Source: an uncultured Acidobacteriota bacterium
GTDB taxonomy: Bacteria > Acidobacteriota > Thermoanaerobaculia > Multivoradales > JAHEKO01
DNA length: 64,000 bases
Reading direction: 5' to 3'
Assembly (NCBI GenBank): GCA_963713825.1
Contig: CAVQNG010000005.1
Location: 160,001-224,000 of the forward strand
Of this stretch, positions 1-64,000 are shown piece by piece; position 1 is the stretch's first letter, and each line of letters starts with the position of its first letter. Under the pieces are notes generated by a model. That model was not told the DNA's origin and did no database searches. It saw nothing but the letters and a program-made list of their open reading frames with translations. The position numbers were made by a program, and so were the translations under genes.

Positions 1-2
1 TG

Positions 3-2153
3 ATCGTGAACCGTGAAGGGCGGGTCAAGATCCTCGACTTCGGCCTGGCCAAGCTCGAGCTTGTGACTGCCGATACGGAAGCACCGACGATGGCGGTTGC
101 CTCGGGCGCCGGCACGGCTCCAGGAGCAGTTCTCGGAACTGTGGGTTACATGGCGCCCGAGCAGGTGAGGGGACTCGAGGCCGATCACAGGGCAGACATC
201 TTCAGCCTCGGAGCCATCCTCTACGAGCTGTTGTCGGGTCGGCGGGCTTTTCGAGCCGAGTCGGCTGTGGAGACGATGAGCGCCATTCTCAAGGAGGATC
301 CTCCAGAGCTGTCGTCGACTGTCGAGCAGCTGCCTTCGGGCCTCGAGTCTGTGGTTCAGCACTGCTTGGAGAAGAACCCCGAGGAGCGCTTCCAATCGGC
401 TCGCGATTTGGCCTTTGCTCTCGACTCTGTCTCTCGCGTCTCCCAGTCTGGCCTGAGGCTAGTGGAGGCGGACTTGCCAAAGCAGAAGCGCCGTCTGTCG
501 TGGATTTGGGCCGCCGGCCTGACCGCGGTCGCTCTACTGATCGGTTGGGCTGCCGGCAACTGGCTCAGGCAGGAAGACCCCGAAGTGCCGCCCACTTTTC
601 AGCGCTTGAGTTTTCGTCGGGGTGCGATCCTCGCTGGCCGATTCGTGCCGGACGGTCAGTCCGTCATCTATGGAGCAGCTTGGGAAGGTCAGCCAGTCGA
701 GCTGTTCACGACGCAGATCGGCACTCCGGGCTCGAGAGCTCTGAACCTCGGTTCGGCGGATGTTCTTTCGATCTCGGACTCGGGAGAGTTGGCGGTCTCC
801 ATCGGTCGTCGGTTCGTCGCTGGCTTCGAAACTTCCGGCACACTCGCCAGGGTCTCCCTTGCCGGCGGAGCTCCCAGGATCTTGCTCGAAGACGTGCACG
901 AAGCCGACTGGGGACCCGATGGAGAAAGCCTGGCGGTGGCGCGCCTGGTGGGCGGACGCTACCAGTTGGAATACCCCATGGGCGAGGTCCTCTTCGAGAC
1001 CAATGGCTGGATCGGTGAGATGAGAGTGAGCCCGGATGGCCAGCACATTGCCTTCGTGGATCATCCCGTGCGGGGCGACAACGTAGGTACCGTGACGATC
1101 GTCGACCTGGCCGGCGAGGCTACGACCATCCAGGTCCAGGGGAGTCAAGGCCTGGCCTGGACACCCGACGGCTCCGAAATCTGGGTAGCTCATGGAAGAA
1201 CAATCCGAGCCCTGAACCTTGACGGAGAGCAACGCCAGGTCTGGTCGGGCGCAACCACGATTCGGATCCTCGATATCGATGCAGAGGGAAGGGTTCTGGT
1301 GGCTCCCTTGCAGGTGCGCCGGGAGATGGCTGGGAAAGCACCCGGAGGGGAGGAAATGAACCTCTCCTGGTTCGATTGGTCCGGCCCCCGAGGGCTCTCG
1401 ACCGATGGACGGACTGTGCTTTTCGACGAAGGCAATAGGGGTGATGACGAAGGGTACTGGGTCTTCCTCAGGGGGACCGATGGTTCGGCGCCGGTGCGGA
1501 TGGGCTCTGGAGTGGGTGTCGCGATATCTCCCGACGGAGAGCAGGTGTTGATCATCTCCTATCCCTTCACGGATCCGAGGTTCGTCCTATTGCCGGTCGG
1601 GGCCGGTGAACAGCGTGAAGTCGATGTTGGTGACATTCGCCTGCAGCCGCTGGCGATCTGGCAGCCCAGCGGCCGGGGGTTCGTCTTCGCCGGCTCGAAT
1701 GAAGGCGAAGGAACGCGACTGTTTCTCAAGGATCTCGATAGCGGTGAGGTTCGGCCGGTGACGCCTCCGGGCGTCGAGGTGCATGAACCCAAGTCGATGT
1801 CCCCTGATGGGCAGTCGGTGGTTGTAAGGGCACCCGACGGTCATTTGACCCGTTATTCGTTGACCGGGGGCGAGCCTTCGCCGATTCTGGGAGCGGAACC
1901 GGCAGACTTCGCCATTCGGTTCGACGAGACCGGCGAGTCGCTCTACGTGCTGCAATTCGGCCGGCTGCCAAGCCCGGTCTACAAGATCCATCTCGCCACA
2001 GGCGAGCGGTCCCTGTCGGGTGAGCTCTCTCCCTCCGATCCTGCGGGCGTCTTCGATGTCGACAAACTATTCATGACGGCCGACGGCTCCGCATACGTCT
2101 ACTCCTACCGAAGATTCCTCAGCGATCTGATCGTCGTCGAAGGACTCGAATAG
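3..2153 (+). CDS. Ser/Thr protein kinase (Hanks type) with TM segment and C-terminal PD40/WD40-like beta-propeller; 5' truncated by the window edge
   Basis: VKILDFGLAK, GTVGYMAPEQ and DIFSLGAILYE kinase motifs; hydrophobic segment WIWAAGLTAVALLIGW; repeated SPDG/TPDG propeller motifs. Confidence 0.93.
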   Translation: MVNREGRVKILDFGLAKLELVTADTEAPTMAVASGAGTAPGAVLGTVGYMAPEQVRGLEADHRADIFSLGAILYELLSGRRAFRAESAVETMSAILKEDPPELSSTVEQLPSGLESVVQHCLEKNPEERFQSARDLAFALDSVSRVSQSGLRLVEADLPKQKRRLSWIWAAGLTAVALLIGWAAGNWLRQEDPEVPPTFQRLSFRRGAILAGRFVPDGQSVIYGAAWEGQPVELFTTQIGTPGSRALNLGSADVLSISDSGELAVSIGRRFVAGFETSGTLARVSLAGGAPRILLEDVHEADWGPDGESLAVARLVGGRYQLEYPMGEVLFETNGWIGEMRVSPDGQHIAFVDHPVRGDNVGTVTIVDLAGEATTIQVQGSQGLAWTPDGSEIWVAHGRTIRALNLDGEQRQVWSGATTIRILDIDAEGRVLVAPLQVRREMAGKAPGGEEMNLSWFDWSGPRGLSTDGRTVLFDEGNRGDDEGYWVFLRGTDGSAPVRMGSGVGVAISPDGEQVLIISYPFTDPRFVLLPVGAGEQREVDVGDIRLQPLAIWQPSGRGFVFAGSNEGEGTRLFLKDLDSGEVRPVTPPGVEVHEPKSMSPDGQSVVVRAPDGHLTRYSLTGGEPSPILGAEPADFAIRFDETGESLYVLQFGRLPSPVYKIHLATGERSLSGELSPSDPAGVFDVDKLFMTADGSAYVYSYRRFLSDLIVVEGLE

Positions 2154-2186
2154 CGTCGGCCGCTAGGCCGGTAGCGGCCCCGCGAC

Positions 2187-2278
2187 CTTGGGGTTGAGGC
2201 ATCCGGTGCTTTGCACCGGCTGATCTTTGAGGGCTTGGGGGATGAGGCGTCTGGACTCCGTCCAGCCGATCTCTGGGG
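2187..2278. repeat. Two tandem REP-like hairpin units (locus A)
   Basis: CTTGGGGTTGAGGCATCCGG-TGCTTTGCA-CCGGCTGATCTTTGAGGG followed by CTTGGGGGATGAGGCGTCTGG-ACTCCGT-CCAGCCGATCTCTGGGG; same family as 6358, 15058, 22351 and 58696. Confidence 0.85.
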
Positions 2279-2358
2279 TAGTGGGGGAACGTGGGCCTGG
2301 GGGCTCGGACGAATCACACTTCCATGTCAACGGCACGTGACTTGCGTAGACTTGGGGT

Positions 2359-4227
2359 ATGGACTCAGCGGGTCACTCGTCCTCGTGGCGGCAGAGATTG
2401 CACTGGATCGTTGTTACGGCTCTGACAGTCCTTATTCTTGTCCCAGGCTCGGCCTGGGGTCAGCCGGCAGAGAGCTTCGGCGAAGAGGAGCGAGTCACCG
2501 CAATCGATCTGGTCGTCGCCCCGCGGGAGACCGGGAGCTCTGCCAGAAAGTCGGCCAAGGACCTCAAGCCCGAGGACTTCCGTCTGACAGTTGGAGGTGA
2601 GTCGCGGCGGGTCGTTGCGATTGGACCCCCGAGCTTTGGCAACCTGTCCGAATCGTGGCAGGTCGTGGTCTATGTTGACGAAGCTCTCTCGAGTGCATCC
2701 ACGGTGCGCTGGGCTTCGGATCTCTTGCTTCAGCAGAGTGAAGACCTTGTCCGCCTGGGACAAGTGGATCTCGTCGTTGCAGCGGCAGAGCCCGTCTTCC
2801 TGCTGCGGGGCAATCGGGACGCGGGGTTGCTGAGAAACTCCCTGGTCAGGCTCTCGGAAAGCGATAGAGGTCGTGATGATCTCACCGCTCTGCGCTCGGC
2901 GTTTCTGACTGCCTTGCACGACGACCAGGGGGCCTACGCTCCTGACGAGCTCAGGACGGCGTTTCGGGCTGAAGAAGAGCGGCTGATCCAAAGCCGGATG
3001 GACATTCTGCTCACCTTCCTGGCCGATGATGTCGTAGCCGGAAGTCGCCGGGTGTTGTTCCTGGTGAGTGACGGCTTCGATCTGGTTCCCGACGACTTCT
3101 ATGCCCTGTGGTCGAGAATCGAGTTGGGGAGCTCGGAACAGGCGACCTCCCAGGATGTAGAGATCTCCGATTCAGAACTGGCCCTCAGAGAATCCGTGTC
3201 AACGACGGCCCGAGCGGTGAGTGCTTACGGCTGGATCACTCATCCGCTCGTCGCGCCCGAGCGCCCCAGTCCTCTCGTGCCCGGTCTCAGAGTAGGAAAA
3301 TGGCGCCTCAGTGGTCCCGCCGGGGGTCGCATCATCGGGTTCAAAATCGTCCGAGAGCACCAACGAAAGAAACAGAAGGCGGAGAACCTGGTCGAGCTGG
3401 GGCTGGCTCAGCTGGAGAAAGGCGAAGCCGGAAAAGCGGAGGAGTCCTTTCGGCAGGCTCTCGTCCACTTCGCCGGAGATCCGAAGACCGCTCTAAGTCA
3501 GGCGCAGGCCTACCTCGGTCTCAGCGAGGCCCTGGCGTTGCAAGACGAAGCGCAAGGGGCCCGCGAAGCCCTGGCTCAGGCGGCAGTGCTCGATCCGGCC
3601 ATCGAAGAGGAGAACCCGGCCGCCGTCGCGGCACTCTGGGATCCACTCGAGCCTTTGAATCTGCTCGCGTTGGAGAGCTCTGGTGGGCTCGTCGCCAACC
3701 AGGAAGAGCTGATCGCCACGACCACGGACCTCGGACGACGTCTCAGACTGACTTATCAGGAGGTTGGTCCACCTCGCGGTGAGATGCAGCGGGCCAGCAT
3801 CGACTGGGCCGAGAGAGAAGGAGACTTGCGATCTCCGGCTTGGACACGATTCGGCACGCCGGAAGCCGTCGCGGCCGCCCGGGCCCGCAGCCTGCTGGAT
3901 GGTCGGTTCGCGGATACCGAGCTCGATCTGGACCTGGTGGTGCAGTCCTCGGAGCCGGGTCGAGGTTGGACTCTCCAGGTGACGTTCGAGGAGCCTCCTG
4001 ATCTGGAAGGGTGGGAGGAGAGTCGGCTCCTACGGGTAACTGTTGCAACCGCTGCGCCCGATGCGACGCCAGAGGTGACGCATCGCCTGCTGCGGGGTTC
4101 CGAGGAAGATCCTTGGCCCTTGTTCAGTAGTCAGGTGGTGACCGATGGCCCGCAGAGTTGGCTGGTTGTAGTCATGGAGGACCTGGCTACTGGCAACTGG
4201 GCTGCGGATGTTGTCGAGATTCCCTGA
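2359..4227 (+). CDS. Exported acidobacterial VWA-like domain protein with TPR insert
   Basis: Signal peptide; VVVYVD and RRVLFLVSDGFD VWA-like strands; TPR-like helices (ELGLAQLEKGEAGKAEESFRQAL). Confidence 0.7.
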   Translation: MDSAGHSSSWRQRLHWIVVTALTVLILVPGSAWGQPAESFGEEERVTAIDLVVAPRETGSSARKSAKDLKPEDFRLTVGGESRRVVAIGPPSFGNLSESWQVVVYVDEALSSASTVRWASDLLLQQSEDLVRLGQVDLVVAAAEPVFLLRGNRDAGLLRNSLVRLSESDRGRDDLTALRSAFLTALHDDQGAYAPDELRTAFRAEEERLIQSRMDILLTFLADDVVAGSRRVLFLVSDGFDLVPDDFYALWSRIELGSSEQATSQDVEISDSELALRESVSTTARAVSAYGWITHPLVAPERPSPLVPGLRVGKWRLSGPAGGRIIGFKIVREHQRKKQKAENLVELGLAQLEKGEAGKAEESFRQALVHFAGDPKTALSQAQAYLGLSEALALQDEAQGAREALAQAAVLDPAIEEENPAAVAALWDPLEPLNLLALESSGGLVANQEELIATTTDLGRRLRLTYQEVGPPRGEMQRASIDWAEREGDLRSPAWTRFGTPEAVAAARARSLLDGRFADTELDLDLVVQSSEPGRGWTLQVTFEEPPDLEGWEESRLLRVTVATAAPDATPEVTHRLLRGSEEDPWPLFSSQVVTDGPQSWLVVVMEDLATGNWAADVVEIP

Positions 4228-4407
4228 AATTCGACTGAGTTGAAATTCAGTGTCCTGGGGCTTGGGCCCTGGGTCCTGGGATTGTAGGGGAGAGGCTCGC
4301 CTTCTCCCGCGGGCGCCGGCAAAGGACTCCCCGACCCGAAGTAGCGCCAGAAGTCTGCCAAATCCGAGCGTGTGAAAGGGTTTGAAGGTTGAGGGTAAAC
4401 TCCTGAC

Positions 4408-4779
4408 GTGACCAGGATCCTGGCAATCGGTTGTGGCGGGTTCATGGGTGCTGTGCTGCGGTACTGGATCTCCGGCTGGGTCTATTCGCTCGGCCACGGT
4501 GGCTTTCCCACAGGCACACTCGTCGTCAACGTAGTCGGGTCCTTTCTGCTGGGCCTGGTTGTGGGCCTGGCCGAGCACTTCGTCATCCACCCGAATCTGC
4601 AGCCTTTCCTGACGATCGGTCTCCTCGGGGCATTCACGACCTTCTCGACGTTCTCGTTCGAGACGATGGCTCTGCTAGAGGGCGGGTCGTATTCGAAGGC
4701 GCTACTCAATGTCGGTGCCAGCGTGATGCTGGGGCTGGTGGCCGTTCTTGTCGGCCTGGTCGCGGGCCGGGCGCTCTAG
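4408..4779 (+). CDS. crcB: Fluoride efflux channel CrcB/FluC
   Basis: GGFMGAVLRY, FPTGTLVVNVVGSF and GLLGAFTTFSTFSFE signature motifs; 123 aa, four TM segments. Confidence 0.96.
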   Translation: MTRILAIGCGGFMGAVLRYWISGWVYSLGHGGFPTGTLVVNVVGSFLLGLVVGLAEHFVIHPNLQPFLTIGLLGAFTTFSTFSFETMALLEGGSYSKALLNVGASVMLGLVAVLVGLVAGRAL

Positions 4780-4788
4780 GGGCACTGT

Positions 4789-5139
4789 ATGGAAATCAGG
4801 GGATCCGGAAAGCTGCTGAGAGTCTATGTGGGAGCCGATGACCGTCTGAAGGGCAAACCCCTATTCGAAGCCATCGTCTTGCGATTACGTGAGATTGGAC
4901 TCGCCGGGGCGACCGTCTTGCGGGGCATCGAGGGCTTTGGAGCTGATAGCCGGGTCGTGCATACGGCTCGTCTGCTCCGACTCTCCGAGGACCTGCCGAT
5001 TCTCGTCGAGGTCGTCGATAGCGAAGAAAGGATCGGGCAGGCGGTGAGCGCTGTAGAAGAGATGCTGGAAGAGGCCGATTGCGGCAGCCTGATGACCCTG
5101 GAGAAGGTAGAGATCATTCGCTATCGTCCGGGCAAGTAG
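4789..5139 (+). CDS. DUF190 PII-like protein
   Basis: GLAGATVLRGIEGFG and LSEDLPILVEVVD motifs; usual partner of crcB. Confidence 0.93.
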   Translation: MEIRGSGKLLRVYVGADDRLKGKPLFEAIVLRLREIGLAGATVLRGIEGFGADSRVVHTARLLRLSEDLPILVEVVDSEERIGQAVSAVEEMLEEADCGSLMTLEKVEIIRYRPGK

Positions 5140-5219
5140 AGGCAATCGCGAGCCTGTGGAAGACAGTTTCAGGAGGTCGATCTGGGACCTTCGAGGGACC
5201 AATTGAGAGGAGACTCGAC

Positions 5220-6359
5220 ATGGATCGCCGTGAATTCTTGACAGCTGGAGCCGCGGTGGGCGCCGTCGGCCTGGGCAGGTTGGTGGCTTTCCCCGATCGG
5301 TCGGTGGCCGCACCGCAGGTCGCCGGGCAAGTCGCTTCGCCGGTCGGTACGATCCGCCTGAACTCGAACGAGAATCCGCTTGGCCTCTCACCCTCTGCCC
5401 GCATGGCGGTCGAGAAGGGGATCGCCGAGGCGAATCGCTACCCGGATGCGGCACGCGAGCAGCTGGCCGATGCGCTGGCGCTGAGGCTGGGCGTGAAGTC
5501 GGAGAACATCGTCCTCGGCAACGGCTCGACCGAAATCCTCCAGATCATCGTGCAGGCTTCCAATGCTCCGCAGGGCAGGCTGGTGATGGCGGACCCGACG
5601 TTCGAGGCCATCTCCTTTTATCAGCGCACTCTGACCTACACGACCGAGAAAGTCCCTCTGACCTCCAGCTTCGCCCATGACATTCAGCAGATGAAGGACC
5701 GGGTCGCAGCCGGCAACAGCCCGGCGGTGGTCTACCTCTGCAACCCCAACAATCCCACCGGGACCCTGACTTCCAGTGCCGAGATCGATGCCTGGATTGC
5801 GGCAGCGCCGGAGACGGTCCTGTTCGCAGTGGACGAGGCCTATCTCGAGTACGTCGAGGCGCCTGGATACTGGTCGGCTCTCAAGTGGATCCAGGACCGA
5901 CCCAATGTCATCGTGGCTCGCACCTTCTCGAAGATCTACGGCATGGCTGGAATGCGCCTCGGCTATGCCGTGGCCCATTCCGAGACGGCTCGACGCCTGC
6001 GCGAGTTCCTGACCTGGGACAATGCCAACAGCCTGGCCTTGGCAGCGGGCCTGGCTTCCCTCGCCGATGAAGGGCTGGAGGCTCGCGGCAGAGCGGTCAA
6101 CGAGGTGGCGTTGACCATGACCCGAAATTGCCTGGACGAGCTGGGTCTCGACTACCTGCCCAGCCACACGAACTTCCTGATGCACAGAATCAAGGGTGAT
6201 GTGAAGGAGTACATCGGTCGGATGAGGGGGAGGGGACTCCATGTCGGCCGACCCTTCCCGGCGTTGCCTTCCTACAACCGGCTCTCCATGGGACTACCTG
6301 AGGAGATGGAGATCTGGGCGGAGACCCTGAAGGACTTTCGGAAGCAGGGATGGGTTTGA
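5220..6359 (+). CDS. Tat-exported HisC-like class I/II PLP aminotransferase
   Basis: ATG at 5220 after GAGGAG; MDRREFL twin-arginine signal; LNSNENPLG, CNPNNPTG, DEAY and RTFSKIYGMAGMRLGY motifs. Confidence 0.9.
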   Translation: MDRREFLTAGAAVGAVGLGRLVAFPDRSVAAPQVAGQVASPVGTIRLNSNENPLGLSPSARMAVEKGIAEANRYPDAAREQLADALALRLGVKSENIVLGNGSTEILQIIVQASNAPQGRLVMADPTFEAISFYQRTLTYTTEKVPLTSSFAHDIQQMKDRVAAGNSPAVVYLCNPNNPTGTLTSSAEIDAWIAAAPETVLFAVDEAYLEYVEAPGYWSALKWIQDRPNVIVARTFSKIYGMAGMRLGYAVAHSETARRLREFLTWDNANSLALAAGLASLADEGLEARGRAVNEVALTMTRNCLDELGLDYLPSHTNFLMHRIKGDVKEYIGRMRGRGLHVGRPFPALPSYNRLSMGLPEEMEIWAETLKDFRKQGWV

Positions 6360-6456
6360 GGGTTGAACCGGCCGCACTTTGTGTCGGCCGGTCGTTGGGG
6401 GCTTGGGGGTCGAAGTGTCCGGTCGTACCTCCCGGCCGATCCTTGAGGGCTTGGGG
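6358..6456. repeat. Two tandem REP-like hairpin units (locus B) between convergent genes
   Basis: GGGTTGAACCGGCCG-CACTTTGTG-TCGGCCGG...CTTGGGGGTCGAAGTGTCCGG-TCGTACCTC-CCGGCCGATCCTTGAGGGCTTGGGG. Confidence 0.85.
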
Positions 6457-6499
6457 AAACAGGGGCTCGAGATCCCAGTATGCCTAAGCCCTTACGCCC

Positions 6500-8710
6500 C
6501 TACTGAAGGTAGCCGAGAGCCTTCAATTGCTGCTTGGTCTCGTCGTCGAAGTCCATCGTTTCGATCTCGGGTAGCTGGTCGAGCTCCAGCAACTGCCGAC
6601 GTATCAGGGTGGCGAGATAGCCGGCGAGAACCGGATACTCCACGGCCAGGTCGATCTGCTCTTCGGGGTCCTGGACCCTGTCGTAGAGCTCGCGGCTTCG
6701 TGCAAAGCTGGCGGAGAGAGGCTCGATGAGCTTCCATTGGTTCCAGATCACACTCATGCCCCGTCTTCCTTCGTAGTCCAGATAGGAGAAGACAGGGTCG
6801 CCACTGGCGGCTTGCAGCCGCTTGCGATCGAGGAGCGGTGCCAAGCTTCGACCTTGCAGCTCCGTCGGAGCCTCGAGACCGGCGAGCTCGAGTAGCGTTG
6901 GCAGCAGGTCGATCTGCTGCACCGGTTCCGCAACGCGCTGGCCGATCGTGGTTCCAGGCAGCTTGAGGAGCATGGGCACCTGGATGGACTCTCTGTACAG
7001 GTCCCATCCGTGGCCCTGGATGCCATGTTCGTAGAAGCCTTCGCCATGGTCGGAGGCCAGGACAATCAGCATCTGGTCGTAGAGCCCCCGGCGACGGAGG
7101 TCTTCCAGCAGCAGTCCGAACTGGCGATCGGCGAAAGCGATCTCGGCATCGTAGAGGTCCATGAGGTCCTGGACGGTCTGCGGTGTCTTCGGGATCTCCC
7201 CGAAGGCGAGGCCACGGATGTGTTCGAAGGAGCCCGCTTCAGGATCGCTGACGTCGGGTGCGAAGGTGCGACGGTACTGCTCGGGTGGGTCGTAGGGGGC
7301 GTGGGGATCGATGGTGTGAACGTAGAGAAAGAGAGGACTCCCTGCCTCATCGCGGTCCAGCCAATCGAAGATCTGTTGGTTGACGCGATCGGCGCGTGCT
7401 GGCTCTAGAGCGAACTCATCGAAGCCCTGGCGCAGTCCGGAGTCAGCAGAGAAGTAGGCGTTGGTCGTGAAGGCGATCGTCCGGTAGTTGGCCGCCGACA
7501 GGAGCTCGGCCATGGTGGAGAACCTCGATGCGAGGCGCTGCTCTCGATGATTGACGCCGTGAGCCGTGGTTCTCAGGCCCGTGAAGATCGAAGCCACCGC
7601 GGGTTTGGTCCAGGATGTCTGGGCCATCGCGTGGTCGAAGACGACCGCTTCTTTGCCGAACCGATCGATTTCGGGGGACACGTCGCGCGCATATCCGTAC
7701 AGGCCCAGATGATCGGCCCGCATCGTGTCGACGACGTAGAGGAGAATGTCGGGAAGCCCGGCCTGGAGGCCCTCAGTCTCCACAAAACCCGGCTCTACAG
7801 CGGGCTCGCGTTGGCTCGACGGGGACTCGATCCGGGGGCCCCGAAGGAAGAGTGGGTCAGGAGTTTCCGCTTGGGCTGCAGCCAGGAACGAGAGCTTCAC
7901 CGCCTGCTCTTCGTCGAGCGGTAGATCGATTGTGACGCCTTGCCGGTTGGAGCGCAGGTCGAGCGATTCGATCAGCGTGCCACGATCGGTCAGCAGGCTG
8001 ATCTCGAGCGCGGCCGCGGTCTCATCGAGTCCGGAGATTTGGTCGAAGACTAGCCTGTCCTGAGGTCTGGCCTCAAAGTAGAAGTCGATCCCCGACCCGA
8101 AGGGCATCGAGATCCCGGTCTCGCTCGCAGTGATTTCTGAAGGAGAGGCAACCGGCTCGAGGTGGAACCGAAGCCAATCCCATCCTACTGCCAGACTCCG
8201 AGCCTTGCCGCCCCGAGAACCTGTTTCTGGCGACTGACTGTATTGATATTCGAAGGTCAGCCGATTGATGCCTCGTTTCAAGGCTTCCGCCGGGACTTGA
8301 ATCTGGTAGGTCCGGGGCCCGGATTCGAGTGAGATGGGCTCGAGGGGGATGTCGTTGAGTGTGGGACGGATCTCTTGCGTCGGGGCACCTTCGAACGAGT
8401 AGGGGAAACACCTCATTTCGAGGCCGAGATCTCGTGGTGACGAGAGAAAGAAGTGCAGCTCCGAGATGGGACCGGTCCCCCAAACGAAGGAGGTGCCAAA
8501 TGACCTCTCGTTCCAGGACCATCCAGAGTCGAGAAAGGCTCGGGCTTCCGCCGATCCGAAGTCCAGCTCAGTGGGCTCGAAATGGATGTCTGCCGTCGCC
8601 AGCTCCCCGGTCAAGGCGAATCGAGTCTCGAACGAATCGGAGCGCTGGCAGGCCGAAAGTACGACGAAAGCCACGATGGGCAAGAGGCAAGTGCGGATGC
8701 ATTTTTCCAT
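6500..8710 (-). CDS. Lipoprotein with C-terminal sulfatase-like hydrolase/transferase domain (start could be up to 8764)
   Basis: LSAC lipobox; DILLYVVDTMRADHL, SWTKPAVASIFTG, HTIDPHAPY, SDHGE motifs; C-terminal LKALGY. Confidence 0.9.
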   Translation of the reverse strand: MEKCIRTCLLPIVAFVVLSACQRSDSFETRFALTGELATADIHFEPTELDFGSAEARAFLDSGWSWNERSFGTSFVWGTGPISELHFFLSSPRDLGLEMRCFPYSFEGAPTQEIRPTLNDIPLEPISLESGPRTYQIQVPAEALKRGINRLTFEYQYSQSPETGSRGGKARSLAVGWDWLRFHLEPVASPSEITASETGISMPFGSGIDFYFEARPQDRLVFDQISGLDETAAALEISLLTDRGTLIESLDLRSNRQGVTIDLPLDEEQAVKLSFLAAAQAETPDPLFLRGPRIESPSSQREPAVEPGFVETEGLQAGLPDILLYVVDTMRADHLGLYGYARDVSPEIDRFGKEAVVFDHAMAQTSWTKPAVASIFTGLRTTAHGVNHREQRLASRFSTMAELLSAANYRTIAFTTNAYFSADSGLRQGFDEFALEPARADRVNQQIFDWLDRDEAGSPLFLYVHTIDPHAPYDPPEQYRRTFAPDVSDPEAGSFEHIRGLAFGEIPKTPQTVQDLMDLYDAEIAFADRQFGLLLEDLRRRGLYDQMLIVLASDHGEGFYEHGIQGHGWDLYRESIQVPMLLKLPGTTIGQRVAEPVQQIDLLPTLLELAGLEAPTELQGRSLAPLLDRKRLQAASGDPVFSYLDYEGRRGMSVIWNQWKLIEPLSASFARSRELYDRVQDPEEQIDLAVEYPVLAGYLATLIRRQLLELDQLPEIETMDFDDETKQQLKALGYLQ

Positions 8711-8887
8711 CGACCAAGGGTCTCTCTCCTGGGTCGGCCACGACCTGAGCGTCATCGGTTTCATAGAGCCCTCGGAGTCTACGCTTCCCTAGCTCCGCGA
8801 GAAAGACCGTCGGCGTCCGTCAAAAGCCTGCGGGTTAGAATCCTTACCTGGCATCCATCGAAGTGCAGCCCAGATGGGAAGGCCTGA

Positions 8888-11545
8888 ATGATCGGCCAAC
8901 GAATCGGACACTACGTGATCATGTCGATGCTCGGCGAAGGGGGCATGGGAGAGGTGTACCTGGCCAAGGACACCAAGCTGGGTCGCGATGTGGCTCTCAA
9001 GGTGGTACCCGAGGAATACACTTCAGATCCTTCTCGCCTGAAGCGGTTCGAGCGAGAAGCCAAGACGGTAGCAGCCCTGAATCACCCGAACATCGTCACG
9101 GTGTATTCGATCGAGGAGGTCGAAGGTACGCACTTCCTGACGATGGAGTGCGTGCTGGGCGACAGCGTCGATCGTCTGATCCCACCGACGGGAATGCCGT
9201 TGGACACCGTCTTCGACATCGCGATTCCCTTGGCCGATGCTCTGGCCGCGGCGCATCAGCAGGGCATCGTGCACCGCGATCTCAAACCGGCGAATGTCAT
9301 GGTCTCCAAGGAGGATCGTGTCAAGGTGCTGGACTTTGGTCTGGCCAAGTTGACCGGCGATGACCAGAGTGATGATTCCGGCAGCGCAGCCAGCCAGGCG
9401 CCGACCCGCGCCACAAGCCTGACGCAGGACGGGGGGATCGTCGGCACGGTCCCTTACATGTCGCCGGAGCAGTTGGATGGCAGAGAGGTCGATCACCGGT
9501 CGGACATCTTCTCTCTTGGCGTGCTGCTTTATGAGCTGGTGACCGGCAGGCAGCCTTTTCAAGGCAACAGCGCTCCAGCCGTCATGTCCGCCATCCTGCG
9601 GGACGCGCCGAAGCCGGTCTCCGACTTCAACGCGGCTGCGCCGCGACATCTAGGCAGGATCATTCAACGGTGCCTGGAAAAGGACCCGACAGATCGTTAT
9701 CAGTCGGCCCTCGAGGTTCGCAACGAGATGAAGGCTTTGCGTCGGGAAGTCGAATCCGGCGAGTTGCCCCCCCGTCGACCGACCGAGAAACGAGCCGGCG
9801 GCAAACTCTGGGCTGCCGTGGCGGTTGCGGTTCTGGCAACGATCGCGGTGGTCGGTTTGATCGCGAAGCTCTCCCAGGGGCCGGCAGCCGACTCGGTCCG
9901 CGACGCCGCTGCAACAGAGCCGGCTACCGCCACAGCCTTCGATGCCAGTGAATGGATCATTGCCGTGCTCTCGTCGGAGACATCCTTCGCCGACGATCCC
10001 GACCTGGCGGCTTTGAACGAGGGGCTGGCATTCACCCTCACAGCCAAGCTCGCCCAGCTCTCTAGAGAACACGACCTGCAGGTGATTCCCGCCAATCTGC
10101 TTCGCGAGGAAGGCATCGACAGTCTGGAGAAGGCGCGTCGCGAGCTTGGAGTGACCCTGGCTCTCAATTTCGATACCCATCGCTTCGGCGATCGCATCCG
10201 AGTCAACGTCCAGCTTGTGGATGTGGCTCAGCAGCGCCAGGTTATGGCAGAGACCATCGACGGCGACCTGGATGATCTGCTGGCTCTCGAAGAGAAAGTG
10301 ACGGTGCGAGTGCTTCGCCTTCTGCGCGTCGAGCTGCGGCCCATGGAGCAGGATCTCTTGCGGGCCGGCACGTCCGAGCCGAGGGCCCATAACTACTACT
10401 TGCGAGGTCAGGGCTATCTCCAGAGCTTCCTCGAAGCGCAGAACATCGAACCGGCCATCGAGCTCTTCGAGCAGGCTCTGCGTGTCGATTCCAACTACGC
10501 TCGAGCCCACGCTGGCCTGGGAGAGGCCTACTGGCGACGCTACGAGATGACGGGGGACCAGAGGTGGGTGGAGTCGGCCTTCGAGGAGTGCGACAGAGCG
10601 GTCGAGCTCGATGAGTTCGACGCGGCTGGACATGTCTGTCTGGGTCATCTGTACAACGGAACCGGTCGATCGGAGGAGGCGATCCGTGAGCTAGAGCTCG
10701 CCAAGTCGCTGGACCCGACCAACGATCAGGCGGTGAGGGGCCTGGCCGATGGGTATCTAGCCACCGGAGAGCTCGAGCTCGCTGGAGAGACCTACGAGGA
10801 GGCCATCTCTCTGCGGCCTCACTACTGGGCGGGCTACAACTGGTTGGGGATCTTCTACCTGCGGCAGGGCCGCTTCGATGAGGCGATCGAGAACTTCGAG
10901 GAAGTGGTAGGGCTGGCCCCGGATAGCTATCGGGGGTACAGCAATCTGGGGGCAGCCTATTACTTTGCGGAGCGACGGGTAGAGGCCCGCCGGGCCTTCG
11001 AACGGGCCCTGGAGATCAACCCCGAGGACGACATGTCCTGCGCCAACCTCGGCGCCCTGTATTTCTTCGAGGGACGCTTCGACGAGGCTGCCGAACTCTT
11101 CGCACGGGCTGTCACTCTGGATGAAGACGACTGCATCAATGTGGGCAATCTCGCCGACGCCTACTACTGGGGCGCCGAAGGCAAGGAGGCGGCGCGTGAG
11201 ACCTATCTTCGCGCCGCGTCGCTCTGTCAGGAAGAGCTGCAGGTCAATCCCAGGGAGCCGTTTATTCTGGCCGACCGGGCCTACTTCCTCGCCATGGCCG
11301 GCGTCGGAGGTCAGGCTGCCGAGGAGGTAGAAAAGGCCCTGGCGATTGCCCCGACCGACATGACCATTCAGCACCGTGCGGCCCAGGTCTATTACGTGGT
11401 TGGGCAGACCGACCGCGCCCTCCGATTGCTAACGACCTCGGTCGAAGGGGGCTATCCACGCACAGAGATTGGCGCGGATCCCCTATTCGCCGACCTGAGT
11501 GGCGATCCCGGATTCGACGCCCTGGTCGATGAATCGCTTCCCTGA
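8888..11545 (+). CDS. Ser/Thr protein kinase with TM segment, TolB-N-like domain and TPR repeats
   Basis: LGEGGMGEVY, HRDLKPAN, DFGLAK, GTVPYMSPEQ; many TPR motifs in the C-terminal half. Confidence 0.95.
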   Translation: MIGQRIGHYVIMSMLGEGGMGEVYLAKDTKLGRDVALKVVPEEYTSDPSRLKRFEREAKTVAALNHPNIVTVYSIEEVEGTHFLTMECVLGDSVDRLIPPTGMPLDTVFDIAIPLADALAAAHQQGIVHRDLKPANVMVSKEDRVKVLDFGLAKLTGDDQSDDSGSAASQAPTRATSLTQDGGIVGTVPYMSPEQLDGREVDHRSDIFSLGVLLYELVTGRQPFQGNSAPAVMSAILRDAPKPVSDFNAAAPRHLGRIIQRCLEKDPTDRYQSALEVRNEMKALRREVESGELPPRRPTEKRAGGKLWAAVAVAVLATIAVVGLIAKLSQGPAADSVRDAAATEPATATAFDASEWIIAVLSSETSFADDPDLAALNEGLAFTLTAKLAQLSREHDLQVIPANLLREEGIDSLEKARRELGVTLALNFDTHRFGDRIRVNVQLVDVAQQRQVMAETIDGDLDDLLALEEKVTVRVLRLLRVELRPMEQDLLRAGTSEPRAHNYYLRGQGYLQSFLEAQNIEPAIELFEQALRVDSNYARAHAGLGEAYWRRYEMTGDQRWVESAFEECDRAVELDEFDAAGHVCLGHLYNGTGRSEEAIRELELAKSLDPTNDQAVRGLADGYLATGELELAGETYEEAISLRPHYWAGYNWLGIFYLRQGRFDEAIENFEEVVGLAPDSYRGYSNLGAAYYFAERRVEARRAFERALEINPEDDMSCANLGALYFFEGRFDEAAELFARAVTLDEDDCINVGNLADAYYWGAEGKEAARETYLRAASLCQEELQVNPREPFILADRAYFLAMAGVGGQAAEEVEKALAIAPTDMTIQHRAAQVYYVVGQTDRALRLLTTSVEGGYPRTEIGADPLFADLSGDPGFDALVDESLP

Positions 11546-11549
11546 CCGA

Positions 11550-11972
11550 CTAGCCTGATCCTCCGCCGACTCTGACTCGCGGGTCGATGACGATTCGATC
11601 CTCACCGCAGTAGATCGTGATGTTGTACTCATAGACGCCCTGCGCATCGGGCTTCATGGATGTAGCTCCGGTGCGGCCGTTGCCCTCGTGCCGGCGGTCC
11701 GAATAGGGCCACTCGCTGCCATCCTTGGCCTCGATCACGATCTTTGTGTCCTCACTGTTCGTGTTGAGGATCCAATCGATCGGCTCTCCCTGGAGCACTT
11801 CGACTTCCCATGGATTGATGTGGAAGTTGAATGGCCCATTTCCATTGTTTGGACACTTTGCAGTGATGACGACCGACCTGCCCTGGGCATTGGCCGGTTC
11901 TGCGGAGAATGAAACGAAGGCGAAAGCGATCAGGGCCACAGAAACAACGAACACGTATCCTCTTGGGTTCAT
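11550..11972 (-). CDS. Small secreted hypothetical protein (probable beta-sandwich)
   Basis: GGAGGT RBS before ATG at 11972; signal peptide ending ANA; two Cys; C-terminal YEYNITIYC...IDPRVRV. Confidence 0.72.
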   Translation of the reverse strand: MNPRGYVFVVSVALIAFAFVSFSAEPANAQGRSVVITAKCPNNGNGPFNFHINPWEVEVLQGEPIDWILNTNSEDTKIVIEAKDGSEWPYSDRRHEGNGRTGATSMKPDAQGVYEYNITIYCGEDRIVIDPRVRVGGGSG

Positions 11973-12022
11973 AGCAACCTCCCGACTGCGATTAGGGTCC
12001 AGCCTCCTAGCTCGTTTTCGAC

Positions 12023-12051
12023 AGTATGCCGATGTCGCCGGAACATGGCAA
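12023..12051 (-). promoter_or_regulatory. Putative sigma70 promoter for the 11972 gene
   Basis: Minus strand TTGCCA-N17-CATACT. Confidence 0.5.
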
Positions 12052-12082
12052 GTCGGTCCCTGGACTGAAAGGGCCGGAGGCT

Positions 12083-12580
12083 TCAGTCTTCGTAGATCCG
12101 CCAACCGAGCGACTCTGGGTCGACGTCGGAGATCTGCTCGAGGTCGAGTTTCATGTAGCGGCCGTCGGCGCTCACCGCAACTGTGCCATCGGGGAGATAG
12201 ATCTCGCCGGTGCCTTCGAACAGACGTCGGCGCTCGCGGGTGATTCGACCCCTGGCGGTGAGCTCTGTGTCCAGCGGTACCGGCTTGTGGAAGCGGACGG
12301 AGAGCTCGACGGCCACTCCCCAGGTCGTCGGGTCATCCTCGCCGTTGGCCGCATTGATCGCGCGGCCGATGGTCTCGTCCAGGATTCCGGTCGCCGCCCC
12401 GCCGTGCATTCTCCCCGGATAGCCCTGATGCTCGGTTCTACCCGTGAATCTGGCCAGGGTTTCGGGATGACCCTCTTCCGAGGTGACGTCGTAGAAGGCG
12501 ACCCGCAAGCTGGCGTCGTTTCGGACGCCGCAGATGAAGCAGTCGTAGCTGTTGGGTTGTTTCTGGATCGGTTCGCTCAT
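12083..12580 (-). CDS. PaaI-family (hotdog fold) thioesterase
   Basis: CFICG, HQGYPGRMHGG, LDE and LSVRFHKPVP motifs. Confidence 0.9.
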   Translation of the reverse strand: MSEPIQKQPNSYDCFICGVRNDASLRVAFYDVTSEEGHPETLARFTGRTEHQGYPGRMHGGAATGILDETIGRAINAANGEDDPTTWGVAVELSVRFHKPVPLDTELTARGRITRERRRLFEGTGEIYLPDGTVAVSADGRYMKLDLEQISDVDPESLGWRIYED

Positions 12581-12610
12581 GGGGTGATTCTATGACGGGA
12601 ATAGATCTTT

Positions 12611-12652
12611 TGTGATATTGGTTATATATCGTAGTGATATCATATTTCGAGG
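12611..12652. promoter_or_regulatory. AT-rich operator-like site with TGATAT repeats upstream of the SPFH-RHH operon
   Basis: GTGATAT...GTGATATCAT containing the TGATATCA palindrome, within an AT-rich island. Confidence 0.45.
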
Positions 12653-12661
12653 AGGTGAAAC

Positions 12662-13558
12662 ATGGGTAATCAGCAACTCGAGAATGTCATCGAACGACCA
12701 GCCAGGACCATCAGTGGATTTGCCATGCTGTTTATCGGCATCGGGTGGGAGGCTCTCGCCGTGTGGAAGTTCATCGACGCCATCCGCTTCGAGCACGTTC
12801 CCACCATGATCCTGGCGTTCGTCATCTTCACGGCAGGGCTCCTCGTTCTGGTGGGGCTGTTTACCGTACAGCCCAATGAGTCTCGAGTCCTCGTCTTCTT
12901 TGGCCGCTATATCGGGTCGTGCCGCATCGAGGGGTTCCGTTGGGGCAATCCATTCGCGATCAAGAGGCGGGTCTCGCTGCGGGTGAGGAATCTGACGAGT
13001 GAGACCATCAAGGTGAACGACGAGAGCGGTAGCCCGATCGAGATCGCCGCGGTCGTCGTGTGGCGCGTCATCGACACCGCCAAGGCTTTGTTCGACGTGG
13101 ATCACTACGAGCAGTTCGTCAACATCCAGGTCGAGACGGCGGTGCGATCCCTGGCCACAGGCCACCCCTACGATCCGCGCGACGCCGCAGGCAACGAAAT
13201 CTCTCTGCGCGGCAATCAGGAGGAGATCGCCGATGAGCTGAGGGTCGGACTGCAGGAACGGTTGTCGCTCGCCGGCGTCGATGTCATGGAAGCCAGATTG
13301 ACCCACCTCGCGTACGCGCCCGAGATCGCCCAGGCGATGCTCAGGCGTCAACAGGCGCAGGCGGTGGTGGCAGCCCGACGGCTCATCGTCGAGGCCGCTG
13401 TTGGCATGGTCGATCAGGCCCTGCGGGACCTGGCCACTCAGGGGATCGTGGAGTTGGACGAGGAACGCAAGGCTGCGATGGTCAACAACCTCATGGTCGT
13501 GCTGACCAGCGAGCAGTCGAGCGCTCCTGTCCTCAACACGGGCAGCCTGTACGGCTGA
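12662..13558 (+). CDS. SPFH/Band 7 domain membrane protein
   Basis: Two N-terminal TM segments; [20 protein letters not shown] and [17 protein letters not shown]; C-terminal NTGSLY. Confidence 0.93.
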
Positions 13559-13565
13559 GAAGCAT

Positions 13566-13748
13566 GTGAGCGAAAAGAAGCGATTTCTGCTGCGCCTCGA
13601 CCCCGAGGTCTACGAGAGGTTGGAGAAGTGGGCCGCAGACGAGTTGCGCAGCGTCAACTCCCAGATCGAGTACCTGCTCCGGGACTCTCTGCGCCGCGCC
13701 GGGCGCTTGGGTCGAGCAGCGGATCGCTCGTCTGATCTAGAATCCTGA
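13566..13748 (+). CDS. Arc-like ribbon-helix-helix DNA-binding protein
   Basis: [35 protein letters not shown]; typical partner of this SPFH subfamily. Confidence 0.88.
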
Positions 13749-13780
13749 TCCGCGGGCTCGGCTCGACACAGGCTTGGAGA

Positions 13781-14305
13781 ATGGAGCGAATGGACCGACC
13801 GAACCAGGAGGCAGTTCCGGCAAGAGTCGCCGACATCGATTGGCAGGCCTGGCAGCCCGTCGACAAGGGCACGATTCTGTTCGTTATCCAGGACGGCCAG
13901 ATTCTGCTGATTCACAAGAAGAGAGGACTGGGGGCCGGCAAGATCAATGGCCCAGGAGGTCGGTTGGATGATGGTGAGACACCTTTTGAGTGCGCTATCC
14001 GGGAGGTCGAGGAGGAGCTCCGAATCTCTCCCACCGGCGTCGACGAGATCGGTGAGTTGCAGTTTCAGTTCCGCGATGGCTACTCGATTCATGTCTGGGT
14101 GTACAGGGCGAGCGGCTTCGTAGGCACGCCGGAAGAGACAGACGAGGCCGACCCGCTGTGGACTTCCATCGACGAGATCCCTTACGACAGGATGTGGCCC
14201 GACGATCGCATCTGGCTACCTCTGCTGCTGGCACGACGTCCATTCCTGGGGCGGTTCGTTTTCGATGACGATTCGATGCTCGACCACCTTTTGATCGAGC
14301 GCTGA
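13781..14305 (+). CDS. NUDIX hydrolase, MTH1/NUDT1-like 8-oxo-dGTP diphosphatase
   Basis: KKRGLGAGKINGPGG, Nudix box GETPFECAIREVEEE, IPYDRMWPDD. Confidence 0.9.
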   Translation: MERMDRPNQEAVPARVADIDWQAWQPVDKGTILFVIQDGQILLIHKKRGLGAGKINGPGGRLDDGETPFECAIREVEEELRISPTGVDEIGELQFQFRDGYSIHVWVYRASGFVGTPEETDEADPLWTSIDEIPYDRMWPDDRIWLPLLLARRPFLGRFVFDDDSMLDHLLIER

Positions 14306-14404
14306 CCCGTTACGCAGGTAGACAACGACGCCTTCCGCTGCTGGCGAGAGGGCGTCGTCCTTGCCTCGGCTCTCAATGGCCGAAACGAGCTCCTGAATCA
14401 GAGA

Positions 14405-14893
14405 TCAGCCTCCGGCTGCCTGGCCCCCAGTGTGATCGACGTGAGCTGTCAGCATGTGCTGACCGATCCACTGCGCCATTACGGTCTCCGGAATCGAGCC
14501 CAGCTCGACCTTGAGGTCCTTCTCATGGCCGTTCCTGACGATGCTGTAGGTGACCGTCTTGCCAGGCGTCATGGCCTTGGTAGCCTCTTTGAGAGCCTGT
14601 TTGTTCTCGTCTTTGTACGCCACTCCGTTGAAACTGGCCAGCACATCTCCGGCCTCGAATCCTGCCGATTCCGCCGGGCTGTCCGGGACGACCCTGACGA
14701 TCCTCATGGTGCCGTCTTCATTCGTGTCCATCTCGATACCGACCCAGCCTCGACCCTGGAGGCTCTCGGCGTAGGCGTTGAGACACGCTGCCGCGGGTTG
14801 GTCGCACTTCTTGTGGTCGCCGGCCGTCGCCGGGATCGCGGTAACCAGAAGAACGACGGCGGCGGCAGCGATAAATACTCTATTCATCGACAT
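14405..14893 (-). CDS. Secreted PDZ-domain protein
   Basis: Signal peptide; GWVGIE and VVPDSPAESAGFEAGDVL PDZ motifs. Confidence 0.85.
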   Translation of the reverse strand: MSMNRVFIAAAAVVLLVTAIPATAGDHKKCDQPAAACLNAYAESLQGRGWVGIEMDTNEDGTMRIVRVVPDSPAESAGFEAGDVLASFNGVAYKDENKQALKEATKAMTPGKTVTYSIVRNGHEKDLKVELGSIPETVMAQWIGQHMLTAHVDHTGGQAAGG

Positions 14894-15024
14894 CTCCTTT
14901 GCGGGTCAGTGCTTCGACCCTAGCTGAAGGGAGGAAACAGGGCCCTCAGGGAGGGGGCGACCCGGCTCCGCGGCTGCGGATCGGATCTCTGAGAGCACTG
15001 TCGCCTCGTGAAACTGACAGCATC

Positions 15025-15050
15025 TACGGAGGAGGCGCCCAAAGGTTGCA
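15025..15050 (-). promoter_or_regulatory. Putative ECF-sigma promoter for the PDZ gene
   Basis: Minus strand TGCAAC-N16-CGTA. Confidence 0.55.
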
Positions 15051-15057
15051 TGTAGGA

Positions 15058-15425
15058 GGGTTGAGGCGCCCGATCAGTACCTCTCGGGCGATCCTTGAGG
15101 GCTTGGGGTTGAGGAGTCCGTCGTTCCTCCGGCCTACCTTTGAGGCAGTGCCGCCCTCCCATTCCCCTATGCCCTTTATCCCCTACACCCTTCGTTCCCA
15201 ATGCCTTCAGCGGTACCTGAGGTTTGTTCGGGTGGTTCGATAGGGGGCGCCGAGTCGAGCGCAGCGCAAGGTCCTTGATAAGGCGCAGGAGGCGGGGCGC
15301 GATGACGAGACGAGGTGGCGGTCCCCCGCCAAAGTCTGTGCAACCGCCGCCGTCCGCCTGCGGACCACCCGGACGGACCTCCGCAAGATGGTGGTCATCT
15401 GCCCAGGACCCAAGCCCCAGGACCA
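15058..15425. mobile_element. Composite non-autonomous repeat element (locus C): REP-like units, C-rich tract, structured core and heptamer tail
   Basis: Two REP-like units at 15058-15145; core 15219-15381 is homologous to the reverse complement of 58779-58945. Confidence 0.7.
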
Positions 15426-15462
15426 CTGCCGACTATGAGAGGATTTCGAAAAGGGGAGTACG

Positions 15463-15873
15463 ATGGCAGGAAGCAAGAACGACTCAACCACCGGCGATCT
15501 CCATTCCGACCATCTCGCCGCTCATGAGGACCACGCGGCCTGGCTGGAAGACCTGAATCGGTGGCGTGGCGAGTATCAGGCGGCACTCATGGACCTGGCC
15601 CGGCGCGTTCTGCCCGATCTCGAGCTCGAGAACTACGAGACTGCTCTGGACCGCCACGAGGCGGCCATTCTGGCTCACGAAGATCTTCTACACAGCCACG
15701 AGGAGGCGGTTGGGTTCAGCAAGAGACTCGGGGAAGGGACCTCAGAAGAGTACGAGCTGGTGCATGCCCAGCTGGACACCAGGCACGGGCGCTCCTCGAA
15801 AGCACATCAGCACCTGGAGAGAACCCACCAGGCCATTCTTCGAGCCATGGAGATGCTGGCCAGAAAGCTCTGA
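15463..15873 (+). CDS. His-rich helical hypothetical protein
   Basis: GGGGAG RBS; 136 aa with periodic His (HEDHAAW, RHEAAILAHEDLLHSHEE, VHAQLDTRHGRSSKAHQHLERTH). Confidence 0.75.
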   Translation: MAGSKNDSTTGDLHSDHLAAHEDHAAWLEDLNRWRGEYQAALMDLARRVLPDLELENYETALDRHEAAILAHEDLLHSHEEAVGFSKRLGEGTSEEYELVHAQLDTRHGRSSKAHQHLERTHQAILRAMEMLARKL

Positions 15874-15944
15874 GGTTCTGGGCTGTCTAGCTGCGGGTCG
15901 GTTCTTGCGGCCGACCCGAGAGTCTCTGTTCGCAGCAGTAGGGT

Positions 15945-16127
15945 CTAGCTGCCGGCTGGGCGGCGGCGCTTTCTTCGCTTGCCATTCTGCTTGCGGCGCT
16001 TGGGCCCTTTGGCAGCTTGGTTGCCACCAACCATGGAGCCTTCGCCGCCGTGCTCGGGGCAGACCAGGGACTTGGTGCTCCTGAAGGGGCGCAAGCAGAT
16101 CCGGCAGTACGATTCCGTTCCAGACAT
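15945..16127 (-). CDS. Small zinc-ribbon-like protein with basic tail (60 aa)
   Basis: GGAG RBS before ATG at 16127; CRIC...CPEH; KRRKQNGKRRKRRR tail; hairpin downstream near 15895-15918. Confidence 0.55.
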   Translation of the reverse strand: MSGTESYCRICLRPFRSTKSLVCPEHGGEGSMVGGNQAAKGPKRRKQNGKRRKRRRPAGS

Positions 16128-16338
16128 AGGGTCTCCGTTGGGGTCGGCTCGCGTCAGAGGCGACGAGCCAGCTCGAGCTTGGGGGTACTCCGTCCGAAGG
16201 ACGTTTCCCACTCGTTTCTACATTGTAGCCTAAACAGGTGGTGCCAGCCTAGCAATGACTTCTTACGCCATGGAGTAAGACCGGGCACGCCAGTGGTTAT
16301 AGGTGGCAGAGACCGCTCTGTTCTAGAATAACTCCTGC

Positions 16339-17379
16339 ATGCTGACTTCCGAGACGGGTCGTGCCGAGGCCATCCGCCGCCTGGTGGATGAGGGCGAAGC
16401 GTTGGGTATTCCACGCGCCGAGCTCCTCGACGCGGCGCAGGTCGAAGCCTCGGCGCTCGATGATCCCGATGGACGAGTTCCCGTCAGCAAGTACTGGGAC
16501 CTGTGGCGATTCATCGCCGGAGAGGTACCCGACCCGGACCTGGGTCTGAAGCTGGGTCAACAGGTCCAGGTTCGAGATACCGGCATCGTCGGCTACGCAA
16601 TGTTGCACAGTTCTACGCTTGGGGGGGGGCTCGAGAGACTGGCCCGCTACGGCAAGATCTTCACTCAGCGGGCCGACCTGTCGTTGGAGCCAGCTGGCAC
16701 CCAGTGGCGATTCATCCAGCATCGACCGCCTCTCTACCGGAGCCTGCGCCAGGTCACGGACGGCCGGATCGCAGCCGTCCTCAGCGTCTGTCGCCAGATC
16801 ACGGGCCGCGACTTGGATCCGACACTTGTGCGGCTACCCTATCCGCGACCGGAAGACATCAGCGTCCATCGGCAGCTTTTTCGTTCGGATCTGGACTTCG
16901 GGGAGCGCACCTGGAGTATGGACTTCCGAGCTCGCGACCTGGCGCTACCGCTGATTGCCGCCGACGAAACTCTGGCAGGCTATCTCGACGAAGTGGCGGC
17001 TCTCAGGCTGGAGGAGCTGCCGCAGGACGAATCGTTCACGGACCGTGTGCGCCGGATCGTCTGGGCCCATCTCAGTGAAGGGCAGCCATCGGTGGCGAGG
17101 GTGGCCTCCGAGCTGGCGGTGAGTGGCCGCACTCTCCAGCGGCGCCTGAGAGAAGAAGGCCACTCTTTTGCGGAACTCGTCGAAACGCTACGCAAGCAGA
17201 AGGCCGAGGCGCTGCTAAAGGACAAGCACCTGGCGATCTACGAGGTTGGATATCTGCTCGGCTACTCGGATGCGACAGCTTTCTACCGAGCCTTCCGTAG
17301 GTGGTACGGAAAGTCGCCTCGGGAATACCGTCAGTTGAGCAGCTCGCAGGGCAGCAGAGGGAACTCCGCGAGCGTCTGA
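16339..17379 (+). CDS. AraC-family transcriptional regulator (OruR/VqsM type)
   Basis: DPDGRVP and GIVGYAMLHSSTL N-terminal domain; SGRTLQRRL and LGYSDATAFYRAFRRWYGKSP HTH. Confidence 0.94.
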   Translation: MLTSETGRAEAIRRLVDEGEALGIPRAELLDAAQVEASALDDPDGRVPVSKYWDLWRFIAGEVPDPDLGLKLGQQVQVRDTGIVGYAMLHSSTLGGGLERLARYGKIFTQRADLSLEPAGTQWRFIQHRPPLYRSLRQVTDGRIAAVLSVCRQITGRDLDPTLVRLPYPRPEDISVHRQLFRSDLDFGERTWSMDFRARDLALPLIAADETLAGYLDEVAALRLEELPQDESFTDRVRRIVWAHLSEGQPSVARVASELAVSGRTLQRRLREEGHSFAELVETLRKQKAEALLKDKHLAIYEVGYLLGYSDATAFYRAFRRWYGKSPREYRQLSSSQGSRGNSASV

Positions 17380-17537
17380 TCTTCCGCCAACTGCTCGGCA
17401 AAGACCACCGCATCTTCGAAACTGCGAAAACTGCCGACTGGTACCGGACTGGCTTCGCCATCCGTGGTCAGATTGCGGTAGAGGCCGGTTTCGGAGTCGT
17501 ACTCCTCGATCTCGACCCAGAGCTTGAAGAACTTCAT
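17331..17537 (-). CDS. Small hypothetical protein (68 aa) overlapping the AraC 3' end
   Basis: MKFFKLWVEIEEYDSETG... has a protein-like acidic/aromatic composition and fills the otherwise empty gap. Confidence 0.45.
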   Translation of the reverse strand: MKFFKLWVEIEEYDSETGLYRNLTTDGEASPVPVGSFRSFEDAVVFAEQLAEDQTLAEFPLLPCELLN

Positions 17538-17652
17538 GGTGAGAGTGATAGTTTCAGGAGTAGGAAACCACACACAGGACTCAGCGCGCCATCTTGTTTG
17601 TATCGCACGCCACGCCCGATCGGGTGGGGTCTACGAGAGAGGGATTCAGAGC

Positions 17653-19332
17653 ATGACGCTGAAGAGGTCACAGGGCCAGACTTGGGGTATCGGATTGTGG
17701 CTCATGGCCACGGGAATCTCTGGTTTTGCCGCCGCGGCTGCTGATCTGCCGACCGCTATCGAGGAGAGGCTGTCCGGACCGATCTTGCCGCAGGTCAGAG
17801 AGTTCAGGGATTTCGAGCTCCTGTTCGGTGAGCTCTCGGCGTTTTACGAGCGTCGCGAATTCCGGCCGGCCTGGATCGAGAACCGACGACTGTCCGGGTC
17901 GGCTCGACGGGTTCTCGGCGTACTTGGAAGTGCTGAGGTGCACGGTCTTCGGTCAGGCGACTACCTGGCTGGCCCTTTGGCGACCGCAGGACCCCTGACC
18001 GCGAATGATACGGATTCGGCGGCCTTGGCCCTGATCGACATCGCCTTGACGGGGCAGACGATGCGCTACATCAAGGACCTTCACGCCGGTCGCTTTACCC
18101 CCAAGGATGTGAAGCTCGGTTTGGACATCCAGCACAAGGAGCTCGATCTCGCGTACGAGATGCAGAACCTATTGCAGGTTTCCGACGTGCAGGGGTTCCT
18201 CGAGTCCTACGCCCCTCGCCATCGGGGCTACGACAGGCTCAAGGAGCAGCTCGCTTACTACCGGAAGCTCGCCCAGGAGGACGACTGGCAACCCCTGGAC
18301 GATGCGAGAGTTCTCAAAGAGGGGGACGACTATCCTCAGGCAGACCGCTTGCGCCAGCGACTGGGATTGACGGGTGATCTGCCTCGAGCAACCAGCTCCG
18401 CGGCACCTATCTACGATGCGGAGCTGGCAGCCGCGGTCGCGCGCTTCCAAACCCGGCACGGTCTGGAACCCGACGCGATCATCGGTGAGAAGACCTTTGC
18501 GCAGCTCAATCGACCCTGGGGCGATCGCGTGGCGCAAATCGCGGTCAGCCTGGAACGCTGGCGTTGGGTTCCGGATGACACCGAAGACCGGCTGGTCGTC
18601 GTCAACGTGCCCTCTTTCTGGTTACGGGCGTTTGATGACATTCATCGACCCGAAATCAGTGCCGTCGATTCGCGGGTCGTCGTCGGCAAGACGTACAGCC
18701 AGTTCCGCACGCCCATCTTCAACGGCGTACTGCAGTATCTGGACTTTCGGCCCTACTGGAATATCCCCTGGAGCCTGGTGCAACGGGAGATCGCTCCTCA
18801 TCTCGACGAGCCCGGTTACCTGGACCAGCACGACTACGAGATCGTGCGCGAGTTCGGACACCATGCCCAGGGCTTGCCGGCAACCCGGGAGAACCTCGAG
18901 AAGGTGAAGCAGGGCAAGCTCTTGCTGCGGCAAAGGCCGGGACCCAAGAACGCTCTGGGGGAAGTGAAGTTCATCTTTCCCAACGAGCACAACGTCTATC
19001 TGCACAGCACGCCCGCCAAGACCCTGTTCGCGAAATCGAGGCGCGACTTCAGCCACGGTTGTATCCGCGTCGCGGATCCGGTCGGGCTGGCGGAGTGGAT
19101 GCTCTCTGATCAGCCTGATTGGGATCGCCAGGCCATCGAGCGCGCGATGGGGAAGGGGGCGCCGACAAGAGTGCCGATTACTCAGCGCACCCCGGTGTGG
19201 ATTCTCTACGTCACCTCGTTGGTGGATTCGAAGAGCGGAGATCTCTACTTCTGGGATGATATCTATGGCTTGGACAAAGCGCTTGCTGAGGCGCTAGGAC
19301 ATGACCTCCGCAGTCTTTTGGCGACAAACTAG
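17653..19332 (+). CDS. L,D-transpeptidase of the YcbB/LdtD type with peptidoglycan-binding domain
   Basis: FQTRHGLEPDAIIG PG-binding motif; RQRPGPKNALGEVKFIFPN; YLHSTP...SHGCIRV catalytic motif. Confidence 0.94.
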   Translation: MTLKRSQGQTWGIGLWLMATGISGFAAAAADLPTAIEERLSGPILPQVREFRDFELLFGELSAFYERREFRPAWIENRRLSGSARRVLGVLGSAEVHGLRSGDYLAGPLATAGPLTANDTDSAALALIDIALTGQTMRYIKDLHAGRFTPKDVKLGLDIQHKELDLAYEMQNLLQVSDVQGFLESYAPRHRGYDRLKEQLAYYRKLAQEDDWQPLDDARVLKEGDDYPQADRLRQRLGLTGDLPRATSSAAPIYDAELAAAVARFQTRHGLEPDAIIGEKTFAQLNRPWGDRVAQIAVSLERWRWVPDDTEDRLVVVNVPSFWLRAFDDIHRPEISAVDSRVVVGKTYSQFRTPIFNGVLQYLDFRPYWNIPWSLVQREIAPHLDEPGYLDQHDYEIVREFGHHAQGLPATRENLEKVKQGKLLLRQRPGPKNALGEVKFIFPNEHNVYLHSTPAKTLFAKSRRDFSHGCIRVADPVGLAEWMLSDQPDWDRQAIERAMGKGAPTRVPITQRTPVWILYVTSLVDSKSGDLYFWDDIYGLDKALAEALGHDLRSLLATN

Positions 19333-19377
19333 GCTCGAGAGGTCAGTCGAATAGAGACCTCGGAGCAACGCCTGAGG

Positions 19378-19413
19378 AAACGGCCACCGGCGACGGAAGT
19401 CACCGGTGGCCGT
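19378..19413. terminator. Hairpin between the convergent L,D-transpeptidase and cytochrome genes
   Basis: ACGGCCACCGGCGAC-GGAA-GTCACCGGTGGCCGT. Confidence 0.65.
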
Positions 19414-19438
19414 CTGGCCTCTAGCTACGATCTGACGA

Positions 19439-20896
19439 CTAGTCCTTGCCGTAGCGGCTCTTGAATTCCTCCTGAGCTGCTTTTCGCTTCTCCCGCTCCT
19501 CGGGACTCAGATTGCCGGTGTACCAGGCATGCTCTGGTCGTGCCAGGAGCTCCTCGATCGCGGCGGCGAGCTTGGTGCCACCGGCCACGATAGCCGGGTC
19601 CTCGGAGTGAAGGCTCTTTTCAGCGATTTCCTTCAATTCGGGTATGAACTTGGAGTACCAGTGCTTGGCCACTTCGTAAAGACCATGCCAATGGGTGTAG
19701 TCGGGCGCCATCATCGAAGCGCCGTGGCGCGCGACCCGGCCTTCATGGTGCCAGATCTCCCACCAGGTCCACTCCACATCCTCGTCGAATGGGACCTCGG
19801 TGATCAGTCCGTTCTCCTTGAGGAGTTTCATGAATGCAATGCCCGGGCTGGCGAACTTGGAGTTGTAGAGCTCGACAACGCCGTCGTACTGCTCGTAGAA
19901 GTTCTCGACGTAGGGGCCGGTATGGCAGACCGTGCAGACTTCCACCATATTGGCCCGACGCTCTTTCCAACCCACCTGGGCCATCTTTTCGAGCCCAAGC
20001 TTCGCATCGGAGATCTCGGGGCGAATCGACGCTGGCGGACGGTTGTTCCAGCTGATCCTGAGGCCCACGTCATGCGTCACCGGTACCAGCTTGCCGCTGG
20101 AGGTGCGCACAGCCGACATATGGCAGGTGGCGCATGTGGGAGCATCGGTGTAGTCCTCGCCGAGAACCCACTTGGAGCTGTCTAGGTTGAGGTCGTCTTG
20201 ATGCGCCTCGTAGGCGATGCCGTGCTTCGACTCCTCGTAGATTTCCTTCTGAGGGTGGTCGGGTCCCAAGTGACACTTGCCGCAGTTCTCGGGGCGACGA
20301 GCCTGCTCCGCGGAGAAGGCGTGCCGCTGATGGCAAGCGGTGCAGGCACCGTGGGAGCCATCGGGATTGACCCTGCCCATGCCGGTGTTGGGCCAGCCTG
20401 TCGGCGCCAGGGAGCCGTCTTCGTTGACCTCGACCACACCGCCATGGCACTGCTTGCAACCGCTGACGGTCAAGGCAGAGCCGCCATAGAAGTTGGTGTC
20501 GCCTTCGACGATATCGGCCAAGAAGTTGTCAAGGGAACCGAGGATGAGGCCCGCCTTGGCGTGGTGACTCTCGTCGAACTCGGTGACCTCTTTCTCGTGG
20601 CATCGGGCGCAGTCCTGCGGTGAGACGATGATGCTGATCTGATAGCCGGAGTGCTCGAATGCGTCAGGATCCCCGGCCTCCGCCTTGTGGCACTCATAGC
20701 AGCCGATGTTGCCGCGGTAGTGCTTCGAGGAACCCCACTGCTGATAGATGCCGGCTGTCTCGGACGCGTGGCACTCGAGGCACTCGAGCGATACGTCCGA
20801 CATGCTCGTCGGTGTCGTCTTCTGTGCCATCCCCACCGCAGCCACCATGAACCCAAGACAGATGACGACGAGGGACCGTCGTGTAGCTGTGCTCAT
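19439..20896 (-). CDS. Octaheme cytochrome c of the hydroxylamine oxidoreductase (HAO/epsilon-HAO) family
   Basis: Eight CxxCH motifs (CLECH, CYECH, CARCH, CKQCH, CTACH, CGKCH, CATCH, CTVCH); GPDHPQKEIYEESKHG; PDYTHWHG; signal peptide. Confidence 0.92.
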   Translation of the reverse strand: MSTATRRSLVVICLGFMVAAVGMAQKTTPTSMSDVSLECLECHASETAGIYQQWGSSKHYRGNIGCYECHKAEAGDPDAFEHSGYQISIIVSPQDCARCHEKEVTEFDESHHAKAGLILGSLDNFLADIVEGDTNFYGGSALTVSGCKQCHGGVVEVNEDGSLAPTGWPNTGMGRVNPDGSHGACTACHQRHAFSAEQARRPENCGKCHLGPDHPQKEIYEESKHGIAYEAHQDDLNLDSSKWVLGEDYTDAPTCATCHMSAVRTSSGKLVPVTHDVGLRISWNNRPPASIRPEISDAKLGLEKMAQVGWKERRANMVEVCTVCHTGPYVENFYEQYDGVVELYNSKFASPGIAFMKLLKENGLITEVPFDEDVEWTWWEIWHHEGRVARHGASMMAPDYTHWHGLYEVAKHWYSKFIPELKEIAEKSLHSEDPAIVAGGTKLAAAIEELLARPEHAWYTGNLSPEEREKRKAAQEEFKSRYGKD

Positions 20897-20971
20897 CAGG
20901 TCTCCTTTCCCTGGCTGGAATTGATTCGACGCTGAGAGTCGTCTAGTCGTGTGCCCTCTCAGCGGGTGTTG

Positions 20972-22198
20972 CTATATCTTGAACGATGTCCAAACCCAGA
21001 TCTTGCTCACGTCGACGGAGAATTCATCGGCGTTGTAGAACGCACCCTTGAGGCCGAAACCCTGCCTCCAGGGCGCCGTGTAGCCCAGATTGAAGTCGAA
21101 CTCATCCCCGTACTTGGCACCACCCGTATCGGCACCGAACGAGTGGTAGACGACGGTCCAAGCCATCGGGCCGAACTTCCCGTTCAGTTGCAAGAAGAGA
21201 TCCTGCAGTCCATTCGTCGGCGTGTTGAGGAAGCGGTCGGCCCAACCGTTGAACTTGTGCAAGGTAGCCAGCGGCGTCCTGAACTGGCCATCGGACTCAC
21301 TGCCGCCGAGCACCTCGTAGCCGAGCTTGACGGTCAGCGGTTTGAAGGCCCCGCCGGCCATCAGAAAGTAGTAGGAAGCGTCGATGGAGTTGGGGTTGTC
21401 AGCGTAGTCGCCTTGTTGAGCGTACTCGAGCTCGTACAGGACGGAGGTATTGTCGCTTACAGCGTACTTGCCAGCGAACTCGGCTCCCCAAGTCGAGGTC
21501 GAGTTACCGTAGCTGTCGATCTGGGTGTAGTCGAGCCAGTATGCGTAGGGTGTCAGCTTGCCGACGTCGCCGAGCTTGACTCCGACATTGAGCAGATGAC
21601 TCGACATGTCGGCGACTGCGCCGGTGATCCGATTCACCTTGCTCACGTAGCTGTAGAAGACGTCGACCCGCTGGAGTGAGTTGTTGGCGAAGGTGAACGC
21701 GTCGAAGGACTGATGGTTCTGGCGCCAGCCGACGTTACCGACAAACCGGGCATCACCGACGATGATCTCTTCACGGCCCAGCTGCAACTTGTTGTCGGTG
21801 TTCTGCCATTGGAGGTAGGCCTGGTTGATTTCGGTGAGTGCCGGATCTGCGACCGTCGGCCTGTCCGTCACCCCGTTACTCAAAGAGCCGTATCCGGCAT
21901 TCCGGTAGAGGTCGTTGCCGATGACCGTGATGTTCTCGGCTTCGACCAGGAAGCTGAGTCCTTTCCAGGCCCCAGACTTGTAGCCGAGGGCGGTGCGAAG
22001 TGTGGAAGCATGAGCCGGCTTGTCGAAGCTATCGTCCTCCTCCACGTTCTCGTACCGATAGCGAAAATTGAGAATGGGCTTGCCCTTGGTGACCGCGTCG
22101 GCAAGTGTAAGTTCCTCTTGCTCCTCCTCGGCGGCCAGCGGCATTGCAGGAACCATCAGCAGTGCCAACAGGACACCGCACAACAGTAGGCGCGTCAT
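20972..22198 (-). CDS. Alginate-export-family outer-membrane beta-barrel porin
   Basis: Signal peptide; RYRYENV, RFVGNVGWRQNHQSFD and TPLATLHKFNGWAD; aromatic C-terminal strand. Confidence 0.87.
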   Translation of the reverse strand: MTRLLLCGVLLALLMVPAMPLAAEEEQEELTLADAVTKGKPILNFRYRYENVEEDDSFDKPAHASTLRTALGYKSGAWKGLSFLVEAENITVIGNDLYRNAGYGSLSNGVTDRPTVADPALTEINQAYLQWQNTDNKLQLGREEIIVGDARFVGNVGWRQNHQSFDAFTFANNSLQRVDVFYSYVSKVNRITGAVADMSSHLLNVGVKLGDVGKLTPYAYWLDYTQIDSYGNSTSTWGAEFAGKYAVSDNTSVLYELEYAQQGDYADNPNSIDASYYFLMAGGAFKPLTVKLGYEVLGGSESDGQFRTPLATLHKFNGWADRFLNTPTNGLQDLFLQLNGKFGPMAWTVVYHSFGADTGGAKYGDEFDFNLGYTAPWRQGFGLKGAFYNADEFSVDVSKIWVWTSFKI

Positions 22199-22312
22199 GA
22201 ATCTCTTCTCCCTTCGTGAAGATCTCAAAGCTAACAGAGACAGGATTCCCGGGCCGTCGATCGGACTCGGGCTGTCGCTGGGACCGTCAGCTGTCAGTCT
22301 CCAGTCTAGAGA

Positions 22313-22329
22313 TGCAACGGGCACACCTG
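22313..22329 (-). promoter_or_regulatory. Possible sigma54 (-24/-12) promoter for the porin-cytochrome pair
   Basis: Minus strand CAGGTGTGCCCGTTGCA has GG-N10-GC with TTGCA, but the -24 element is imperfect. Confidence 0.3.
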
Positions 22330-22350
22330 TATGACGGTGATCAGCTCAAT

Positions 22351-22444
22351 GGGCTTGGGGGTTGAGGCGTTCGGACTCCGTCCGACCGGTCGTTGAGGGC
22401 TTGGGGTTGAGCTGGCCGCACTTCGTGTCGGCCCGCCCCTGAGG
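22351..22444. repeat. Two tandem REP-like hairpin units (locus D) just after the pepP stop
   Basis: GGGCTTGGGGGTTGAGGCGTTCGG-ACTCCGT-CCGACCGGTCGTTGAGGGCTTGGGGTTGAGCTGGCCG-CACTTCGTG-TCGGCC. Confidence 0.85.
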
Positions 22445-22453
22445 CAGCGGGGT

Positions 22454-23842
22454 TTACGTTGTCGTGAGCTTCTCGACGTCTTCGACGGTCTTCGGGATGG
22501 GCTCGCCCAAAACTCGGTGGCCGTCTGCTGTCACCAGAACATCGTCCTCGATCCTCACGCCTCCGAAGTCCTTCCAGGAGTCGAGCTTCTCGTATTCGAT
22601 GAAGTCGGGGTGGCGATTTTCCTCGCGCCACTGGTCGATGAGGTCGGGAATGAAGTAGAGGCCGGGCTCAATGGTCACGACGAAGCCCGGTTTGAGGGCC
22701 CTTGCCAGACGCAGGGAGCGGCGCCCGAACTGGGGACTCCGCTCGGCCTCATCGCCATAGCCGACCAGGTCCTCGCTGAGGCCTTCCATGTCGTGCACGT
22801 CCAACCCCATCATGTGGCCGAGACCGTGTGGGAAGAACAGGGCATGGGCCCCCGCAGTCACAGACTCCTCGACACTACCCTTCATGAGGCCCAGCTCCTG
22901 CAGGCCTTCGGTAAGCCGCTTGCAGGCCAGCAGATGGACATCCTCGAACCGGGTCTCGGGCTCGACAGCTGCGATCGAGTCCATCTGAGCCCGCAGGACG
23001 GTTTCGTAGACCTGTTTCTGTCGATCGTCGAACGGGGCGCCGATCGGGAAGGACCTCGTAATGTCGCTGGCATAGTGAGTCTGGGAATTGGCACCGGCAT
23101 CCAGAATCACCACATCCCCCGTTTCGAGCGTGTTGCCGTGCTTGTGGTTGTGGAGGACCTCGCCGTGCTTCGAGAAGATGATCGGAAAAGCCAGCGCCGA
23201 GCCGTGACTGCTGACCAGCCCATCAATCGCCCCAACCACCTCTTGCTCCTTCATCCCCGGTCGGCTCATGCGCATGGCCAGGACGTGCATGTCGGCGGCC
23301 ACAGCAAGAGCCTTCTCGATCTCGGTCACCTCCTCGTCGGTCTTCAACAATCGCTGCTCGACGACCGCACGGATCAACTCCCTGGAGACACATTGCGCGA
23401 CATCGGAGCTCGGGATTTTGAGCAGTGTCTCGGTTTTGAGGATGGCTTCGGCTCGGCTGGGAGGTAGGAAGTGAACACTGCGCCCCATGTCGGTTCCTGC
23501 GCCGACAACGACCTCGAGCTTCGATAGCGGCTGGCAGTCGGCGACACCCACCTGTGCACCCAGCTCGGCCAGGGTTGGCTGTGGTCCGGTCCAGACGATC
23601 TCCTCGAGGCTGGCGTCGTCACCGAACAGCGACGCTGTGTCACTGTCGACGTCGATCAGACCTGCCAGGCCGGGGGAATCGATGCCGAAGTAGTAGAGAA
23701 ACGAGCTGTCTTGACGAAACGGGTAGGGGTTGTCCGCATAGTTCATCGGGCTCTCGTCATGGCCGAGGAATAGAATGAGTCCGGAGCCCATGGCCTCCAT
23801 CAAATGACGGCGCCGCTCGATGTAGGTCTCTGTTGCCAGCAT
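22454..23842 (-). CDS. pepP: Xaa-Pro aminopeptidase (aminopeptidase P, M24B)
   Basis: FRQDSSFLYYFG, YASDITR, HGLGHMMGLDVHD, TIEPGLYF, GGVRIEDD. Confidence 0.93.
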   Translation of the reverse strand: MLATETYIERRRHLMEAMGSGLILFLGHDESPMNYADNPYPFRQDSSFLYYFGIDSPGLAGLIDVDSDTASLFGDDASLEEIVWTGPQPTLAELGAQVGVADCQPLSKLEVVVGAGTDMGRSVHFLPPSRAEAILKTETLLKIPSSDVAQCVSRELIRAVVEQRLLKTDEEVTEIEKALAVAADMHVLAMRMSRPGMKEQEVVGAIDGLVSSHGSALAFPIIFSKHGEVLHNHKHGNTLETGDVVILDAGANSQTHYASDITRSFPIGAPFDDRQKQVYETVLRAQMDSIAAVEPETRFEDVHLLACKRLTEGLQELGLMKGSVEESVTAGAHALFFPHGLGHMMGLDVHDMEGLSEDLVGYGDEAERSPQFGRRSLRLARALKPGFVVTIEPGLYFIPDLIDQWREENRHPDFIEYEKLDSWKDFGGVRIEDDVLVTADGHRVLGEPIPKTVEDVEKLTTT

Positions 23843-24098
23843 TAGATTTCCCTCCCTTTAAATCCGGCAGGTTCCCCCTGCCCAATCAGCAAACCCTTCG
23901 AATCAAATCAGCCGAGTCCGGCTCGCAGTTTCAAACCTAGGCGGGACATGCGAAGTCTATACAATCAGCCTCTGAGATGTGCAGCAAGTGCAAGGCTTTG
24001 GGAACGGCTCGCCAAGCACTGGACAGGGGTCGGATCGAGGCCGAGATTGTCGGCGAGAGGGTGCGAGTGCAGGTAGCCGAGATGGGTAGTGTAGAGCG

Positions 24099-25055
24099 AT
24101 GACCGGGAACCTCTTGCCGCCAGCGATCGATGTCGTGGACTCCCATACAGAAGGGGAGCCGACTCGGGTGGTCATCGATGGCTGGCCGTCCTGTGAGGGT
24201 GAGTCGATGCGGGCTCGTCGGGATTTTCTCGAGGCTCATCACGACCATCTGAGGCGGGCCGTGGTCTGTGAGCCACGCGGCCATGATGCCATCGTCGGGG
24301 CCGTATTGACCCCGCCGGTGGAGGAGGGCTCCCTGGCAGGAGTGATCTTCTTCAACAATGTCGGATATCTCGGCATGTGTGGCCACGGGCTGATAGGAGT
24401 CGTGCGAACACTTGCTGATCTGGACCGACTCGAGAGCAACCATATCCGTCTCGACACGCCAGTGGGCCAGGTGGCCGCCGAGCTTGGCGACGATGGCACG
24501 ATTACCATCGAAAACGTCCCCGCTCGATGCCACTCTCTGGACGTCGAGGTCGATGTGCCGGACCTGGGTCGGCTCGTGGGCGATGTAGCCTGGGGTGGGA
24601 ACTGGTTCTTTCTCGCCCATCTCGAAGGCCACTCCCTCGACCTGGACAACGTCGGCCGCCTGCTGGTGACCACCTCGAGAATTCGCTCTCGGCTCGATGA
24701 GCTCGGTCTAGCCGGCGAGGGCGAGGTGATCGATCATGTCGAGCTTTTCGGCCCGCCGAAGCGTGAGGATGCGGACAGTCGGAATTTCGTGCTCTGCCCG
24801 GGCGGTGAGTACGACCGGTCGCCCTGTGGCACCGGTACCTCGGCCAAGATGGCTGTTCTCCACGCGCGGGGTGAGTTGGCGGTCGGCGAGCTTTGGCGTC
24901 AGGAGAGCATCACCGGCAGCCGCTTTGTGGGTTGGCTTTCCGAGGCGGGGAACGAGTTGATTCCGCACATTCGCGGTCGGGCCTTTGTCACGGCTCGGAC
25001 CACCCTTCTTTTCGACCCCGACGACTTCTTCCGCGAAGGCTTCAGCGCCCGGTGA
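24099..25055 (+). CDS. 4-hydroxyproline 2-epimerase (proline racemase family)
   Basis: DSHTEGEPTR, GMCGHG and DRSPCGTGTSAK with both catalytic Cys; adjacent D-hydroxyproline dehydrogenase-like genes. Confidence 0.9.
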   Translation: MTGNLLPPAIDVVDSHTEGEPTRVVIDGWPSCEGESMRARRDFLEAHHDHLRRAVVCEPRGHDAIVGAVLTPPVEEGSLAGVIFFNNVGYLGMCGHGLIGVVRTLADLDRLESNHIRLDTPVGQVAAELGDDGTITIENVPARCHSLDVEVDVPDLGRLVGDVAWGGNWFFLAHLEGHSLDLDNVGRLLVTTSRIRSRLDELGLAGEGEVIDHVELFGPPKREDADSRNFVLCPGGEYDRSPCGTGTSAKMAVLHARGELAVGELWRQESITGSRFVGWLSEAGNELIPHIRGRAFVTARTTLLFDPDDFFREGFSAR

Positions 25056-26167
25056 CGGCCCGCCACGAAGCATTGATCGTAGGTGGCGGCATCGTGGGGG
25101 CGGCCTGTGCCCTCCATCTGGCCCAGCGAGGTTTACGTCCGCTGGTGCTGGAGTCGGATTTCGTGGGGTCCGGTGCGACTGCCGCGGGCATGGGCCACCT
25201 GACGGTCATGGACGACTCCCCATCGCAGTTCGCCCTGAGCTCCCATTCGTGCAGGCTTTGGTCCGACCTGGCTGAAGAGCATGGCCAGAGCTGGGAAGAC
25301 GACCCCTGCGGCACGCTGTGGGTAGCGGCGGACGAGGAGGATCTGTCGCTCGTCGCCTCCAAGGCTGCCTTCTACAGGGACCAGGGACTACTGGCCGAGG
25401 AATTGTCGGCCGATGAGCTTCTCCGCGTGGAGCCGGAGCTTCGGCCTGGTCTTGGTGGAGGCCTTCTGGTGCCGGGCGATCGCGTCATCTATGCCCCGAA
25501 GGCGGTCCGCTGGCTGATGGATCAGGCGGTAGCCCACGGTGCCGAGGTCAGGGAGGGGATCCGGGTCGAGTCTCTGGAAGACCGAAGGGCCGTCTGCGAT
25601 TCTGGCTCTTTCGAGGCCGATGTGGTCATTCTCGCCGCTGGTACGCACTCGACTCGGATGCTGCCGTCTCTTCCCCTCGAGCCGCGAAAAGGGCATCTGG
25701 TGATCACGGATCGGTATCCAGGCTTTTGTCGCCACCAGATTCTCGAGCTGGGCTATCTGAAGAGCGCTCATGAGATGAGCAGTGAATCGGTGGCCTTCAA
25801 CGTGCAGCCGCGGGCGACCGACCAGGTGCTCATCGGCTCCTCGAGGGAGCTGGTGGGTTGGAACAACGACATCAACCGCGATCTGGTCGATGCCATGGTC
25901 GAGAGGGCTGTCGAGTACATGCCACGGCTTGCGGCGCTGTCGGTGCTCCGGATCTGGACCGGTTTTCGGCCTGCCTCGCGAGACAATCTACCGTTCATCG
26001 GACGCTGGGAACCCATCGATGGGCTGTGGATTGCCGCCGGACACGAGGGCCTGGGCATCACGACCTCTCTGGCCACGGGAGAGCTGCTGGCCGATCTGAT
26101 CGTCGGTCGGCAGCCGGCTCTCGATCCAGGTCCTTTCGATCCCATGCGCGTCGTTGGAGAACTCTAG
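25052..26167 (+). CDS. FAD-dependent D-amino acid oxidase-family protein; probable D-hydroxyproline dehydrogenase beta subunit (LhpB-like)
   Basis: GTG overlaps the upstream TGA; GGGIVG, GATAAGMGH, GHEGLGITT. Confidence 0.87.
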   Translation: MTARHEALIVGGGIVGAACALHLAQRGLRPLVLESDFVGSGATAAGMGHLTVMDDSPSQFALSSHSCRLWSDLAEEHGQSWEDDPCGTLWVAADEEDLSLVASKAAFYRDQGLLAEELSADELLRVEPELRPGLGGGLLVPGDRVIYAPKAVRWLMDQAVAHGAEVREGIRVESLEDRRAVCDSGSFEADVVILAAGTHSTRMLPSLPLEPRKGHLVITDRYPGFCRHQILELGYLKSAHEMSSESVAFNVQPRATDQVLIGSSRELVGWNNDINRDLVDAMVERAVEYMPRLAALSVLRIWTGFRPASRDNLPFIGRWEPIDGLWIAAGHEGLGITTSLATGELLADLIVGRQPALDPGPFDPMRVVGEL

Positions 26168-26171
26168 CTGG

Positions 26172-26417
26172 ATGCCGAAGATCGCTATCCGTATCAACGG
26201 ACGTCGCGTCGAGACCGACCCGGGCAGCAGCGTTGCGGCAGCGCTGATCAATGAAGGAGTCTGGGGGTTCAGAAGCTCGACGCAGGGTGAGATCCGAGGC
26301 CCGCTCTGTGCAATGGGCATCTGTTTCGAATGTCGAGTCACGATCGATGGCGATGCCCACCGCAGGGCCTGCATGGAGATCTGTCGTCCGGACATGGAGG
26401 TGGCGACGGATGACTGA
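26172..26417 (+). CDS. 2Fe-2S subunit (LhpE/HcnA-like)
   Basis: CAMGICFECRVTIDG...RAC. Confidence 0.88.
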   Translation: MPKIAIRINGRRVETDPGSSVAAALINEGVWGFRSSTQGEIRGPLCAMGICFECRVTIDGDAHRRACMEICRPDMEVATDD

Positions 26418-27684
26418 ATCTCTTCGAGCTCGCGTCGCCGTGGTGGGTGCGGGCCCCGCTGGCATAGCAGCAGCGGCCATGGCGGCCGAGGCTGGGAGCA
26501 ACGTCGTGCTCCTGGACGAAGCGCCGAGCCCAGGTGGTCAGATCTGGCGGCCAGGGTCCCGAAGTCGGGTGCCACCTTCGGCCCGGCAGTGGCTCGATCG
26601 TCTGGGGCGATCTGGGGCTCGATTGATCTCAGAGGCCACGGTCGTCGATGCCGACTCTCCACTCAGACTTGTTGTCAGCCGTCGGCAGGAGCGCCTCGAA
26701 GTCCAGGCCGAACGCGTCATTCTGGCCACGGGTTCGCGCGAGCTGTTCCTTCCTTTCCCCGGTTGGACTCTACCCGGAGTTCTAGGTGTGGGCGGTGCCC
26801 AGGCCCTCTCCAAGACGGGCGTCAGATTTCGCGACCGGCGAGTGGCGATTGCCGGCTCCGGACCACTACTGCTACCGGTGGCGGCAGCCTTGGCACGAGA
26901 CGGAGCCCAGTTGATCACGGTTGCAGAGCAAGCATCTCGCAGGTCGGTCATGGGGTTTGCCCTGGGCCTGTGGCATCAGCCTTCGAAGCTCCTGGAGGCC
27001 GGGAGTTTACGGGCAGCCTTCGCGACTACCTCCTACCGGACAGGCGTCTGGGTGGAAAGGGCTCACGGAGCGGAGATGGTCTCATCCGTCACCCTCACAG
27101 ATGGCTCGCGGTCCTGGACTGAAGCCTGTGACATTCTGTGCAGCTCCTATGGGCTGGTGCCCAATGTGGAGCTGGCCCTGTGGCTGGGATGCGCGCTGCA
27201 GGATGGTGCTGTCAACGTGGATGACAACCAGGTCACGAATGTGGATGGGGTGTTGTGCGCGGGCGAGCCGACAGGCGTCGGCGGCTCCGACCTGGCCCTG
27301 GTCGAGGGACAGATCGCCGGATTGGTCGCAGTGGGTGAGCGCTCGACGCTCTCGAGCCTGAAGAGACGACGGGCGGCCCTGAAACGAATTGCCTCCCGCA
27401 TGGAGGAGAGCTTTCGGCCCAGGCCCGAGCTTCTGCACCGACTGGAGGGCACCACCACGGTTTGTCGATGCGAGGATGTGGGCTGGGATGAGCTCGACAC
27501 CGTGACCAACCTTCGGCAGGCGAAACTCTACACACGCGTCGGGATGGGACCCTGCCAGGGTAGGGTCTGTGGTGCGGCTTTGCAGCTGCTCAAGGGTTGG
27601 CGCGCCGACAAGGTTCGCTCACCCCTGAAGCCTTGCCGCGTCGGCGAGCTTCTGACGCAGGATTCGATTGGTGATGCTGGTTGA
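26410..27684 (+). CDS. FAD/NAD(P) oxidoreductase with C-terminal BFD-like Cys cluster (LhpF/HcnB-like alpha subunit)
   Basis: VVGAGPAG, ATGSRELFLPFPGWTLPGV, CRCEDV, GMGPCQGRVC. Confidence 0.88.
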   Translation: MTESLRARVAVVGAGPAGIAAAAMAAEAGSNVVLLDEAPSPGGQIWRPGSRSRVPPSARQWLDRLGRSGARLISEATVVDADSPLRLVVSRRQERLEVQAERVILATGSRELFLPFPGWTLPGVLGVGGAQALSKTGVRFRDRRVAIAGSGPLLLPVAAALARDGAQLITVAEQASRRSVMGFALGLWHQPSKLLEAGSLRAAFATTSYRTGVWVERAHGAEMVSSVTLTDGSRSWTEACDILCSSYGLVPNVELALWLGCALQDGAVNVDDNQVTNVDGVLCAGEPTGVGGSDLALVEGQIAGLVAVGERSTLSSLKRRRAALKRIASRMEESFRPRPELLHRLEGTTTVCRCEDVGWDELDTVTNLRQAKLYTRVGMGPCQGRVCGAALQLLKGWRADKVRSPLKPCRVGELLTQDSIGDAG

Positions 27685-27702
27685 CCTCGGAGGAGGGAAG
27701 TC

Positions 27703-30700
27703 GTGATGAGAAGCAATCGATGGTGGGTTCTATGTGTGGTCGGCTCGGCGCTGGTGGGAGGAGTTGGCTGGGCGGAGGAGCCAGCGACGAAGGGGCTGAT
27801 GACAGCAGAGACCTTCTCAGGGCTCGAGCTGCGCAATCTGGGGCCGGCGCTCATGTCAGGGCGGATCGCCGACATCGCCGTCCATCCCACTGATCGAAGT
27901 GTCTGGTACGTCGCCGTGGCTTCCGGTGGGGTTTGGAAGACGGTCAACTCCGGAACGACCTGGGAGCCCATTTTCGACGACCAGGTTTCCTTTTCCATCG
28001 GTTGCGTGACGATCGATGCCAAGGACCCGGAGACCGTGTGGGTCGGCACGGGTGAGAACAACAGCCAGCGTAGCGTCGGTTGGGGTGACGGGGTCTACAA
28101 GAGCAAGGACGGGGGCCAGACTTGGAAGCGCATGGGTCTCGAGCACTCCGAGCATATCGGCAAGATCCTGATCGATCCGCGGGACTCGAACGTCGTCTAT
28201 GTGGCGGCTCAAGGACCGCTCTGGGCTGCCGGCGGGGAGCGAGGCCTTTACAAGACCACCGACGGGGGAGAGAGCTGGGAGCAGATTCTCGAGATCAGCG
28301 AGAACACCGGTGTCTCCGATATCGTTCTGGACCCCCGGACCCCCGATACCCTGCTGGCGGCTTCCTTCCAGCGTAGGCGTCGCGTCTGGGCTCTCATTGG
28401 CGGCGGCCCCGAGTCCGCCATCTACAAATCCCAGGACGCAGGGGCCAGCTGGACGCGGTTGACGTCGGGGCTGCCGGAGGGGGATGTGGGACGGATCGGT
28501 CTTGCCGTCTCGCCCATCGACCCCGATGTCGTCTATGCGACGATCGCGGCCAAGGACGAGGAGAAGGGCTTCTATCGTTCCACCGACTTCGGGCAGAGCT
28601 GGGAGAAGCGCAGCGACTACGTGGCCATCGATCCTCAGTACTACGGCGAGATCTTTCCCGACCCGCACCGTTTCGATCGGGTCTATGCGATGGATGTCTG
28701 GATCCATTACACGGAGGATGGTGGCAAGAGCTTCAAGCCGCTGAATTCCCGCTACAAGCATGTCGATAACCACGTCATGGTCTTCGATCCCGAGGACCCC
28801 GATTACCTCATGGTTGGGAGCGACGGTGGAATCTACGAAAGCTGGGACCGGGGTGATCACTGGCGGTTCATCGACAACCTGCCGATTACCCAGTTCTACA
28901 GGGTCGGTATCGACAACGACGTCCCCTTCTACAACGTCTATGGCGGAACTCAGGACAACGATTCCGAGGGCGGGCCGTCACGCACCACGACGATTCACGG
29001 CATACGCAACAGCGACTGGATGATCACGGTGGGTGGCGATGGCTATCAGACCCGGGTGGACCCGGCAGATGCCAACATCATCTATTCCATGTGGCAGTAC
29101 GGAGGCCTGGTCCGCTTCGACAAGAAGAGTGGGGAGCGGTTGGACATCCAGCCCCAGCCGGAGCCGGGGGAGCCACCCCTCTATTGGCACTGGGACTCCC
29201 CGTTGATGATCAGTCCCCACTTGAACACCCGGCTCTACTTCGCTGGGAATCGGCTCTATCGAAGCGATGATCGCGGCGATTCCTGGCGTGCCGTCAGCCC
29301 TGATCTGACGCGAGGTATCGACCGCAATAGCCTCGAGGTCATGGGTCGGGTGTGGGGTGTCGATGCCGTCTGGAAGAACGTCTTCACTTCCTTTTACGGC
29401 AACATCGTGGCGCTGGACGAGTCGCCTCTCGTGGAAGGGTTGCTCTATGTGGGCACCGACGATGGACTCGTGCAGGTATCGGAGGATGGTGGTGAGTCCT
29501 GGCGGTCCATCAGCTCCTTCCCTGGCATCCCAGAGCGCACCTACGTCTCAGACGTGACGGCTTCACTGCACGATCCGGATACGGTCTTCGCCGCCTTCAA
29601 CAACCACAAGAGCGGTGACTTCACACCGTACTTGCTGGTGAGTGGCGATCGAGGTGCGTCCTGGCGGTCGATCGCCAGCAACCTGCCCGAAGGACAGGTC
29701 CTGTGGTCCGTCGTGCAGGATCACAAAAGCCAGAATCTGTTATTCGCCGGGACCGAATTTGGACTGTTCTTTTCTCGCGACGCAGGAGGTCGCTGGATTC
29801 AGCTGCAGGGTGGAATGCCTCCGGTCGCGGTACGGGACCTCGAGATTCAACAGCGGGAAGACGACTTGGTCGTCGGCACCTTTGGTCGTGGCATCCGGAT
29901 TCTGGACGACTATGCGGCGCTGCGGTTGGCGACGGATGAGCTGCTGGATTCTGAGGCTACTCTCTTTCCGGTGCGTCGGACGTGGGCCTATCTGCCGTCC
30001 GACCCCATGGGCTGGGGAGAGAAAGCCTCGCAGGGCGATGCATTCTTTGTGGCGCCCAACCCGCCTTTCGGAGCCGTGTTCACCTACTACTTGAAGGAGA
30101 GTCTCGGCACGCTCAAGCAGAGCCGCGAGGACCAGGAGGCGAGCAAGGTCGAGCAAGGCGAGCCGGTGGGTTATCCCAGTTGGGAAAGCCTGAGAGCCGA
30201 GGACCGGGAGGAGGCCCCCGCGATTCTGTTGACGGTACGGGATGCGGACGGTGCTGTTGTCGCTACTGTGGACGGCCCCGCTAGCGCGGGTTTCCATCGC
30301 GTGGCGTGGAATCTGCGCCATCCCTCGCTCGAACCGGTCGAGCTCGATCGGGAGCCAGCCATCTGGGAGGTTGATAGCGATGATGGTCCCTCCGGTCCGC
30401 CGGCCCTGCCTGGCATCTACACCGTAGAGTTGGCCAAGCGTGTGGGTGGGGGAGTCGTGCCCCTCAGCGAGCCACAGGCCTTCGAGACCGTACCGCTTGG
30501 GCTGGCGACGCTGGGAGCCGACGATCGGGCGGCGCTACTGGAGTTCCAGCAGCAGGCGATTCGCCTGCAACGTGCTGTCCTCGGCGCAGTGCAGGTGGTC
30601 GGCGAAACCGAGAACCGGCTGCGGCACCTCAAGGTTGCTGCCGATGGCACGCCGGGAGTCAGCCCGGAAATGGCACAGCGGGCCCGAGAGCTGGAGGGGG

Positions 30701-31002
30701 ATCTGGCTGACCTCGAACAGGAGTTGCGGGGTGATCAGACGGTGCGCAGCCGCAACGAGCCGGTCTCGCCCTCGATCGTCCAACGCATCAACCGGGTGGT
30801 GGAGGCACATTGGTCGTCCACTTCCGCTGCGACGGCTACCCACCGCCGAAACTATGAGATCGTAGCCATGCAATTCACGCCGGTTCTGGAGCGCTTGCGA
30901 CAACTCGTCGAGGTGGATCTGGAGGACCTCGAGCGCTCGCTGGAAGCTGCCGAAGCACCCTGGACACCTGGGCGGTCGGTCCCAGATTGGCAACCCGAAT
31001 AG
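27703..31002 (+). CDS. Secreted BNR/Asp-box (VPS10/sortilin-like) glycosyl hydrolase-like protein
   Basis: Signal peptide; many SxDGGxTW Asp-boxes; GPALMSGRIADIAV; GGTQDN. Confidence 0.92.
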   Translation: MMRSNRWWVLCVVGSALVGGVGWAEEPATKGLMTAETFSGLELRNLGPALMSGRIADIAVHPTDRSVWYVAVASGGVWKTVNSGTTWEPIFDDQVSFSIGCVTIDAKDPETVWVGTGENNSQRSVGWGDGVYKSKDGGQTWKRMGLEHSEHIGKILIDPRDSNVVYVAAQGPLWAAGGERGLYKTTDGGESWEQILEISENTGVSDIVLDPRTPDTLLAASFQRRRRVWALIGGGPESAIYKSQDAGASWTRLTSGLPEGDVGRIGLAVSPIDPDVVYATIAAKDEEKGFYRSTDFGQSWEKRSDYVAIDPQYYGEIFPDPHRFDRVYAMDVWIHYTEDGGKSFKPLNSRYKHVDNHVMVFDPEDPDYLMVGSDGGIYESWDRGDHWRFIDNLPITQFYRVGIDNDVPFYNVYGGTQDNDSEGGPSRTTTIHGIRNSDWMITVGGDGYQTRVDPADANIIYSMWQYGGLVRFDKKSGERLDIQPQPEPGEPPLYWHWDSPLMISPHLNTRLYFAGNRLYRSDDRGDSWRAVSPDLTRGIDRNSLEVMGRVWGVDAVWKNVFTSFYGNIVALDESPLVEGLLYVGTDDGLVQVSEDGGESWRSISSFPGIPERTYVSDVTASLHDPDTVFAAFNNHKSGDFTPYLLVSGDRGASWRSIASNLPEGQVLWSVVQDHKSQNLLFAGTEFGLFFSRDAGGRWIQLQGGMPPVAVRDLEIQQREDDLVVGTFGRGIRILDDYAALRLATDELLDSEATLFPVRRTWAYLPSDPMGWGEKASQGDAFFVAPNPPFGAVFTYYLKESLGTLKQSREDQEASKVEQGEPVGYPSWESLRAEDREEAPAILLTVRDADGAVVATVDGPASAGFHRVAWNLRHPSLEPVELDREPAIWEVDSDDGPSGPPALPGIYTVELAKRVGGGVVPLSEPQAFETVPLGLATLGADDRAALLEFQQQAIRLQRAVLGAVQVVGETENRLRHLKVAADGTPGVSPEMAQRARELEGDLADLEQELRGDQTVRSRNEPVSPSIVQRINRVVEAHWSSTSAATATHRRNYEIVAMQFTPVLERLRQLVEVDLEDLERSLEAAEAPWTPGRSVPDWQPE

Positions 31003-31048
31003 ACGGAGACAAGGAGCTCCCACTGAGTTCGAAATTGGTGACCTTCTA

Positions 31049-32686
31049 ATGCAGCACGTTCTACAGGCCTATCCGAGTCACCTGGTTCCTATCTTGGAAA
31101 CGGTCATGTTTCTTGTCGGGCTGCTGGTGCTGTTCTTGTGGCCGGACTCCTCGAGTCGATTCGCTGACAGGGTACTGACAAGCCTCGCGGGCATGGCGAA
31201 GTCGCCGATTCGAGTGATCCTCGCTGTGGGACTTCTGGCTGGACTCGGCAACGCGGCAACCACCCTGATGCAAGGGCCTCCCATTCCGGTGGTGAGCGAC
31301 GAGTGGAGCTACCTGCTCGCCACGGACACGTTTGCTTCGGGACGGGTCACCAATCCACCGAGTCCGCATCGGGCACTGGTGGGTGAAAACACCCTTGGAA
31401 CCCCTACCTACCAGTCGAAGTACCCCCCAGCGCAGGGATTGATGCTCGCTCTCGGCCAGCGCCTCGGTGGTCACCCTGTCGTGGGGCTGTGGCTGAGCGC
31501 GGCTCTACTGGCAGCGGCGGTTACCTGGTGTCTGCAAGCATGGGTCGGGTCGCAGTGGGCGCTGCTGGGCGGCATTCTTATCGCGGTTCGCCTGGGCGTG
31601 GGCTCCTATTGGAACCAGAGCTATTGGGGTGGGTCCATAGCCGCGATTGGCGGTGCTCTGGTGTACGGGGCGGTGCGGAGACTCACTCGAGTCGAGCGGC
31701 TGCGACTTCGCGACTCGCTACTGCTCGGGATCGGGCTGATGGTGCTCGCCAACAGTCGCCCCTTTGAAGGGATGCTCGCATCCTTGCCCGCCGCGTGGAT
31801 GCTGGCGAGTTGGTTCTTCCGATTGCCGCCCCCAGAGCGGCGACTGGCGACCGTGAAAGTGATCCTGCCTGTTGCCGTGCTGCTCTTTGTGACGATCATG
31901 GGTGTGGGTTACTACAACTGGAGGGTCACCGGTGACCCTCTGAAGATGCCCCACCTGCACTACAAGGAGATCTACGATCGTCCCAGTGAGTTCGTCTGGG
32001 AGCGACAACCCGGCGCCATGAGTCAGCACATCACCGTCGAAAGGACCGCAGAGGGGGAGGAGTCCGCCTGGTGGAGGATCGGACTGCGCAACGGGTGGCA
32101 CCGGATATGGCTGGTGTTGTTCCTGGTGTTGAGTCCGGCGCTGGCAGTGCCGTTGCTGTTTGGTGGGATGACTCTCCGGGATCGGTCTCTCCTACCACTG
32201 GCACTGGCCTGTGTCCTGGTCTTGCTGGGCCACTTCGCTTCCGACCAGTTCTACCCCCACTACTCGGCGCCTCTGACCGCTCCGATCTGGACCCTGGCCA
32301 TGGTGATTCTGGCGAGTGCATACAACTGGCGGTGGCGGGGGCAACGAGTGGGGGCTGGTCTGAGCCTGGTGGCGATCGGCTTGATCGTGGTGTCGTTTCT
32401 GGCCCAGATTCCGGCATTCCGACCCGACACCGACGCGCCGATCCGGGAGCGCCTGGCCTATCAGCAAGAGCTGGCTGACAGGCCAGGCCGACATCTGGTC
32501 TTGGGGCAGAGGAGTGTCATCTACAACTACAATCCTGCCGACCTCCGCGGCGCCGACGTGCTGTGGGCGGCGGACCTGGGGACCGAGCAGAATCGGCTGC
32601 TGATCGAGCTATTTCCCGAGTACGAGGTGTGGTGGTTGGAGATCTATGGCAGGTCGGTCGAGTTGCAGCCTTTCGAGCTGGAGTAG
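31049..32686 (+). CDS. Polytopic membrane protein, probable GT-C-fold glycosyltransferase
   Basis: Many TM segments; DEWSYLL acidic motif after the first TMs; SKYPP. Confidence 0.65.
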   Translation: MQHVLQAYPSHLVPILETVMFLVGLLVLFLWPDSSSRFADRVLTSLAGMAKSPIRVILAVGLLAGLGNAATTLMQGPPIPVVSDEWSYLLATDTFASGRVTNPPSPHRALVGENTLGTPTYQSKYPPAQGLMLALGQRLGGHPVVGLWLSAALLAAAVTWCLQAWVGSQWALLGGILIAVRLGVGSYWNQSYWGGSIAAIGGALVYGAVRRLTRVERLRLRDSLLLGIGLMVLANSRPFEGMLASLPAAWMLASWFFRLPPPERRLATVKVILPVAVLLFVTIMGVGYYNWRVTGDPLKMPHLHYKEIYDRPSEFVWERQPGAMSQHITVERTAEGEESAWWRIGLRNGWHRIWLVLFLVLSPALAVPLLFGGMTLRDRSLLPLALACVLVLLGHFASDQFYPHYSAPLTAPIWTLAMVILASAYNWRWRGQRVGAGLSLVAIGLIVVSFLAQIPAFRPDTDAPIRERLAYQQELADRPGRHLVLGQRSVIYNYNPADLRGADVLWAADLGTEQNRLLIELFPEYEVWWLEIYGRSVELQPFELE

Positions 32687-32706
32687 AGCCTCCAGGGGTT
32701 CGAGAC

Positions 32707-33462
32707 TCACTCCCAGCTGAGGGCCTGTAACCCGTCGACGAACTGCTGCGATTCCTCTGGCATGAAGGGCACATCGTGCTCGAAGAGGATGGCCCCCGGC
32801 CAGATGTAGTTGCCATAGTACTTGCGGATGGCCTTCGAGCTCATCGCCAGGCGTGTGCCCTCGAACGAAGCACCAGCGAACAATCCACTGGCCCTCGAGT
32901 AGATATAGATGTCCTCGGTCAGATCCTTGGCCGAGGTGATCCCAGCGGTGTCGCTGTAGGGTCCGGCGGCGACACTCAAATCGCCACCGAGCGCGAATTG
33001 GGGCTCTAGAATCGTCTTCGCTGCCTTTTCGGTGACGAGGAACATCATGATGTCACTGGCCTGATAGCCGAGCTGAAGTCCGAAGCTTCCTCCGCTGAGC
33101 TTCAGAAAGGCAGGAGGACTCCAGAGCCCTTCTTCGTTGCGACAGCTGATGACACCCGTTCCGTGGCGCCCTCCGAAAACCAACGCCGCCTCGTTGAGGC
33201 CAGGAAAGATAGCGACACATTCGGTGGCCTGGAGAATCGCTGCCGGAAGCCTCTTGGTCGGGCTCTGTAGCACTTCCTCGTAGACCCAGCGGGCGTTCCT
33301 GACCTTGCCTACCTGTTTGTCGCCGGCCTGGACCGACTGGGCTAGGAGACTCGCAAGCAGCACAACCATGAGAGCGATAGGCACTCGACTTCGATCGGCG
33401 CGACCCCGGGTCGGCAGGCCATTGGGAATCGTCTTCAAACGGTCTCTCATCGTCGTCTCCAT
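32707..33462 (-). CDS. Lipid-binding SYLF/Ysc84 domain protein
   Basis: GGRHGTGVISCR, WSPPAF, GGSFGLQLG, YSRASGLFAGASFEG; AGGAG RBS. Confidence 0.9.
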   Translation of the reverse strand: METTMRDRLKTIPNGLPTRGRADRSRVPIALMVVLLASLLAQSVQAGDKQVGKVRNARWVYEEVLQSPTKRLPAAILQATECVAIFPGLNEAALVFGGRHGTGVISCRNEEGLWSPPAFLKLSGGSFGLQLGYQASDIMMFLVTEKAAKTILEPQFALGGDLSVAAGPYSDTAGITSAKDLTEDIYIYSRASGLFAGASFEGTRLAMSSKAIRKYYGNYIWPGAILFEHDVPFMPEESQQFVDGLQALSWE

Positions 33463-33551
33463 AGCTTCTCCTGGGGATCCGCCCAACTCTACATCGAGTC
33501 GCACCTGAACCCCACCCATTCAATGCCCGGAGCACGGCGCGGTGTGTTCCG

Positions 33552-34433
33552 TCATGAAGGAGAGGAGATGCGTTCCTTGAAGTAGCCTGCGGCGTTGGCA
33601 AGTTGCCAGATTCCGAGCAGAGCCAGCGCTGTGGTGCGCTTCTTCAGCGGTAGCTCCTTCAGCGGCTGCCGCAACATCCCCGGCAAGCGTCGATGGAAGA
33701 CGGCGTCGTCACGCAGCTGGCCGGAGCCCCGCTCGGCCCGAAGGCGATGGTAGTGGTGAGCTCCGCGGCCATAGGTGAAGTGCTGTCTCCAGTACCTTTG
33801 AAGGCTCGCCGGGCGCGCGTGAATCAGGTGTGCCTCGGGAACATAGAGCAGATCGTGTCCCAGGTGACGCCAGCGATCGCACAGTTCCCGATCCTCCGAG
33901 GCGCGGGGAAAGAACTGGGGATCGAAACCACCGACATCCCGCAGCAGCTCTGCAGAGATCGCCATGTTGTTCGATGGAAAGAAGCTGGCACCCTGGCCGG
34001 ATTCGTTGTAGAAGCGATGGACGGCGTCGAAGATCAACTGATTGGTTTCGGAATAGGGGTCCCCGGGTTGCTGCGTGGTGCGTCCCCCGATCAGGGCCTC
34101 GGGGTGCTCCTCGAGCGCCGACTCGAGCGCTCGAAGCCATTCTCGGTCGATGAGGCAGTCGTCGTCGGTGAAGGCGATGAACCGCCCTCGTGCGGCTGCC
34201 AAACCCAGGTTGCGAGCCGGACCAGGTCCAGCGTTTTCCTGTCTGAGCACGGTCAACTCGAGGCGATCTCTCCAGGGCTTCAGCTGGGGCTCCAACGGTT
34301 CGGGAGTACCGTCGTCGACGACAAGGACCTCGAATTCGTCACCAGGTGGATCGACTTCGACTAGCGTGTCCAGACAATTGCGAAGCTGGTCGGGCCGGCC
34401 GTAGGTTGGAATGATGATGGAGAAGGTCAGCAT
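33552..34433 (-). CDS. Glycosyltransferase family 2
   Basis: SIIIPTY, VVDDG, GPGPARNLG, FTDDDC, GGFD, SEDRELC. Confidence 0.92.
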   Translation of the reverse strand: MLTFSIIIPTYGRPDQLRNCLDTLVEVDPPGDEFEVLVVDDGTPEPLEPQLKPWRDRLELTVLRQENAGPGPARNLGLAAARGRFIAFTDDDCLIDREWLRALESALEEHPEALIGGRTTQQPGDPYSETNQLIFDAVHRFYNESGQGASFFPSNNMAISAELLRDVGGFDPQFFPRASEDRELCDRWRHLGHDLLYVPEAHLIHARPASLQRYWRQHFTYGRGAHHYHRLRAERGSGQLRDDAVFHRRLPGMLRQPLKELPLKKRTTALALLGIWQLANAAGYFKERISSPS

Positions 34434-34497
34434 CGCTCTGGAGGGGCAGCGTAGCACGGTGAAATGTCAGCCAAACGAGGCTACTGACGAAAAATCC

Positions 34498-34526
34498 TTG
34501 CCAAGGAGTCGGTGCGGGAATATGGT
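34498..34526 (+). promoter_or_regulatory. Putative sigma70 promoter for the FmdB gene
   Basis: TTGCCA-N17-TATGGT; AGGAG RBS follows. Confidence 0.5.
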
Positions 34527-34554
34527 TTGAGGGTATTGCGTTAGGAGTTGCGTC

Positions 34555-34782
34555 ATGCCTATGTACGAATACATCTGCAAGAGTTGTGACCACCAGTTCG
34601 AGATTCTGCAGCGCATGGGAGAGGGGGCCGAGGGCCTATCTTGTCCCAAGTGCGGTGAGAAGCGCGTCGAGAAGCAGTTCTCGACCTTTTCCAGTAGCGG
34701 TCCAAGTACCCCCACGTCGGCTGGTTTCAGTGCCGGTGCCGGTTGCGGCGGCGGCAGCGGCAGCGGCTTCAGCTGAGCGTAG
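34555..34782 (+). CDS. FmdB-family zinc-ribbon protein; candidate selenoprotein (TGA 34774-34776 read as Sec, true stop TAG 34780-34782)
   Basis: MPMYEYICKSC...CPKCG; Gly/Ser tail GCGGGSGSGFS then TGA GCG TAG; SECIS-like hairpin follows and selC lies 130 bp downstream. The CDS itself is confident; the Sec readthrough is inferred. Confidence 0.85.
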
Positions 34783-34817
34783 TGAATGAGCGGCCCGGCG
34801 GGCCGCTGAACTTTCAC
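34782..34817 (+). promoter_or_regulatory. Bacterial SECIS-like stem-loop
   Basis: Upper stem AGCGGCCC/GGGCCGCT with apical loop GGC beginning 20 nt after the UGA; lower stem GTGAA/TTCAC. Confidence 0.6.
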
Positions 34818-34911
34818 CACCTCCATCGGAAACAGAGTCGTCACGGGACTAGGCACTGCCTAGTTGGTGACTCTGTCGGGGAGAAGAGGTGTGATGGGCT
34901 AGAATCCACCC

Positions 34912-35011
34912 GGAAGCGCTCAGGGGCTGGTGCCTCTCGCGGTCTTCAAAACCGTAGTCCCGCGCCGGTGTCGGCGAGGGGGGTGGGTTCGATTCCCATG
35001 CGCTTCCGCCA
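34912..35011 (+). tRNA. selC: tRNA-Sec (UCA)
   Basis: 8-bp acceptor GGAAGCGC/GCGCTTCC; 6-bp D-stem AGGGGC-TGGT-GCCTCT; anticodon loop CTTCAAA; long variable arm; 5-bp T-stem with TTCGATT loop; G discriminator and encoded CCA; TAGAAT -10 element upstream. Confidence 0.97.
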
Positions 35012-35071
35012 CTGTCTTTCCCCCGCAAGCATGTCGATGGTCAATTCCCTCTTGGAGGTCGGCTGACTGTT

Positions 35072-35159
35072 GCGTGGGAATCGAACACGGAGGGGCAGGT
35101 ACGGGTGGTGCAGTGTAGGCGACCGTCAGGAGCCAACCCAGCTCGCTGAGCGCTTGCGC
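35072..35159 (-). pseudogene. Degenerate inverted copy of selC
   Basis: Minus strand begins CGCAAGCGCTCAG (vs CGGAAGCGCTCAG), retains D-arm and anticodon-arm similarity, and ends GTTCGATTCCCACGC (vs GTTCGATTCCCATGC) at near-identical spacing; the acceptor 3' strand is lost. Confidence 0.65.
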
Positions 35160-35203
35160 GAAGCGGCCAGAAGGCACAGTTCGTCCCGAGGTCGCGGGCG
35201 ACC

Positions 35204-35226
35204 TCGGTTCCCATGCGCTTCCGCCA
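35204..35226 (+). repeat. Direct repeat of the selC 3' end (att-like site)
   Basis: TTCCCATGCGCTTCCGCCA at 35208-35226 is identical to 34993-35011 (22/23 with the preceding 4 nt); followed by AT-rich TTTGTTTTCAATAACT. Confidence 0.88.
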
Positions 35227-35342
35227 TTTGTTTTCAATAACTCAGGTAGTTTTCGGTTGTTCTGTGAGCTGCCTCACTGAGCTCCTCTCCCAATACAATT
35301 GGGGCGGGTCGAGCTGTGAATTACCCGATGAGGAGCCGTGCC

Positions 35343-35654
35343 ATGCGCATTCGCGATCTGTTTCGACGCACCAGGGACTGCGATCATGTCGCTGAGTTGA
35401 GCGAGGTCGAACCCAACTCACCGGATTCCTGCCTGCTATGTGTCGAGATGGGAGACACCTGGGTCAACCTGCGGTTGTGCCTGACGTGTGGCCATGTCGG
35501 ATGCTGCGATGCTTCGAAGAACAAGCACGCCACTGCCCACCACAAGGAGACAGGGCACCCGATGATCCAGTCCTATCAACCGAAAGAGCGGTGGCGGTAC
35601 TGCTATGTGGACGATCAGATGGTGACGGAGGCTGATACACCAGCACGCCACTAG
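35343..35654 (+). CDS. UBP-type zinc-finger domain protein
   Basis: CDH...CLLC...WVNLRLCLTCGHVGCCDASKNKHATAH...WRYCYVD; GAGGAG RBS. Confidence 0.92.
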   Translation: MRIRDLFRRTRDCDHVAELSEVEPNSPDSCLLCVEMGDTWVNLRLCLTCGHVGCCDASKNKHATAHHKETGHPMIQSYQPKERWRYCYVDDQMVTEADTPARH

Positions 35655-35776
35655 GGACCGCTTCAGTGGTTCTTTCTCTGCCGATCTCGGCATTGCCGAC
35701 GCGAGATCGACCTTGGGCAAAGAAAAAGCCGAGGGCGAGGCCGGGCTCCGACGAGTACCACTGCCCTGGGCTGGTT

Positions 35777-37318
35777 CTACTCGATCGTGGTGCTGCACCT
35801 GTCCGTGTCGCCGGTCTCGAAATTCTCGATGAAGATCGTAGGCTCGCCAAGGAAGGTCCACACCTTGCCGGCGTCGTTGGTGGTCAGGTCGTAGTAAGGC
35901 GCGGCGATGACCATGTCGTCATAGCCGTCGCCGTCGGTGTCGCCGGTCGACAGGGACCAGCCGAAGTAGGAGGACGCCTGGTCTCCCTCGACCGCCCAGT
36001 CTGCGTAGTCAAGCGGTCCTTCAGCGCCGAGACCATCCTCGGTACCAAGCCAGAGCAGGGTCATTCCGGCGTAGTTCACGGCACCGACAGTGTGCCCGAT
36101 CGCCCCGATCAGGACGTCATCGTAGCTGTCACCGTTGTAGTTCAGGACCCTGACATTGCCACCGAACTGGTCGTTCTCGGCTGCGCCGTATGCCAGCCAA
36201 TCGTTGTTGATCGGGTCTCCATCGACGTCTCCCAGACCGTCTGCGGAGCCATACCAGACGAGAGCCATTCCATCGTTCGTTTCCATGTGGTCATAGAGTC
36301 TGATACCTACGATGAGATCGTCGTAACCGTCGGCATCGAAATCACCGCTTGCCACGGCATTCATTGCAGATGTGCCCATTCTGGCGTCTGCCTGATCTCC
36401 CTCCGCCGTCCAGTCGGCGTTGGAAGGATTCCCTGGAGCGCCGAATCCTGTGGCCGATCCGTACCACACGAACACCTTGCCCTCGTTGGCCTGGCCGGCG
36501 TCATAGAACGGAGCTCCAATCAAGATGTCGCCGTATCCGTCGCCGTTGAGGTCACCTGCGGAACCGAGAACGGTGCCGAAGCCGGCATCGTCCCAAGGGA
36601 TACACTGATCACCCATTGCGTACCAGTCGGCGCTGGCTACAGTCGTGGTACCCACCCGCGCGTTCGATCCGTAGAACAAATACCCGTGGTTGATGATGGG
36701 CGCTGCCCCATTGCAGGCGTCGTAGCGCCGGGCACCGATGAGGATGTCGTCGTAGCCATCGTTGTCGAGATCGCCAGCAGAGGCCACCTCGAGGCCTGTG
36801 TGAGCATACAGAGCGGTCCCGGTGACTCTCCAATCCCAGTTAGCGTCTAGACCGCCATTCGATCCGTAGTAGAGGAAAACAGCTCCGTCATCTGACGTGG
36901 ATGAGTCGTAGTTCGGCATGCCGATGAGAAGATCGTCGTGGTTGTCACCGTCGACGTCAGCGGCTGCGACGGCTTCGCCGAAGTAGCCATGGGCGTTGAT
37001 GACCGGAGGATTGATGATCAGGTTGGGTGTGGTGGCCGGACCGTCTTCCGAGCCGTAGAACACCCACACCCTGCCGGAACGAACCTGGCCTGAATTGAAG
37101 AATCGCGAGCCTACCGCTACATCGGAGTAGCCGTCGTTGTTGAAGTCACCGGTTGCGCTGACCGATTCTCCGAGGAAGTTCTCCAGTTGATCTTGTTCGA
37201 AGTCCCAGATTGCGTCGGCGAGAGTGGCCCAGGCGCCGATGGCAAACGCGGCCGGAGAACTGACTAGAGAAATGAGAAACGCACCCACAAGAAGCCGCCG
37301 GATCAGCTTGTTGTCCAT
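35777..37318 (-). CDS. Secreted FG-GAP (integrin alpha-like) repeat protein; probable adhesin
   Basis: AAGGAG RBS; signal peptide; about seven GDxNxDGYxD(I/L)xxGA repeats; C-terminal IFIENFETGD motif. Confidence 0.92.
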   Translation of the reverse strand: MDNKLIRRLLVGAFLISLVSSPAAFAIGAWATLADAIWDFEQDQLENFLGESVSATGDFNNDGYSDVAVGSRFFNSGQVRSGRVWVFYGSEDGPATTPNLIINPPVINAHGYFGEAVAAADVDGDNHDDLLIGMPNYDSSTSDDGAVFLYYGSNGGLDANWDWRVTGTALYAHTGLEVASAGDLDNDGYDDILIGARRYDACNGAAPIINHGYLFYGSNARVGTTTVASADWYAMGDQCIPWDDAGFGTVLGSAGDLNGDGYGDILIGAPFYDAGQANEGKVFVWYGSATGFGAPGNPSNADWTAEGDQADARMGTSAMNAVASGDFDADGYDDLIVGIRLYDHMETNDGMALVWYGSADGLGDVDGDPINNDWLAYGAAENDQFGGNVRVLNYNGDSYDDVLIGAIGHTVGAVNYAGMTLLWLGTEDGLGAEGPLDYADWAVEGDQASSYFGWSLSTGDTDGDGYDDMVIAAPYYDLTTNDAGKVWTFLGEPTIFIENFETGDTDRCSTTIE

Positions 37319-37403
37319 TTCGATCTCCTTTCGCTCGCAAGTCTCGAAGGTGATGACAAACATCAGTCGAGCACGAACTGTACTCGGCATCTCTGCAACT
37401 CGG

Positions 37404-37520
37404 GCCTTCGGTAGCTCGGCGGTCCTGGAGTCCTGCTGGGCGGAAGGTCCGTCCTGGAGGAGACAAGGACCCGTGGCTTTGCGCCCCCGACTCTCGTCGG
37501 GTTTGCCTTTGTCGTGACAC
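37404..37520 (-). ncRNA. Cyclic di-GMP-I (GEMM) riboswitch
   Basis: Minus strand GTCACGACAAAGGCAAACCCGAC-GAGA-GTCGGGGGCGCAAAGCCACGGGTCCT...AGGACCGCCGAGCTACCGAAGG matches the GEMM core (GGCAAAC, GNRA loop, GCAAAGC, CTACCGA); lies in the 5' UTR of the FG-GAP gene. Confidence 0.9.
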
Positions 37521-37545
37521 TTTCAGGTTACGTCCGGGGGCCGAG

Positions 37546-37571
37546 AAAAGCCCCACCCGAAAGGGTGGGGC
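37546..37571 (-). terminator. Intrinsic terminator after the DUF4097 gene
   Basis: GCCCCACCC-TTTC-GGGTGGGGC followed by TTTT on the minus strand. Confidence 0.8.
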
Positions 37572-37611
37572 AGAGCTCCACGGTTGTGGATCGAGGAAGA
37601 AGGGTGGCGAC

Positions 37612-38424
37612 CTAGGGCACTTTGACGTTGCCTTCGATGTGATTGGTGTGCACTCCACCGCTGCCATCTCGCTCGACAATGAAGTCGCCGGCGACGTGCT
37701 CGGCTCGAATGCTCCCTGAACCGTCCTCCTGAACCAGGACATCGCCGCCGATATGGTCGAGCTCGATGCTGCCGGAGCCGTCCTCGATGATGTTTACGCT
37801 GGCTTCGATGTCGCGCACGGTGATCTCGCCGGAGCCATCTTCGATCGTCACAGCCCCGCCAACGTGTTCGACCGAGAGGCTTCCCGACCCGTCGTCGATG
37901 CGGACTTGACCGCCGACTTCGGTGACCTCGATCTCGCCAGAGCCATCCTCGATCTCGATGCCCTCCGCAATCTTGCGCACCAGAATGTCTCCGGAGCCAT
38001 CTTCAAGCTCCAGACCTCGCACTCCTTCGATCTTCACCGAGCCACTGCTGTCCTCGACGTCCAGAAGGAGGTTCTCGGGTACCTCGATCTCGAGATCGAG
38101 GTAGGGGCTGTGGCGTCTCCAGTTGCCGTCAGGGGTTTCGACTTCGACATAGAGAGTGTCGCCCCGGCGATCGGTGCGGAGCTCGATCTCGTCGAGGACG
38201 TCCTTGTCAGGGGCGCATGCTTTGCCTTGCACCCGGACTTCCGACAATCCTGCAGAGCCTCGGATACTCAAGTAGCCAGCCTTGGCGTCGACGCGGAGCG
38301 TCGTTGCACCAGCGGCATCGAGGGTGGCATTTCGCGGCTCGCTGTGGGGGCAGTCACCAGCGGTCGAGGTGAGCGGCAGTCCCAGGAAGGCTGCCGCGAC
38401 GATCAGCATCATGACGAATCGCAT
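37612..38424 (-). CDS. Secreted DUF4097/adhesin-like beta-strand repeat protein
   Basis: Signal peptide; repeated (I/L)EDGSG(E/S)I motifs. Confidence 0.88.
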   Translation of the reverse strand: MRFVMMLIVAAAFLGLPLTSTAGDCPHSEPRNATLDAAGATTLRVDAKAGYLSIRGSAGLSEVRVQGKACAPDKDVLDEIELRTDRRGDTLYVEVETPDGNWRRHSPYLDLEIEVPENLLLDVEDSSGSVKIEGVRGLELEDGSGDILVRKIAEGIEIEDGSGEIEVTEVGGQVRIDDGSGSLSVEHVGGAVTIEDGSGEITVRDIEASVNIIEDGSGSIELDHIGGDVLVQEDGSGSIRAEHVAGDFIVERDGSGGVHTNHIEGNVKVP

Positions 38425-38456
38425 GCGTATCTCCTCCAGTAAGGTTCTCTTTTCCC

Positions 38457-38482
38457 TACGGGGTTCCGCCGAAGAGGTTTCG
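38457..38482 (-). promoter_or_regulatory. Putative ECF-sigma promoter for the DUF4097 gene
   Basis: Minus strand CGAAAC-N16-CGTA, about 30 nt upstream of the start codon, with a GGAGGAG RBS in between. Confidence 0.6.
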
Positions 38483-38516
38483 TCTCAGTGGCGGGCAAGA
38501 GTCGAAAGCCGCTGAC

Positions 38517-39743
38517 TTAGCGCTCGGGCGAAGGCCAATTCGCCAGGGGCAGGAATTCGCAGGCCTGCCCAGGCTGGGCCTCGGGGGAGTGGGCCCGGAC
38601 GCGAACGAGGCCGGTACCCCTGGCGAACGCCGCCAGATCGTGCGACCCCTTGGGCGCCAGCGGTGCCACCAGAAGGCGACCCTCCCGGAACTCGACTTCG
38701 GCTGTGAGAAAACGGTCCCTTTCCTTAGCCGCCGGTAGAGGTGCCGTCAGCTCGCCGGCGAGAGCGCCGTACCAGAAGCCGTCCTGTAGTCCCATTAAGC
38801 GCCTGAGCGTGGGTCGCACGAATAGAAAGAAGCTGGCCATGACGGAGGCAGGGTTGCCGGGCAGACCGAAGACCAGGCCACCGGAGTGCGTGGCCGCGAC
38901 CAGGGGCTTGCCAGGTTGGACCGCGACGGCGTCGAACAGAAATTCGCAACCGAGCTCTGCCAGCACATCTTCGACAAAGTCATAGTCGCCCTTCGAAACG
39001 CCGCCACCGATCAGCAGAACATCCGATTGGATTCCTGCTCCGATCTTCTCGCGGAGATCCTCCGGTCGATCCGCAGCGATGCCGAGAGGCTCGACTTCGA
39101 TTCCCAGGGAGCGGCCAGCAGCCAGAAGGAAATCGGTGTGGGAGTCTCTCAATTGGCCGGGCCGCGGCTCGGTATCCGGCGGCACCACTTCGTCGCCGGT
39201 CGCCAGGAAGGCCACCCGGGGCTTGCGGTGAACCGAAACTGTAGCAATGCCGTGGGTGGCCAACAGGCTCAAACCCCCGGCCGTGAGCAGCGTGCCAGCT
39301 GGCAGCAGGGGGTCACCCGAGCTCTGGATCTCGGCCCGCCGGCGAACATGGGCGCCCGGCTCGGTCCCGGAACGAAATAGCACCTCGTCCTGGGTGGAGC
39401 TGGTTTGCTCGACTGGGATGACCCGGTCGGCGTCTCGCGGTATCGGTGCCCCCGTCATGATGCGCATGGCAGTGTCAGGCGCGAGCTCGCAGTCCGGGCT
39501 GGCTCCGGCCGGGATGACGCCGCTGATCGGCATACAATCTCCAGCCACCACTTCTCCGAACACAGCGAATCCATCCATGGCAGATAAATCCATTGGAGGC
39601 ACATCCACGGTAGCTTCCAGGGATCCGGCAAGCACCCTGTCGAGGGCCGATCGCCGATCGATTTCTTCTGGTTCTAGCGGCGAGCAGTACTCCGCCAGTC
39701 GCTGCCAGGCGCTTTCAGGAGAGAGCCAGTTGTCGGTTGTCAT
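38517..39743 (-). CDS. moeA: Molybdopterin molybdotransferase
   Basis: SAMDGFAV, IMTGAPIP, TGDEV, GGVSKGDYD, QPGKP, GLPGNPAS. Confidence 0.94.
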   Translation of the reverse strand: MTTDNWLSPESAWQRLAEYCSPLEPEEIDRRSALDRVLAGSLEATVDVPPMDLSAMDGFAVFGEVVAGDCMPISGVIPAGASPDCELAPDTAMRIMTGAPIPRDADRVIPVEQTSSTQDEVLFRSGTEPGAHVRRRAEIQSSGDPLLPAGTLLTAGGLSLLATHGIATVSVHRKPRVAFLATGDEVVPPDTEPRPGQLRDSHTDFLLAAGRSLGIEVEPLGIAADRPEDLREKIGAGIQSDVLLIGGGVSKGDYDFVEDVLAELGCEFLFDAVAVQPGKPLVAATHSGGLVFGLPGNPASVMASFFLFVRPTLRRLMGLQDGFWYGALAGELTAPLPAAKERDRFLTAEVEFREGRLLVAPLAPKGSHDLAAFARGTGLVRVRAHSPEAQPGQACEFLPLANWPSPER

Positions 39744-39885
39744 AAGCAAGCCTGTGAGGTAGCGGGTTAGAGGCCTTTCTCACATGAGAGGGCGAAGGCC
39801 CGATGCTATACTTAGCGCCGTTTGTCGCTCCTCGGACCCTGTCGGTCTACCGGCCCGTCATAGCAGTAACAGCCTTGATCCAATT

Positions 39886-40668
39886 GTGACTCCAAAGTTC
39901 AAATATCGGGGCAATCTGGCGCAGGCCACGCTGCCGGAAATGCTACACACCATCGACCGATTCCGGGTGCCCGGCGTCGTCGAGGTGCGGCGCAGCGGGG
40001 TCATCAAGCGAGTCTACATCCGTGATGGCTACATCATCCATGCCAGCTCGACCGATCGCGAGGACAGTCTCGGAGCCTATCTGCTGCGGGCGGAGATCGT
40101 CCCCAAGGACGCTTTGGAGAGTGTAGCTCGTCTGCGGCAGAGCTCGAACAAACGTCTCGGCGTCCTCCTCATCGAACGGGAAATTCTGGCCCCCGGAGAA
40201 GTGTTCGAGTCGATTCGGAAGCAGATCGAGTCGATCGTCTGGAGCCTGTTCTACTGGCAGGATGGAGAGGTCACGTTCGGGGTCGGCGCACTGGAAGAAG
40301 AAGAGATGGTGCAAATCCAACTGCCGATCAAGCGCGTCATCATCCAGGGGATCAAGAGCGCCCCTGATGCCAAACCTCTCGTGACTCGCCTCGGCAGCAA
40401 GGACACCGTTCTGGAGCCCTGTTTCGATGTGGAAGATCTCGTCGAAACCGGTCTCGACGAGGACGACTACAAGTTGCTCCGTAGGGTGAATGGTTCGAGG
40501 ACGCTGTATCAACTCTGTGGCGAAGGGGCCAAGGCGCCAGCCGAGGCTGCGAAGCTGCTGTACGCTTTCCAGGTGTTGAAGTTGGTGCGACGGGTAAGCG
40601 CCCAAAACTCCGGTGGAGGTCCGCTGAAGATCAAGCTGGGCACCTCTGGCGACCGTATGACAAAGTAA
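39886..40668 (+). CDS. DUF4388 (PATAN-like) domain protein
   Basis: YRGNLAQATLPEML, VYIRDGYIIHASS, LGAYLL/LGVLLIE, LFYWQDGEVTF; start uncertain. Confidence 0.85.
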   Translation: MTPKFKYRGNLAQATLPEMLHTIDRFRVPGVVEVRRSGVIKRVYIRDGYIIHASSTDREDSLGAYLLRAEIVPKDALESVARLRQSSNKRLGVLLIEREILAPGEVFESIRKQIESIVWSLFYWQDGEVTFGVGALEEEEMVQIQLPIKRVIIQGIKSAPDAKPLVTRLGSKDTVLEPCFDVEDLVETGLDEDDYKLLRRVNGSRTLYQLCGEGAKAPAEAAKLLYAFQVLKLVRRVSAQNSGGGPLKIKLGTSGDRMTK

Positions 40669-40719
40669 GTGTCTCGATTCGAGACGTTGACGATCGAGAA
40701 CTTGAGAGAGCCTGTTTCT

Positions 40720-41040
40720 ATGCCTCTGTATGAATACGAGTGTCAGTCCTGCGGCGAACGAGTCGAGGTCCTGCAGCGAGTCGGTGCCCCGGCGATCGGA
40801 GTCTGCGATGCCTGCGGTGGCGAATTGAAGCGACTTCTGTCAGCGCCCGCCTTCCAGTTCAAGGGCACTGGGTGGTATGTAACGGACTATGCCAAGAAAA
40901 ACTCCTCGCCGGCGGGGGAGTCGCAAGGCACCAACGAGGGCTCCAATTCGAAGCCCGAGGCGTCGGGTGACGCCAAACCGCAGACCAAGAGCAAGGCCGC
41001 CAAGGAGAGCTCAGACAAGAAGACTCCCGCCTCCAGTTGA
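40720..41040 (+). CDS. FmdB-family zinc-ribbon protein
   Basis: MPLYEYECQSC...CDACGG...FKGTGWYVTDY with a low-complexity Ser/Lys tail. Confidence 0.92.
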   Translation: MPLYEYECQSCGERVEVLQRVGAPAIGVCDACGGELKRLLSAPAFQFKGTGWYVTDYAKKNSSPAGESQGTNEGSNSKPEASGDAKPQTKSKAAKESSDKKTPASS

Positions 41041-41068
41041 GACGAGAGGTAGATAGGGCGGCCCAAGG

Positions 41069-42397
41069 ATGAGGCGAATGACAACGCCAGCCCACTTGCA
41101 GCAGAGAACGGAAGACGGCGCTCCTGGAGCGCGTCAAGGGCCAATAGGGCCCGTTGCCTTGGTCGTTGCTGGCCTCCTGGCCCTGCTTTCGGTGGGAGTA
41201 TCGCAAGCGACGACCTTCACCATGATCGCCGACGAGGAGCTGGCGAATCAGGCGGAGGTCATCATTCAGGCAGTCGTCCTCGCCAGGGAGCCGTCCCCCA
41301 TCCCGTCTCCACCCTCGACGGACTATTTCGTCCAGGTGGAAAGAGTTCTGAAAGGTTACGTTGCAGGCAGTACGGTGGTAGTCCGCCTGGCTGGGGGTGT
41401 GGGACCCGACGGAGTGGGCCTCAGGGTATGGGGTAGTCCCCAGTTTCACCAAGGGGAAAGGGTCCTTTTGTTCCTGGTTCCGCAAGCCGATGGGACCTAC
41501 GGGGTGCTGCATTTGATGCTGGGCGTTTTTCATGAAATTCAGGTCGGTGGGCGGCGGCTGGCGGTACGAGATCTCAGTGAAGCTCTCGAGGCGCTGTCCG
41601 AGTGGGACCTGCTGTCCCAGGGCCCGGTGGCCTCTCTGGATCCCCCGCGGCGATGGGACGCCTTCACAAGATGGCTGGCGGAGCTGGAAACGGTGGACAA
41701 GCGGAGCCCAGCCTACCTCGATCTCGAGCCTGTGGCTGACATTCAGGACAACGGACCTCGATCGGAGCTTCTCCTCGAGCCATGCACAGGTCTTGGATTT
41801 CGCTGGTTCGATTTCAATCGCCGTAGGCCGATCTCCTGGAAGCTGAATCTCGGCCCGTTCAAAGGGCTGCTGAGGCCGCCCACCCTGGCGATTGCTCTGG
41901 AAGTATGGGAAATGGCCACCGCGGGTCGGTTGCAGCTTGCGATGAACGGGACCACGACGTCGAGATCAGGCTTCTCGGAGGAGGATGGCCTCAACACCGT
42001 GCTTTTCGACGATCCCGAGGAATGGCTGGTCGGACATTACGACTGCCAGGCCGGTGGAGTGCTCGCGGTGTCTGCCGTGTGGTTCGATAGCGGTCGAGAT
42101 CAGCAGTGTCGACTGAGCAAGGTGGGCAAGAAGGCCAATGCGGGGACCAGGACGTACCTGAAGATCTCGAGTGCGGACATCGTGACCAACGATGGGGCTG
42201 GGTGTTTCCTCGTTGGTGATGGATCCAGGCTCTTGGAGGTTCTGGCCCACGAGTTCGGTCACACGCTTGGTCTGACGCATGCCGACGAAGTGGAGGCTCT
42301 CATGTTCGGAGTGGCGCACGACGATGGTCGCGGAGCCGCTCTCGACGCCTGGGATCAGCGAGCCATCAACCAGATCTACGGCCCCCCAGTCCCCTAG
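41069..42397 (+). CDS. Secreted matrixin-family (M10) metalloprotease
   Basis: HEFGHTLGLTH zinc motif plus ALM Met-turn; N-terminal signal and propeptide-like region; start uncertain. Confidence 0.82.
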   Translation: MRRMTTPAHLQQRTEDGAPGARQGPIGPVALVVAGLLALLSVGVSQATTFTMIADEELANQAEVIIQAVVLAREPSPIPSPPSTDYFVQVERVLKGYVAGSTVVVRLAGGVGPDGVGLRVWGSPQFHQGERVLLFLVPQADGTYGVLHLMLGVFHEIQVGGRRLAVRDLSEALEALSEWDLLSQGPVASLDPPRRWDAFTRWLAELETVDKRSPAYLDLEPVADIQDNGPRSELLLEPCTGLGFRWFDFNRRRPISWKLNLGPFKGLLRPPTLAIALEVWEMATAGRLQLAMNGTTTSRSGFSEEDGLNTVLFDDPEEWLVGHYDCQAGGVLAVSAVWFDSGRDQQCRLSKVGKKANAGTRTYLKISSADIVTNDGAGCFLVGDGSRLLEVLAHEFGHTLGLTHADEVEALMFGVAHDDGRGAALDAWDQRAINQIYGPPVP

Positions 42398-42433
42398 GCC
42401 CCACGCCTTCAAGCCTCTGCTGCTCTTGGAGTT

Positions 42434-43837
42434 CTAGTCGCCGGGCTCGGTGGCGGGAAAACCGGCGCTCGACGTCAGCCCCATTTTCCTCGCGTAGTAG
42501 CGGAACGACCGGAAGCTCATACCAAGCACGTCGGCCGCCTGGGTTTGTACCCCGGCGGCGCGATCGAGCGCCTCGGCCATCAGCTGCTTGCGAATCTCGT
42601 CGAGGTACTGCTCCAGGTTCATCCCCTCGGCCGGTAGGCTGGGAGCATCTCCGATGGGTGGGGCCGGTTCCAGAATCTGGGCTGGCAGATCGTCGGCGCC
42701 GAGAGTGTCCTCTGCGGCGAGGGCCAGCGCGCGCTCGATGACGTTCTCCAATTCGCGCACGTTGCCGGGCCAGTGGTAGCCCTCCAGGATGCGCATCGCT
42801 TCGACGGAGATCTTGCGGGGCTCGATGCCCAGCCCGGTACTGCATTTCTTGATGAAGAAATCGACCAGGAGAGGGATGTCTTCGCGTCGCCGCCGCAGTG
42901 GAGGCAGTCGAATCTGGATGACGTTGATCCGATAGTAGAGGTCCTCGCGGAAGACGCCTTGCTCGGTCAGTTGTCGGAGGTCCTGGTTGGTAGCGGCAAT
43001 GATCCGGACATCGACCGGTTCCTCCGTGCTACCGCCAACCATGCGAATTTTCTTCTCTTGCAGGGCCCGCAGCAGCTTCACCTGCATGGCGGGAGTCATC
43101 TCGCTGATCTCATCGAGAAGGAGCGTGCCGCGGTTGGCTTCCCGAAACAGCCCCTTCTTCTCACGCACGGCGCCGGTGAAGGAGCCGCGCTCATGTCCGA
43201 AGAGCTCGCTCTCGAGCAGGTTCTCTGGCAGAGCACCGCAATTGACCGAGAGGAACCGATGTGAGGACCTCGGGCTCTCGTAGTGGATGGCGCGCGCGAT
43301 CAACTCCTTGCCTGTTCCGCTCTCGCCTTCGAGCAGCACCGTCGAGTTGGTGCGCGAGACCCTCTCGATGAGCTCGAAGATCTCCTGCATTGGTCGACTG
43401 CGACCGATGATGTTGGAGAAGCGGTATTTCTGCTCCAGCTCTCGCCGCAGGTAGAAGTTCTCGTCCACCAGTTCGGCCTTTTCCAGTGCTTTCTGGATGA
43501 CCACCTTGAGCTCTTCGACGTCGAAAGGCTTCGAGACGTAATCATAGGCGCCTCGCCGCATGGCCTCGATAGCGGTCTTGGTCGAGGTGTAGGCGGTCAT
43601 CATGATCACGGAAACGCGGGAATCCTGTTGCTTGATCTCGCGCAGGAGATCGAGCCCATTGCCGTCGGGCATGATGATGTCGCACAGGACCAGATCGAAT
43701 GCGCTGTCGCGAATCTGCGTACGCCCCTCCTCGACGGAGCTAGCCGTGGTGACCTGATAACCGATCTCCTCTAGGAGCAATCGCAAGAAGTCCAGCATGC
43801 TCTGCTCGTCGTCTACAACCAGAATCCGAGCTGTCAA
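42434..43837 (-). CDS. pilR: Sigma54-dependent response regulator PilR
   Basis: Receiver domain, GESGTGKE, GSFTGA, C-terminal RSFRY HTH; in a pil cluster. Confidence 0.9.
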   Translation of the reverse strand: MTARILVVDDEQSMLDFLRLLLEEIGYQVTTASSVEEGRTQIRDSAFDLVLCDIIMPDGNGLDLLREIKQQDSRVSVIMMTAYTSTKTAIEAMRRGAYDYVSKPFDVEELKVVIQKALEKAELVDENFYLRRELEQKYRFSNIIGRSRPMQEIFELIERVSRTNSTVLLEGESGTGKELIARAIHYESPRSSHRFLSVNCGALPENLLESELFGHERGSFTGAVREKKGLFREANRGTLLLDEISEMTPAMQVKLLRALQEKKIRMVGGSTEEPVDVRIIAATNQDLRQLTEQGVFREDLYYRINVIQIRLPPLRRRREDIPLLVDFFIKKCSTGLGIEPRKISVEAMRILEGYHWPGNVRELENVIERALALAAEDTLGADDLPAQILEPAPPIGDAPSLPAEGMNLEQYLDEIRKQLMAEALDRAAGVQTQAADVLGMSFRSFRYYARKMGLTSSAGFPATEPGD

Positions 43838-43840
43838 GTG

Positions 43841-45610
43841 TCAAGCCTCCTCTGCCAATCGTGTCGGTTCTCCGGGTGTGAGTGGTAGAGCCACCGTAAT
43901 CACGGTGCCTTGCCCGGGCTGGCTGTCGACCGCCAACCGACCTCCATGTTCTTCGACAATCCTGTACACGATAGCCATGCCTATCCCTGAGCCGCCATCG
44001 AAGAAAGAGCGAAACGGGTGGAACATCGTACCGCGCTCTTCGAGGCTCATGCCCCGGCCATCATCAGTGAACCGGATGCAGTACTCCTGGCCTTCAACGC
44101 GGCCGTCGACCTTGAGGCTGCCGCCCCCCGGCATGGCTCGCAGGGAATTGCGGGCCAGGTTCCAGAAGATCTGACTGATCTGGTCCGGATCTGCGATCAG
44201 CGTGACGGACGGAGGTTCGACGACCAGATCCAAATGATGCTGCGGTGAAACCTCTGGACTGTTGATCAGTAGCTGGACATTCTCGTTCAACAAACGGGCG
44301 ATGTCGAAGCGCACGCTCGAGCGCTCTTTGGGACGGGCGAACTGTAGGAAGCTCTTGATCGTCCGGTCCAGCCTCTGACTCTCCTTGAGGATGATGTCGA
44401 GCAGCCGGCGGTGAGCCGAGTCGTCCTCGAGGGCCGTCGTCAGCATCTGCACCGAGCCGGAGATGGCGGCCAGGGGATTGCCGACCTCGTGGGCGATACC
44501 GGAGGCCAGCTCGCCAACGGCGGCAAGTCGCTCTCGGAGTTGCAGCTCGTCCTGCAGCTGGCGCCATTCCGACAGGTCCTGGAAGATGAGAATGAACCCG
44601 GTCCTGGTGCCTTCGGCGTCTGCCAACAGGGTGACGGAGTAGCCGACGTGACGCTCCGAGTCCCCTCGCTGGTAGGTGACCTCGGGCCGAACCCGGCGAT
44701 CCGGGCTGGTGAACTCCTTGATTTCGCTCCATTCCTCTTCGGTGAACAAATGGGTTGCCGCCACCGGCTTGCCGAGCAGAGCTTCGCGGCTCCGGCCGAG
44801 GATGTCCTCCGCCGCCAGATTGACGCTGGTGACAGTGCCCTCGAGATCGCAGGTGATCAGGCCGCTGGGAACGGACTCGACGATGTCACGGTGGATGACC
44901 TGCAGGTCGGCCAGGTCGAGTTGCTTCTCCTGCAGCTCCTGCTCGGCTCGCGAGATGTTCTGAGCCAGACGCGTTGTTAGGTAGGCGACCGTGTAGAAGC
45001 CGAAGATGTGAGTGATGAGGTTGTAGAACAGCCTCCATGCGGGCAGGGAAGTAGCCTGGGCCAGCTCCTGCGGCGCGAGGGTCGAGACAGAGCCAACGAC
45101 AGCTGGGAGGGCTCGGTGCAGGGTCTCTGCCGATGGCGGTATCCAGCCAAAGTACAGCGCGACGACGGTGGCCGCGTAGAGAAAGCTGGCCAACGAAGCA
45201 ACAGCAAAGCCGGTTGCCCGTTGGAATAGAGCCGAAGCGACAATGATGATGATGAAGTAGAGAATTGAAAAGGGACTTGCGACTCCGCCGAAGTAGTACA
45301 CCATGCCGGTGATCAGAAGCAGGTCACCGACGAACTGGATGAGGGCTTGCGCTCTCCAATGTCCGTGCAGCAGCTTCAGCAGGGCAATGTAGATGAGGCT
45401 GGCGCCATAGGTGAGACCCGCTAGCAGGTAGAGGAAGGAGAACTCTCGGCTCTCTTCGGCGGAGGCGAGCTGCAGGAGAAAATAGGGCAGCACCACGCTG
45501 GTGATGACCACCAGTCGAATTCCGATCATCCAGCGCAGCTGGCGCTCCAGCGCCACGAGGCTCTGAGGAGACTTGGAGTCGGGCTGCGCCGAACTGCCCA
45601 CGTTCGTCAT
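43841..45610 (-). CDS. pilS: Sensor histidine kinase PilS
   Basis: Six-TM PilS-type N-terminus, PAS domain, AHEVGNPL H-box, GSGIGM G-box. Confidence 0.9.
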   Translation of the reverse strand: MTNVGSSAQPDSKSPQSLVALERQLRWMIGIRLVVITSVVLPYFLLQLASAEESREFSFLYLLAGLTYGASLIYIALLKLLHGHWRAQALIQFVGDLLLITGMVYYFGGVASPFSILYFIIIIVASALFQRATGFAVASLASFLYAATVVALYFGWIPPSAETLHRALPAVVGSVSTLAPQELAQATSLPAWRLFYNLITHIFGFYTVAYLTTRLAQNISRAEQELQEKQLDLADLQVIHRDIVESVPSGLITCDLEGTVTSVNLAAEDILGRSREALLGKPVAATHLFTEEEWSEIKEFTSPDRRVRPEVTYQRGDSERHVGYSVTLLADAEGTRTGFILIFQDLSEWRQLQDELQLRERLAAVGELASGIAHEVGNPLAAISGSVQMLTTALEDDSAHRRLLDIILKESQRLDRTIKSFLQFARPKERSSVRFDIARLLNENVQLLINSPEVSPQHHLDLVVEPPSVTLIADPDQISQIFWNLARNSLRAMPGGGSLKVDGRVEGQEYCIRFTDDGRGMSLEERGTMFHPFRSFFDGGSGIGMAIVYRIVEEHGGRLAVDSQPGQGTVITVALPLTPGEPTRLAEEA

Positions 45611-45677
45611 GAGAGAAGTGTCACTGCAGTAGGTGATTCCGAGATTCGTCCGAGGTCGATTCTAGCTTGAAACCACC

Positions 45678-45720
45678 AAACAAAAACCCGGGTTCCGGCT
45701 GAAGATACCGAAACCCGGGT
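45678..45720 (-). terminator. Intrinsic terminator after pilC
   Basis: ACCCGGGTTTCGG...CCGGAACCCGGGT followed by a T-rich tract on the minus strand. Confidence 0.7.
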
Positions 45721-45762
45721 GGAGAATCTCTTGCGTTTGCCGATTGTCGGGCGCCCTGTTGC

Positions 45763-46965
45763 TCAGATCTGTCCCAGAATCGTGTACAGGGGCAGGTACA
45801 TGGCGGTAACGATGACGCCGATAATCCCACCCAGGACCACGATCATCAGGGGCTCGATCAGCTTGACCAGGCCGGCGACCGCTGTGTCCACTTCCTCTTC
45901 GTAGAAGTCAGCGATCTTGGAGAGCATCTGATCGAGAGCACCGGTCTGCTCACCCACGTTGATCATCTGCACGACCATTGTCGGGAAGACTCCGGTCTCG
46001 CCCAAGGGAGCGCTGATCGTCTTACCCTCTTCGACAGCCTTGCGGACTGCCATGATGGCGTCTTGAATGATGGTGTTGCCGGAGGTCTTGGCGGTGATCT
46101 CCAACCCGTCGAGGATGGGCACACCTGATGACGTCAGCGTTGCCAGGGTACGGCAGAACCGCGCTACCGCGATCTTCCGCAGCAGCATACCGATCACGGG
46201 TATCTTGAGCAGCAGGCCATCGAGCACGCGCGCTCCACGCTCGGTCTTGTGCCAAGCCCGAAGCGCCCAGATGACGATACCTATCCCTATGATGATCAGC
46301 CAGGAGTAGCGTCCTACCCACTTGCTCGCGGCCACAACCACCTGCGTCAGCATGGGTAGCTCTCCGCCCAGGCCGGCGAACAGCTGGGCAAATACTGGAA
46401 TCACTTTCCAGAGGATGATCCACACCACGACGAGGGCGATCGAAATCACGGTCGAGGGGTAGATCAGGGCCGATTTGACCTGCCCTTTCAGCTTTACGGC
46501 CTTTTCCATGTAGGTCGAAAGTCGCTGCAGAATGACATCGAGAATACCGCCGGCTTCACCAGCCGCCACCATGTTCACGTACAGGTCGTCGAAAGCCGCC
46601 GGGTGCTTCTTCATGGCGTCGGCCAGCGAGGCGCCGGATTCCACGTCGGTGCGGACCTGCCCGATGATCTCCTGGAAGCGCTTGTGCTCCTGTTGCTCGC
46701 CCAGGATCTCCAGGCACTGCACCAGAGGCAGACCGGCGTCGAGCATGACCGAGAACTGTCGGGTGAAGATCGCGACGCGCTTCTCCCCGATGTGAATCGG
46801 GAACTTGGGTAGGAGTGGAAACTCCTTGCCCTTCTCGCGGATCGAAGTTACCTGGATCTGCTGACGTCGGAGCGTCGCTACCGCAGCGTCGCGGGTGTCG
46901 GCCAGCAAGACACCTTCCTGGAATTGACCCGCTCGACCTTTGCCTTTCCAAACGAAACTCGGCAT
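45763..46965 (-). CDS. pilC: Type IV pilus platform protein PilC (T2SS F family)
   Basis: FTRQFSVMLDAGLPL, AGEAGGILD, GEQTGALDQML, EPLMIV, AMYLP. Confidence 0.95.
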   Translation of the reverse strand: MPSFVWKGKGRAGQFQEGVLLADTRDAAVATLRRQQIQVTSIREKGKEFPLLPKFPIHIGEKRVAIFTRQFSVMLDAGLPLVQCLEILGEQQEHKRFQEIIGQVRTDVESGASLADAMKKHPAAFDDLYVNMVAAGEAGGILDVILQRLSTYMEKAVKLKGQVKSALIYPSTVISIALVVVWIILWKVIPVFAQLFAGLGGELPMLTQVVVAASKWVGRYSWLIIIGIGIVIWALRAWHKTERGARVLDGLLLKIPVIGMLLRKIAVARFCRTLATLTSSGVPILDGLEITAKTSGNTIIQDAIMAVRKAVEEGKTISAPLGETGVFPTMVVQMINVGEQTGALDQMLSKIADFYEEEVDTAVAGLVKLIEPLMIVVLGGIIGVIVTAMYLPLYTILGQI

Positions 46966-46969
46966 CGAC

Positions 46970-48088
46970 TCAGCTCCTTACGGGGGCTCTGGGATTGATC
47001 AGAGCCGGATTTAGGGCCCCGGCGCCGCGGGCGATGATTTCCTGTAACTCGTCCGGGTAGGAGGACCGGGCCATGGCTGTCTGTAGGCTGATCTGGCGCC
47101 GGAAGTAGAGCGCCGCCAGCGCTTGATTGAACGTCTGCATCCCGAACTTCGCCTGACCTGCCTGCATCATGCCGTAGACCTGATGAATCTTGTCTTCGCG
47201 AATCAGGTTACGAATGGCGGTCGTCGGAATCATGATCTCCATCGCCAGCACTCGACCCTTGCCACTGGCCTTGTGGAGCAGGGATTGACAGAGAATGCCC
47301 TGCAGCACGAAGGAGAGCTGGACCCGTACCTGCGCCTGCTGATGAGGCGGGAAGACGTCGATGATTCGGTTGATCGTTTCGGCCGCCGAGTTGGTGTGCA
47401 GGGTGGCGAAGGTCAGATGGCCGGTCTCCGCGACCCGCAGGGCAGCTTCGACCGTCTCGTAGTCACGCATCTCGCCGATCAGCACGACATCGGGATCCTG
47501 GCGCAACACCGATTTCAGGGCGTTTGCGAAGCTGTGGGTGTCGGCCAACAACTCCCGCTGATTGACGATGCAGTTCTTGTGGCTGTGGAGGTACTCGACC
47601 GGGTCCTCGATGGTAACGATGTGCTCGTGACGCTCGGAATTGACGCGGTCGAGCATGGCGGCCAATGTGGTCGATTTACCCGAGCCTGTGGGGCCTGTAC
47701 AGAGCACCAACCCTCGTGGCTTCTTGCAAAGTGCCTCCACGATTGGCGGTAGGCCCAGCTCTCTGAAGCCGCGAATCTCGTAGGGAATCTGCCGGAAAGC
47801 CGCGGCGATGGCGCCCCGCTGATGAAAGACGTTGGCGCGAAACCTAGCCAGACCCTTGATGCCGAAAGAGAAATCGAGCTCGAGGTTCTCTTCGAGTCGC
47901 TGCTTCTGTTTGTCGGTCAGGATCGAGTAGGCGATCTGTTTTGTGTCGGAAGGATTGAGCGGGGGAGAGTTCAACGGCCGGAGCTGCCCGTCGACGCGAA
48001 CCTGGGGCGGTGAGTTGGTCGTCAGATGGAGGTCTGAAGCCCCCTGATCCACCATGGTCTTCAGCATGGAATTCAGAGTCGGTGGCAT
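46970..48088 (-). CDS. pilT: Type IV pilus retraction ATPase PilT
   Basis: GASDLH, GPTGSGKST, TIEDPVE, LRQDPD, AIRNLIRE. Confidence 0.97.
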   Translation of the reverse strand: MPPTLNSMLKTMVDQGASDLHLTTNSPPQVRVDGQLRPLNSPPLNPSDTKQIAYSILTDKQKQRLEENLELDFSFGIKGLARFRANVFHQRGAIAAAFRQIPYEIRGFRELGLPPIVEALCKKPRGLVLCTGPTGSGKSTTLAAMLDRVNSERHEHIVTIEDPVEYLHSHKNCIVNQRELLADTHSFANALKSVLRQDPDVVLIGEMRDYETVEAALRVAETGHLTFATLHTNSAAETINRIIDVFPPHQQAQVRVQLSFVLQGILCQSLLHKASGKGRVLAMEIMIPTTAIRNLIREDKIHQVYGMMQAGQAKFGMQTFNQALAALYFRRQISLQTAMARSSYPDELQEIIARGAGALNPALINPRAPVRS

Positions 48089-48262
48089 CGCAGCTCCCCT
48101 AAGTTATGTCGGCAGAAGACGTTGCGTCAGTTTATATCATCACGCTTCGACCTCAACTGTGGTAAACGTCACAGATGGGATCGTCACGAGCACAAGGGCT
48201 GTTGCACCGACGATTGTAGTCACAGGTTTACCTCGGGTCTATGGCTTTTGGCACTGCCAGAG

Positions 48263-48844
48263 CTACTCACCAGCCTCGTCAGAGATTTCGGCTGAATCGG
48301 GTGACTCCAGTCCTTCGATTTCACCGAGTAGCTCAGCGAGTTGCTGCATCCGTTCCTTGCCCTCGCCTTCCGGATAGACAAAGGAGACGGTGAGCAGCCG
48401 ACTCTGGATGGGATGGAGGGCAAAGACCCGGATTTCCCCGACTCTTCCGTCCTCTCGGTCGTAGGCTCCTCGTGCCGTGAAAGCGGAGCCGAATGGAGCC
48501 ACCAGCTCGAGGTTGCCGAAGTACTGACCGTTGCCCATCGACTCGAAATACTGCTGAGAGGCCTTGGCTTCGGCTGGCAAATTGATGGCAGTGGATCCTG
48601 CCGGTCCGACACCGATTGCGACACTGCCGGCACCATTCAATCCCGGCGCCGTCAGACGGAGATCGGAGCCCTGATTCACGACGACCTCGAAGGCTGACGG
48701 TAGGGCAGCGATGGCGATACCGAGATCGGGATTCTCGACTCGCTCGGGCGCGGCTGGCGCTGGCTCGGGTTTCTGGCATGCCGCACTCAGCAAGGCCATC
48801 GAGCCTGCGAAGAGTACCGCTGTGTGGCTGGGAAGTCGGATCAT
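48263..48844 (-). CDS. Hypothetical lipoprotein
   Basis: LSAAC lipobox; globular composition. Confidence 0.7.
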   Translation of the reverse strand: MIRLPSHTAVLFAGSMALLSAACQKPEPAPAAPERVENPDLGIAIAALPSAFEVVVNQGSDLRLTAPGLNGAGSVAIGVGPAGSTAINLPAEAKASQQYFESMGNGQYFGNLELVAPFGSAFTARGAYDREDGRVGEIRVFALHPIQSRLLTVSFVYPEGEGKERMQQLAELLGEIEGLESPDSAEISDEAGE

Positions 48845-48949
48845 GGTAGAGACCTTTCCATCGCGAGGGTTGTTAGTGCGAAGACTGATTCTTCAGGATC
48901 TCCAGCCAATCGGCAACCGCTTTGAATGAGAAACTCGAACGAGCGGCGG

Positions 48950-50863
48950 CTAGCTCAGGTAGGCCTCCAGCAGCTGGCCGGCGATGGACATGAAGTCCCG
49001 CTCCGTGACGATGCCCACCAGGCGCGTCCTCTTGTCGATGACCGGAAGGCAGCTCACCCTTCGGTCTCGCATCAACCGGATGGCCTCGAGCGTCGACATC
49101 GTTGGACTGGCCGTTACCAGGTCGGTCTTCATGATCTCACTGACGGGAACCGGGCTTTGCTCCTGGCCGGGGGTGTTGTCGGCAAGGAGCCTCAAGAGCG
49201 AGCGGTGGGTGACCAGGCCGACGAGCCGGTGGAGGTTGTCCTCGACCGGTACATGGCGGATGTGATGCCAGTTCATGACACAGGCAACAATGTCCACCAA
49301 CTCGTCCTGATTGACAGTGAACAAATCGGTCGTCATCAACTGACCGACCCGCAGGTGATGCTTCTTGCCATCCCCGGCTTCCTCGAGGGATGCCAGCTCC
49401 CAGGTGTGGACCGGTTGCTCGGTTCGTTGCCGGCTCACCGTCGCCGCGACGAGGGCGGTCAGACACTCGGCCGGCGAACCATCGCACTTCATGCGGTCAT
49501 AGGAGTCCACCTGCCATTGAGAACCAGTCCGAAGGCTACTGACTCTCTCTTCGACAACCCCCAGATACCGATCGATATCGGAGGAGTCGGTGTCGAGATC
49601 CTGCAGTCCCTGCCGGGCGATCGGTAAGAGCTCGACCAGGAGGAGCTGCTGGGCTGGGATGTTGCCTCTGTCTGGCCAGCTCAAATGCGCTCCCAGGCCG
49701 AGCCGGGCGGCCGCAACGAAGTTCTCCCGTGCGACTTCGAACTCCATGACCTCGGTGACATCCGGGTACAGAGTGGAGACTCCATTCAGCAAACCGAACC
49801 AGAGGGCGGCGTTGGCGACCTCGTCGAGTGGAGTTGGGCCGGCCGGCAGAATTCGGTTTTCGATGCGCAGATGGGCCTTGTCTCCCGAGATTCCATAGCA
49901 GGGCCGGTTCCACCGATAGATGGTGCCGTTGTGCAGGCGTAGTGCTTGGAGTCGAGGCGCCACCCCTCGGGCCATGACCTCGAAGGGATCTTCGTCCACG
50001 TCGGTGCTCATGAGAACGCGGAAGCGCGAAATGTCCTCTTTGAAGATCTCGACGACCGACTCGTCTACCCACCGCCGCCCGAAACTCACTCGTGGGCTCT
50101 GCATCCTGAGATGCCCGGCTGGCGAACGGGTATCGATGGACTGCTGAAAGAGCGCGATGCGGGTCTCCCGCCAGAGTTGCCTGCCGAAAAGCATGGGGGA
50201 GTTCGTGGTCGCCGCCAAGACAGGAGCAGCCACCGCTTGAGCAGTGTTGTAGAGACGGGCAAAGTTCTCGGGCTTGACCTGAAAGTGAACCTGGAAGCTG
50301 GTGTTACAGGACTCGAGCATGACGTTGTCATGCGTGACGTTGATCTCGTCGCGGCCTTTGAGGTGCAGGTGATAGCGTCCACCGCGCAACCGGGTCATCG
50401 CTTCGTTGAGGGCGAAGTACCGTGCCCGTGGCGTCATGTTGTCGAGGGAGAGGTCGGCCTTGTCGAGAGTAGGGAGAATCCCGCACAGAACGACTTCCGT
50501 GTCCAGTTCTTCTGCGGCCAGACGGGCCTTGTGGAGCAGCACGGTGAGCTGCCGTTCCATCTCCCGCAAAGAAGTGCCACCGAGCGTGATCGGGTCGAGG
50601 TTGCACTCCATGTTGAAGCGACCCAGCTCGGTCGTGAAGTGGGGATCGTCGATGCGCTCGAGCAGCTCGGTGGCGACCGGTGCCGGGCGCCAATCTCGAT
50701 CGACGAGGAACATCTCCTGCTCGGCCCCGATACGTCGCACTTTGGTCTCGAAGAGGCCATTCTCGAGCATTGTCTCGAGAGCCCGAAGGTCTGTGAGGAG
50801 CTTGCGGCTGAACAGGCGGAGCTGCTCGGCGTCGAACTGGTTCTTGACTTTCTGCTCGCCCAT
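48950..50863 (-). CDS. Glutamate-cysteine ligase family (GCS2-like) protein fused to a CBS pair
   Basis: IGAEQEMFLVD, SFQVHFQV, HNGTIYRWNRP, HLRIENR; two C-terminal CBS domains. Confidence 0.87.
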   Translation of the reverse strand: MGEQKVKNQFDAEQLRLFSRKLLTDLRALETMLENGLFETKVRRIGAEQEMFLVDRDWRPAPVATELLERIDDPHFTTELGRFNMECNLDPITLGGTSLREMERQLTVLLHKARLAAEELDTEVVLCGILPTLDKADLSLDNMTPRARYFALNEAMTRLRGGRYHLHLKGRDEINVTHDNVMLESCNTSFQVHFQVKPENFARLYNTAQAVAAPVLAATTNSPMLFGRQLWRETRIALFQQSIDTRSPAGHLRMQSPRVSFGRRWVDESVVEIFKEDISRFRVLMSTDVDEDPFEVMARGVAPRLQALRLHNGTIYRWNRPCYGISGDKAHLRIENRILPAGPTPLDEVANAALWFGLLNGVSTLYPDVTEVMEFEVARENFVAAARLGLGAHLSWPDRGNIPAQQLLLVELLPIARQGLQDLDTDSSDIDRYLGVVEERVSSLRTGSQWQVDSYDRMKCDGSPAECLTALVAATVSRQRTEQPVHTWELASLEEAGDGKKHHLRVGQLMTTDLFTVNQDELVDIVACVMNWHHIRHVPVEDNLHRLVGLVTHRSLLRLLADNTPGQEQSPVPVSEIMKTDLVTASPTMSTLEAIRLMRDRRVSCLPVIDKRTRLVGIVTERDFMSIAGQLLEAYLS

Positions 50864-51061
50864 CGGACCTCACCGCGGGGGGACCCGAGCAGCCCTAGGG
50901 GGAGCGCTCCCTCCCGCCGCCAGGCTGCTTCGGGGACCGGAACCGCAACTGATCGATTGCTCGAGGATTTTACGCCGACGGGGCACCACCGGCAAATCCG
51001 ATGGTGCCCCGTGAGTGTTTGAGACTGGCTCGGCCCGAGGCGATCGGGCCGAGATGCGAGA

Positions 51062-52501
51062 TCAAGCCGCGGCGATCAGGCTCTTGACCTCACTGACGAT
51101 CTCCTGCAAGACCTTCTTGGCATCGCCGAAGATCATCATGTTGTTGTCGTACTCGAAAAGCTCGTTCTTGATGCCCGCGAAGCCGGGACTCAAGGAGCGC
51201 TTGATCATCATGACCGACTGAGCCTCCCAGACCTGCAGGACCGGCATTCCAGCGATGGGACTCGTCGGGTCCTTCTCCGCAGCAGGGTTCACTACGTCGT
51301 TGGCACCAACGACGAGCACGGCGTCGGTCTGCTTGAATTCCGGATTGATGGTGTCCATTTCGATCAACTGCTCGTAAGGGACATCGGCTTCGGCCAGCAG
51401 AACATTCATGTGGCCAGGCATCCGGCCCGCTACCGGGTGAATCGCATAGGAGACCTTGACGCCGCGCTTCTGCAGCAGATCCGCCAGCTCTTTGACTGTG
51501 TGCTGCGCCTGCGCCACCGCCAGACCGTAGCCCGGCACGATGACCAGCGATTCGACGGTCTCCAACACCATGGCCGCCTCCTCGGGACTGTAGGAGCGGA
51601 CGGTGCCGTATTCTCCGGCATCCGCTGACCCGCCCTCTTGACCGAAACCGGAGAACAGCACGTTGCTGAGAGTCCGGTTCATGGCCACGCACATGATCTG
51701 CGTCAGGATCAATCCGGAGGCTCCGACCAGGGCACCGCTGATGATCAGCACGTTGTTGCTCAGCACGAAGCCCGTCATGGCGGCGGCGAGACCCGAGAGT
51801 GAGTTCAAGAACGAGATGATCACCGGCATGTCGGCGCCACCAATCGGGATCACCAGCAGCACTCCGAGAATGAGGCTGATGGCGGTTGCCACCAAGGCAC
51901 CCATGACCATGGTGGAAGGCTCGGTGCTGAAGAACCCGATGTAGATACCCGCGGCCAGACAGCCCAGGAAGAACAGTCCGTTGATGACGTGTCGAGCCGG
52001 CAGTAGCGTCGGTTGACCACCGATCTTGCCGCTCAGCTTCAAGAAAGCCACGAAACTGCCCGTCAGTGTGATCGAACCGATGAGGATCGAAAGAAAAGCG
52101 GTGACGGCGGAGGCGCCACCTAGCGCTTCGGCTGCTGATCCTGCGAAGGCAGGCTCGATGAGTGCCTTCCAAACGATGGAGAGGGCCACAAGGGCAGACG
52201 CTCCACCGCCGAAACCGTTGAACAGAGCGACCATCTCGGGCATCGAAGTCATCTCGACTTTGATCGCCGCAATGCCGCCGATCAGGCCACCGATGATGAG
52301 ACCGGCGATGATCCACTGGTAGTCCACGACTCCGAGGTCCAGCAGGGTCGTCACGATGGCGATGAGCATCGCCAGCGCCGCCAGGGCGTTGCCGCGGCGC
52401 GCGGAGCGCACGCGTGTCAGGCCTTTGAGCCCGAAGATGAAGAGCACTGCCGACAGCAGATAGAGAACTGGGACGATGATGTTGTTCAGAACGTCGTTCA
52501 T
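51062..52501 (-). CDS. pntB: NAD(P) transhydrogenase subunit beta
   Basis: IGGADMPV, PGYGLAVAQAQH, HPVAGRMPGHMNVLLAEA, GANDVVNP. Confidence 0.97.
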   Translation of the reverse strand: MNDVLNNIIVPVLYLLSAVLFIFGLKGLTRVRSARRGNALAALAMLIAIVTTLLDLGVVDYQWIIAGLIIGGLIGGIAAIKVEMTSMPEMVALFNGFGGGASALVALSIVWKALIEPAFAGSAAEALGGASAVTAFLSILIGSITLTGSFVAFLKLSGKIGGQPTLLPARHVINGLFFLGCLAAGIYIGFFSTEPSTMVMGALVATAISLILGVLLVIPIGGADMPVIISFLNSLSGLAAAMTGFVLSNNVLIISGALVGASGLILTQIMCVAMNRTLSNVLFSGFGQEGGSADAGEYGTVRSYSPEEAAMVLETVESLVIVPGYGLAVAQAQHTVKELADLLQKRGVKVSYAIHPVAGRMPGHMNVLLAEADVPYEQLIEMDTINPEFKQTDAVLVVGANDVVNPAAEKDPTSPIAGMPVLQVWEAQSVMMIKRSLSPGFAGIKNELFEYDNNMMIFGDAKKVLQEIVSEVKSLIAAA

Positions 52502-52791
52502 GACTTGGCCTTCTTCTTGCTGAACATGCCCAGCATGCGATCGGTGACCAGGAAGCCGCCCACCACGTTGATGGTGGCGAAGATAATCGCGACGAAGGCG
52601 AGGATGCTGCTCATGATGATTTCCCCGCTACTCGCTGCGGCGATGGAGCCCACCAAGGTGATTCCGGAGATGGCGTTGGCTCCCGACATCAGGGGCGTGT
52701 GAAGCGTCGGTGGGATCTTCGTGATGATCTCGAAACCGACGAAACACGCCAAAACAAAGACATAGATGCCTACCAGAAGGGGTCCCATCAT
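52498..52791 (-). CDS. pntA: NAD(P) transhydrogenase subunit alpha, part 2
   Basis: PTLHTPLMSGANAISG, NVVGGFLVTDRML. Confidence 0.95.
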   Translation of the reverse strand: MMGPLLVGIYVFVLACFVGFEIITKIPPTLHTPLMSGANAISGITLVGSIAAASSGEIIMSSILAFVAIIFATINVVGGFLVTDRMLGMFSKKKAKS

Positions 52792-53930
52792 GACTGTTCT
52801 CCTCGCAGCTTCTCAGCCGTGGGTGCATGGGCAACTTCGCCTGCATGGGTCAGCAGGCTGCCGGCCACGACTTCGTCCTCTAGATCGATCTGAATGGCCT
52901 CGTCCTTCATCATGCCCTGAAGTAGAGCCAGAACATTGCGCGCGTAGACCATGCTCGCGTCGTGAGACATGGTGGTGGCGAGATTCACAGGTCCGAGAAT
53001 CAGCACGCCGTTGTGGACGACCTCTTCTCCGGCCCGGGAGACCTCGCAGTTACCCCCCTGCTCGGCTGCCAGGTCGACGACCACTGCCCCTGGTCGCATG
53101 GCATTCAACATGTCGAGGGTCAGCAGTCGTGGCGCCTGTTTGCCAGGCACCTGGGCCGTGGTGATGACCACATCCGCAGCACCGACGTGCTCGGTGAGAA
53201 TCTCTCTTTGTCGCCGCAGGAAGTCCTCGCCCATCTCCTTGGCGTAACCGCCGGTTCCTTCGCCGGTCTCCTCGAACGGCAAGTCGATGAATCGACCGCC
53301 CAGCGACTCGACCTGTTCCTTGACGGCTGGCCGAATGTCCGAGACCTCCACCACTGCACCCAGACGCTTGGCGGTTGCCACAGCCTGAAGGCCGGCGACG
53401 CCTGCACCCATGATGACGACTCTGGCCGGCGGAATGGTGCCAGCCGCGGTCATCAGCAGCGGAAAGTACCGGCTCAGCCGGCTCGCTGCCAGGATGACGG
53501 CCTTGTATCCGGCGATGTTGGCCTGCGACGAAAGCGCATCCATGGACTGAGCGCGAGTGATGCGCGGCACCAGTTCCATAGCCAGCGATGTGATGCGCTG
53601 CGAAGCCAATTGGCGAACCATCTCGGATTCGCGGTAGGGGTCGAGGAGCCCGACGACAATGGCTTCCGGCTTCAGGGCCTCGATCTCGTTGGTCGCCAGT
53701 GGCCCGACCTTGAGAACGACATCCGCGTCGCCCCAGGCAGATGCGTCGTTCGAGACGATCTTGCCACCGACCTCCTCATAGCCTGTATCCGGCAAGTACG
53801 AAGCCTCGCCGGCGCCGGCTTCGATCGTGACTTCGAAGCCGTCCTTGATGAGTCGTTTGACTGTCTCTGGTGTTGCTGCCACGCGAGTTTCACCCGCGCG
53901 TGTCTCTTTCGGAATCAGAATTTTCGCCAT
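52788..53930 (-). CDS. pntA: NAD(P) transhydrogenase subunit alpha, part 1
   Basis: ETRVAATP, RITRAQSMDALSSQ, GAGVAGLQA, DLAAEQGGNC. Confidence 0.96.
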   Translation of the reverse strand: MAKILIPKETRAGETRVAATPETVKRLIKDGFEVTIEAGAGEASYLPDTGYEEVGGKIVSNDASAWGDADVVLKVGPLATNEIEALKPEAIVVGLLDPYRESEMVRQLASQRITSLAMELVPRITRAQSMDALSSQANIAGYKAVILAASRLSRYFPLLMTAAGTIPPARVVIMGAGVAGLQAVATAKRLGAVVEVSDIRPAVKEQVESLGGRFIDLPFEETGEGTGGYAKEMGEDFLRRQREILTEHVGAADVVITTAQVPGKQAPRLLTLDMLNAMRPGAVVVDLAAEQGGNCEVSRAGEEVVHNGVLILGPVNLATTMSHDASMVYARNVLALLQGMMKDEAIQIDLEDEVVAGSLLTHAGEVAHAPTAEKLRGEQS

Positions 53931-54122
53931 TTTCCCAGGGGGTTGTCGGTCGTTCGACCGGAGTGGAAGATGAAGCACCCGCCGCCACCCGAAATCCTCT
54001 TGCAACGGCCATCACATGTCAAGGCCCAAGCAGCGGAAACCGGGGTCGGATCTCGAGAGATCAGAAGCGCTGGTAGGAGGGTGGGAATTGGTCGGCGCCC
54101 TGGCGAGTTATCGTTCAATGAC

Positions 54123-54533
54123 ATGTCGTCGGATAGCGAGCTGATTTTCTTCGATGGCGGGTGTGGTCTGTGCCATGCCGCTGTGCGCTTCATTCTCGAG
54201 CACGATCGGCAGGGGCGGTTTCGGTTCGCTCCCCTTCAGGGCGAGACATTCCTGGCGCGGGTTCCCGAGGTCGTTCGCAGTCGCCTGCCCGACACCCTGG
54301 TGGTCTCGACCGGCGATGGGCGCTACCTCTTGCGCTCGGATGGCGTTGTCTATGTTCTCGAGAGTCTCGGTGGATCCTGGAGGGTCCTGGGTCAGACCAT
54401 GGCGTGGCTGCCGCGCCGCCTGAGGGATTTTCTCTACGATGTCATCGCTGCCTGGCGAGCCCGCCTGTTTTCGAGCCCCAGCCAGGACTGCCCCGTCGCA
54501 GAGCCCGAGCTGCGCCGACGATTCGACCCCTGA
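54123..54533 (+). CDS. DCC1-like thiol-disulfide oxidoreductase (YuxK family)
   Basis: IFFDGGCGLC, FAPLQG, RDFLYDVIA..R; this is the real part of the long 52962-54533 ORF. Confidence 0.9.
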   Translation: MSSDSELIFFDGGCGLCHAAVRFILEHDRQGRFRFAPLQGETFLARVPEVVRSRLPDTLVVSTGDGRYLLRSDGVVYVLESLGGSWRVLGQTMAWLPRRLRDFLYDVIAAWRARLFSSPSQDCPVAEPELRRRFDP

Positions 54534-54563
54534 TCCCCACGGGGACATGGTAGTTTCTGCGTC

Positions 54564-55211
54564 ATGACGGCGCTGTTCATCACTTTCGAGGGACTCGATG
54601 GCAGTGGCAAGTCGAGCCACCTTCAAGAGGCATACCGCTGGCTGGCGGATCACGACATCGAGTGCCAGGTCGCACAGGAGCCGGGCGGCACGCCGTTGGG
54701 AGAGGCGATCCGAGAGACGTTTCTCGATCCCAGGTGGGGCGAGATCGACGGCACAGTGGAGGCTCTGATGGTCTTTGCGAGTCGTCGCCAGCACCTGCTG
54801 GAGGTGATCGAGCCGACTCTGGCCGCCGGCCGACACGTCATTTGCGACCGCTTCACAGACTCGACGTTCGCCTATCAGGGCTACGGTCGTGGAGTACCGA
54901 TGTCGATCCTGCGAGACGTGGACCGGTTGGCGACCGGCGGCCGGGTTCCTGACCGAACGTTGTTGTTCGACCTCCCTGCCGAAGTGGCTCGAGAGCGGGG
55001 GCACTCCGAAGCTCGCCGCGAGAGCGAAGAAGGGGTCACTCGGCTCGATGCCGAGGCGCTCGAGTTTTATGGCAAGGTGCGACAGGGATATCTCGAGCTG
55101 GCTAGTGAGCATTCCGATCGGTTCATCGTGATCCGCTCGGAGGGCACTTTCGAGAGCACTCAGCAGCAGGTGAGGCAGGCGCTCGGAGGAATCTTCGGCT
55201 TCGAACCATGA
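54564..55211 (+). CDS. tmk: Thymidylate kinase
   Basis: FITFEGLDGSGKS, EPGGT, CDRFTDSTFAYQGYGRG. Confidence 0.96.
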   Translation: MTALFITFEGLDGSGKSSHLQEAYRWLADHDIECQVAQEPGGTPLGEAIRETFLDPRWGEIDGTVEALMVFASRRQHLLEVIEPTLAAGRHVICDRFTDSTFAYQGYGRGVPMSILRDVDRLATGGRVPDRTLLFDLPAEVARERGHSEARRESEEGVTRLDAEALEFYGKVRQGYLELASEHSDRFIVIRSEGTFESTQQQVRQALGGIFGFEP

Positions 55212-56092
55212 ATCTCGCGGCGACCGAACAGCTGGCCCGACTGGGCAATCTCTACCCGGCGGTCATTCTTCACGGCAAAGCGGCACAGGACAGGCAGGCA
55301 GCCGCCCTTCTCTTGGCGCGGACCCTGTTGTGCGAGGCGGAGCAATCAGACCGCCCATGCGGGGACTGCAAGCACTGTTCGAGGGTTGTCTGGCCAGGCG
55401 AAAAGAGCAGTGCATTCCATCCGGACTTTCGTGTTCTGGAGAGGGATCTGAAGACTTCGACCTCGGTCGCCGCGACCAAAGCCTTCCTCCAGGATGCCCA
55501 GTTGGCGCCGTTCGAGGCCCGCGGCCAGGTCTTCGTGATTGCCAGTGCGGAGAGCTTGACGGGTGAGGCTGCGAACGCCCTTCTCAAGACCCTCGAAGAG
55601 CCCCACACCTCGGCGCCGAGGCACTTTCTGCTCCTCAGCCCTTCGCAATTCGACCTTCTGGCCACGGTCAGAAGCCGCTCGCTAGCGGTCTTTCTAGGAG
55701 CCTCTGAGACCGTCTTCACCGAGGAGATGGAAGGTCTGGCTGAGGAGTTTGCGGCCTGTGTGAGGAACTTCATGAGCTCGGGGAGCACCCTGCATCTGCT
55801 AGCTGGTGCCGAGGTTCTGAGTCGGGTCAGCTCCTGGAAGGATCCGAGAGACGCCGCAGGTTGGTCGCAGGTGGCTGCGATCGTTCGCCGCAGCTGCGAC
55901 CTGGTCGATCGCCGAGGTCGGCGAGGCTTGTTGACCCTGGCCGAGGAGCTACTCGGCGGATGGCAGTCACGCGTGCGGGGGATACAGGCCCACAGAATCC
56001 TCGAAGGGACCGTGGAGAAGGCACTGGCGCCCCTGGCACCCAAAGTCGAGCGGCGCGCTCCGCGGCTTGTTCCATCCGGCGATGGTGGATAA
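55208..56092 (+). CDS. holB: DNA polymerase III delta-prime subunit-like protein
   Basis: PCGDCKHC zinc site, HPDF, AANALLKTLEEP, TVRSR; follows tmk. Confidence 0.85.
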   Translation: MNLAATEQLARLGNLYPAVILHGKAAQDRQAAALLLARTLLCEAEQSDRPCGDCKHCSRVVWPGEKSSAFHPDFRVLERDLKTSTSVAATKAFLQDAQLAPFEARGQVFVIASAESLTGEAANALLKTLEEPHTSAPRHFLLLSPSQFDLLATVRSRSLAVFLGASETVFTEEMEGLAEEFAACVRNFMSSGSTLHLLAGAEVLSRVSSWKDPRDAAGWSQVAAIVRRSCDLVDRRGRRGLLTLAEELLGGWQSRVRGIQAHRILEGTVEKALAPLAPKVERRAPRLVPSGDGG

Positions 56093-56167
56093 GATGTCAG
56101 CTCTCGTGCGCAGCCGATAACCCGCCTGCATTCCTATACTTACAGTCAATCCGAGGAGTCCATCGGC

Positions 56168-57238
56168 ATGTATCTACTTCGAATTCACCTGAGGGGCTCG
56201 GCAGTGGCCCTCCTGCTTGTAGTCGCTTTCCTGTCGCAGGCCTGCACGGTCTCCGATTCGGCCGTCTATGCTGCCAAGGACGATCAGGCCGAGCCAAGTG
56301 TCATGGCGGTGGTGGGGGGGAGCGCAATCACCGAAGACGAGGTGGCCGGGTCGGTGGCGGGGGAGCTGCTTCGGGTCAACAGGGAGCGCTACGAGATTCT
56401 CGAAAAGGGCCTCGACAATCTGATCACGACGCGTTTGCTGGAGCTGGAAGCGGAGGCCAGAGAGATGTCTGTCGACGAGCTCATGGCCGAGGCCGTCGAG
56501 TCGAAGGTCGAAGCGCCATCACAGGAAGCAATCGATGCCTTCTACGAGGCCCGCAAAGGACAGATCAGACAGCCCAAGGAAGCCGTGGAAGAGCGCATCG
56601 GACAGTTCTTGACCCAACAGCAGCAGCAGACGGCCCTGGCCGAGTTCATTTCCGAGCTGAAGGACAAGTATGGGTTTGAAAGCTACTTGGAACCTCTAAG
56701 GGTACCGGTGGAGTCCGCCGGGTATCCTGGCCGCGGGCCCGAGGGTGCGGCGGTGACCATCGTCGAGTTCTCGGATTTCGAGTGCCCCTATTGCTCACGG
56801 GTCGTGCCGACCATCGAGCAGATCCTCGAGAACTATGGTGACCAGGTGCGGGTTGTCTTTCGTCAGTTCCCGTTGAACAACATCCATCCCAATGCCCAGA
56901 AAGCGGCCGAGGCTTCACTCTGTGCCAACGACCAGGGCAAGTTCTGGGAGATGCACGATCTCATGTTCAAGGAGCAGAGGAGTCTGGAGCTCGAACAGCT
57001 AAAGGAAAAGGCCGCTCGGCTCGAGCTCGACGTCGAGGCCTTCAACGAGTGCCTTGACTCCTCTCAGCACGCCGAAGCCGTGATGAGTGACCAGGAGGCG
57101 GCAAGTCAGATTGGCGTCACCGGCACTCCGGCTCTGTTCATCAACGGCCGATTCCTGTCGGGCGCGCAACCCTACGAGCAGCTCGCCAGCATTATCGACG
57201 AAGAGCTGGGGAAGCGAGAGCCCAAGACCGATTCCTGA
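56168..57238 (+). CDS. DsbA-like thioredoxin-domain protein with SurA-like N-terminal region
   Basis: EFSDFECPYC, FRQFPL, GVTGTPALFING. Confidence 0.9.
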   Translation: MYLLRIHLRGSAVALLLVVAFLSQACTVSDSAVYAAKDDQAEPSVMAVVGGSAITEDEVAGSVAGELLRVNRERYEILEKGLDNLITTRLLELEAEAREMSVDELMAEAVESKVEAPSQEAIDAFYEARKGQIRQPKEAVEERIGQFLTQQQQQTALAEFISELKDKYGFESYLEPLRVPVESAGYPGRGPEGAAVTIVEFSDFECPYCSRVVPTIEQILENYGDQVRVVFRQFPLNNIHPNAQKAAEASLCANDQGKFWEMHDLMFKEQRSLELEQLKEKAARLELDVEAFNECLDSSQHAEAVMSDQEAASQIGVTGTPALFINGRFLSGAQPYEQLASIIDEELGKREPKTDS

Positions 57239-58684
57239 ATGTCGCAAGACGTCAGTGACCCCGAGCTGAGGGCAGCCCTCCACAGGGTTGCCGACATGGT
57301 TTCCGACTATTTGCAGGATGTCGGCCAGTACCCGGTGCTGCCGAGGGTCCAACCCGGAGAGGTGGCTTCGATGCTGCCGAGCTCGCCGCCGAGCGAAGGG
57401 GAGTCCCTGGACGCCATTCTCGACGATTACGCTCGAGTGATCGAGCCCAATGTCACCCACTGGAATCATCCGGGTTTTCTCGGCTACTTCTCGATCACGG
57501 GTTCGGGCCCCGGCATTCTGGGCGAAGTGCTGTCAGCCGCTCTGAATGTCAATGCCATGCTGTGGCGCACGTCTCCAGCCGCCACCGAGCTGGAGGAACG
57601 CGTCTGCGATTGGCTGCGGCAGATGCTGGGACTGCCGGACGACTTCAGAGGCCATATCAACGACACGGCCTCGATCAGCACCATGCTGGCCCTGGCGGCA
57701 GCGCGCCACGCGCAAACGGATCTGCAGGTCAGGGACCTGGGACTGGCGGGCAGGCCCGAAGTTCCTGAATTGGTCGTCTACACCAGCGATCAGGCCCATT
57801 CCTCTTGTGACAAAGCCGCCATGACCCTGGGCCTCGGCCTGGAGCACGTTCGCAGGATCGAGTCCGATGGGCAGTTCCGGATGCGCTTCGACTCCCTGGT
57901 CGAGGCAATCGATGCCGATCGGCGTGCGGGTCGCCGTCCCATGGCTGTAGTGGCGACGGCGGGGACGACTTCGACAACGAGCGTCGATCCCATCGATCGC
58001 ATTGCGGAGCTCTGTCGTCGAGAAGGGATCTGGCTGCATGTCGATGCCGCCTATGCCGGCAGCGCGGCGATTTGCCCCGAGCTCCGGGAGCAATTTTCTG
58101 GCTGGGAAAGAGCCGACTCGATCGTCTTCAACCCGCACAAGTGGCTGTTTACACCGATCGATTGTTCAGTGCTGCTGATGCGCGACGTGGATACCCTGCG
58201 GGAAGCCTTTTCCCTGGTGCCCGACTACTTGAAGACCGACGAGGAAGGTGTCACCAATCTGATGGATCTCGGGGTTCAGCTGGGTCGCCGGTTTCGGTCC
58301 CTGAAGCTCTGGATGGTCATTCGGACCTTTGGAGTCGAGGGCCTGCAGGTGCGGATCCGTGAGCACTGCAGGATGGCCAGGGATCTGGCTTCGATGATCG
58401 AGAGCGACCCCGACTTTGTGGTTGCGGCCCCTGTACCGTTCAGTGTTGTCTGCTTTCGGTGGCTGGTAGGGGACTCGCCCGAGCAGCAGGATCGGCTCAA
58501 TAAAGCGCTTGTCGACGAAGTCAATGCGCAAGGCCCGGTGTTTGTCACCTCCGCGGTGCTGAAAGATCGATACACGCTTCACCTGGCCATCGGCAACCTC
58601 AAGACGACCGACGAGCACATCCAGAACGCCTGGCACATCATCCGCACCTCAGCCGATAGCGTTTCAGCAGCTCAGCGGCGCTGA
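57239..58684 (+). CDS. Group II PLP decarboxylase (aromatic L-amino acid decarboxylase-like)
   Basis: THWNHPGFLGYF, SPAATELE, HVDAAYAG, NPHKWL, LGRRFRSLKLW. Confidence 0.92.
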   Translation: MSQDVSDPELRAALHRVADMVSDYLQDVGQYPVLPRVQPGEVASMLPSSPPSEGESLDAILDDYARVIEPNVTHWNHPGFLGYFSITGSGPGILGEVLSAALNVNAMLWRTSPAATELEERVCDWLRQMLGLPDDFRGHINDTASISTMLALAAARHAQTDLQVRDLGLAGRPEVPELVVYTSDQAHSSCDKAAMTLGLGLEHVRRIESDGQFRMRFDSLVEAIDADRRAGRRPMAVVATAGTTSTTSVDPIDRIAELCRREGIWLHVDAAYAGSAAICPELREQFSGWERADSIVFNPHKWLFTPIDCSVLLMRDVDTLREAFSLVPDYLKTDEEGVTNLMDLGVQLGRRFRSLKLWMVIRTFGVEGLQVRIREHCRMARDLASMIESDPDFVVAAPVPFSVVCFRWLVGDSPEQQDRLNKALVDEVNAQGPVFVTSAVLKDRYTLHLAIGNLKTTDEHIQNAWHIIRTSADSVSAAQRR

Positions 58685-58695
58685 CCAGATTCAGG

Positions 58696-59116
58696 GGGTT
58701 GAGGCGTCCGGTCGTACCTCCCGGCCGATCTTTGCAGGCTTGGGTCCTGGGTTCTGAACTGATATCCGACTACTTGTTGAGGTCCGTCCGAGTGGTCCGC
58801 CGGGGGACGGCGTCGGCTACTCATGCTGCGACGGGGGGCCGCCACCTCGTCTCGTCATCGCGCCCTTATCTCCTGTGGCCTATGAAGAATCGTTGCGGCC
58901 GCGCTCGACTCGGCGCCCCCTGTCGAACCGGCCCGAACGAACTTCATAGGCACCGATAAGGGGCATAAGGGCTAGGGGCGGCTAGGGGTTGTAGGGGAAT
59001 GGCGAGGGGGCCTAAGCGGACTCAAAGGCGGGCCGGAGGGAGCGACGGGTATCAGTTCAGAACCCAACCCAAGCCTGCAAAGACCGGCCGGGAGGTACGA
59101 CCGGACGCCTCAACCC
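58696..59116. mobile_element. MITE/REPIN-like element (421 bp) with roughly 72-bp terminal inverted repeats (locus E)
   Basis: 58696-58768 versus the reverse complement of 59046-59116 differ by two substitutions and a 2-nt indel; the internal core is homologous to 15219-15381; no credible ORF. Confidence 0.85.
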
Positions 59117-59307
59117 TAGTAGTAGTCGGAGCAGGAAAGGTAGTAGCCGCACTGCGGATGTGGGCAGTAGAGCTTGCACTTGCGCTGCGCGAGCGTGCTG
59201 CCGCAGTTGGGACAGGTCATCATCGTCTCTGCGCTCGAGGAACTGGCTTGGCGCCGGTCAGGTGGCTGACGCGGTTGGCTCGTCTCTACTCGTCTGGGAT
59301 AGCGCAC
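59116..59307 (-). CDS. Small Cys-rich zinc-finger protein (HVO_2523-like); start may be ATG at 59223
   Basis: [32 protein letters not shown]. Confidence 0.75.
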
Positions 59308-59434
59308 GTGGCTCGAGGTTAGGGTCGCAGGCTCATCGAGTCAAGCCGGTGGGCCCATCACCTCTGGGTGATACTCTGCATCGAGGTTATTGGCGGCAGA
59401 TGCTCGATCGGTCGAGTGGCATGGAGGATCAGCG

Positions 59435-60481
59435 GTGAAAGCACTCGTTCTTGCTGGAGGCAGCGGCACTCGTTTCTGGCCGGTGAGTCGACGACAGAGG
59501 CCGAAACAGCTACTGTCTCTGGAAGGTGGCCCCAGTCTTCTGCAGGCAACGGTCGACCGACTGCAACCGTTGGTGGATCCGTCGCAGGTCTGGGTCTGCA
59601 CGACGGAGAAGCTCAGCGCTCAGGTTCGTCAGCAGTTGCCTTTGGTGCCTGAGGAACAGGTCCTGGCGGAGCCCGCTGGGCGCAACACGGCGCCGGCCAT
59701 TGGTTGGTCTCTGCACAGCATGCCGGCCGACGAGCGGGACGACGTGGTGCTGATCCTGCCGGCGGACCATCGAATCGAGGACCGTGAGGCCTTTCTGGAA
59801 ACTCTTGAATCGGCGGAGAGAATCGCCCGCGAAGACGACCGGGTGATGACACTGGGTGTCCAACCAACAAGACCGGACACCGGCTATGGATACCTCGAGC
59901 TCGGGCCCCTGATCGAGCCGGAAACGGGTTTGCGCCAGGTTGTGCAGTACAAGGAGAAGCCGGACCAGGCCACCGCCGACCGATTCGTCGAGAGTGGTGA
60001 CTATCTTTGGAATGCGGGCATTTTTCTTTTCCGCGCCGGACGCCTGCTCGAGCTGCTCCAGGTCCATCAGCCCGACCTCGCCCAGGGCCTCGGCGAGATC
60101 GAACAACGACCGGATCGAATCGTCGAGCTCTATCCTCGGCTGCCATCGATATCGATCGACTTCGGTGTCATGGAGCACCTCGACGAAGTCTTCACTCTGC
60201 CACTCGACTGTGGTTGGAGTGATTTGGGCTCCTGGGAGGCCTTGGCGGAGATTCTGCCGCGGGACGAGAACGGCAATGTCACCAAGGGAGATGTCGTCTC
60301 GATCGATTGTCATGGCAGCGTTCTTTTTGCCGATGCAGGCACGGTCGCCGCCCTGGGAGTCGACGGCCTGGTGATCGTCAAGACGGGCGATGCGGTGCTG
60401 GTCGTTCCCAAAGACCGTACCCAGGAGATACGGAAGATCGTTGCCGCCCTCGAAGATCGAGGGCTGACGCGGCTTCTCTAA
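59435..60481 (+). CDS. manC: Mannose-1-phosphate guanylyltransferase
   Basis: LAGGSGTRFWPVSR...PKQLL, EPAGRNTAPAI, PADH, EKP, WNAGIF, WSDLGSW; GGAGG RBS before GTG. Confidence 0.94.
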   Translation: MKALVLAGGSGTRFWPVSRRQRPKQLLSLEGGPSLLQATVDRLQPLVDPSQVWVCTTEKLSAQVRQQLPLVPEEQVLAEPAGRNTAPAIGWSLHSMPADERDDVVLILPADHRIEDREAFLETLESAERIAREDDRVMTLGVQPTRPDTGYGYLELGPLIEPETGLRQVVQYKEKPDQATADRFVESGDYLWNAGIFLFRAGRLLELLQVHQPDLAQGLGEIEQRPDRIVELYPRLPSISIDFGVMEHLDEVFTLPLDCGWSDLGSWEALAEILPRDENGNVTKGDVVSIDCHGSVLFADAGTVAALGVDGLVIVKTGDAVLVVPKDRTQEIRKIVAALEDRGLTRLL

Positions 60482-60485
60482 TCGG

Positions 60486-61175
60486 ATGATTCCCATTGCC
60501 GCCTGTGCGGGCGATATCGAGTACACCCTGCGGCAATTGGCCGCTCCCCTGGACCTGCAGGGCCTGGTGCCTGGTGCCAAAGCCTGGGAAGTGGAATTAG
60601 GCTTTGGCAAGGGGCGCTATCTTCTTCGCCGCGCCGAGGCAGAGCCGGATCGTGGCTTCGTGGGCGTTGAGATGGCTGGCAGCTACTACCATCTGGCGCA
60701 GCGCAGGATGACTCGACGCCGGTTGACCAATACGGTCCTCATGCACGGTGAGGCCTTGTACCTCCTGGCAGCGGTCCTGCCCCGGGGATTCGCCTCGGCG
60801 GTGCATGTCTATTTCCCCGACCCGTGGCCGAAGGCGCGTCACCAGAAGCGACGCCTCTTCGACGCCGAAACCATCGACCTGGTACTGGATCTGCTAACGG
60901 CAGATGGGCGGCTGTACTTCGCAACCGATTTCCTCGAGTACGGTGATGCCGTCAAGGAAATTCTGGACTCGTACCCCCCGATCGAGGTGACCGAAGTCTC
61001 AGGGTTGTGGACCGATGGGGCTCGCACCAACTACGAGTCGAAGTATTTGCGGGAAGGGCGGCCCATTCTGCGGCTGGAGGTGCGGCGCGATGCGCCAACC
61101 GGCGCGCCATTGCATCCTCGCGGCGAAGCCTCGGTGCTGGCTGCGGTCGGTGCTCGGAAGGAGGTGGAGAAATGA
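60486..61175 (+). CDS. trmB: tRNA (guanine-N7)-methyltransferase
   Basis: ELGFGKG, FPDPWPKARHQKRRL, ATD, TNYESK. Confidence 0.9.
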   Translation: MIPIAACAGDIEYTLRQLAAPLDLQGLVPGAKAWEVELGFGKGRYLLRRAEAEPDRGFVGVEMAGSYYHLAQRRMTRRRLTNTVLMHGEALYLLAAVLPRGFASAVHVYFPDPWPKARHQKRRLFDAETIDLVLDLLTADGRLYFATDFLEYGDAVKEILDSYPPIEVTEVSGLWTDGARTNYESKYLREGRPILRLEVRRDAPTGAPLHPRGEASVLAAVGARKEVEK

Positions 61176-62089
61176 AGGTCCTGATCCCCGGAGGGTCCGG
61201 CCTGGTGGGACGGGCTCTCGTACCTGAGCTGACATCCAGGGGACACAGCTGTGTGATCTTGACTCGGAGTCCCGAGGTGGTGTCGGGATTTCCGGCTGGA
61301 ACCGAGTTGGTAGCTTGGTCGGGCACTTCTGCCGAGGGCCTTCAGCCGACGTTGGAAGGCGTCGATGCGGTGGTGCACTTGGCAGGTGAGAGCATTGGGG
61401 CCGGGCGGTGGACGGAGGCGCGTAAGAAGTCGATCCTCGACAGTCGAACCCAGTCGACCCGTGCTTTGACTGCAGCCCTGCTTGCTATCGGTAACAGCAA
61501 GATCGCTTTGGTACAGGCTTCGGCGGTTGGTTTCTATGGACCCCGGGCGGGCGAAGAGATCTCGGAGGATGCCGCGGCCGGCAGTGACTTCCTGGCGCGG
61601 GTCTGCCGCGAATGGGAAGCAGCCAGTGCGCCCGTCGAAGAGGCGGGCTTGAGGCGGGTGGTGATTCGGAGCGGTGTCGTTCTCAGCCGAAACGGCGGGG
61701 CACTGCCGAAAATGCTGATGCCGTTTCGCTTCTTCGCGGGCGGTCCGCTAGGCGATGGTCGGCAGGTCGTTCCCTGGATCCATATCGCCGATGAAGCCGC
61801 CGCAATCTGCTTTCTGCTCGAGGACCAACAAGTCCGAGGGCCGTTCAATCTCGTCGCACCCGGCGCGGTGACGAATCGACAGCTTGGCGAGACGATCGGC
61901 AAGGTCCTGGGCAAGCCCAGCCGGGTTCCGACTCCGGCCTTTGCCATGCGGATGCTGCTCGGCGAGATGTCGACCCTCGTGCTGGACGGGCAGCGGGCAA
62001 TCCCGCAGCGCTTGCTGGCGGCGGGCTTCGAGTTCCGATTTCCCGACCTGGAATCAGCGCTGCGCGACCTGCTGGGTTCCTCCTCGTAG
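61172..62089 (+). CDS. TIGR01777/YfcH-family NAD-dependent epimerase
   Basis: GGSGLVG, HLAGESI, ASAVGFYG, GGPLGDGRQ..PWIH. Confidence 0.92.
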   Translation: MKVLIPGGSGLVGRALVPELTSRGHSCVILTRSPEVVSGFPAGTELVAWSGTSAEGLQPTLEGVDAVVHLAGESIGAGRWTEARKKSILDSRTQSTRALTAALLAIGNSKIALVQASAVGFYGPRAGEEISEDAAAGSDFLARVCREWEAASAPVEEAGLRRVVIRSGVVLSRNGGALPKMLMPFRFFAGGPLGDGRQVVPWIHIADEAAAICFLLEDQQVRGPFNLVAPGAVTNRQLGETIGKVLGKPSRVPTPAFAMRMLLGEMSTLVLDGQRAIPQRLLAAGFEFRFPDLESALRDLLGSSS

Positions 62090-62183
62090 CCTCGCTGCCA
62101 GCCGATTGAGTGCCGTCTGCAATATCGCTGGCGATGGAATACCCAGATCGTCGGCCACACCCATAGCTCCCGAGATGGGGCGC

Positions 62184-63392
62184 TCAAACGGTCCAGTGCG
62201 CCTGCAGACTCGCCGTGATTTCGGAGACCAGTTGCGGTGGTGTGTAGATCCGGTATCGGTCGATGCGGCCGAGATGGCGGACGAAGTGACTGGCCTCTTC
62301 CATGGGCTCCAACTGTCCATCGAATCGCTGTACCAGAACCCGGCTCTCGCCCAGGCGATGAGGGTCCTTTGCAGCGTGGGACACCAGGATATGAGCCCGG
62401 CCGAACTCGGTGCGGAGCATGGGAACCATCTCTTCGAAACGGAGCTTCTCTTCGGGTGACAAATGCTCCCGAGTCTCGAAGACCATGGGAAAGTAGCGGC
62501 GCTCGACCACGGCCAGGGCATGCTCACTCTGCGACCGGCGCATGGCTGTCAGTGTCGAGATGTCGTCGAGCTCGAGAAAGGCCTCGGGGTCGGCCGGCCA
62601 GTGCTGATCGATTTCCTGGAGCCACTCGTTGAAGTGCAGCTCCAGGGCCTTGCCAACCCGATTGAAGTAGACCTGGGTGAACATGTAGTACCGGGCCATG
62701 ACCAGAGCCTCGAGCGCGTGCACACCTCCTTCCGCCACTCCCAGTCCCCACTCGCCGGTTTCGGGATCTTCGAGCGGCAGCATGGTGTCCAGGAGCCGGG
62801 CCAGATCGAAGTTTCCGTAGCGCACGCCGCAGAAGAGGCTGTCCCTCAGCAGGTAGTCCATTTTGTCGACATCCAACTCGCTGGAGACGATCTGGGCCAG
62901 CAAGCGCTCCTTCGGTGTCTCCGGGTTCTTCAAGAGGCGGGCTACCTGAGTTGGTTCCACGCCTTCGCCCCATCGTTGGAAGATGGCCTCGAGCTCTGCA
63001 GTGCCCAGGAGCCTCTGGGTCATCGCCTCGTGGTCGAGGTCATCTTCGAAGAGGCCTTCGGCCGAGTGGCTGAACGGCGCATGCCCGATGTCGTGAAGCA
63101 GGGCGGCGATCCGGACCAACCGCCGGTCGCGACTCTCCGCCCGAGTGTCGAGCAGGTCGGGACTGCGGGTGGCAATGGCGTCGTAGACCCGTCCCGCGAG
63201 CTCCATCGCCCCCAGCACGTGACTGAACCTGGTGTGCTCGGCACCGGGGAAGACCAGTGAGGTGAAACCCAGCTGGCGAATCGATCTAAGGCGTTGAACG
63301 GGCCGGCTGTCGATCAGGGCTCGCTCGAGGGAGTCGGCATGGATGAAGCCGTGAATCGGGTCGCGGAACGAAGCTGTCGATCGAATAGCCAA
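62184..63392 (-). CDS. HD-superfamily phosphohydrolase (SAMHD1/dNTPase-like)
   Basis: RDPIHG, QRLRSIRQLG, HTRFSHVLG, LLHDIGHAPFSH, DVDKMDYLLRD. Confidence 0.92.
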   Translation of the reverse strand: MAIRSTASFRDPIHGFIHADSLERALIDSRPVQRLRSIRQLGFTSLVFPGAEHTRFSHVLGAMELAGRVYDAIATRSPDLLDTRAESRDRRLVRIAALLHDIGHAPFSHSAEGLFEDDLDHEAMTQRLLGTAELEAIFQRWGEGVEPTQVARLLKNPETPKERLLAQIVSSELDVDKMDYLLRDSLFCGVRYGNFDLARLLDTMLPLEDPETGEWGLGVAEGGVHALEALVMARYYMFTQVYFNRVGKALELHFNEWLQEIDQHWPADPEAFLELDDISTLTAMRRSQSEHALAVVERRYFPMVFETREHLSPEEKLRFEEMVPMLRTEFGRAHILVSHAAKDPHRLGESRVLVQRFDGQLEPMEEASHFVRHLGRIDRYRIYTPPQLVSEITASLQAHWTV

Positions 63393-63458
63393 AGGTCGTC
63401 CCCCTACCGCTTTACTGCGGCGCCTTGTTCGGTATCTGGAACTCGGACCGTGCCCTTC

Positions 63459-63998
63459 TCACCCTGCAGGAGCCACGCTCTGATCGACACCAGTCTCACC
63501 TTCGGAGCGGGCGATGATTGCGGCGCCACAGGAATCGCTGAAGACGTTGACCACCGTGCGGTACATGTCCAGCGGCCGATCGACGGCCAGCATCGCTCCG
63601 ACCAGAACCTCGACTTCCGGTCCGCGAAGATTCACCGCCTCGAGCACGATGAAGATGATGACCAGGCCCGCCGAGGGAACCGCAGCCGCACCAATCGAGG
63701 CGAGCAGCGCGGTGATCACCACGACGGCCTGCTGCCCGAGGGACAGATCGACTCCCAGGGCCTGAGCGATGAAGAGGACTCCGGCACACTCGTAGAGCGC
63801 GGTGCCGTCCATATTGACGGTTGCTCCCATGGGCAGGACGAACGAAGAGATGCGGTTCGACACGCCGACCTTGTTCTCGACCGCGTTGAGCGTCACGGGC
63901 AGGGTGGCTCCCGAGGAGCTGGTCGAGAAAGCCATCGCCATGGGCTCTGCCATGTTTCGGAAGTGAATCCGCGGCCGGATTCGCCCCAGCACGATCAG
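63459..63998 (-). CDS. Dicarboxylate/amino acid:cation symporter (GltP family); 5' end lies beyond the window
   Basis: AFSTSSSGATLP, GATVNMDGTALYE, DRPLDMYRTVVNV. Confidence 0.93.
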   Translation of the reverse strand: MIVLGRIRPRIHFRNMAEPMAMAFSTSSSGATLPVTLNAVENKVGVSNRISSFVLPMGATVNMDGTALYECAGVLFIAQALGVDLSLGQQAVVVITALLASIGAAAVPSAGLVIIFIVLEAVNLRGPEVEVLVGAMLAVDRPLDMYRTVVNVFSDSCGAAIIARSEGETGVDQSVAPAG

Positions 63999-64000
63999 CA

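Follow-up and report, generated by a model that had tools for sequence, protein, structure and literature searches.

Acidobacteriota are abundant in soils and sediments and are poorly studied, and to our knowledge almost nothing is known of their non-coding elements. In the window, by which we mean the whole 64-kb stretch of DNA analysed here, a core of about 165 nt occurs twice, once on each strand. The question raised by this locus is whether the core works as a structured single-stranded molecule, as a first-pass annotation had proposed from the sequence, or belongs to some other class of repeated DNA.

Two copies of the core in the window

Direct reading of the sequence placed both copies, on their respective strands, exactly where the first-pass annotation had reported them:

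15219..15381, plus strand: core copy A, covariance-model score 179.7 bits
58779..58945, minus strand: core copy B, same architecture as copy A, covariance-model score 148.3 bits

Copy B is the most degenerate full copy, with the lowest covariance-model score among 11 full copies. For each of the blocks AGGGGGCGCCGAGTCGAGCGC and GGGCGCGATGACGAGACGAGGTGGCGG, the 64-kb window contains exactly two matches with 0 mismatches, against shuffle expectations of 0.01 and 0.00 matches, respectively, and the 3' arm block is restricted to the same two sites. The three blocks described as invariant are therefore exact and common to copies A and B, but blocks 1 and 3 vary in the wider family, where they are highly conserved rather than invariant. 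In the same way, a core of about 165 nt is real and repeated, but the similarity between copies A and B runs well past it (approximately 15056-15420 and 58696-59116), and the core is one module of a mosaic. These two stretches are genuine copies of an undescribed non-coding repeat that forms hairpins.

Known families and coding capacity

The initial reading recognised no named family, and comparison with Rfam 15 agrees with it. The whole window at the gathering score gave no match at either copy, a search around both copies with E values up to 10 returned sub-threshold chance matches only, and ten related loci yielded 0 matches. The self-cleaving ribozyme families in Rfam likewise had no match around either copy. 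The sole Rfam matches in the window were a c-di-GMP-I-GGC riboswitch and a tRNA-Sec, both away from the copies, and ARAGORN run on the DNA found the tRNA-Sec gene only. A plasmid or phage origin was rejected, since a distant-mode blastn search of the element against plasmids and phages gave no match. A protein-coding gene or pseudogene fragment was also rejected on account of indels of 1, 2, 1 and 1 nt and the lack of a 3-base periodicity. Variable columns are spread evenly by position modulo 3 (24/24/23), and none of the forward frames, counted from each copy's first base, is stop-free in all 11 copies. The element is non-coding. In the portions of the literature available, nothing on non-coding RNA of Thermoanaerobaculia was found, and the general motif-discovery papers do not name the element there.

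Relatives in other genomes

Members of the family were sought with an exact 19-mer from the central block against 185,579 species genomes, followed by a covariance model (R1). The 19-mer scan returned 20 loci, of which flanks and R1 identified ten as family copies and ten as chance matches; the two copies of the window were absent from the scan matches and are counted in addition. Their genome is accordingly not one of the scanned representatives, and from the element's restriction to this lineage the window probably derives from a related Acidobacteriota genome. The family loci lie in three metagenome-assembled genomes (MAGs), CAMYLC01 (L001, L008 and L013), JBATEX01 (L002, L006, L007, L011, L014 and L018) and JAUWSP01 (L004), all labelled Thermoanaerobaculia or Acidobacteriota. 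The chance loci (L003, L005, L009, L010, L012, L015, L016, L017, L019 and L020) have only the 19-mer in common and reach at best 19 bits with R1 (E 0.035), against 64.5-201 bits for the ten family loci. R1 scored the 11 full copies at 148-201 bits, and the two variants that it recovered reached 127.9 and 64.5 bits.

Size variants accompany the full copies. A second copy within L002 (L002b, 4208-4421) was found by R1 at 127.9 bits and carries a 45-nt insertion and a mismatch within the 19-mer. Approximately 45 nt are missing from L011, and L007c (about 5900-6019 of L007, to the locus end) consists, as read from its flanks, of a P1 arm and insertion module only. The family thus comprises 14 copies in four genomes, 12 of them beyond the window. 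L011 and L007c are deletion derivatives, as expected of decaying repeats, and speak against the RNA reading of the core. Copy numbers of at least 2, 3, 8 and 1 across the four genomes are lower bounds because retrieval required the exact 19-mer. The same requirement makes it partly circular to call the central block invariant, the other genomes having been retrieved with a word taken from it; the only full copy found independently of the 19-mer, L002b, has a mismatch in this block. Paralogues are approximately 72-93% identical.

A duplex rod capped by a three-way junction

A consensus fold was computed with RNAalifold on the 11 full copies (alignment A3). It forms a rod of about 32 bp (P1, 21 bp, and P2, 11 bp) capped by a three-way junction from which P3 and P4 emerge, with the following helices in copy A:

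15219-15239 / 15361-15381, plus strand: P1, 21-bp closing stem
15241-15252 / 15348-15360, plus strand: P2, GGGGGCGCC with GGCGCCGUCCGCC, 11 bp, coaxial with P1
15254-15262 / 15297-15306, plus strand: P3, GUCG-A-GCGC ... GCGC-GA-UGAC, eight invariant pairs, variable loop of about 37 nt
15308-15337, plus strand: P4, AGAC/GUCU enclosing the hairpin UGGCGG/CCGYCR (AGAC..UGGCGG-loop-CCGCCA..GUCU in copy A)

Together, P1 and P2 form the long arms of copy A (15219-15252 / 15348-15381). Sequence conservation is highest in the junction and P3 rather than in the arms, and GTCGAGCGC shows no variation among 13/13 aligned copies; the junction-distal loops are hypervariable. The loop of about 37 nt on P3 has no common fold, and its per-copy folds disagree.

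The 21-bp closing stem with G-U pairs that had been drawn for copy A is present, with U-G pairs at four alignment columns (9, 10, 13 and 23). Most of this stem is retained in copy B, including the reported change of U-G to C-G, which falls at column 10/165; copy B also has an A-C opposition at 6/169, a C-A opposition at 19/157 and one extra base. The minimum free energy (MFE) of copy A is -96.8 kcal/mol on the plus strand (z -5.8) and -78.3 on the other strand (z -3.2); for copy B taken by itself, neither strand gives a fold better than that of shuffled sequence (z -0.08 and -0.25). The L002b variant folds at -131.3 kcal/mol (z -7.2) and keeps P1, P2 and P3; its insertion lengthens the stem and adds three hairpins to it. 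CUUG/GCAA tetraloops were considered for these hairpins and rejected, as the pairing gives loops of 5-6 nt.

An inner stem pairing GGGGGCGCCG with TGGCGGTCCCCC had also been proposed. It can be drawn as two 5-bp segments separated by a 2-nt bulge (columns 29-38 with 105-117), and 91.8% of its cells are paired. Every observed variant disrupts it, with 9/110 cells unpaired and 0 alternative pair types. The competing combination of P2 and a P4b hairpin pairs 178/187 cells (95.2%) with seven extra pair types and fits the family slightly better. Neither pairing surpasses its own shuffles, and the choice of P2 and P4b is therefore a preference, not a result.

Strand polarity and covariation

The strand-polar fold noticed in two copies holds across the 11 full copies. 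RNAalifold gives a consensus energy of -75.9 kcal/mol in the forward reading and -57.1 kcal/mol in the reverse, a difference of 18.8, and standard pairs fill 534/550 cells forward against 474/550 in reverse. Wobble pairs are equally asymmetric, with 69 G-U cells and 9 A-C cells in the forward reading; eight pair positions have G-U in at least three copies, and none has A-C in at least three. Direct reading of the unpaired columns of the P1-P2 rod likewise found no majority A-C opposition. Single-copy MFE is lower forward in 10/11 copies, copy B being the exception, and the forward z is at most -4.2 in 9/11 copies, with a value of -0.11 for copy B. Such a strand-polar fold argues for a single-stranded molecule over a plain DNA palindrome.

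Conservation of structure, as the first-pass annotation had claimed it, was not borne out by significant covariation among 11 or 13 copies. In the 11 copies, 0 pairs changed on both sides, and 483/500 column shuffles reached the observed 97.1% pairing; in the 13 copies, two pairs changed on both sides, a count reached by 40/500 shuffles. These comparisons have low power, drawing on 11-13 close copies with an effective sequence number of 0.91. One double-sided change is U-A to C-G at 22/201 in L011, and positions 9/166, 13/162, 23/153 and 107/119 pass through G-C, G-U and A-U states. The evidence that an RNA structure may be under selection is thermodynamic and asymmetry-based, not covariational, and no direct support emerged for the ribozyme-like or transposase-recognition function that had been suggested.

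A mosaic of intergenic modules

The core is embedded in a series of modules whose order is G-rich REP-like hairpin units, C-rich tract, core and tail. In the window these modules, including those that occur apart from the core, are arranged as follows:

15056..15150, plus strand: two REP-like units upstream of copy A, G-rich GGGTTGAGG .. TTGAGGGCTTGGGG around a variable hairpin
15151..15206, plus strand: C-rich, G-poor tract directly upstream of core A, degenerate CCCYTAnG-like units of about 8 nt
15382..15425, plus strand: conserved 3' tail of copy A, about 45 nt (..AAGATGGTGGTCATCTGCCCAGGACCCAAGCCCCAGGAC), common to L001, L006, L008 and L002b
59046..59116, minus strand: left arm of an inverted repeat of about 71 nt around copy B, a REP-like unit plus 21 nt
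58955..59012, minus strand: C-rich tract upstream of core B, from direct reading and copy comparison
58696..58768, minus strand: right arm of the copy B inverted repeat, overlapping the 3' tail of copy B
2189..2290, plus strand: pair of REP-like units without a core, same repeat family as the core-flanking units
6357..6502, plus strand: coreless pair of REP-like units with a short C-rich tract after it; positions 4071-4195 of L002 match 6387-6505
22351..22440, plus strand: solitary pair of REP-like units, from repeat comparison

Both stem sides of the REP-like hairpin change together within its constant frame. These units, with five further clusters in the window, resemble the short hairpins of REP/BIME/REPIN sequences; the 165-nt core does not. 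REP-like units and a C-rich tract at 6357..6502, where the core is lacking, demonstrate that the flanking modules occur independently of it. A C-rich tract lies upstream of most family copies, and L006 matches positions 15212-15423 of the window at 89.6%.

The inverted repeat around copy B pairs 58696-58745 with 59067-59116 (50 nt, 98%) and 58748-58768 with 59046-59066 (21 nt, 95%). The 421-nt unit that it encloses, folded as 431 nt (58690-59120), reaches -267 kcal/mol (z -15.5), and in this full context the outer inverted repeat dominates and overrides the core's own P1. Terminal inverted arms formed by P1/P2 are 34-37 nt long and 71-84% complementary in 6/7 regions examined; for the seventh, copy B, the comparison listed the outer repeats only.

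Another element, module X, is a conserved hairpin of 80-90 nt located 130-300 nt upstream of seven copies in other MAGs. Four of these seven also have a further upstream arm that is a near-perfect complement of the P1 3' arm (25 nt, 96% in L008), so that two 5' arms compete for a single 3' arm. Relative to this outer arm, the internal P1 5' arm has, by direct reading, mainly C-to-T changes, which account for the G-U pairs of P1. Neither module X nor this outer arm occurs in the 64-kb window.

Pairing of the C-rich leader with REP-like units was considered and set aside, the complementarity being mostly compositional: duplex energies against mononucleotide shuffles went beyond z -3 in 2/8 comparisons for tract and REP-like unit and in 0/8 for tails. 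Direct reading of the junctions of 12 copies, and of both ends of the copy B outer repeats, revealed no target-site duplication. The bases beside P1 (GGTGCYA / YA..) are conserved between copies and are therefore part of the unit itself. Since the core is embedded in a mosaic, an origin as a mobile or mosaic repeat is as much in play as a dedicated non-coding RNA gene.

Evolution and genomic context

A single orthologous pair of loci is available, L013 and L014 from two MAGs; they are 94% identical over 6 kb, and the element is present in both. Their cores differ at 7/164 positions, and the third codon positions of five flanking ORFs at 98/1716. The rate of the core is close to that of third codon positions, and purifying selection is therefore not demonstrated. 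All seven core differences (7/7) are unpaired or keep the pair (U-G vs U-A at 105/121). The REP-like units and C-rich tract of the two loci differ by indels, whereas the positions of core and module X are unchanged. Apart from this pair, the copy sites of CAMYLC01 and JBATEX01 do not coincide, a pattern that fits mobility but would be explained just as well by incomplete MAGs or by copies that an exact-word search overlooked. The family is an undescribed, lineage-restricted set of modular interspersed intergenic repeats of Thermoanaerobaculia-type Acidobacteriota.

The window itself is ordinary chromosome, with genes for kinases, a sulfatase, a cytochrome, type IV pilus/type II secretion, a transhydrogenase and a thymidylate kinase, among others. 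Domains of a transposase, integrase or reverse transcriptase were looked for across the 64 kb of the window and in the 3 kb around each of the ten loci, and none turned up; nor did a Y1/RAYT gene. Copy A lies between a PDZ-domain gene (14405-14893, minus strand) and a 136-aa ORF of no assigned function (15463-15873, plus strand), and copy B between a PLP-dependent decarboxylase (57239-58684, plus strand) and a possible 63-aa zinc-ribbon ORF (59116-59307, minus strand). In the family as a whole, the flanking genes are housekeeping genes of unrelated kinds, including alaS and genes for an alpha/beta hydrolase, an RF-1-domain protein, a GreA-fusion protein, methyltransferases, a gamma-glutamyltranspeptidase and an outer-membrane barrel.

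Copies are found in divergent, convergent and co-directional gaps alike, and each has at least one co-directional neighbour, which is nearly guaranteed by geometry. At six loci (copy A, L002a, L002b, L004, L007a and the orthologous pair L013/L014, which is one locus but two of the 14 copies in this count), the core ends within approximately 120 nt of a co-directional start. Eight copies are 3' of a co-directional gene; L002b stands between two co-directional genes and is counted in both groups. A scan for the sigma-70 consensus found 0 promoter-like sequences near the two window copies, and terminator-like sites near them numbered 1 against 0.5 expected.

RNA element or mobile repeat

The reading that we favour, tentatively and on the combined analysis, is that the core is a lineage-specific structured interspersed repeat that may act as RNA through transcription together with an adjacent gene. 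The core would be carried in the 5' or 3' untranslated region of that gene's transcript. Its long duplex rod could determine processing or stability, either as a target of a double-strand-specific RNase or as a barrier to a 3' exonuclease, and the conserved junction might offer a binding surface to some factor. The analysis shows the family, its non-coding nature, its strand polarity and its mosaic setting; transcription and any effect on transcripts are inferred by analogy with ERIC, Correia, BOX and REP elements, which are regarded as determinants of transcript processing or stability. Rather less probable is a non-autonomous repeat of the MITE, foldback or BIME-like kind, in which a transposase or recombinase encoded elsewhere would recognise the inverted arms together with the conserved interior, possibly on a single-stranded DNA intermediate, with any RNA fold as a by-product. 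The dispersal of copies among unrelated genes, in 5' and 3' positions, suits such mobility, as do the modular build, with REP-like units also standing alone at 2189, 6357 and 22351, the inverted repeats of about 71 nt (95-98%) around copy B, the second upstream arm complementing the P1 3' arm in four copies of other MAGs, and the deletion and insertion variants L011, L002b and L007c. The sites that do not coincide between CAMYLC01 and JBATEX01, L013/L014 aside, point the same way, although they are explicable by MAG incompleteness, and so does the divergence of the orthologous core at about the third-codon-position rate. Mobility is opposed by the lack of a transposase, integrase or reverse transcriptase in the window or in the 3 kb around ten loci, and by P1 and copy B repeat ends with no evident target-site duplication and with conserved P1-adjacent bases. 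The paralogues are old (about 72-93% identical), yet their differences avoid pairs; gain and loss between L013 and L014 affects the REP-like units, not the core; and the strong excess of G-U over A-C is not expected of a double-stranded inverted repeat.

A stand-alone non-coding RNA gene family, in which the junction would serve as protein scaffold, ligand pocket or ribozyme and the C-rich leader as a single-stranded interaction region, is unlikely. Its attraction lies in the strand-polar fold, in conservation that peaks in the junction and P3 (including the block invariant in 13 copies) beside hypervariable distal loops, in an L002b insertion that folds neatly with P1, P2 and P3 retained, and in a C-rich tract immediately upstream of most copies. 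Against these stand the promoter- and terminator-like signals, which do not exceed expectation at the window copies, the non-significant covariation, the decayed copies L011 and L007c and the mostly compositional complementarity of C-rich and REP-like sequences, besides the failure of any self-cleaving ribozyme family to match. Tail and REP-like units are, moreover, conserved along with the core, so that the ends of the unit are undefined. The broader proposition is more doubtful still: that the core, kept in several paralogues per genome, is a new class of structured RNA with a long closing stem containing G-U pairs, whose near-invariant three-way junction (GUCGAGCGC ... GCGCGAUGACGAGACGAGG) would be a catalytic, protein-binding or ligand-binding centre, with C-rich leader and G-rich REP-like hairpins joined in an RNA-RNA regulatory network peculiar to Thermoanaerobaculia. 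A double-stranded DNA feature, such as a palindromic binding or cruciform site, or functionless chance similarity, is very improbable. In its favour, a cruciform could arise from the long inverted arms, P3 reads as an imperfect palindrome in DNA, and the complement of the C-rich tract has, by direct reading, regularly spaced G-runs; a double-stranded feature nevertheless predicts symmetric mismatches, and 69 G-U against 9 A-C cells were observed, with a fold 18.8 kcal/mol better on one strand. Chance is excluded by an expectation of 0 block matches and by 11 full copies at 148-201 bits. The co-transcribed structured repeat remains our preferred, if tentative, account.

Comparison with known repeat systems and significance

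In its setting the family resembles the ERIC (IRU), Correia/NEMIS, BOX and RUP elements, to which it is likened by description only: all are intergenic and non-coding, measure 100-400 nt and occur in several dispersed copies. Long imperfect inverted arms that would give a transcript hairpin, placement either 5' or 3' of unrelated genes and size variants produced by internal deletion or insertion are further points in common, and the modular build recalls BOX in particular. It differs from these elements in sequence, which appears unrelated and has no plasmid or phage match, and in the interior of the core, which is an asymmetric three-way junction holding the most conserved bases rather than a simple palindrome. 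The copy number seen is low (at least 2, 3, 8 and 1 per genome), and no target-site duplication was seen at the core junctions. We know of no cognate transposase for the core repeat.

The flanking units are closer to REP, BIME and REPIN sequences. Each is a short hairpin whose frame is constant and whose stem varies in a compensated way; they occur singly, in tandem and as inverted pairs, form mosaics with other motifs and, as in REP, are strand-specific with G-T/G-U pairs. The core, at 165 nt, is far longer than a REP element (20-40 nt) and reverses the REPIN pattern, in that conservation is higher in its 'spacer' than in the arms; there is, besides, no Y1/RAYT gene in the window or at the loci. 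With orphan structured RNA motifs and rod-shaped RNAs such as 6S and Y RNA, the core shares a strand-specific fold with a stem closing the 5' and 3' ends, a conserved multi-helix junction and restriction to one lineage. It stands apart from them in that no Rfam 15 model matches it, covariation is not significant, neither promoter nor terminator is defined and the gene neighbourhood is not conserved.

Parallels also exist with attC sites and the ends of IS200/IS605 elements, where a folded single strand would matter, imperfect pairs set polarity and conserved ends surround a variable centre. An integron attC site was rejected: there is no array and no integrase domain, and the P1 ends are unlike the attC consensus. 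In contrast to attC, the core copies have unrelated housekeeping genes as neighbours instead of cassette arrays, and the P1 ends do not match the R''/R' consensus as generally known. In contrast to both systems, no integrase or Y1 transposase is encoded nearby, and the centre of the core is its most conserved part, not its least.

Thermoanaerobaculia-type genomes therefore carry modular intergenic repeats built from REP-like hairpins, C-rich tracts and a structured 165-nt core with a strand-specific fold. If the core acts as RNA, it would be a candidate for a new post-transcriptional control element or class of non-coding RNA from an uncultured lineage; if it is mobile, it would mark an unknown transposition system. 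Whichever reading holds, the covariance model R1 provides a concrete handle for broader searches. The element is absent from the databases searched, and its setting resembles that of the interspersed-repeat systems of other bacteria.

Modules accompanying the core in other genomes

Upstream of the 165-nt structured core, seven copies of a conserved, imperfect hairpin of 80-90 nt, here termed module X, were found, all of them in other MAGs (L-numbers denote loci in those genomes).

Module X copies
L007, 2763-2850
L014, 2736-2821
L018, 2681-2764
L011, 2736-2820
L002, 2759-2846
L013, 3240-3328, minus strand
L008, 3178-3263, minus strand

The loop of this hairpin comprises 25 nt, is rich in C and U, and contains CCUCC. 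Module X is not present in the window and has no match in Rfam.

Farther upstream than module X, L007, L008, L013, and L014 each carry a second 5' arm, the outer one, which is a nearly perfect Watson-Crick complement of the 3' arm of P1, the 21-bp closing stem of the core.

Outer 5' arm with its complement
L008, 3296-3320 with 2935-2959 (25 nt, 96%)

This arm and the G-U-bearing inner arm would be rivals for pairing with the P1 3' arm, and the outer and inner 5' arms together would constitute an alternative-pairing or nested-element arrangement.

The core itself also varies. At two loci, a 45-nt module of additional hairpins takes the place of the 3' half of P4 (the AGAC/GUCU stem with the hairpin it encloses), and the L007 copy retains the P1 arm and this module, and nothing else. 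In L018, an array begins directly after the tail of the element and reaches the contig end.

Core variants and array
L002, 4208-4421, core with replaced P4 half
L007, ~5900-6019, variant reduced to the P1 arm and the 45-nt module
L018, 3116-3200, tandem array of the 8-mer CCCCAGGA

REP-like units

The window holds a family of intergenic REP-like units, arranged as tandem pairs, singly, or beside cores.

REP-like units
2189-2290
6357-6502
15056-15150
22351-22440
58696-58768
59046-59116

A G-rich constant frame, GGGTTGAGG ... TTGAGGGCTTGGGG, surrounds a hairpin whose stem varies from copy to copy while its two sides remain complementary. Comparison of the orthologous loci L013 and L014 revealed gain or loss of these units.

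Other genes and known RNAs in the window

Open reading frames and genes
59116-59307, minus strand, possible 63-aa ORF, zinc-ribbon-like, with two CxxC pairs
42437-48088, minus strand, genes for a sigma-54 response regulator, a PilS-like histidine kinase, and T2SS-F and T2SS-E family proteins

The stop codon of the possible ORF, which has no Pfam match, adjoins the left end of the inverted repeat of core copy B; the gene cluster at 42437-48088 is a module for either type IV pili or type II secretion.

Known RNAs
37406-37516, minus strand, c-di-GMP-I-GGC riboswitch aptamer (72 bits; gathering score 59)
34912-35011, plus strand, tRNA-Sec gene (69.2 bits in Rfam; anticodon TCA according to ARAGORN)
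35204-35235, plus strand, copy of the tRNA-Sec 3' end (32 nt, 84%)

The aptamer lies directly upstream of an FG-GAP-repeat protein gene (35780-37390, minus strand). The copy of the tRNA-Sec 3' end, located 215 nt downstream, could be the attachment-site remnant of an integrated element.

Follow-up and report, generated by a model that had tools for sequence, protein, structure and literature searches.

The closest described counterparts of the protein discussed here are the GOS FmdB-family selenoproteins (Zhang & Gladyshev 2008, PMC2398784), represented by two sequences in which selenocysteine (Sec) is placed in the ribbon motif, as CxxU. The Sec motifs given for this family in the tables of a later review are U/CxxU and UxxU (PMC13188914, Table 1). 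Another relevant group comprises bacterial proteins with Sec at the C terminus, for which the same review describes UXX-star family 2 (NF041211, with the motif GxGU), KCU-star (NF033934), and SaoC, ending with Cys-Sec-COOH (PMC13188914). Metal-ligand roles have been suggested for such C-terminal Sec residues (PMC13188914, section 7, a 2026 review). The bSECIS model of Zhang & Gladyshev, as summarised in section 5 of that review (PMC13188914), specifies a loop of 3–9 nt on a stem of 4–16 bp, the pattern N1-G-[G/U]-N-N2 with G in the first two loop positions, a spacing of 16–37 nt, and an MFE ≤−7.5.

The gene described here is located in a stretch of DNA of 64,000 nucleotides, the whole of which is referred to below as the window, and its features are listed in Table 1. 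The ORF at 34555–34776 encodes 73 residues with GFS at the C terminus, after which come TGA (34774–34776), GCG, and TAG (34780–34782); translation confirms the initial observation, made in a preliminary description of this DNA, that the gene is called to stop at the TGA while its frame runs on through GCG TAG. With the TGA read as U, the product is MPMYEY…GCGGGSGSGFS-U-A-stop. The proposal of the same description that a 75-residue zinc-ribbon selenoprotein is hidden at this site and missed by annotation is strongly supported by the comparative evidence given below and, on this basis, the gene (34555–34782) very probably encodes a 75-residue selenoprotein (…GFS-U-A) that has been cut short by annotation. 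The promoter candidate upstream of the gene agrees with the consensus at 9 of 12 positions, and one such site was found versus 0.1 expected in shuffled sequences.

Table 1. Features of the zinc-ribbon gene and of the neighbouring selC, with positions counted along the window.
Feature	Position	Strand	Basis
Sigma-70-like promoter candidate TTGCCA-17-TATGGT, 5' of the zinc-ribbon gene	34498..34526	+	Consensus scan only (inferred)
Shine-Dalgarno-like AGGAG, with ATG 7 nt further on	34543..34547	+	Direct sequence reading
Revised CDS, probable 75-aa FmdB-family zinc-ribbon selenoprotein M1…S73-U74-A75	34555..34782	+	TGA=U translation, Pfam/NCBIfam, comparison
Zinc-ribbon domain, residues 1–46, CxxC at C8/C11 and C30/C33	34555..34692	+	PF09723, TIGR02605, AlphaFold2
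Gly/Ser/Ala-rich tail, predicted disordered, with conserved Cys64 (34744–34746) and the end G-F-S-U-A	34693..34779	+	AlphaFold2, conservation
UGA probably read as selenocysteine, codon 74	34774..34776	+	Invariant TGA, coding-type conservation beyond it
Putative SECIS-type hairpin of the bacterial kind, in the 3' UTR; 8 bp in the stem, C-G closing the loop GGC	34789..34807	+	Fold, covariation, bSECIS criteria
Conserved −10-like TAGAAT located 6 nt ahead of selC and probably part of its promoter	34900..34905	+	Conservation (inferred)
selC, tRNA-Sec gene, anticodon TCA	34912..35011	+	ARAGORN; Rfam RF01852, 69.2 bits, cutoff 47

The encoded protein is an FmdB-family zinc ribbon with two CxxC motifs, which start near the initiator Met. 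It matches Pfam Zn_ribbon_8 (PF09723) over residues 1–42 (58.2 bits, cutoff 34.4), as well as the NCBIfam model TIGR02605, FmdB family zinc ribbon protein, over residues 1–50 (66 bits, cutoff 31.3), and its residues C8, C11, C30, and C33 are invariant, or nearly so, among 56 homologs. The AlphaFold2 model, calculated with a 56-sequence alignment, contains a three-stranded ribbon of moderate confidence, with block-mean pLDDT of 66–77 for residues 1–40. Residues 47–75 have pLDDT <50, and the C-terminal tail is predicted to be disordered. The flexible Gly/Ser tail with one Cys before the UGA (GCGGGSGSGFS), as proposed in the preliminary description, is thus present in the sequence and agrees with the AlphaFold2 prediction. 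Residue C64 of this tail is at least 90% conserved in the homolog alignment. The ribbon positions are occupied by four Cys codons, the sole in-frame TGA being codon 74, in the tail.

Of the 55 homologs obtained with the first protein search, nearly all are 65–75 aa long and stop at …GF[S/T]; the NCBI record of a near relative, named 'zinc ribbon domain-containing protein', corresponds to a truncated form of 71 aa. A scan of one genome per species yielded 201 matched stretches, 149 of them encoding relatives, and the best 80 of these 149 loci were kept, forming with the window a comparison table of 81 rows. Sixty-seven loci in this table are Sec-type, with a TGA and a near in-frame second stop, and the 14 others are non-Sec-type. 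The best 80 of the 149 loci belong mostly to MAGs of Thermoanaerobaculia or of other Acidobacteriota, and the closest among them (L001–L003) are 79–82% identical to the window, an indication that the window belongs to their lineage. All 67 Sec-type loci from the best 80 of 149 plus the window include a Cys 5–10 residues upstream of Sec, at a distance of 5–7 residues in 62 of them and of 9 in the window. A profile search of 1.84 billion representatives gave 14,952 matches at E≤0.001. An F-[S/T] C terminus was found in 51 of the best 150 50%-identity cluster representatives of the zinc-ribbon group, where Sec forms are truncated. As judged from these sequences, the relatives make up a putative selenoprotein family present mainly in Acidobacteriota (Thermoanaerobaculia) and characterized by the signature G-C-G-x(4-6)-F-[S/T]-U-A-x-stop.

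For the stop-codon comparison, loci were chosen by the tail alone, that is, by a predicted protein ending with F-[S/T/A/I]. Such tails are found in 65 of the 81 rows (best 80 of 149 plus the window), and the first stop is TGA in all 65, with TAA and TAG never found at that position; the possibility raised in the preliminary description, that homologs might end here with TAA/TAG as often as with TGA, is thus not borne out. A second in-frame stop follows 1–2 codons after the TGA in 63 of these 65 loci, from the same best 80 of 149 plus the window, the exceptions being L013, with 109 open codons, and L077, in which the TGA is directly followed by TAA. The identity of the second stop varies over the 67 Sec-type loci (best 80 of 149 plus the window), where it is TGA in 48, TAG in 15, and TAA in 4. 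The control set consists of 832 further genes of these loci, called by a simple GC3 heuristic; 452 of them (54%) end with TGA, 295 with TAG, and 85 with TAA, and an in-frame stop 1–2 codons past a TGA stop is present in only 15 of 451. The nominal p values for the stop-codon contrast, ~6e-18 (binomial) and 9e-7 (Fisher), ignore the kinship of the loci and overstate their independence, since the loci are phylogenetically related; the contrast as such stands in the sequences compared, where the first stop never changes and the second, 6–9 nt away, changes often.

A conserved in-frame UGA is accompanied in these loci by conservation of the coding type on both of its sides. The codon that follows the TGA specifies Ala in 55 of the 67 Sec-type loci (GCG 30, GCC 21, GCT 2, GCA 2), and the next one, compared in 62 loci, specifies Ser in 26, Arg in 12, Ala in 8, and Asn in 7, with Ser encoded from both of its codon families (AGC 14, AGT 2, TCC 6, TCG 4), all counts referring to the best 80 of 149 plus the window. 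Such a spread of synonymous codons at the Ala and Ser positions past the UGA points to selection for particular amino acids and not for a motif in the RNA. The arrangement U-X-X-stop is found in 62 of the 67 Sec-type loci and a single residue after U in 5 (best 80 of 149 plus the window), the form present in the window, U-A-stop, being the minority form in the family. On the strength of these comparisons, we infer that the residue inserted at UGA74 is Sec.

Forms with Cys in place of Sec were absent among the 55 homologs, and a tail-focused protein search (7 matches) returned only truncated proteins of the Sec type. Among the best 150 of the 14,952 profile matches, one protein (P0076) ends with GF-C-AN. 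A search with that sequence added P0216 and P0222 with the same ending, P0214 ending with GF-C-AGRDAE, P0219 and P0220 with GF-C-DLD (locus L046 is alike), and P0215 with GY-C-DID. Alignment of these proteins to GF-[S/T]-U-A-x requires an indel of one residue, in which the preceding S/T is deleted. Clear Cys homologs thus appear to be rare, and the Cys forms found are suggestive of a counterpart to the Sec forms.

The hairpin begins 12 nt after the TGA and consists of the arms AGCGGCCC (34789–34796) and GGGCCGCT (34800–34807), which pair perfectly and enclose the loop GGC (34797–34799), positioned 20 nt after the UGA. Its 8-bp stem, GGC loop (CGGCG with the closing pair), spacing of 20 nt, and local folding energy of −16.8 kcal/mol all lie within the bSECIS model outlined above. 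At the level of the family, features shared with that model are a stem of 7–8 bp, a loop of 3–5 nt with G-[G/U], the closing N1-N2, and a spacing of 16–22 nt; the difference is that the hairpin of the window is located wholly past the stop codon and not inside the coding sequence. The preliminary description had also included a lower stem, GTGAA/TTCAC, in this structure. That stem is present, as are the 8-bp stem and the G-led loop 20 nt after the UGA, but it is not kept in the nearest relatives, and the 76-nt fold comprising GUGAA/UUCAC has a z-score of only −1.87, with 9 of 200 shuffled sequences folding as well.

The region from the TGA through the hairpin (34774–34810) is nearly invariant in the window and L001–L003, the differences being limited to one base of the spacer and to the codon that follows Ala (TAG versus TCC), and the next ~60 nt diverge. 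For a wider comparison, 50 nt starting from each TGA were aligned for 67 sequences, taken from the best 80 of 149 loci plus the window. RNAalifold independently gives the same 7-bp helix for these 67 sequences. When the 8-bp structure is considered for the same 67 loci (best 80 of 149 plus the window), 84.5% of the cells are paired and double changes are found at all 8 pairs. The number of double-change cells is 78, versus 19–30 with the 3' partner slid by 1–3 columns, and the covariation score is 0.484, versus ≤0.128 when slid, with none of 500 shuffles reaching the observed values. Across these loci, again the best 80 of 149 plus the window, the loop columns are occupied by C (64 of 67), by G (62 of 67), and by G or T (65 of 67); 63 of the 67 have a G within the first two positions of the loop, the UGA-to-loop spacing is 16–22 nt in 66, and the MFE is ≤−7.5 kcal/mol in 65. 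A strict hairpin test is passed by 60 of the 67 family sites (best 80 of 149 plus the window) versus 8 of 451 ordinary TGA stops, of which 31 are followed by any hairpin. Conservation of the hairpin downstream of the TGA in homologs, suggested earlier as a check, is therefore observed, in the form of a stem that covaries and a loop that keeps G-[G/U].

Rfam SECIS families gave no match at the gathering threshold over the window or at E≤10 over 34700–34912. The matches returned by the latter search were to microRNAs and sRNAs only, at chance level.

A mechanism consistent with these features can be outlined as follows. With the ribosome at UGA74, the hairpin 12 nt downstream would act as a bacterial SECIS, and SelB together with Sec-tRNA(Sec) would bind the loop C-G-G-C-G and deliver selenocysteine, after which the ribosome would add Ala and stop at the TAG. 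Since this TAG follows the UGA and precedes the hairpin, the SECIS would lie entirely in the 3' UTR. The resulting protein would comprise the FmdB-type zinc ribbon at its N terminus, continued by a disordered tail rich in Gly/Ser with the arrangement C64-x9-U74-A75.

The gene selC is located about 138 nt downstream of the zinc-ribbon gene, on the same strand, and ARAGORN and Rfam RF01852 both support its identification and its placement directly downstream, as originally reported. It is found 59–139 nt after the TGA in eight loci (window, L001, L002, L003, L017, L027, L048, and L068) and further downstream, at 1.7 kb and 4.4 kb, in L030 and L034, respectively. Within the best 80 of 149 loci plus the window, selC is present within 150 nt in 8 of the 67 Sec-type loci versus 0 of the 14 non-Sec-type ones, and within 5 kb in 10 of 67 versus 0 of 14; no selC was found in the flanks of the 57 remaining Sec-type loci of that set. 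The linked loci form two neighbouring groups on a quick, poorly resolved tree, corresponding to two changes, with one origin possible. The sequence GGCTAGAATCC is invariant in the window and L001–L003, inside an otherwise divergent spacer, TACAAT occupies the same place before selC in L027, L048, and L068, and a −10-like TA[G/C]AAT is found 6–8 nt before selC in seven of the eight adjacent loci, which suggests that selC has its own promoter. The adjacency of selC looks like synteny inherited within one or two subclades and not like a part of the mechanism, and the linkage is useful as circumstantial support for Sec biology; nothing observed calls for a regulatory coupling. Linkage to selC, named in the preliminary description as a point to check in homologs, is confined to 10 of 67 Sec-type loci in one or two subclades. 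The suggestion of the same description that the position of selC points to selenium sensing or to a coupling to tRNA-Sec expression is not supported, since selC is found within 5 kb in no more than 10 of 67 Sec-type loci, which cluster on the tree, and is preceded by a −10-like element that suggests a promoter of its own.

Searches for the remaining Sec machinery were limited to the sequence at hand. Pfam revealed no selA, selB, or selD among the ORFs of the 64-kb window, and tblastn with E. coli K-12 SelA, SelB, and SelD (E≤1e-2) gave none in the window and the 80 loci, with flanks of up to 10 kb on each side. In L009 and L026, a thioredoxin-like/NHL-repeat gene directly upstream of the zinc-ribbon gene contains an in-frame TGA, in F-C-U-I-N-C, that has a G-U-loop hairpin of its own; because of this in-frame TGA in C-U-I-N-C, these two genomes appear to decode Sec. 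A scan of the window for other TGA codons with a hairpin in a coding context left the site at 34774 as the only convincing one. The match at 51020 was rejected, being a 10-bp hairpin that separates a pair of genes on the minus strand and resembles a terminator for them. The same scan over all loci gave 36 matches among 330 in-frame TGAs, mostly noise save for the thioredoxin/NHL case, and a TGA candidate adjoining selC in L048 and L068 had no Pfam match.

Several other explanations of the locus were weighed against the decoding of UGA74 as Sec. The TGA could be the real stop of an ordinary 73-aa protein, with the hairpin doing no more than ending transcription as an intrinsic terminator or stabilising the mRNA upstream of selC; TGA is indeed used more often than any other stop in these genomes (452 of 832), some stops are followed by GC-rich hairpins (any hairpin, 31 of 451), and all public gene calls among the 55 homologs end at or before the TGA. 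Such an arrangement would leave unexplained the presence of TGA in 65 of 65 loci, the near second stop in 63 of 65, and the conservation of the Ala and Ser codons, and it can be considered extremely improbable. The terminator itself, a concern already voiced in the preliminary description, finds no counterpart in the sequence, as there are no terminator-like sites in 34300–35300 and no T-run at the hairpin, which precedes GAACTTTCACC. An intrinsic (rho-independent) terminator was accordingly rejected for this GC-rich hairpin without a following T-run; a conserved loop and a fixed distance from the UGA, moreover, are not needed for a terminator and are not properties of one. A programmed read-through without selenocysteine, in which a near-cognate Trp, Cys, or Arg would be inserted with stimulation by the hairpin to yield a 75-aa selenium-free protein, has in its favour that the comparative data show translation past the UGA and not which residue is used, and that no selA, selB, or selD came up in the window or the 80 flanks. 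This possibility is nevertheless very unlikely, since the hairpin fits specifically the loop and spacing rules of bSECIS, selC is adjacent in 8 loci and in none of the 14 non-Sec-type loci, relatives exist with Cys at a place that matches once a one-residue indel is allowed, and the partner Cys is kept 5–10 residues upstream, in keeping with a site of Cys/Sec chemistry.

There is also very little probability that the locus is a selenium sensor or leader, in which decoding of the UGA would be coupled to selC and a ribosome or SelB on the hairpin would control transcription into that gene. The geometry would allow it, with selC in the same orientation 59–139 nt after the TGA in 8 loci and no terminator in between; in L027, L048, and L068, only ~15 nt separate the hairpin from selC, so the −35 region of selC would overlap the hairpin DNA. 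What speaks against a leader is that 57 of 67 Sec-type loci have no selC in their flanks, that the linked loci cluster on the tree as inherited synteny would make them do, and that a conserved −10-like TA[G/C]AAT immediately precedes selC; the conserved zinc ribbon and the Cys…Sec pair point to a working protein and not to a leader peptide.

Taking the gene as one for a selenoprotein, its neighbourhood offers some hints of function. No gene-neighbourhood partner common to the whole family emerged over the 67 loci, the largest clusters including 14 and 12 loci. In one Thermoanaerobaculaceae subclade, an ArsR-family regulator is located upstream in 14 loci and a DUF302 protein downstream in 12, with an AcrB-type RND pump (6 loci) and a P-II-like protein (5 loci) in the vicinity. 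Based on the Cys 5–10 residues before U in 67 of 67 loci, the disordered tail, and the ArsR, DUF302, and RND-pump neighbours in that one subclade, we can tentatively propose that the Cys…Sec pair on a flexible arm may form a redox centre of the selenylsulfide type or bind soft metal(loid)s, the zinc ribbon serving as a docking module, although this assignment is more doubtful than not. It would resemble the role put forward in the 2026 review (PMC13188914) for other proteins with C-terminal Sec. We can speculate further that the gene is the founding case of a large uncatalogued family with a Sec-dependent 'swinging arm', that an inactive …GF[S/T]-COOH form, made when Se is scarce because only 2–3 residues depend on the supply of Sec-tRNA, constitutes a selenium switch, and that the SECIS DNA extends into the selC promoter region in the linked subclade; the combination of all these elements is unlikely.

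The gene would best be classified as a standard bacterial Sec-recoding gene of an uncatalogued family, in which the SECIS is confined to the 3' UTR, and not as a new mechanism. The family would be invisible to standard gene calling because only 2–3 residues are lost and the SECIS is outside the annotated ORF, and the case amounts to an annotation correction and a testable addition to the prokaryotic selenoproteome. If confirmed, it would add a selenoprotein family that is possibly common in soil and sediment Acidobacteriota, lengthen the short list of bacterial proteins in which Sec is placed at the very C terminus, and provide, in the terminal Cys/Sec site, a chemical handle on the FmdB zinc ribbons, a poorly understood family whose tails are rich in Cys. 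The lineage SECIS consensus, GGCC-CG[G/U]NN-GGCC at 16–22 nt after the UGA, could help to find other selenoproteins in these genomes.

Comparison with the FmdB-family selenoproteins from GOS (TIGR02605/COG2331), as far as these are described in the sources cited at the outset, reveals a common zinc ribbon, CxxC-x18-CxxC, and a common relation to proteins that mostly carry Cys, of which a Sec form is proposed. The preliminary description was right in stating that FmdB-like proteins have appeared in selenoproteome surveys, but in the surveys so described Sec is located inside the CxxC of the ribbon, whereas here it would be placed in the tail, 1–2 residues before the stop. Neither CxxU nor UxxU is present in the protein of the window, in which all four ribbon positions are Cys. 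A literature search found no description of an FmdB protein with C-terminal Sec, although Haft & Gwadz 2023 and Haft & Tolstoy 2025 might cover it.

The resemblance to UXX-star, KCU-star, and SaoC, as these are presented in the review (PMC13188914), would consist in a Sec located 0–2 residues from the C terminus, a SECIS in the 3' UTR, where it must lie because Sec is so close to the end, and the loss of few residues in annotation. In contrast to UXX-star and KCU-star as described there, the motif here is GF[S/T]U, in place of GxGU or KCU, and it follows a zinc-ribbon domain. The NCBIfam selenoprotein models gave no match above noise (E≤10) for the protein of the window and five read-through orthologs, NF041197 reaching only sub-threshold scores of 13.8–15.4 bits versus a cutoff of 40. 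For UXX-star family 2 in particular, neither a model match nor GxGU was found, and U-X-X-stop is present in 62 of 67 relatives. In animal thioredoxin reductase, a large flavoenzyme, the C-terminal arm Gly-Cys-Sec-Gly carries adjacent Cys and Sec. Here, in a 75-aa zinc ribbon without a known catalytic partner, Cys and Sec would be separated by 5–10 residues; the features that the two would share, by analogy only, are a redox-active Sec near the C terminus, a flexible tail, and a Cys partner.

The DNA between the SECIS hairpin of the zinc-ribbon selenocysteine (Sec) gene and selC carries a conserved TA[G/C]AAT element, both in the window and in several related loci (L-numbers; features are collected in the table below). 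In three of these loci (L027, L048, and L068) only ~15 nt separate the 3′ end of the hairpin from selC, so a –35 element would there overlap the hairpin DNA. The first gene past selC in the window encodes a zf-UBP protein, the start of which is uncertain since the PF02148 domain begins only at residue 39.

Features of the window and of two related loci (coordinates within L009 and L026 are those of the locus)
Feature	Location	Strand	Details
TA[G/C]AAT, conserved	Window 34900-34905; L001-L003, L027, L048, L068		6-8 nt before mature selC 5′ end
Small zf-UBP zinc-finger protein gene	Window 35316-35654	+	PF02148, 52.6 bits
FG-GAP-repeat protein gene	Window 35777-37390	-	Pfam
c-di-GMP-I-GGC riboswitch	Window 37406-37516	-	Rfam RF03167, 72 bits, cutoff 59
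Second FmdB-family zinc-ribbon gene	Window 40669-41040	+	PF09723, 51.7 bits
CBS/GCS2 gene	Window 48950-50863
Perfect 10-bp GC-rich hairpin	Window ~51020-51065		CTCGGCCCGA-GGCGA-TCGGGCCGAG
pntB	Window 51062-52501	-
Thioredoxin-like (AhpC-TSA/Thioredoxin_8) + NHL-repeat protein gene	L009 8428-10011		In-frame TGA at 8611
Thioredoxin-like (AhpC-TSA/Thioredoxin_8) + NHL-repeat protein gene	L026		In-frame TGA at 8560

The second FmdB-family gene of the window is not another Sec form: the tail of its product is long, rich in Lys and Ser, and free of Cys, and the gene ends with an ordinary TGA at which the window scan found no SECIS-like hairpin. Translation of this gene probably starts at Met18, where the PF09723 domain begins. 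Further from selC lie the riboswitch, directly upstream of the FG-GAP-repeat gene, and the GC-rich hairpin, located between pntB and the CBS/GCS2 gene and probably a terminator.

Tails outside the usual Sec pattern occur among the relatives. Judged from protein sequences only, the best 150 family representatives include 12 with the C-terminus GGG and 11 with F-[G/A/I/C] (P0101-P0105, P0108, P0120, P0134, P0139, and P0140 are in these two groups); such endings may represent further truncated tail types, possibly other Sec forms. L013 and L077 have the F-[S/T] tail followed by TGA and lack the U-X-X-stop pattern: the frame stays open for 109 codons after ...GTDFS TGA in L013, and TAA directly follows the TGA in L077 (...CPFT TGA TAA). 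These two may be exceptions within the family, decayed copies, or unrelated genes.

The neighbourhood of the zinc-ribbon Sec gene differs among relatives. One subclade (L044, L045, L049, L051, L053, L055, L057, L058, L063, L074, and others) has genes for an AcrB-type RND pump, a P-II-like protein, and an ArsR-family regulator in this order, followed, after a ~430-nt gap, by the zinc-ribbon Sec gene and then by DUF302; TonB is encoded on the other strand. The arrangement hints at metal or metalloid handling. In L009 and L026, the 3′ end of the thioredoxin-like/NHL-repeat gene adjoins or overlaps the start of the zinc-ribbon gene. The in-frame TGA of the thioredoxin-like gene is located in the motif F-C-U-I-N-C and is followed, 25 nt downstream, by a 7-bp hairpin with the loop A-G-U-U-G; the encoded protein is a probable selenoprotein.

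Follow-up and report, generated by a model that had tools for sequence, protein, structure and literature searches.

The integron attC sites and the attP site of the CTX phage are recombination sites that form by the folding of one DNA strand. MITE-like bacterial repeats, among them the Correia/NEMIS, RPE, ERIC and REPIN elements, are small, gene-less and folded, occur in multiple copies and are restricted to particular lineages. A third class of elements, the islands and prophages of tyrosine integrases, bears directly on the Acidobacteriota family studied here, in which selC, the gene for tRNA-Sec, is a classical integration site. In one member of the family (G019), a tyrosine integrase gene (PF00589, 117 bits) follows right after selC, and G019, G023, G040 and G016 carry additional selC fragments, which begin at the anticodon loop. 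Allo-tRNAs, as characterized in the published account (PMC5389517), form a complete 8/4 or 9/3 cloverleaf with a 12-bp acceptor/T branch.

We examined the region downstream of selC in a stretch of 64,000 nucleotides from an uncultured Acidobacteriota bacterium (hereafter the window; the genome that contains it is G000). The analyzed feature lies at 35072-35159, and we are highly confident in describing it as the left-hand portion of a structured mini-insertion located behind selC, whose inverted T-loop in turn houses a second small insert. The selC gene itself is intact (34912-35011, plus strand, anticodon TCA; found by ARAGORN and by Rfam RF01852 with 69.2 bits). It is followed by a 215-bp segment, window positions 35012-35226, that has direct copies of the selC tail as its bounds. 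In a direct-repeat analysis, the left copy is selC's own tail from the T-loop to CCA (34989-35011, plus strand), and the right copy, which runs from the 3' part of the T-loop to CCA, marks the end of the insertion (35204-35226, plus strand). Compared over 32 nt, positions 34989-35020 and 35204-35235 agree in 84%, with 19 nt exact at 35208-35226, and none of 300 shuffles reached this direct repeat of the selC tail. The target duplication at the selC insert amounts to 19-23 bp of tRNA tail.

The insertion at 35012-35226 is gene-less and consists of a 60-nt spacer, a structured module of about 105 nt and a nested insert. The spacer (35012-35071, plus strand) is unconserved in sequence among congeners and kept in length, as seen in the congener alignment and in the distances at which modules occur. 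At 35072-35085, the minus strand carries a copy of the selC T-loop, the 3' strand of the T-stem and the first acceptor bases, supported by the inverted repeat itself, by shuffles and by congeners; this is the outer half of an inverted T-arm and is conserved in three genomes of the same genus (G001, G002 and G004). The T-loop of this inverted T-arm is split by a dispersed 51-nt unit (35085-35135, minus strand, edges within one nucleotide), which we delimited by nhmmer and the congener alignment. Beyond it lies the inner half of the inverted T-stem (35136-35141, minus strand), which reads ACCCAG on the plus strand and, in our alignment of modules (A2), is constant in most of them, whichever tRNA is the host. 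Three hairpins on the plus strand follow, ahead of the direct tail copy that ends the module. Hairpin H1 (35142-35167), defined by covariation and folds, is built from a covarying outer stem, a tandem G-A/G-A internal loop, a GCG/CGC inner stem and a CTTG loop. A small, weakly conserved hairpin, GCC-AGAA-GGC (35166-35175), was read from the sequence and recovered in folds, and H2 (35186-35207), seen both as an inverted repeat and in folds, is a perfect 10-bp hairpin whose sequence differs from module to module while the hairpin itself is always present. The covariance model R1, introduced below, matches the selC module at G000:C5:195124-195226 with 74.2 bits.

The neighbors of selC are ordinary genes, with no recombinase gene among those checked near selC, and a scan of 34600-35500 predicted no promoters and no terminators. 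On inspection, the two ends of the insert (35012 onward and up to 35207) share no inverted repeat of the kind that bounds a MITE. Direct repeats of the 3' part of a tRNA do bound the insert, as they do in integrative elements, and an integrase in cis, or one identified in trans, was not found for it in G000: the five PF00589 matches in this genome all lie away from selC and from the tRNA-Ser array described below.

To the locus at 34700-35700 we mapped four public sequencing runs. A 175-nt contig from RNA library X16 is identical to the window over 34857-35011, including 55 nt upstream of selC, and past CCA it continues with TTTGTTTTCAATAACTCAGA, which equals the original downstream flank (35227-35246, plus strand) in 19 of 20 letters. 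In this contig the flank thus directly follows selC, a form without the 215-bp segment. Because X16 is an RNA library, the empty form may have arisen when reverse transcriptase, copying a read-through transcript, switched template from one copy of the 19-nt repeat to the other. A 193-nt contig from a DNA run of another study (X2) is identical to the window over 35058-35250, which shows that the filled form with its 51-nt unit is real and no assembly artefact. For the empty form in X16, collapse of a repeat during assembly is unlikely, because the 19-nt exact repeat is shorter than the 31-letter assembly words. The RNA libraries X15-X17 yielded contigs over selC and its upstream region; the pieces listed for them do not include the filled form on 35014-35700, and contigs of this kind can show neither absence nor where an RNA ends, so that they carry no information on read-through. 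No joints or inversions were reported in the four runs, DNA run X2 included.

A preliminary description of the locus had read 35072-35159 as an inverted, degenerate second copy of tRNA-Sec. Both of its terminal matches are real: the minus strand of 35072-35086 matches the selC T-arm and acceptor over 15 nt (93%), and that of 35146-35158 matches the selC 5' end over 13 nt (92%). Among 1000 dinucleotide-preserving shuffles of 35012-35260, two attained an inverted exact block as long as the best one (12 nt, in the T-arm), and none attained the second (10 nt, at the 5' end) or the two blocks jointly. A gapped local alignment with selC scores 25, against 15.3 +/- 2.3 for shuffled sequence, with 8 of 2000 shuffles reaching 25. 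It was also correct that the acceptor cannot close, as the 3' side past the T-arm, CGCAACAG, is unable to pair with the 5' piece. The similarity of roughly 70% claimed across the D-arm and anticodon arm, in turn, is chance: this middle segment scores 14, a value that 470 of 500 shuffles reach. The tRNA-like spacing of the two matches (88 versus 91 nt) is a coincidence made by an unrelated 51-nt insertion, because the middle is the dispersed unit, and without it the matching blocks sit 9 nt apart. The second of these blocks, the supposed 5' end at 35146-35158, is held within H1. No tRNA or tRNA-Sec model matched the minus strand at E<=10; ARAGORN finds selC alone at the locus, and an Rfam cmscan of 34800-35400 on both strands returned, at E<=10, selC on the plus strand plus one spurious match. 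The minus-strand piece lacks a closable acceptor, an anticodon arm and a variable arm, and it fails both tRNA detectors.

Two features had been overlooked: the direct copy of the selC tail, and the 10-bp hairpin at 35186-35207 that precedes it. In the comparison with relatives, which had been proposed as a check, three congeners keep the inverted T-arm after selC and lack the middle segment. The supposed inverted tRNA-Sec is an inverted T-arm plus a conserved hairpin, stretched to tRNA length by the 51-nt unit. Among the three origins that had been offered, a remnant left by an integrative element comes closest, in that the inverted piece lies inside a tail-bounded 215-bp segment and one contig from the same strain lacks that segment; no integrase is linked to it. 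For selC itself, this leaves no second tRNA-Sec gene and no good case for antisense control of tRNA-Sec maturation.

The nested unit has a distribution of its own. When we searched 41 genomes with 34880-35300 as the query (a tally that takes in the unpublished genome G006, on which no sequence-level claim depends), window positions 35074-35139 matched several other sites in G000 and in congeners. The unit is absent at selC in G001, G002 and G004, which show a 51-column gap in the congener alignment (A1); the region 3' of selC is conserved there and 51 nt shorter, and the inverted T-arm is unbroken, reading TGGGAATCGGACCCA. In G000, nhmmer found nine strong copies of the unit and one weak copy. 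All nine strong units directly precede the 3' half of the T-loop and the tail of a partial tRNA copy, and the unit occurs in none of the 49 intact tRNA genes of the genome. Eight of the strong copies are on contig C3. This contig carries five partial copies of tRNA-Ser(TGA), at 471.6, 477.3, 488.6, 491.4 and 494.7 kb, downstream of the real gene (C3:501517-501606). Four of the five run from the anticodon loop to CCA and hold the unit between the GGGTT and CGAAT of the T-loop, and in the fifth (471.6 kb) the left part is gone, replaced by a REP-like hairpin; two of the unit-bearing copies hold a tandem pair of units. The eighth unit on C3 (92.3 kb) lies in another array of tRNA tails. In relatives, the unit is also found within the T-loops of Leu-like and other tRNA fragments.

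Across the order, the core pattern of the unit is present in 8 of 300 genomes: all six of this genus (G000 included), one from another genus of the family (G022) and one in which it is apparently a chance match. In viral contigs, the unit pattern occurs at two loci, both by chance and in sequence that is unrelated. In the tRNA-Ser(TGA) array (G000:C3, 465-505 kb), no integrase was found among 24 ORFs scanned in or beside it; these encode hydrolases, an MFS transporter, TetR, beta-lactamase-fold proteins and others, and Rfam at E<=10 returned from the array the tRNAs themselves and spurious matches. We also considered that the unit might be an inverted, internally deleted copy of a tRNA-Ser or of selC. 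Comparison of three unit copies with four tRNAs (selC and three tRNA-Ser) in two orientations gave z <= 1.7 in all 24 comparisons, and 41 of 500 shuffles came up to even the best of them. The unit may be a second small insert that seeks T-loops and that would survive only in non-functional copies of the T-arm.

The module at selC belongs to a family that extends well beyond this gene. A DNA search with the module copy of G001 gave matches in 13 of 45 genomes of the taxonomic family, located behind tRNA-Ser, tRNA-Gln and selC, and in each case T-arm and tail match those of the host gene. We gathered 21 distinct modules, 102-116 nt in length, that follow one order: an inverted host T-arm, H1 around GAGCGCTTGCGCGAG, a short hairpin, the variable hairpin H2 and a direct tail. 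A census that began with nhmmer and continued with the covariance model R1, built from the 18 modules of A2, found the module in 24 of the 45 genomes, which represent 12 of 20 genera, and a single genome has as many as 12 copies (the unpublished G006 is counted in both the 24/45 and the 13/45 tally, and no sequence-level claim depends on it). Tandem arrays of modules have a period of 159-172 nt, and one genome (G119) has an array of four modules with identical score.

The position of the module relative to its host is nearly fixed. We analyzed 38 R1 matches of at least 27 bits in fetched loci. In 27 of them, the preceding gene is a tRNA on the same strand: tRNA-Sec, tRNA-Ser (GCT, GGA, CGA and TGA), tRNA-Gln (CTG) or, in one weak case, tRNA-Arg (TCG). 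The module starts 56-63 nt past the tRNA in 23 of these 27; two start at 112 and 114 nt, because the 51-nt unit sits inside their inverted T-arm, and two start at 34 and 40 nt. Another five matches are preceded by a further module at a distance of 57-69 nt, and the remaining six, without a called tRNA, are truncated tRNA fragments or false matches. We checked tail repeats in 23 modules behind a tRNA. The upstream tail was not found in two, and the other 21 have a direct exact tail repeat of 12-23 nt (18-23 nt in 20 of them), which usually starts at the first T of the T-loop, together with an inverted exact copy of the host's own T-arm over 9-18 nt. Some modules carry a T-arm or T-loop of a different host type (G004:C74, G116), and in G009 and G119 modules stand behind 5'-truncated selC fragments.

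Within the genus, modules are present at some tRNA genes and absent at others. G000 has two, of which the copy behind tRNA-Gln(CTG) (C3:118908-119018) has diverged and the other is that at selC; G001 has one behind tRNA-Ser(GGA), and congeners differ in which tRNAs bear modules. At selC, by contrast, the module is found in all four congeners with a recovered selC locus, which indicates that it has been inherited vertically at this gene and has not recently moved. We read the selC loci of 19 relatives. The module is present in three from the same genus and, as a variant, in G008 from another genus. The locus of G037 shows an inverted 12-nt piece of the T-arm whose filler differs, that of G035 shows a direct repeat of another kind, and the remaining 13 have no module. 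Most selC loci of other genera, which are distant, are without it.

Farther afield, an exact-pattern scan of about 185,000 species genomes matched 94 loci. Among 80 that we read, 10 lie in a T-loop context: eight in MAGs titled Acidobacteriota (two of these Thermoanaerobaculia) and two in one MAG titled Polyangiaceae. The other loci read are chance matches in GC-rich genomes. The module pattern likewise turned up by chance, in unrelated sequence, at three loci in viral contigs. At E<=10, Rfam offered no family for the module, either at the selC locus or at seven module loci of relatives, where its matches were tRNAs and spurious ones. The module family is apparently undescribed, as the accessible portions of the literature searched in full text contained no description of such modules.

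Upon close examination of the aligned modules, we found that the outer stem of H1 covaries. Among the 18 modules of A2, pair 25-47 is CG in 8, AU in 4 and GC in 2; pair 27-45 is CG in 9, UG in 3, GC in 2 and AU in 1; and pair 28-44 is CG in 14 and UA in 2. The piece of H1 that resembles the selC 5' end is invariant in A2, also in modules behind tRNAs with quite different 5' ends. At the closing stem of the module, the MAFFT alignment A2 offsets selC-type against Ser-type tails by one column; covariation in this stem would not prove structure, because both of its sides copy the host.

Modules that are free of the unit share one recurring predicted fold on the sense strand. A closing stem of 9-14 bp, formed by the inverted T-arm and the direct tail, is present in five of five folds; it encloses H1, the small hairpin and H2 and is followed by a single-stranded tail of about 10 nt that ends in CCA. 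As in attC sites, the inverted core copies are thus predicted to pair within one strand, with structure kept over sequence. Compared with shuffled sequences, these five modules have z-scores of -1.7, -2.9, -4.4, -5.6 and -4.0 on the sense strand and of -1.0, -2.9, -2.3, -2.9 and -3.1 on the antisense strand. Within the helices common to both strands, there are 2 single (1x1) A-C mismatches on the sense strand as against 16 on the antisense strand, which places the G-U pairs on the sense strand. By predicted minimum energy, 5 of the 18 modules are more stable as the sense strand. The selC module of G000, which the unit splits, has a predicted fold no more stable than those of shuffled sequences (z -0.91 on the plus and +0.18 on the minus strand). 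Taken together, the covariation of H1 and the sense-strand bias fit selection on RNA, or on one DNA strand, better than they fit a dead scar.

On this evidence, we lean toward reading the module as a miniature insertion into the tRNA T-loop that lacks an enzyme of its own and harbors a second, nested insert. Its architecture recurs behind tRNA-Sec, tRNA-Ser, tRNA-Gln and one weak tRNA-Arg, with tail copies specific to the host and in tandem arrays; it is present or absent at given tRNA genes among congeners, and one contig displays an empty site. Such a module would be a non-autonomous mobile element. Site-specific recombination would place it at the 5' edge of the T-loop, where it would supply a replacement tail, so that the tRNA stays intact and the displaced original tail remains downstream. 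A recombinase encoded elsewhere would move it in trans. By analogy with sites that fold from one strand, the inverted and direct tail copies may pair over 9-14 bp in the single strand and thereby rebuild a duplex copy of the target. Several points count against a purely selfish-DNA reading, namely that no recombinase is linked to the module, that inheritance at selC is vertical within the genus, and that some of its features would suit an RNA, as set out below. The spacer, which keeps its length (56-63 nt) and not its sequence, is unexplained by the insertion model. In a more far-reaching form, which we regard as speculative and rather doubtful, the modules would represent an undescribed site-specific recombination system: gene-less units of about 165 bp would fold to the T-loop target duplex and be arranged in tandem like empty integron cassettes, accompanied by the nested, T-loop-seeking insert of 51 nt.

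Three features, namely the covarying H1, the bias toward the sense strand and the constant length of the spacer, would suit a structured RNA transcribed along with the tRNA. According to this alternative, the module is a functional RNA made together with the tRNA, a tRNA-like 3' trailer with a closing stem, three hairpins and a single-stranded CCA tail, which might serve in processing (for example as an entry site for RNase P or RNase Z), in protection of the 3' end or as a decoy. We judge it rather improbable. The module always lies on the strand of the tRNA and at a fixed distance from it, no terminator-like site was predicted between selC and the module in 34600-35500, H1 covaries, and the mismatches within helices are biased by strand (2 sense, 16 antisense). 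In addition, the fold shared by unit-free modules gives z-scores of -1.7 to -5.6 on the sense strand against -1.0 to -3.1 on the antisense strand, and the unpaired tail remains identical to that of the host tRNA. However, tandem arrays of up to four equal-scoring copies, and presence and absence among congeners, look selfish, and some modules stand behind truncated tRNA fragments, which cannot be tRNA precursors. The minimum energy favors the sense strand in only 5 of 18 modules, the copy in G000 is split by the 51-nt unit and folds like shuffles (z -0.91), and Rfam has no matching family.

Less probable still is that the piece, immobile and without function, arose by decay from an inverted duplication of selC, leaving a pseudo-tRNA, or from an allo-tRNA, as had been suggested for the locus. 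The inner T-stem ACCCAG is of selC type even behind tRNA-Ser, and about 17 of the 21 bases of the selC 5' end resemble, by eye, H1 plus the T-stem on the minus strand; the module family may have begun as an internally deleted inverted copy of selC. But the likeness to selC is limited to the T-arm and a piece of 10-13 nt, too little for a decayed copy of the whole gene. Neither a tRNA nor a tRNA-Sec match was obtained at E<=10, ARAGORN reports none, and the acceptor cannot be closed. A dead pseudogene would not hold covarying hairpins over 12 genera, nor would it take on the T-arm of each new host or build tandem arrays; movement of the module between tRNA loci is suggested. A complete 8/4 or 9/3 cloverleaf, as the published account describes for allo-tRNAs (PMC5389517), is not formed.

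The regulatory role put forward in the preliminary description, a read-through transcript whose inverted segment pairs back onto pre-tRNA-Sec to govern its maturation, is in our view very unlikely. The idea draws on the two significant inverted matches to the ends of selC and on the lack of a predicted terminator before 35072. The predicted fold of 34912-35240 (-148 kcal/mol) does pair the 5' half of selC with the trailer, but it beats shuffled sequences only marginally (z -2.03, with 3 of 100 shuffles as good). The same architecture occurs at tRNA-Ser and tRNA-Gln genes and behind truncated selC fragments, so the complementarity is not specific to selC, and the cis-antisense reading has little in its favor. 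What looked like a match to the 5' end is an invariant hairpin, present also where the 5' ends of the hosts are unrelated, and within the module the inverted T-arm already finds a partner in the direct copy of the tail. What would be the middle of the antisense copy is a unit that, at selC, is specific to G000. A candidate covariation between selC and the module at selC position 12, a variable A/G position, was rejected: agreement by eye is found in four of six genomes, and the base pair of H1 itself explains the A/G difference.

A DNA inversion switch would silence selC by reversing its tail, through recombination of its T-loop with the inverted one about 90 bp downstream. It has inverted T-loops with matching stems at a constant distance in its favor and is hardly credible, as no inverted joint appeared in the four runs, a recombinase gene was not found nearby, the inverted T-loop of G000 is interrupted by the unit, and about 90 bp is very short for inversion by invertases.

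The preferred reading, a miniature insertion at the T-loop, and the reading as an RNA differ in what they would imply. If mobile, the module points to a T-loop-specific recombination activity whose enzyme was not identified; if it acts as RNA, it is a new tRNA-linked structured trailer. Under either reading, the module accounts for one kind of 'pseudo-tRNA' and 'att-scar' signal that will keep appearing in genome annotation. That roughly half of the genomes sampled from a little-studied Acidobacteriota family share a conserved gene-less module is of interest on its own.

How does the module compare with described systems? With tRNA-Sec (RF01852) and with allo-tRNAs (PMC5389517), the minus-strand piece has in common the T-arm and 10-13 nt that resemble the 5' end. 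Unlike them, it lacks both the anticodon arm and the variable arm, its acceptor cannot be closed, and no tRNA model matches it.

Tyrosine-integrase islands and prophages that duplicate attL/attR in tRNA genes, and their derivatives without an integrase (CIMEs, tandem accretion), are alike in more respects: direct repeats of a tRNA tail lie on both sides and the tRNA is intact, as in the module, and tandem stacking and selC as a hot spot are shared as well. An empty-site form may be a further parallel, seen here in one contig from an RNA library. By contrast with attL/attR islands, the insert measures only about 160-215 bp, is gene-less and has no integrase linked to it, and it carries an inverted host T-arm, covarying hairpins and a spacer of fixed length. 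The repeats also differ in extent: that of the module starts at the T-loop, whereas the classical islands of this family repeat selC from the anticodon loop on (69 nt).

With MITE-like repeats, the module shares its small size, its gene-less folded form, its multiple copies and its restriction to a lineage. Unlike MITEs, it has no terminal inverted repeats of its own; its duplication of 18-23 bp is always a tRNA tail, and its choice of target is strict, behind tRNA genes and on the same strand.

The attC and attP sites provide the remaining comparison. Recombination of a single strand is a trait of attC/attP, and the module is likened to them by analogy, from its sequence and predicted folds. 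It differs from an integron in that no integron integrase or attI is present, its 'cassettes' are the spacers of 56-63 nt, and its core is a tRNA T-loop plus tail. Like attC and attP, the module has two inverted copies of a core around a variable structured center, with structure conserved over sequence, and it shares with them arrays of units that each end in the core and a strand bias in the helices.

The window's genome (G000) carries a second, diverged copy of the module, the gene-less structured insert found behind tRNA genes. It lies on the minus strand at G000:C3:118908-119018, about 59 nt behind tRNA-Gln(CTG), and retains the linker, the H2 hairpin and the tail copy, while a hairpin of different, GC-rich sequence, GGGGAGGGGC-TTT-GCCCTCCCC, stands in for the H1 hairpin. 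Across the modules, the spacer that separates each from its tRNA (or from the preceding module) has a length between 56 and 63 nt in 23 out of 27 cases, and its sequence shows no conservation, even inside the window's own genus. This constant length is accounted for by none of the explanations proposed. In genome G005, the module at G005:C533:3848-3981 (loci L197/L055) bears a copy of the unit, the 51-nt dispersed insert, which is apparently joined straight onto H1 with no inverted T-arm between them. This arrangement shows recombination between module and unit.

Units also occupy the T-loops of partial tRNA copies. In the array at G000:C3:471600-501606 (loci L029, L030 and L044), five partial copies of tRNA-Ser(TGA), all situated 3' of the tRNA-Ser(TGA) gene and mostly extending from the anticodon loop to the CCA, each hold one or two units of 51-53 nt in the T-loop. 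The copies delimit segments of 3-11 kb that encode hydrolase, MFS, TetR, beta-lactamase-fold, NUDIX and BLUF proteins, and the flanks contain conserved arm-like direct repeats (TGTTGTGGAGTG... and GTGGTCCA...). An integrase was not found among the ORFs scanned in this array. The same arm-like repeats are shared by two partial copies of tRNA-Leu(TAA) on contig C1, which lie 29 kb apart (G000:C1:36303 and G000:C1:65432), likewise begin at the anticodon loop and end with the CCA, and have intact T-arms; the tRNA-Leu(TAA) gene itself resides on a different contig, C34. Together these features probably mark an island.

Some unit copies occur in truncated form. A tandem array of copies of one tRNA's tail (G000:C3:92250-92500, locus L045; ...TCGAATCCCGTACGCGCTACCA) includes one copy in which a truncated unit precedes the T-loop half, and similar arrays are present in G028 and G003. 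The left end of some units is cut by REP-like hairpins (GGGAGCCCGCAAGGGGCTCCC, then CTAC), as at G000:C3:471618 and G000:C3:454387, in G003 (L040) and in G004 (L041). These hairpins constitute a second abundant small repeat in G000, G003 and G004.

The window also contains a c-di-GMP-I-GGC riboswitch (37406-37516, minus strand; it scores 72 bits, the gathering score being 59), immediately 5' of the gene for a 537-aa FG-GAP repeat protein (35777-37390, minus strand).

The region behind selC, the tRNA-Sec gene, takes other forms in other genomes. In G037, from another family of the order, selC is followed, at about 30-330 nt (L028), by a hairpin, then by 12 nt that copy the selC T-loop and acceptor in inverted orientation, and then by three repeats, GGCTCCCTCTGACGAGGTCGC...CGATTCCC. 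The repeats are similar to both the first half of the unit and H2, and may be distantly related to the two. Four genomes (G019, G023, G040 and G016) carry classical islands at selC, with one to three extra selC fragments, each comprising the gene from its anticodon loop through its 3' end, 2-30 kb away; in G019 (L026), a tyrosine integrase lies immediately 3' of selC.
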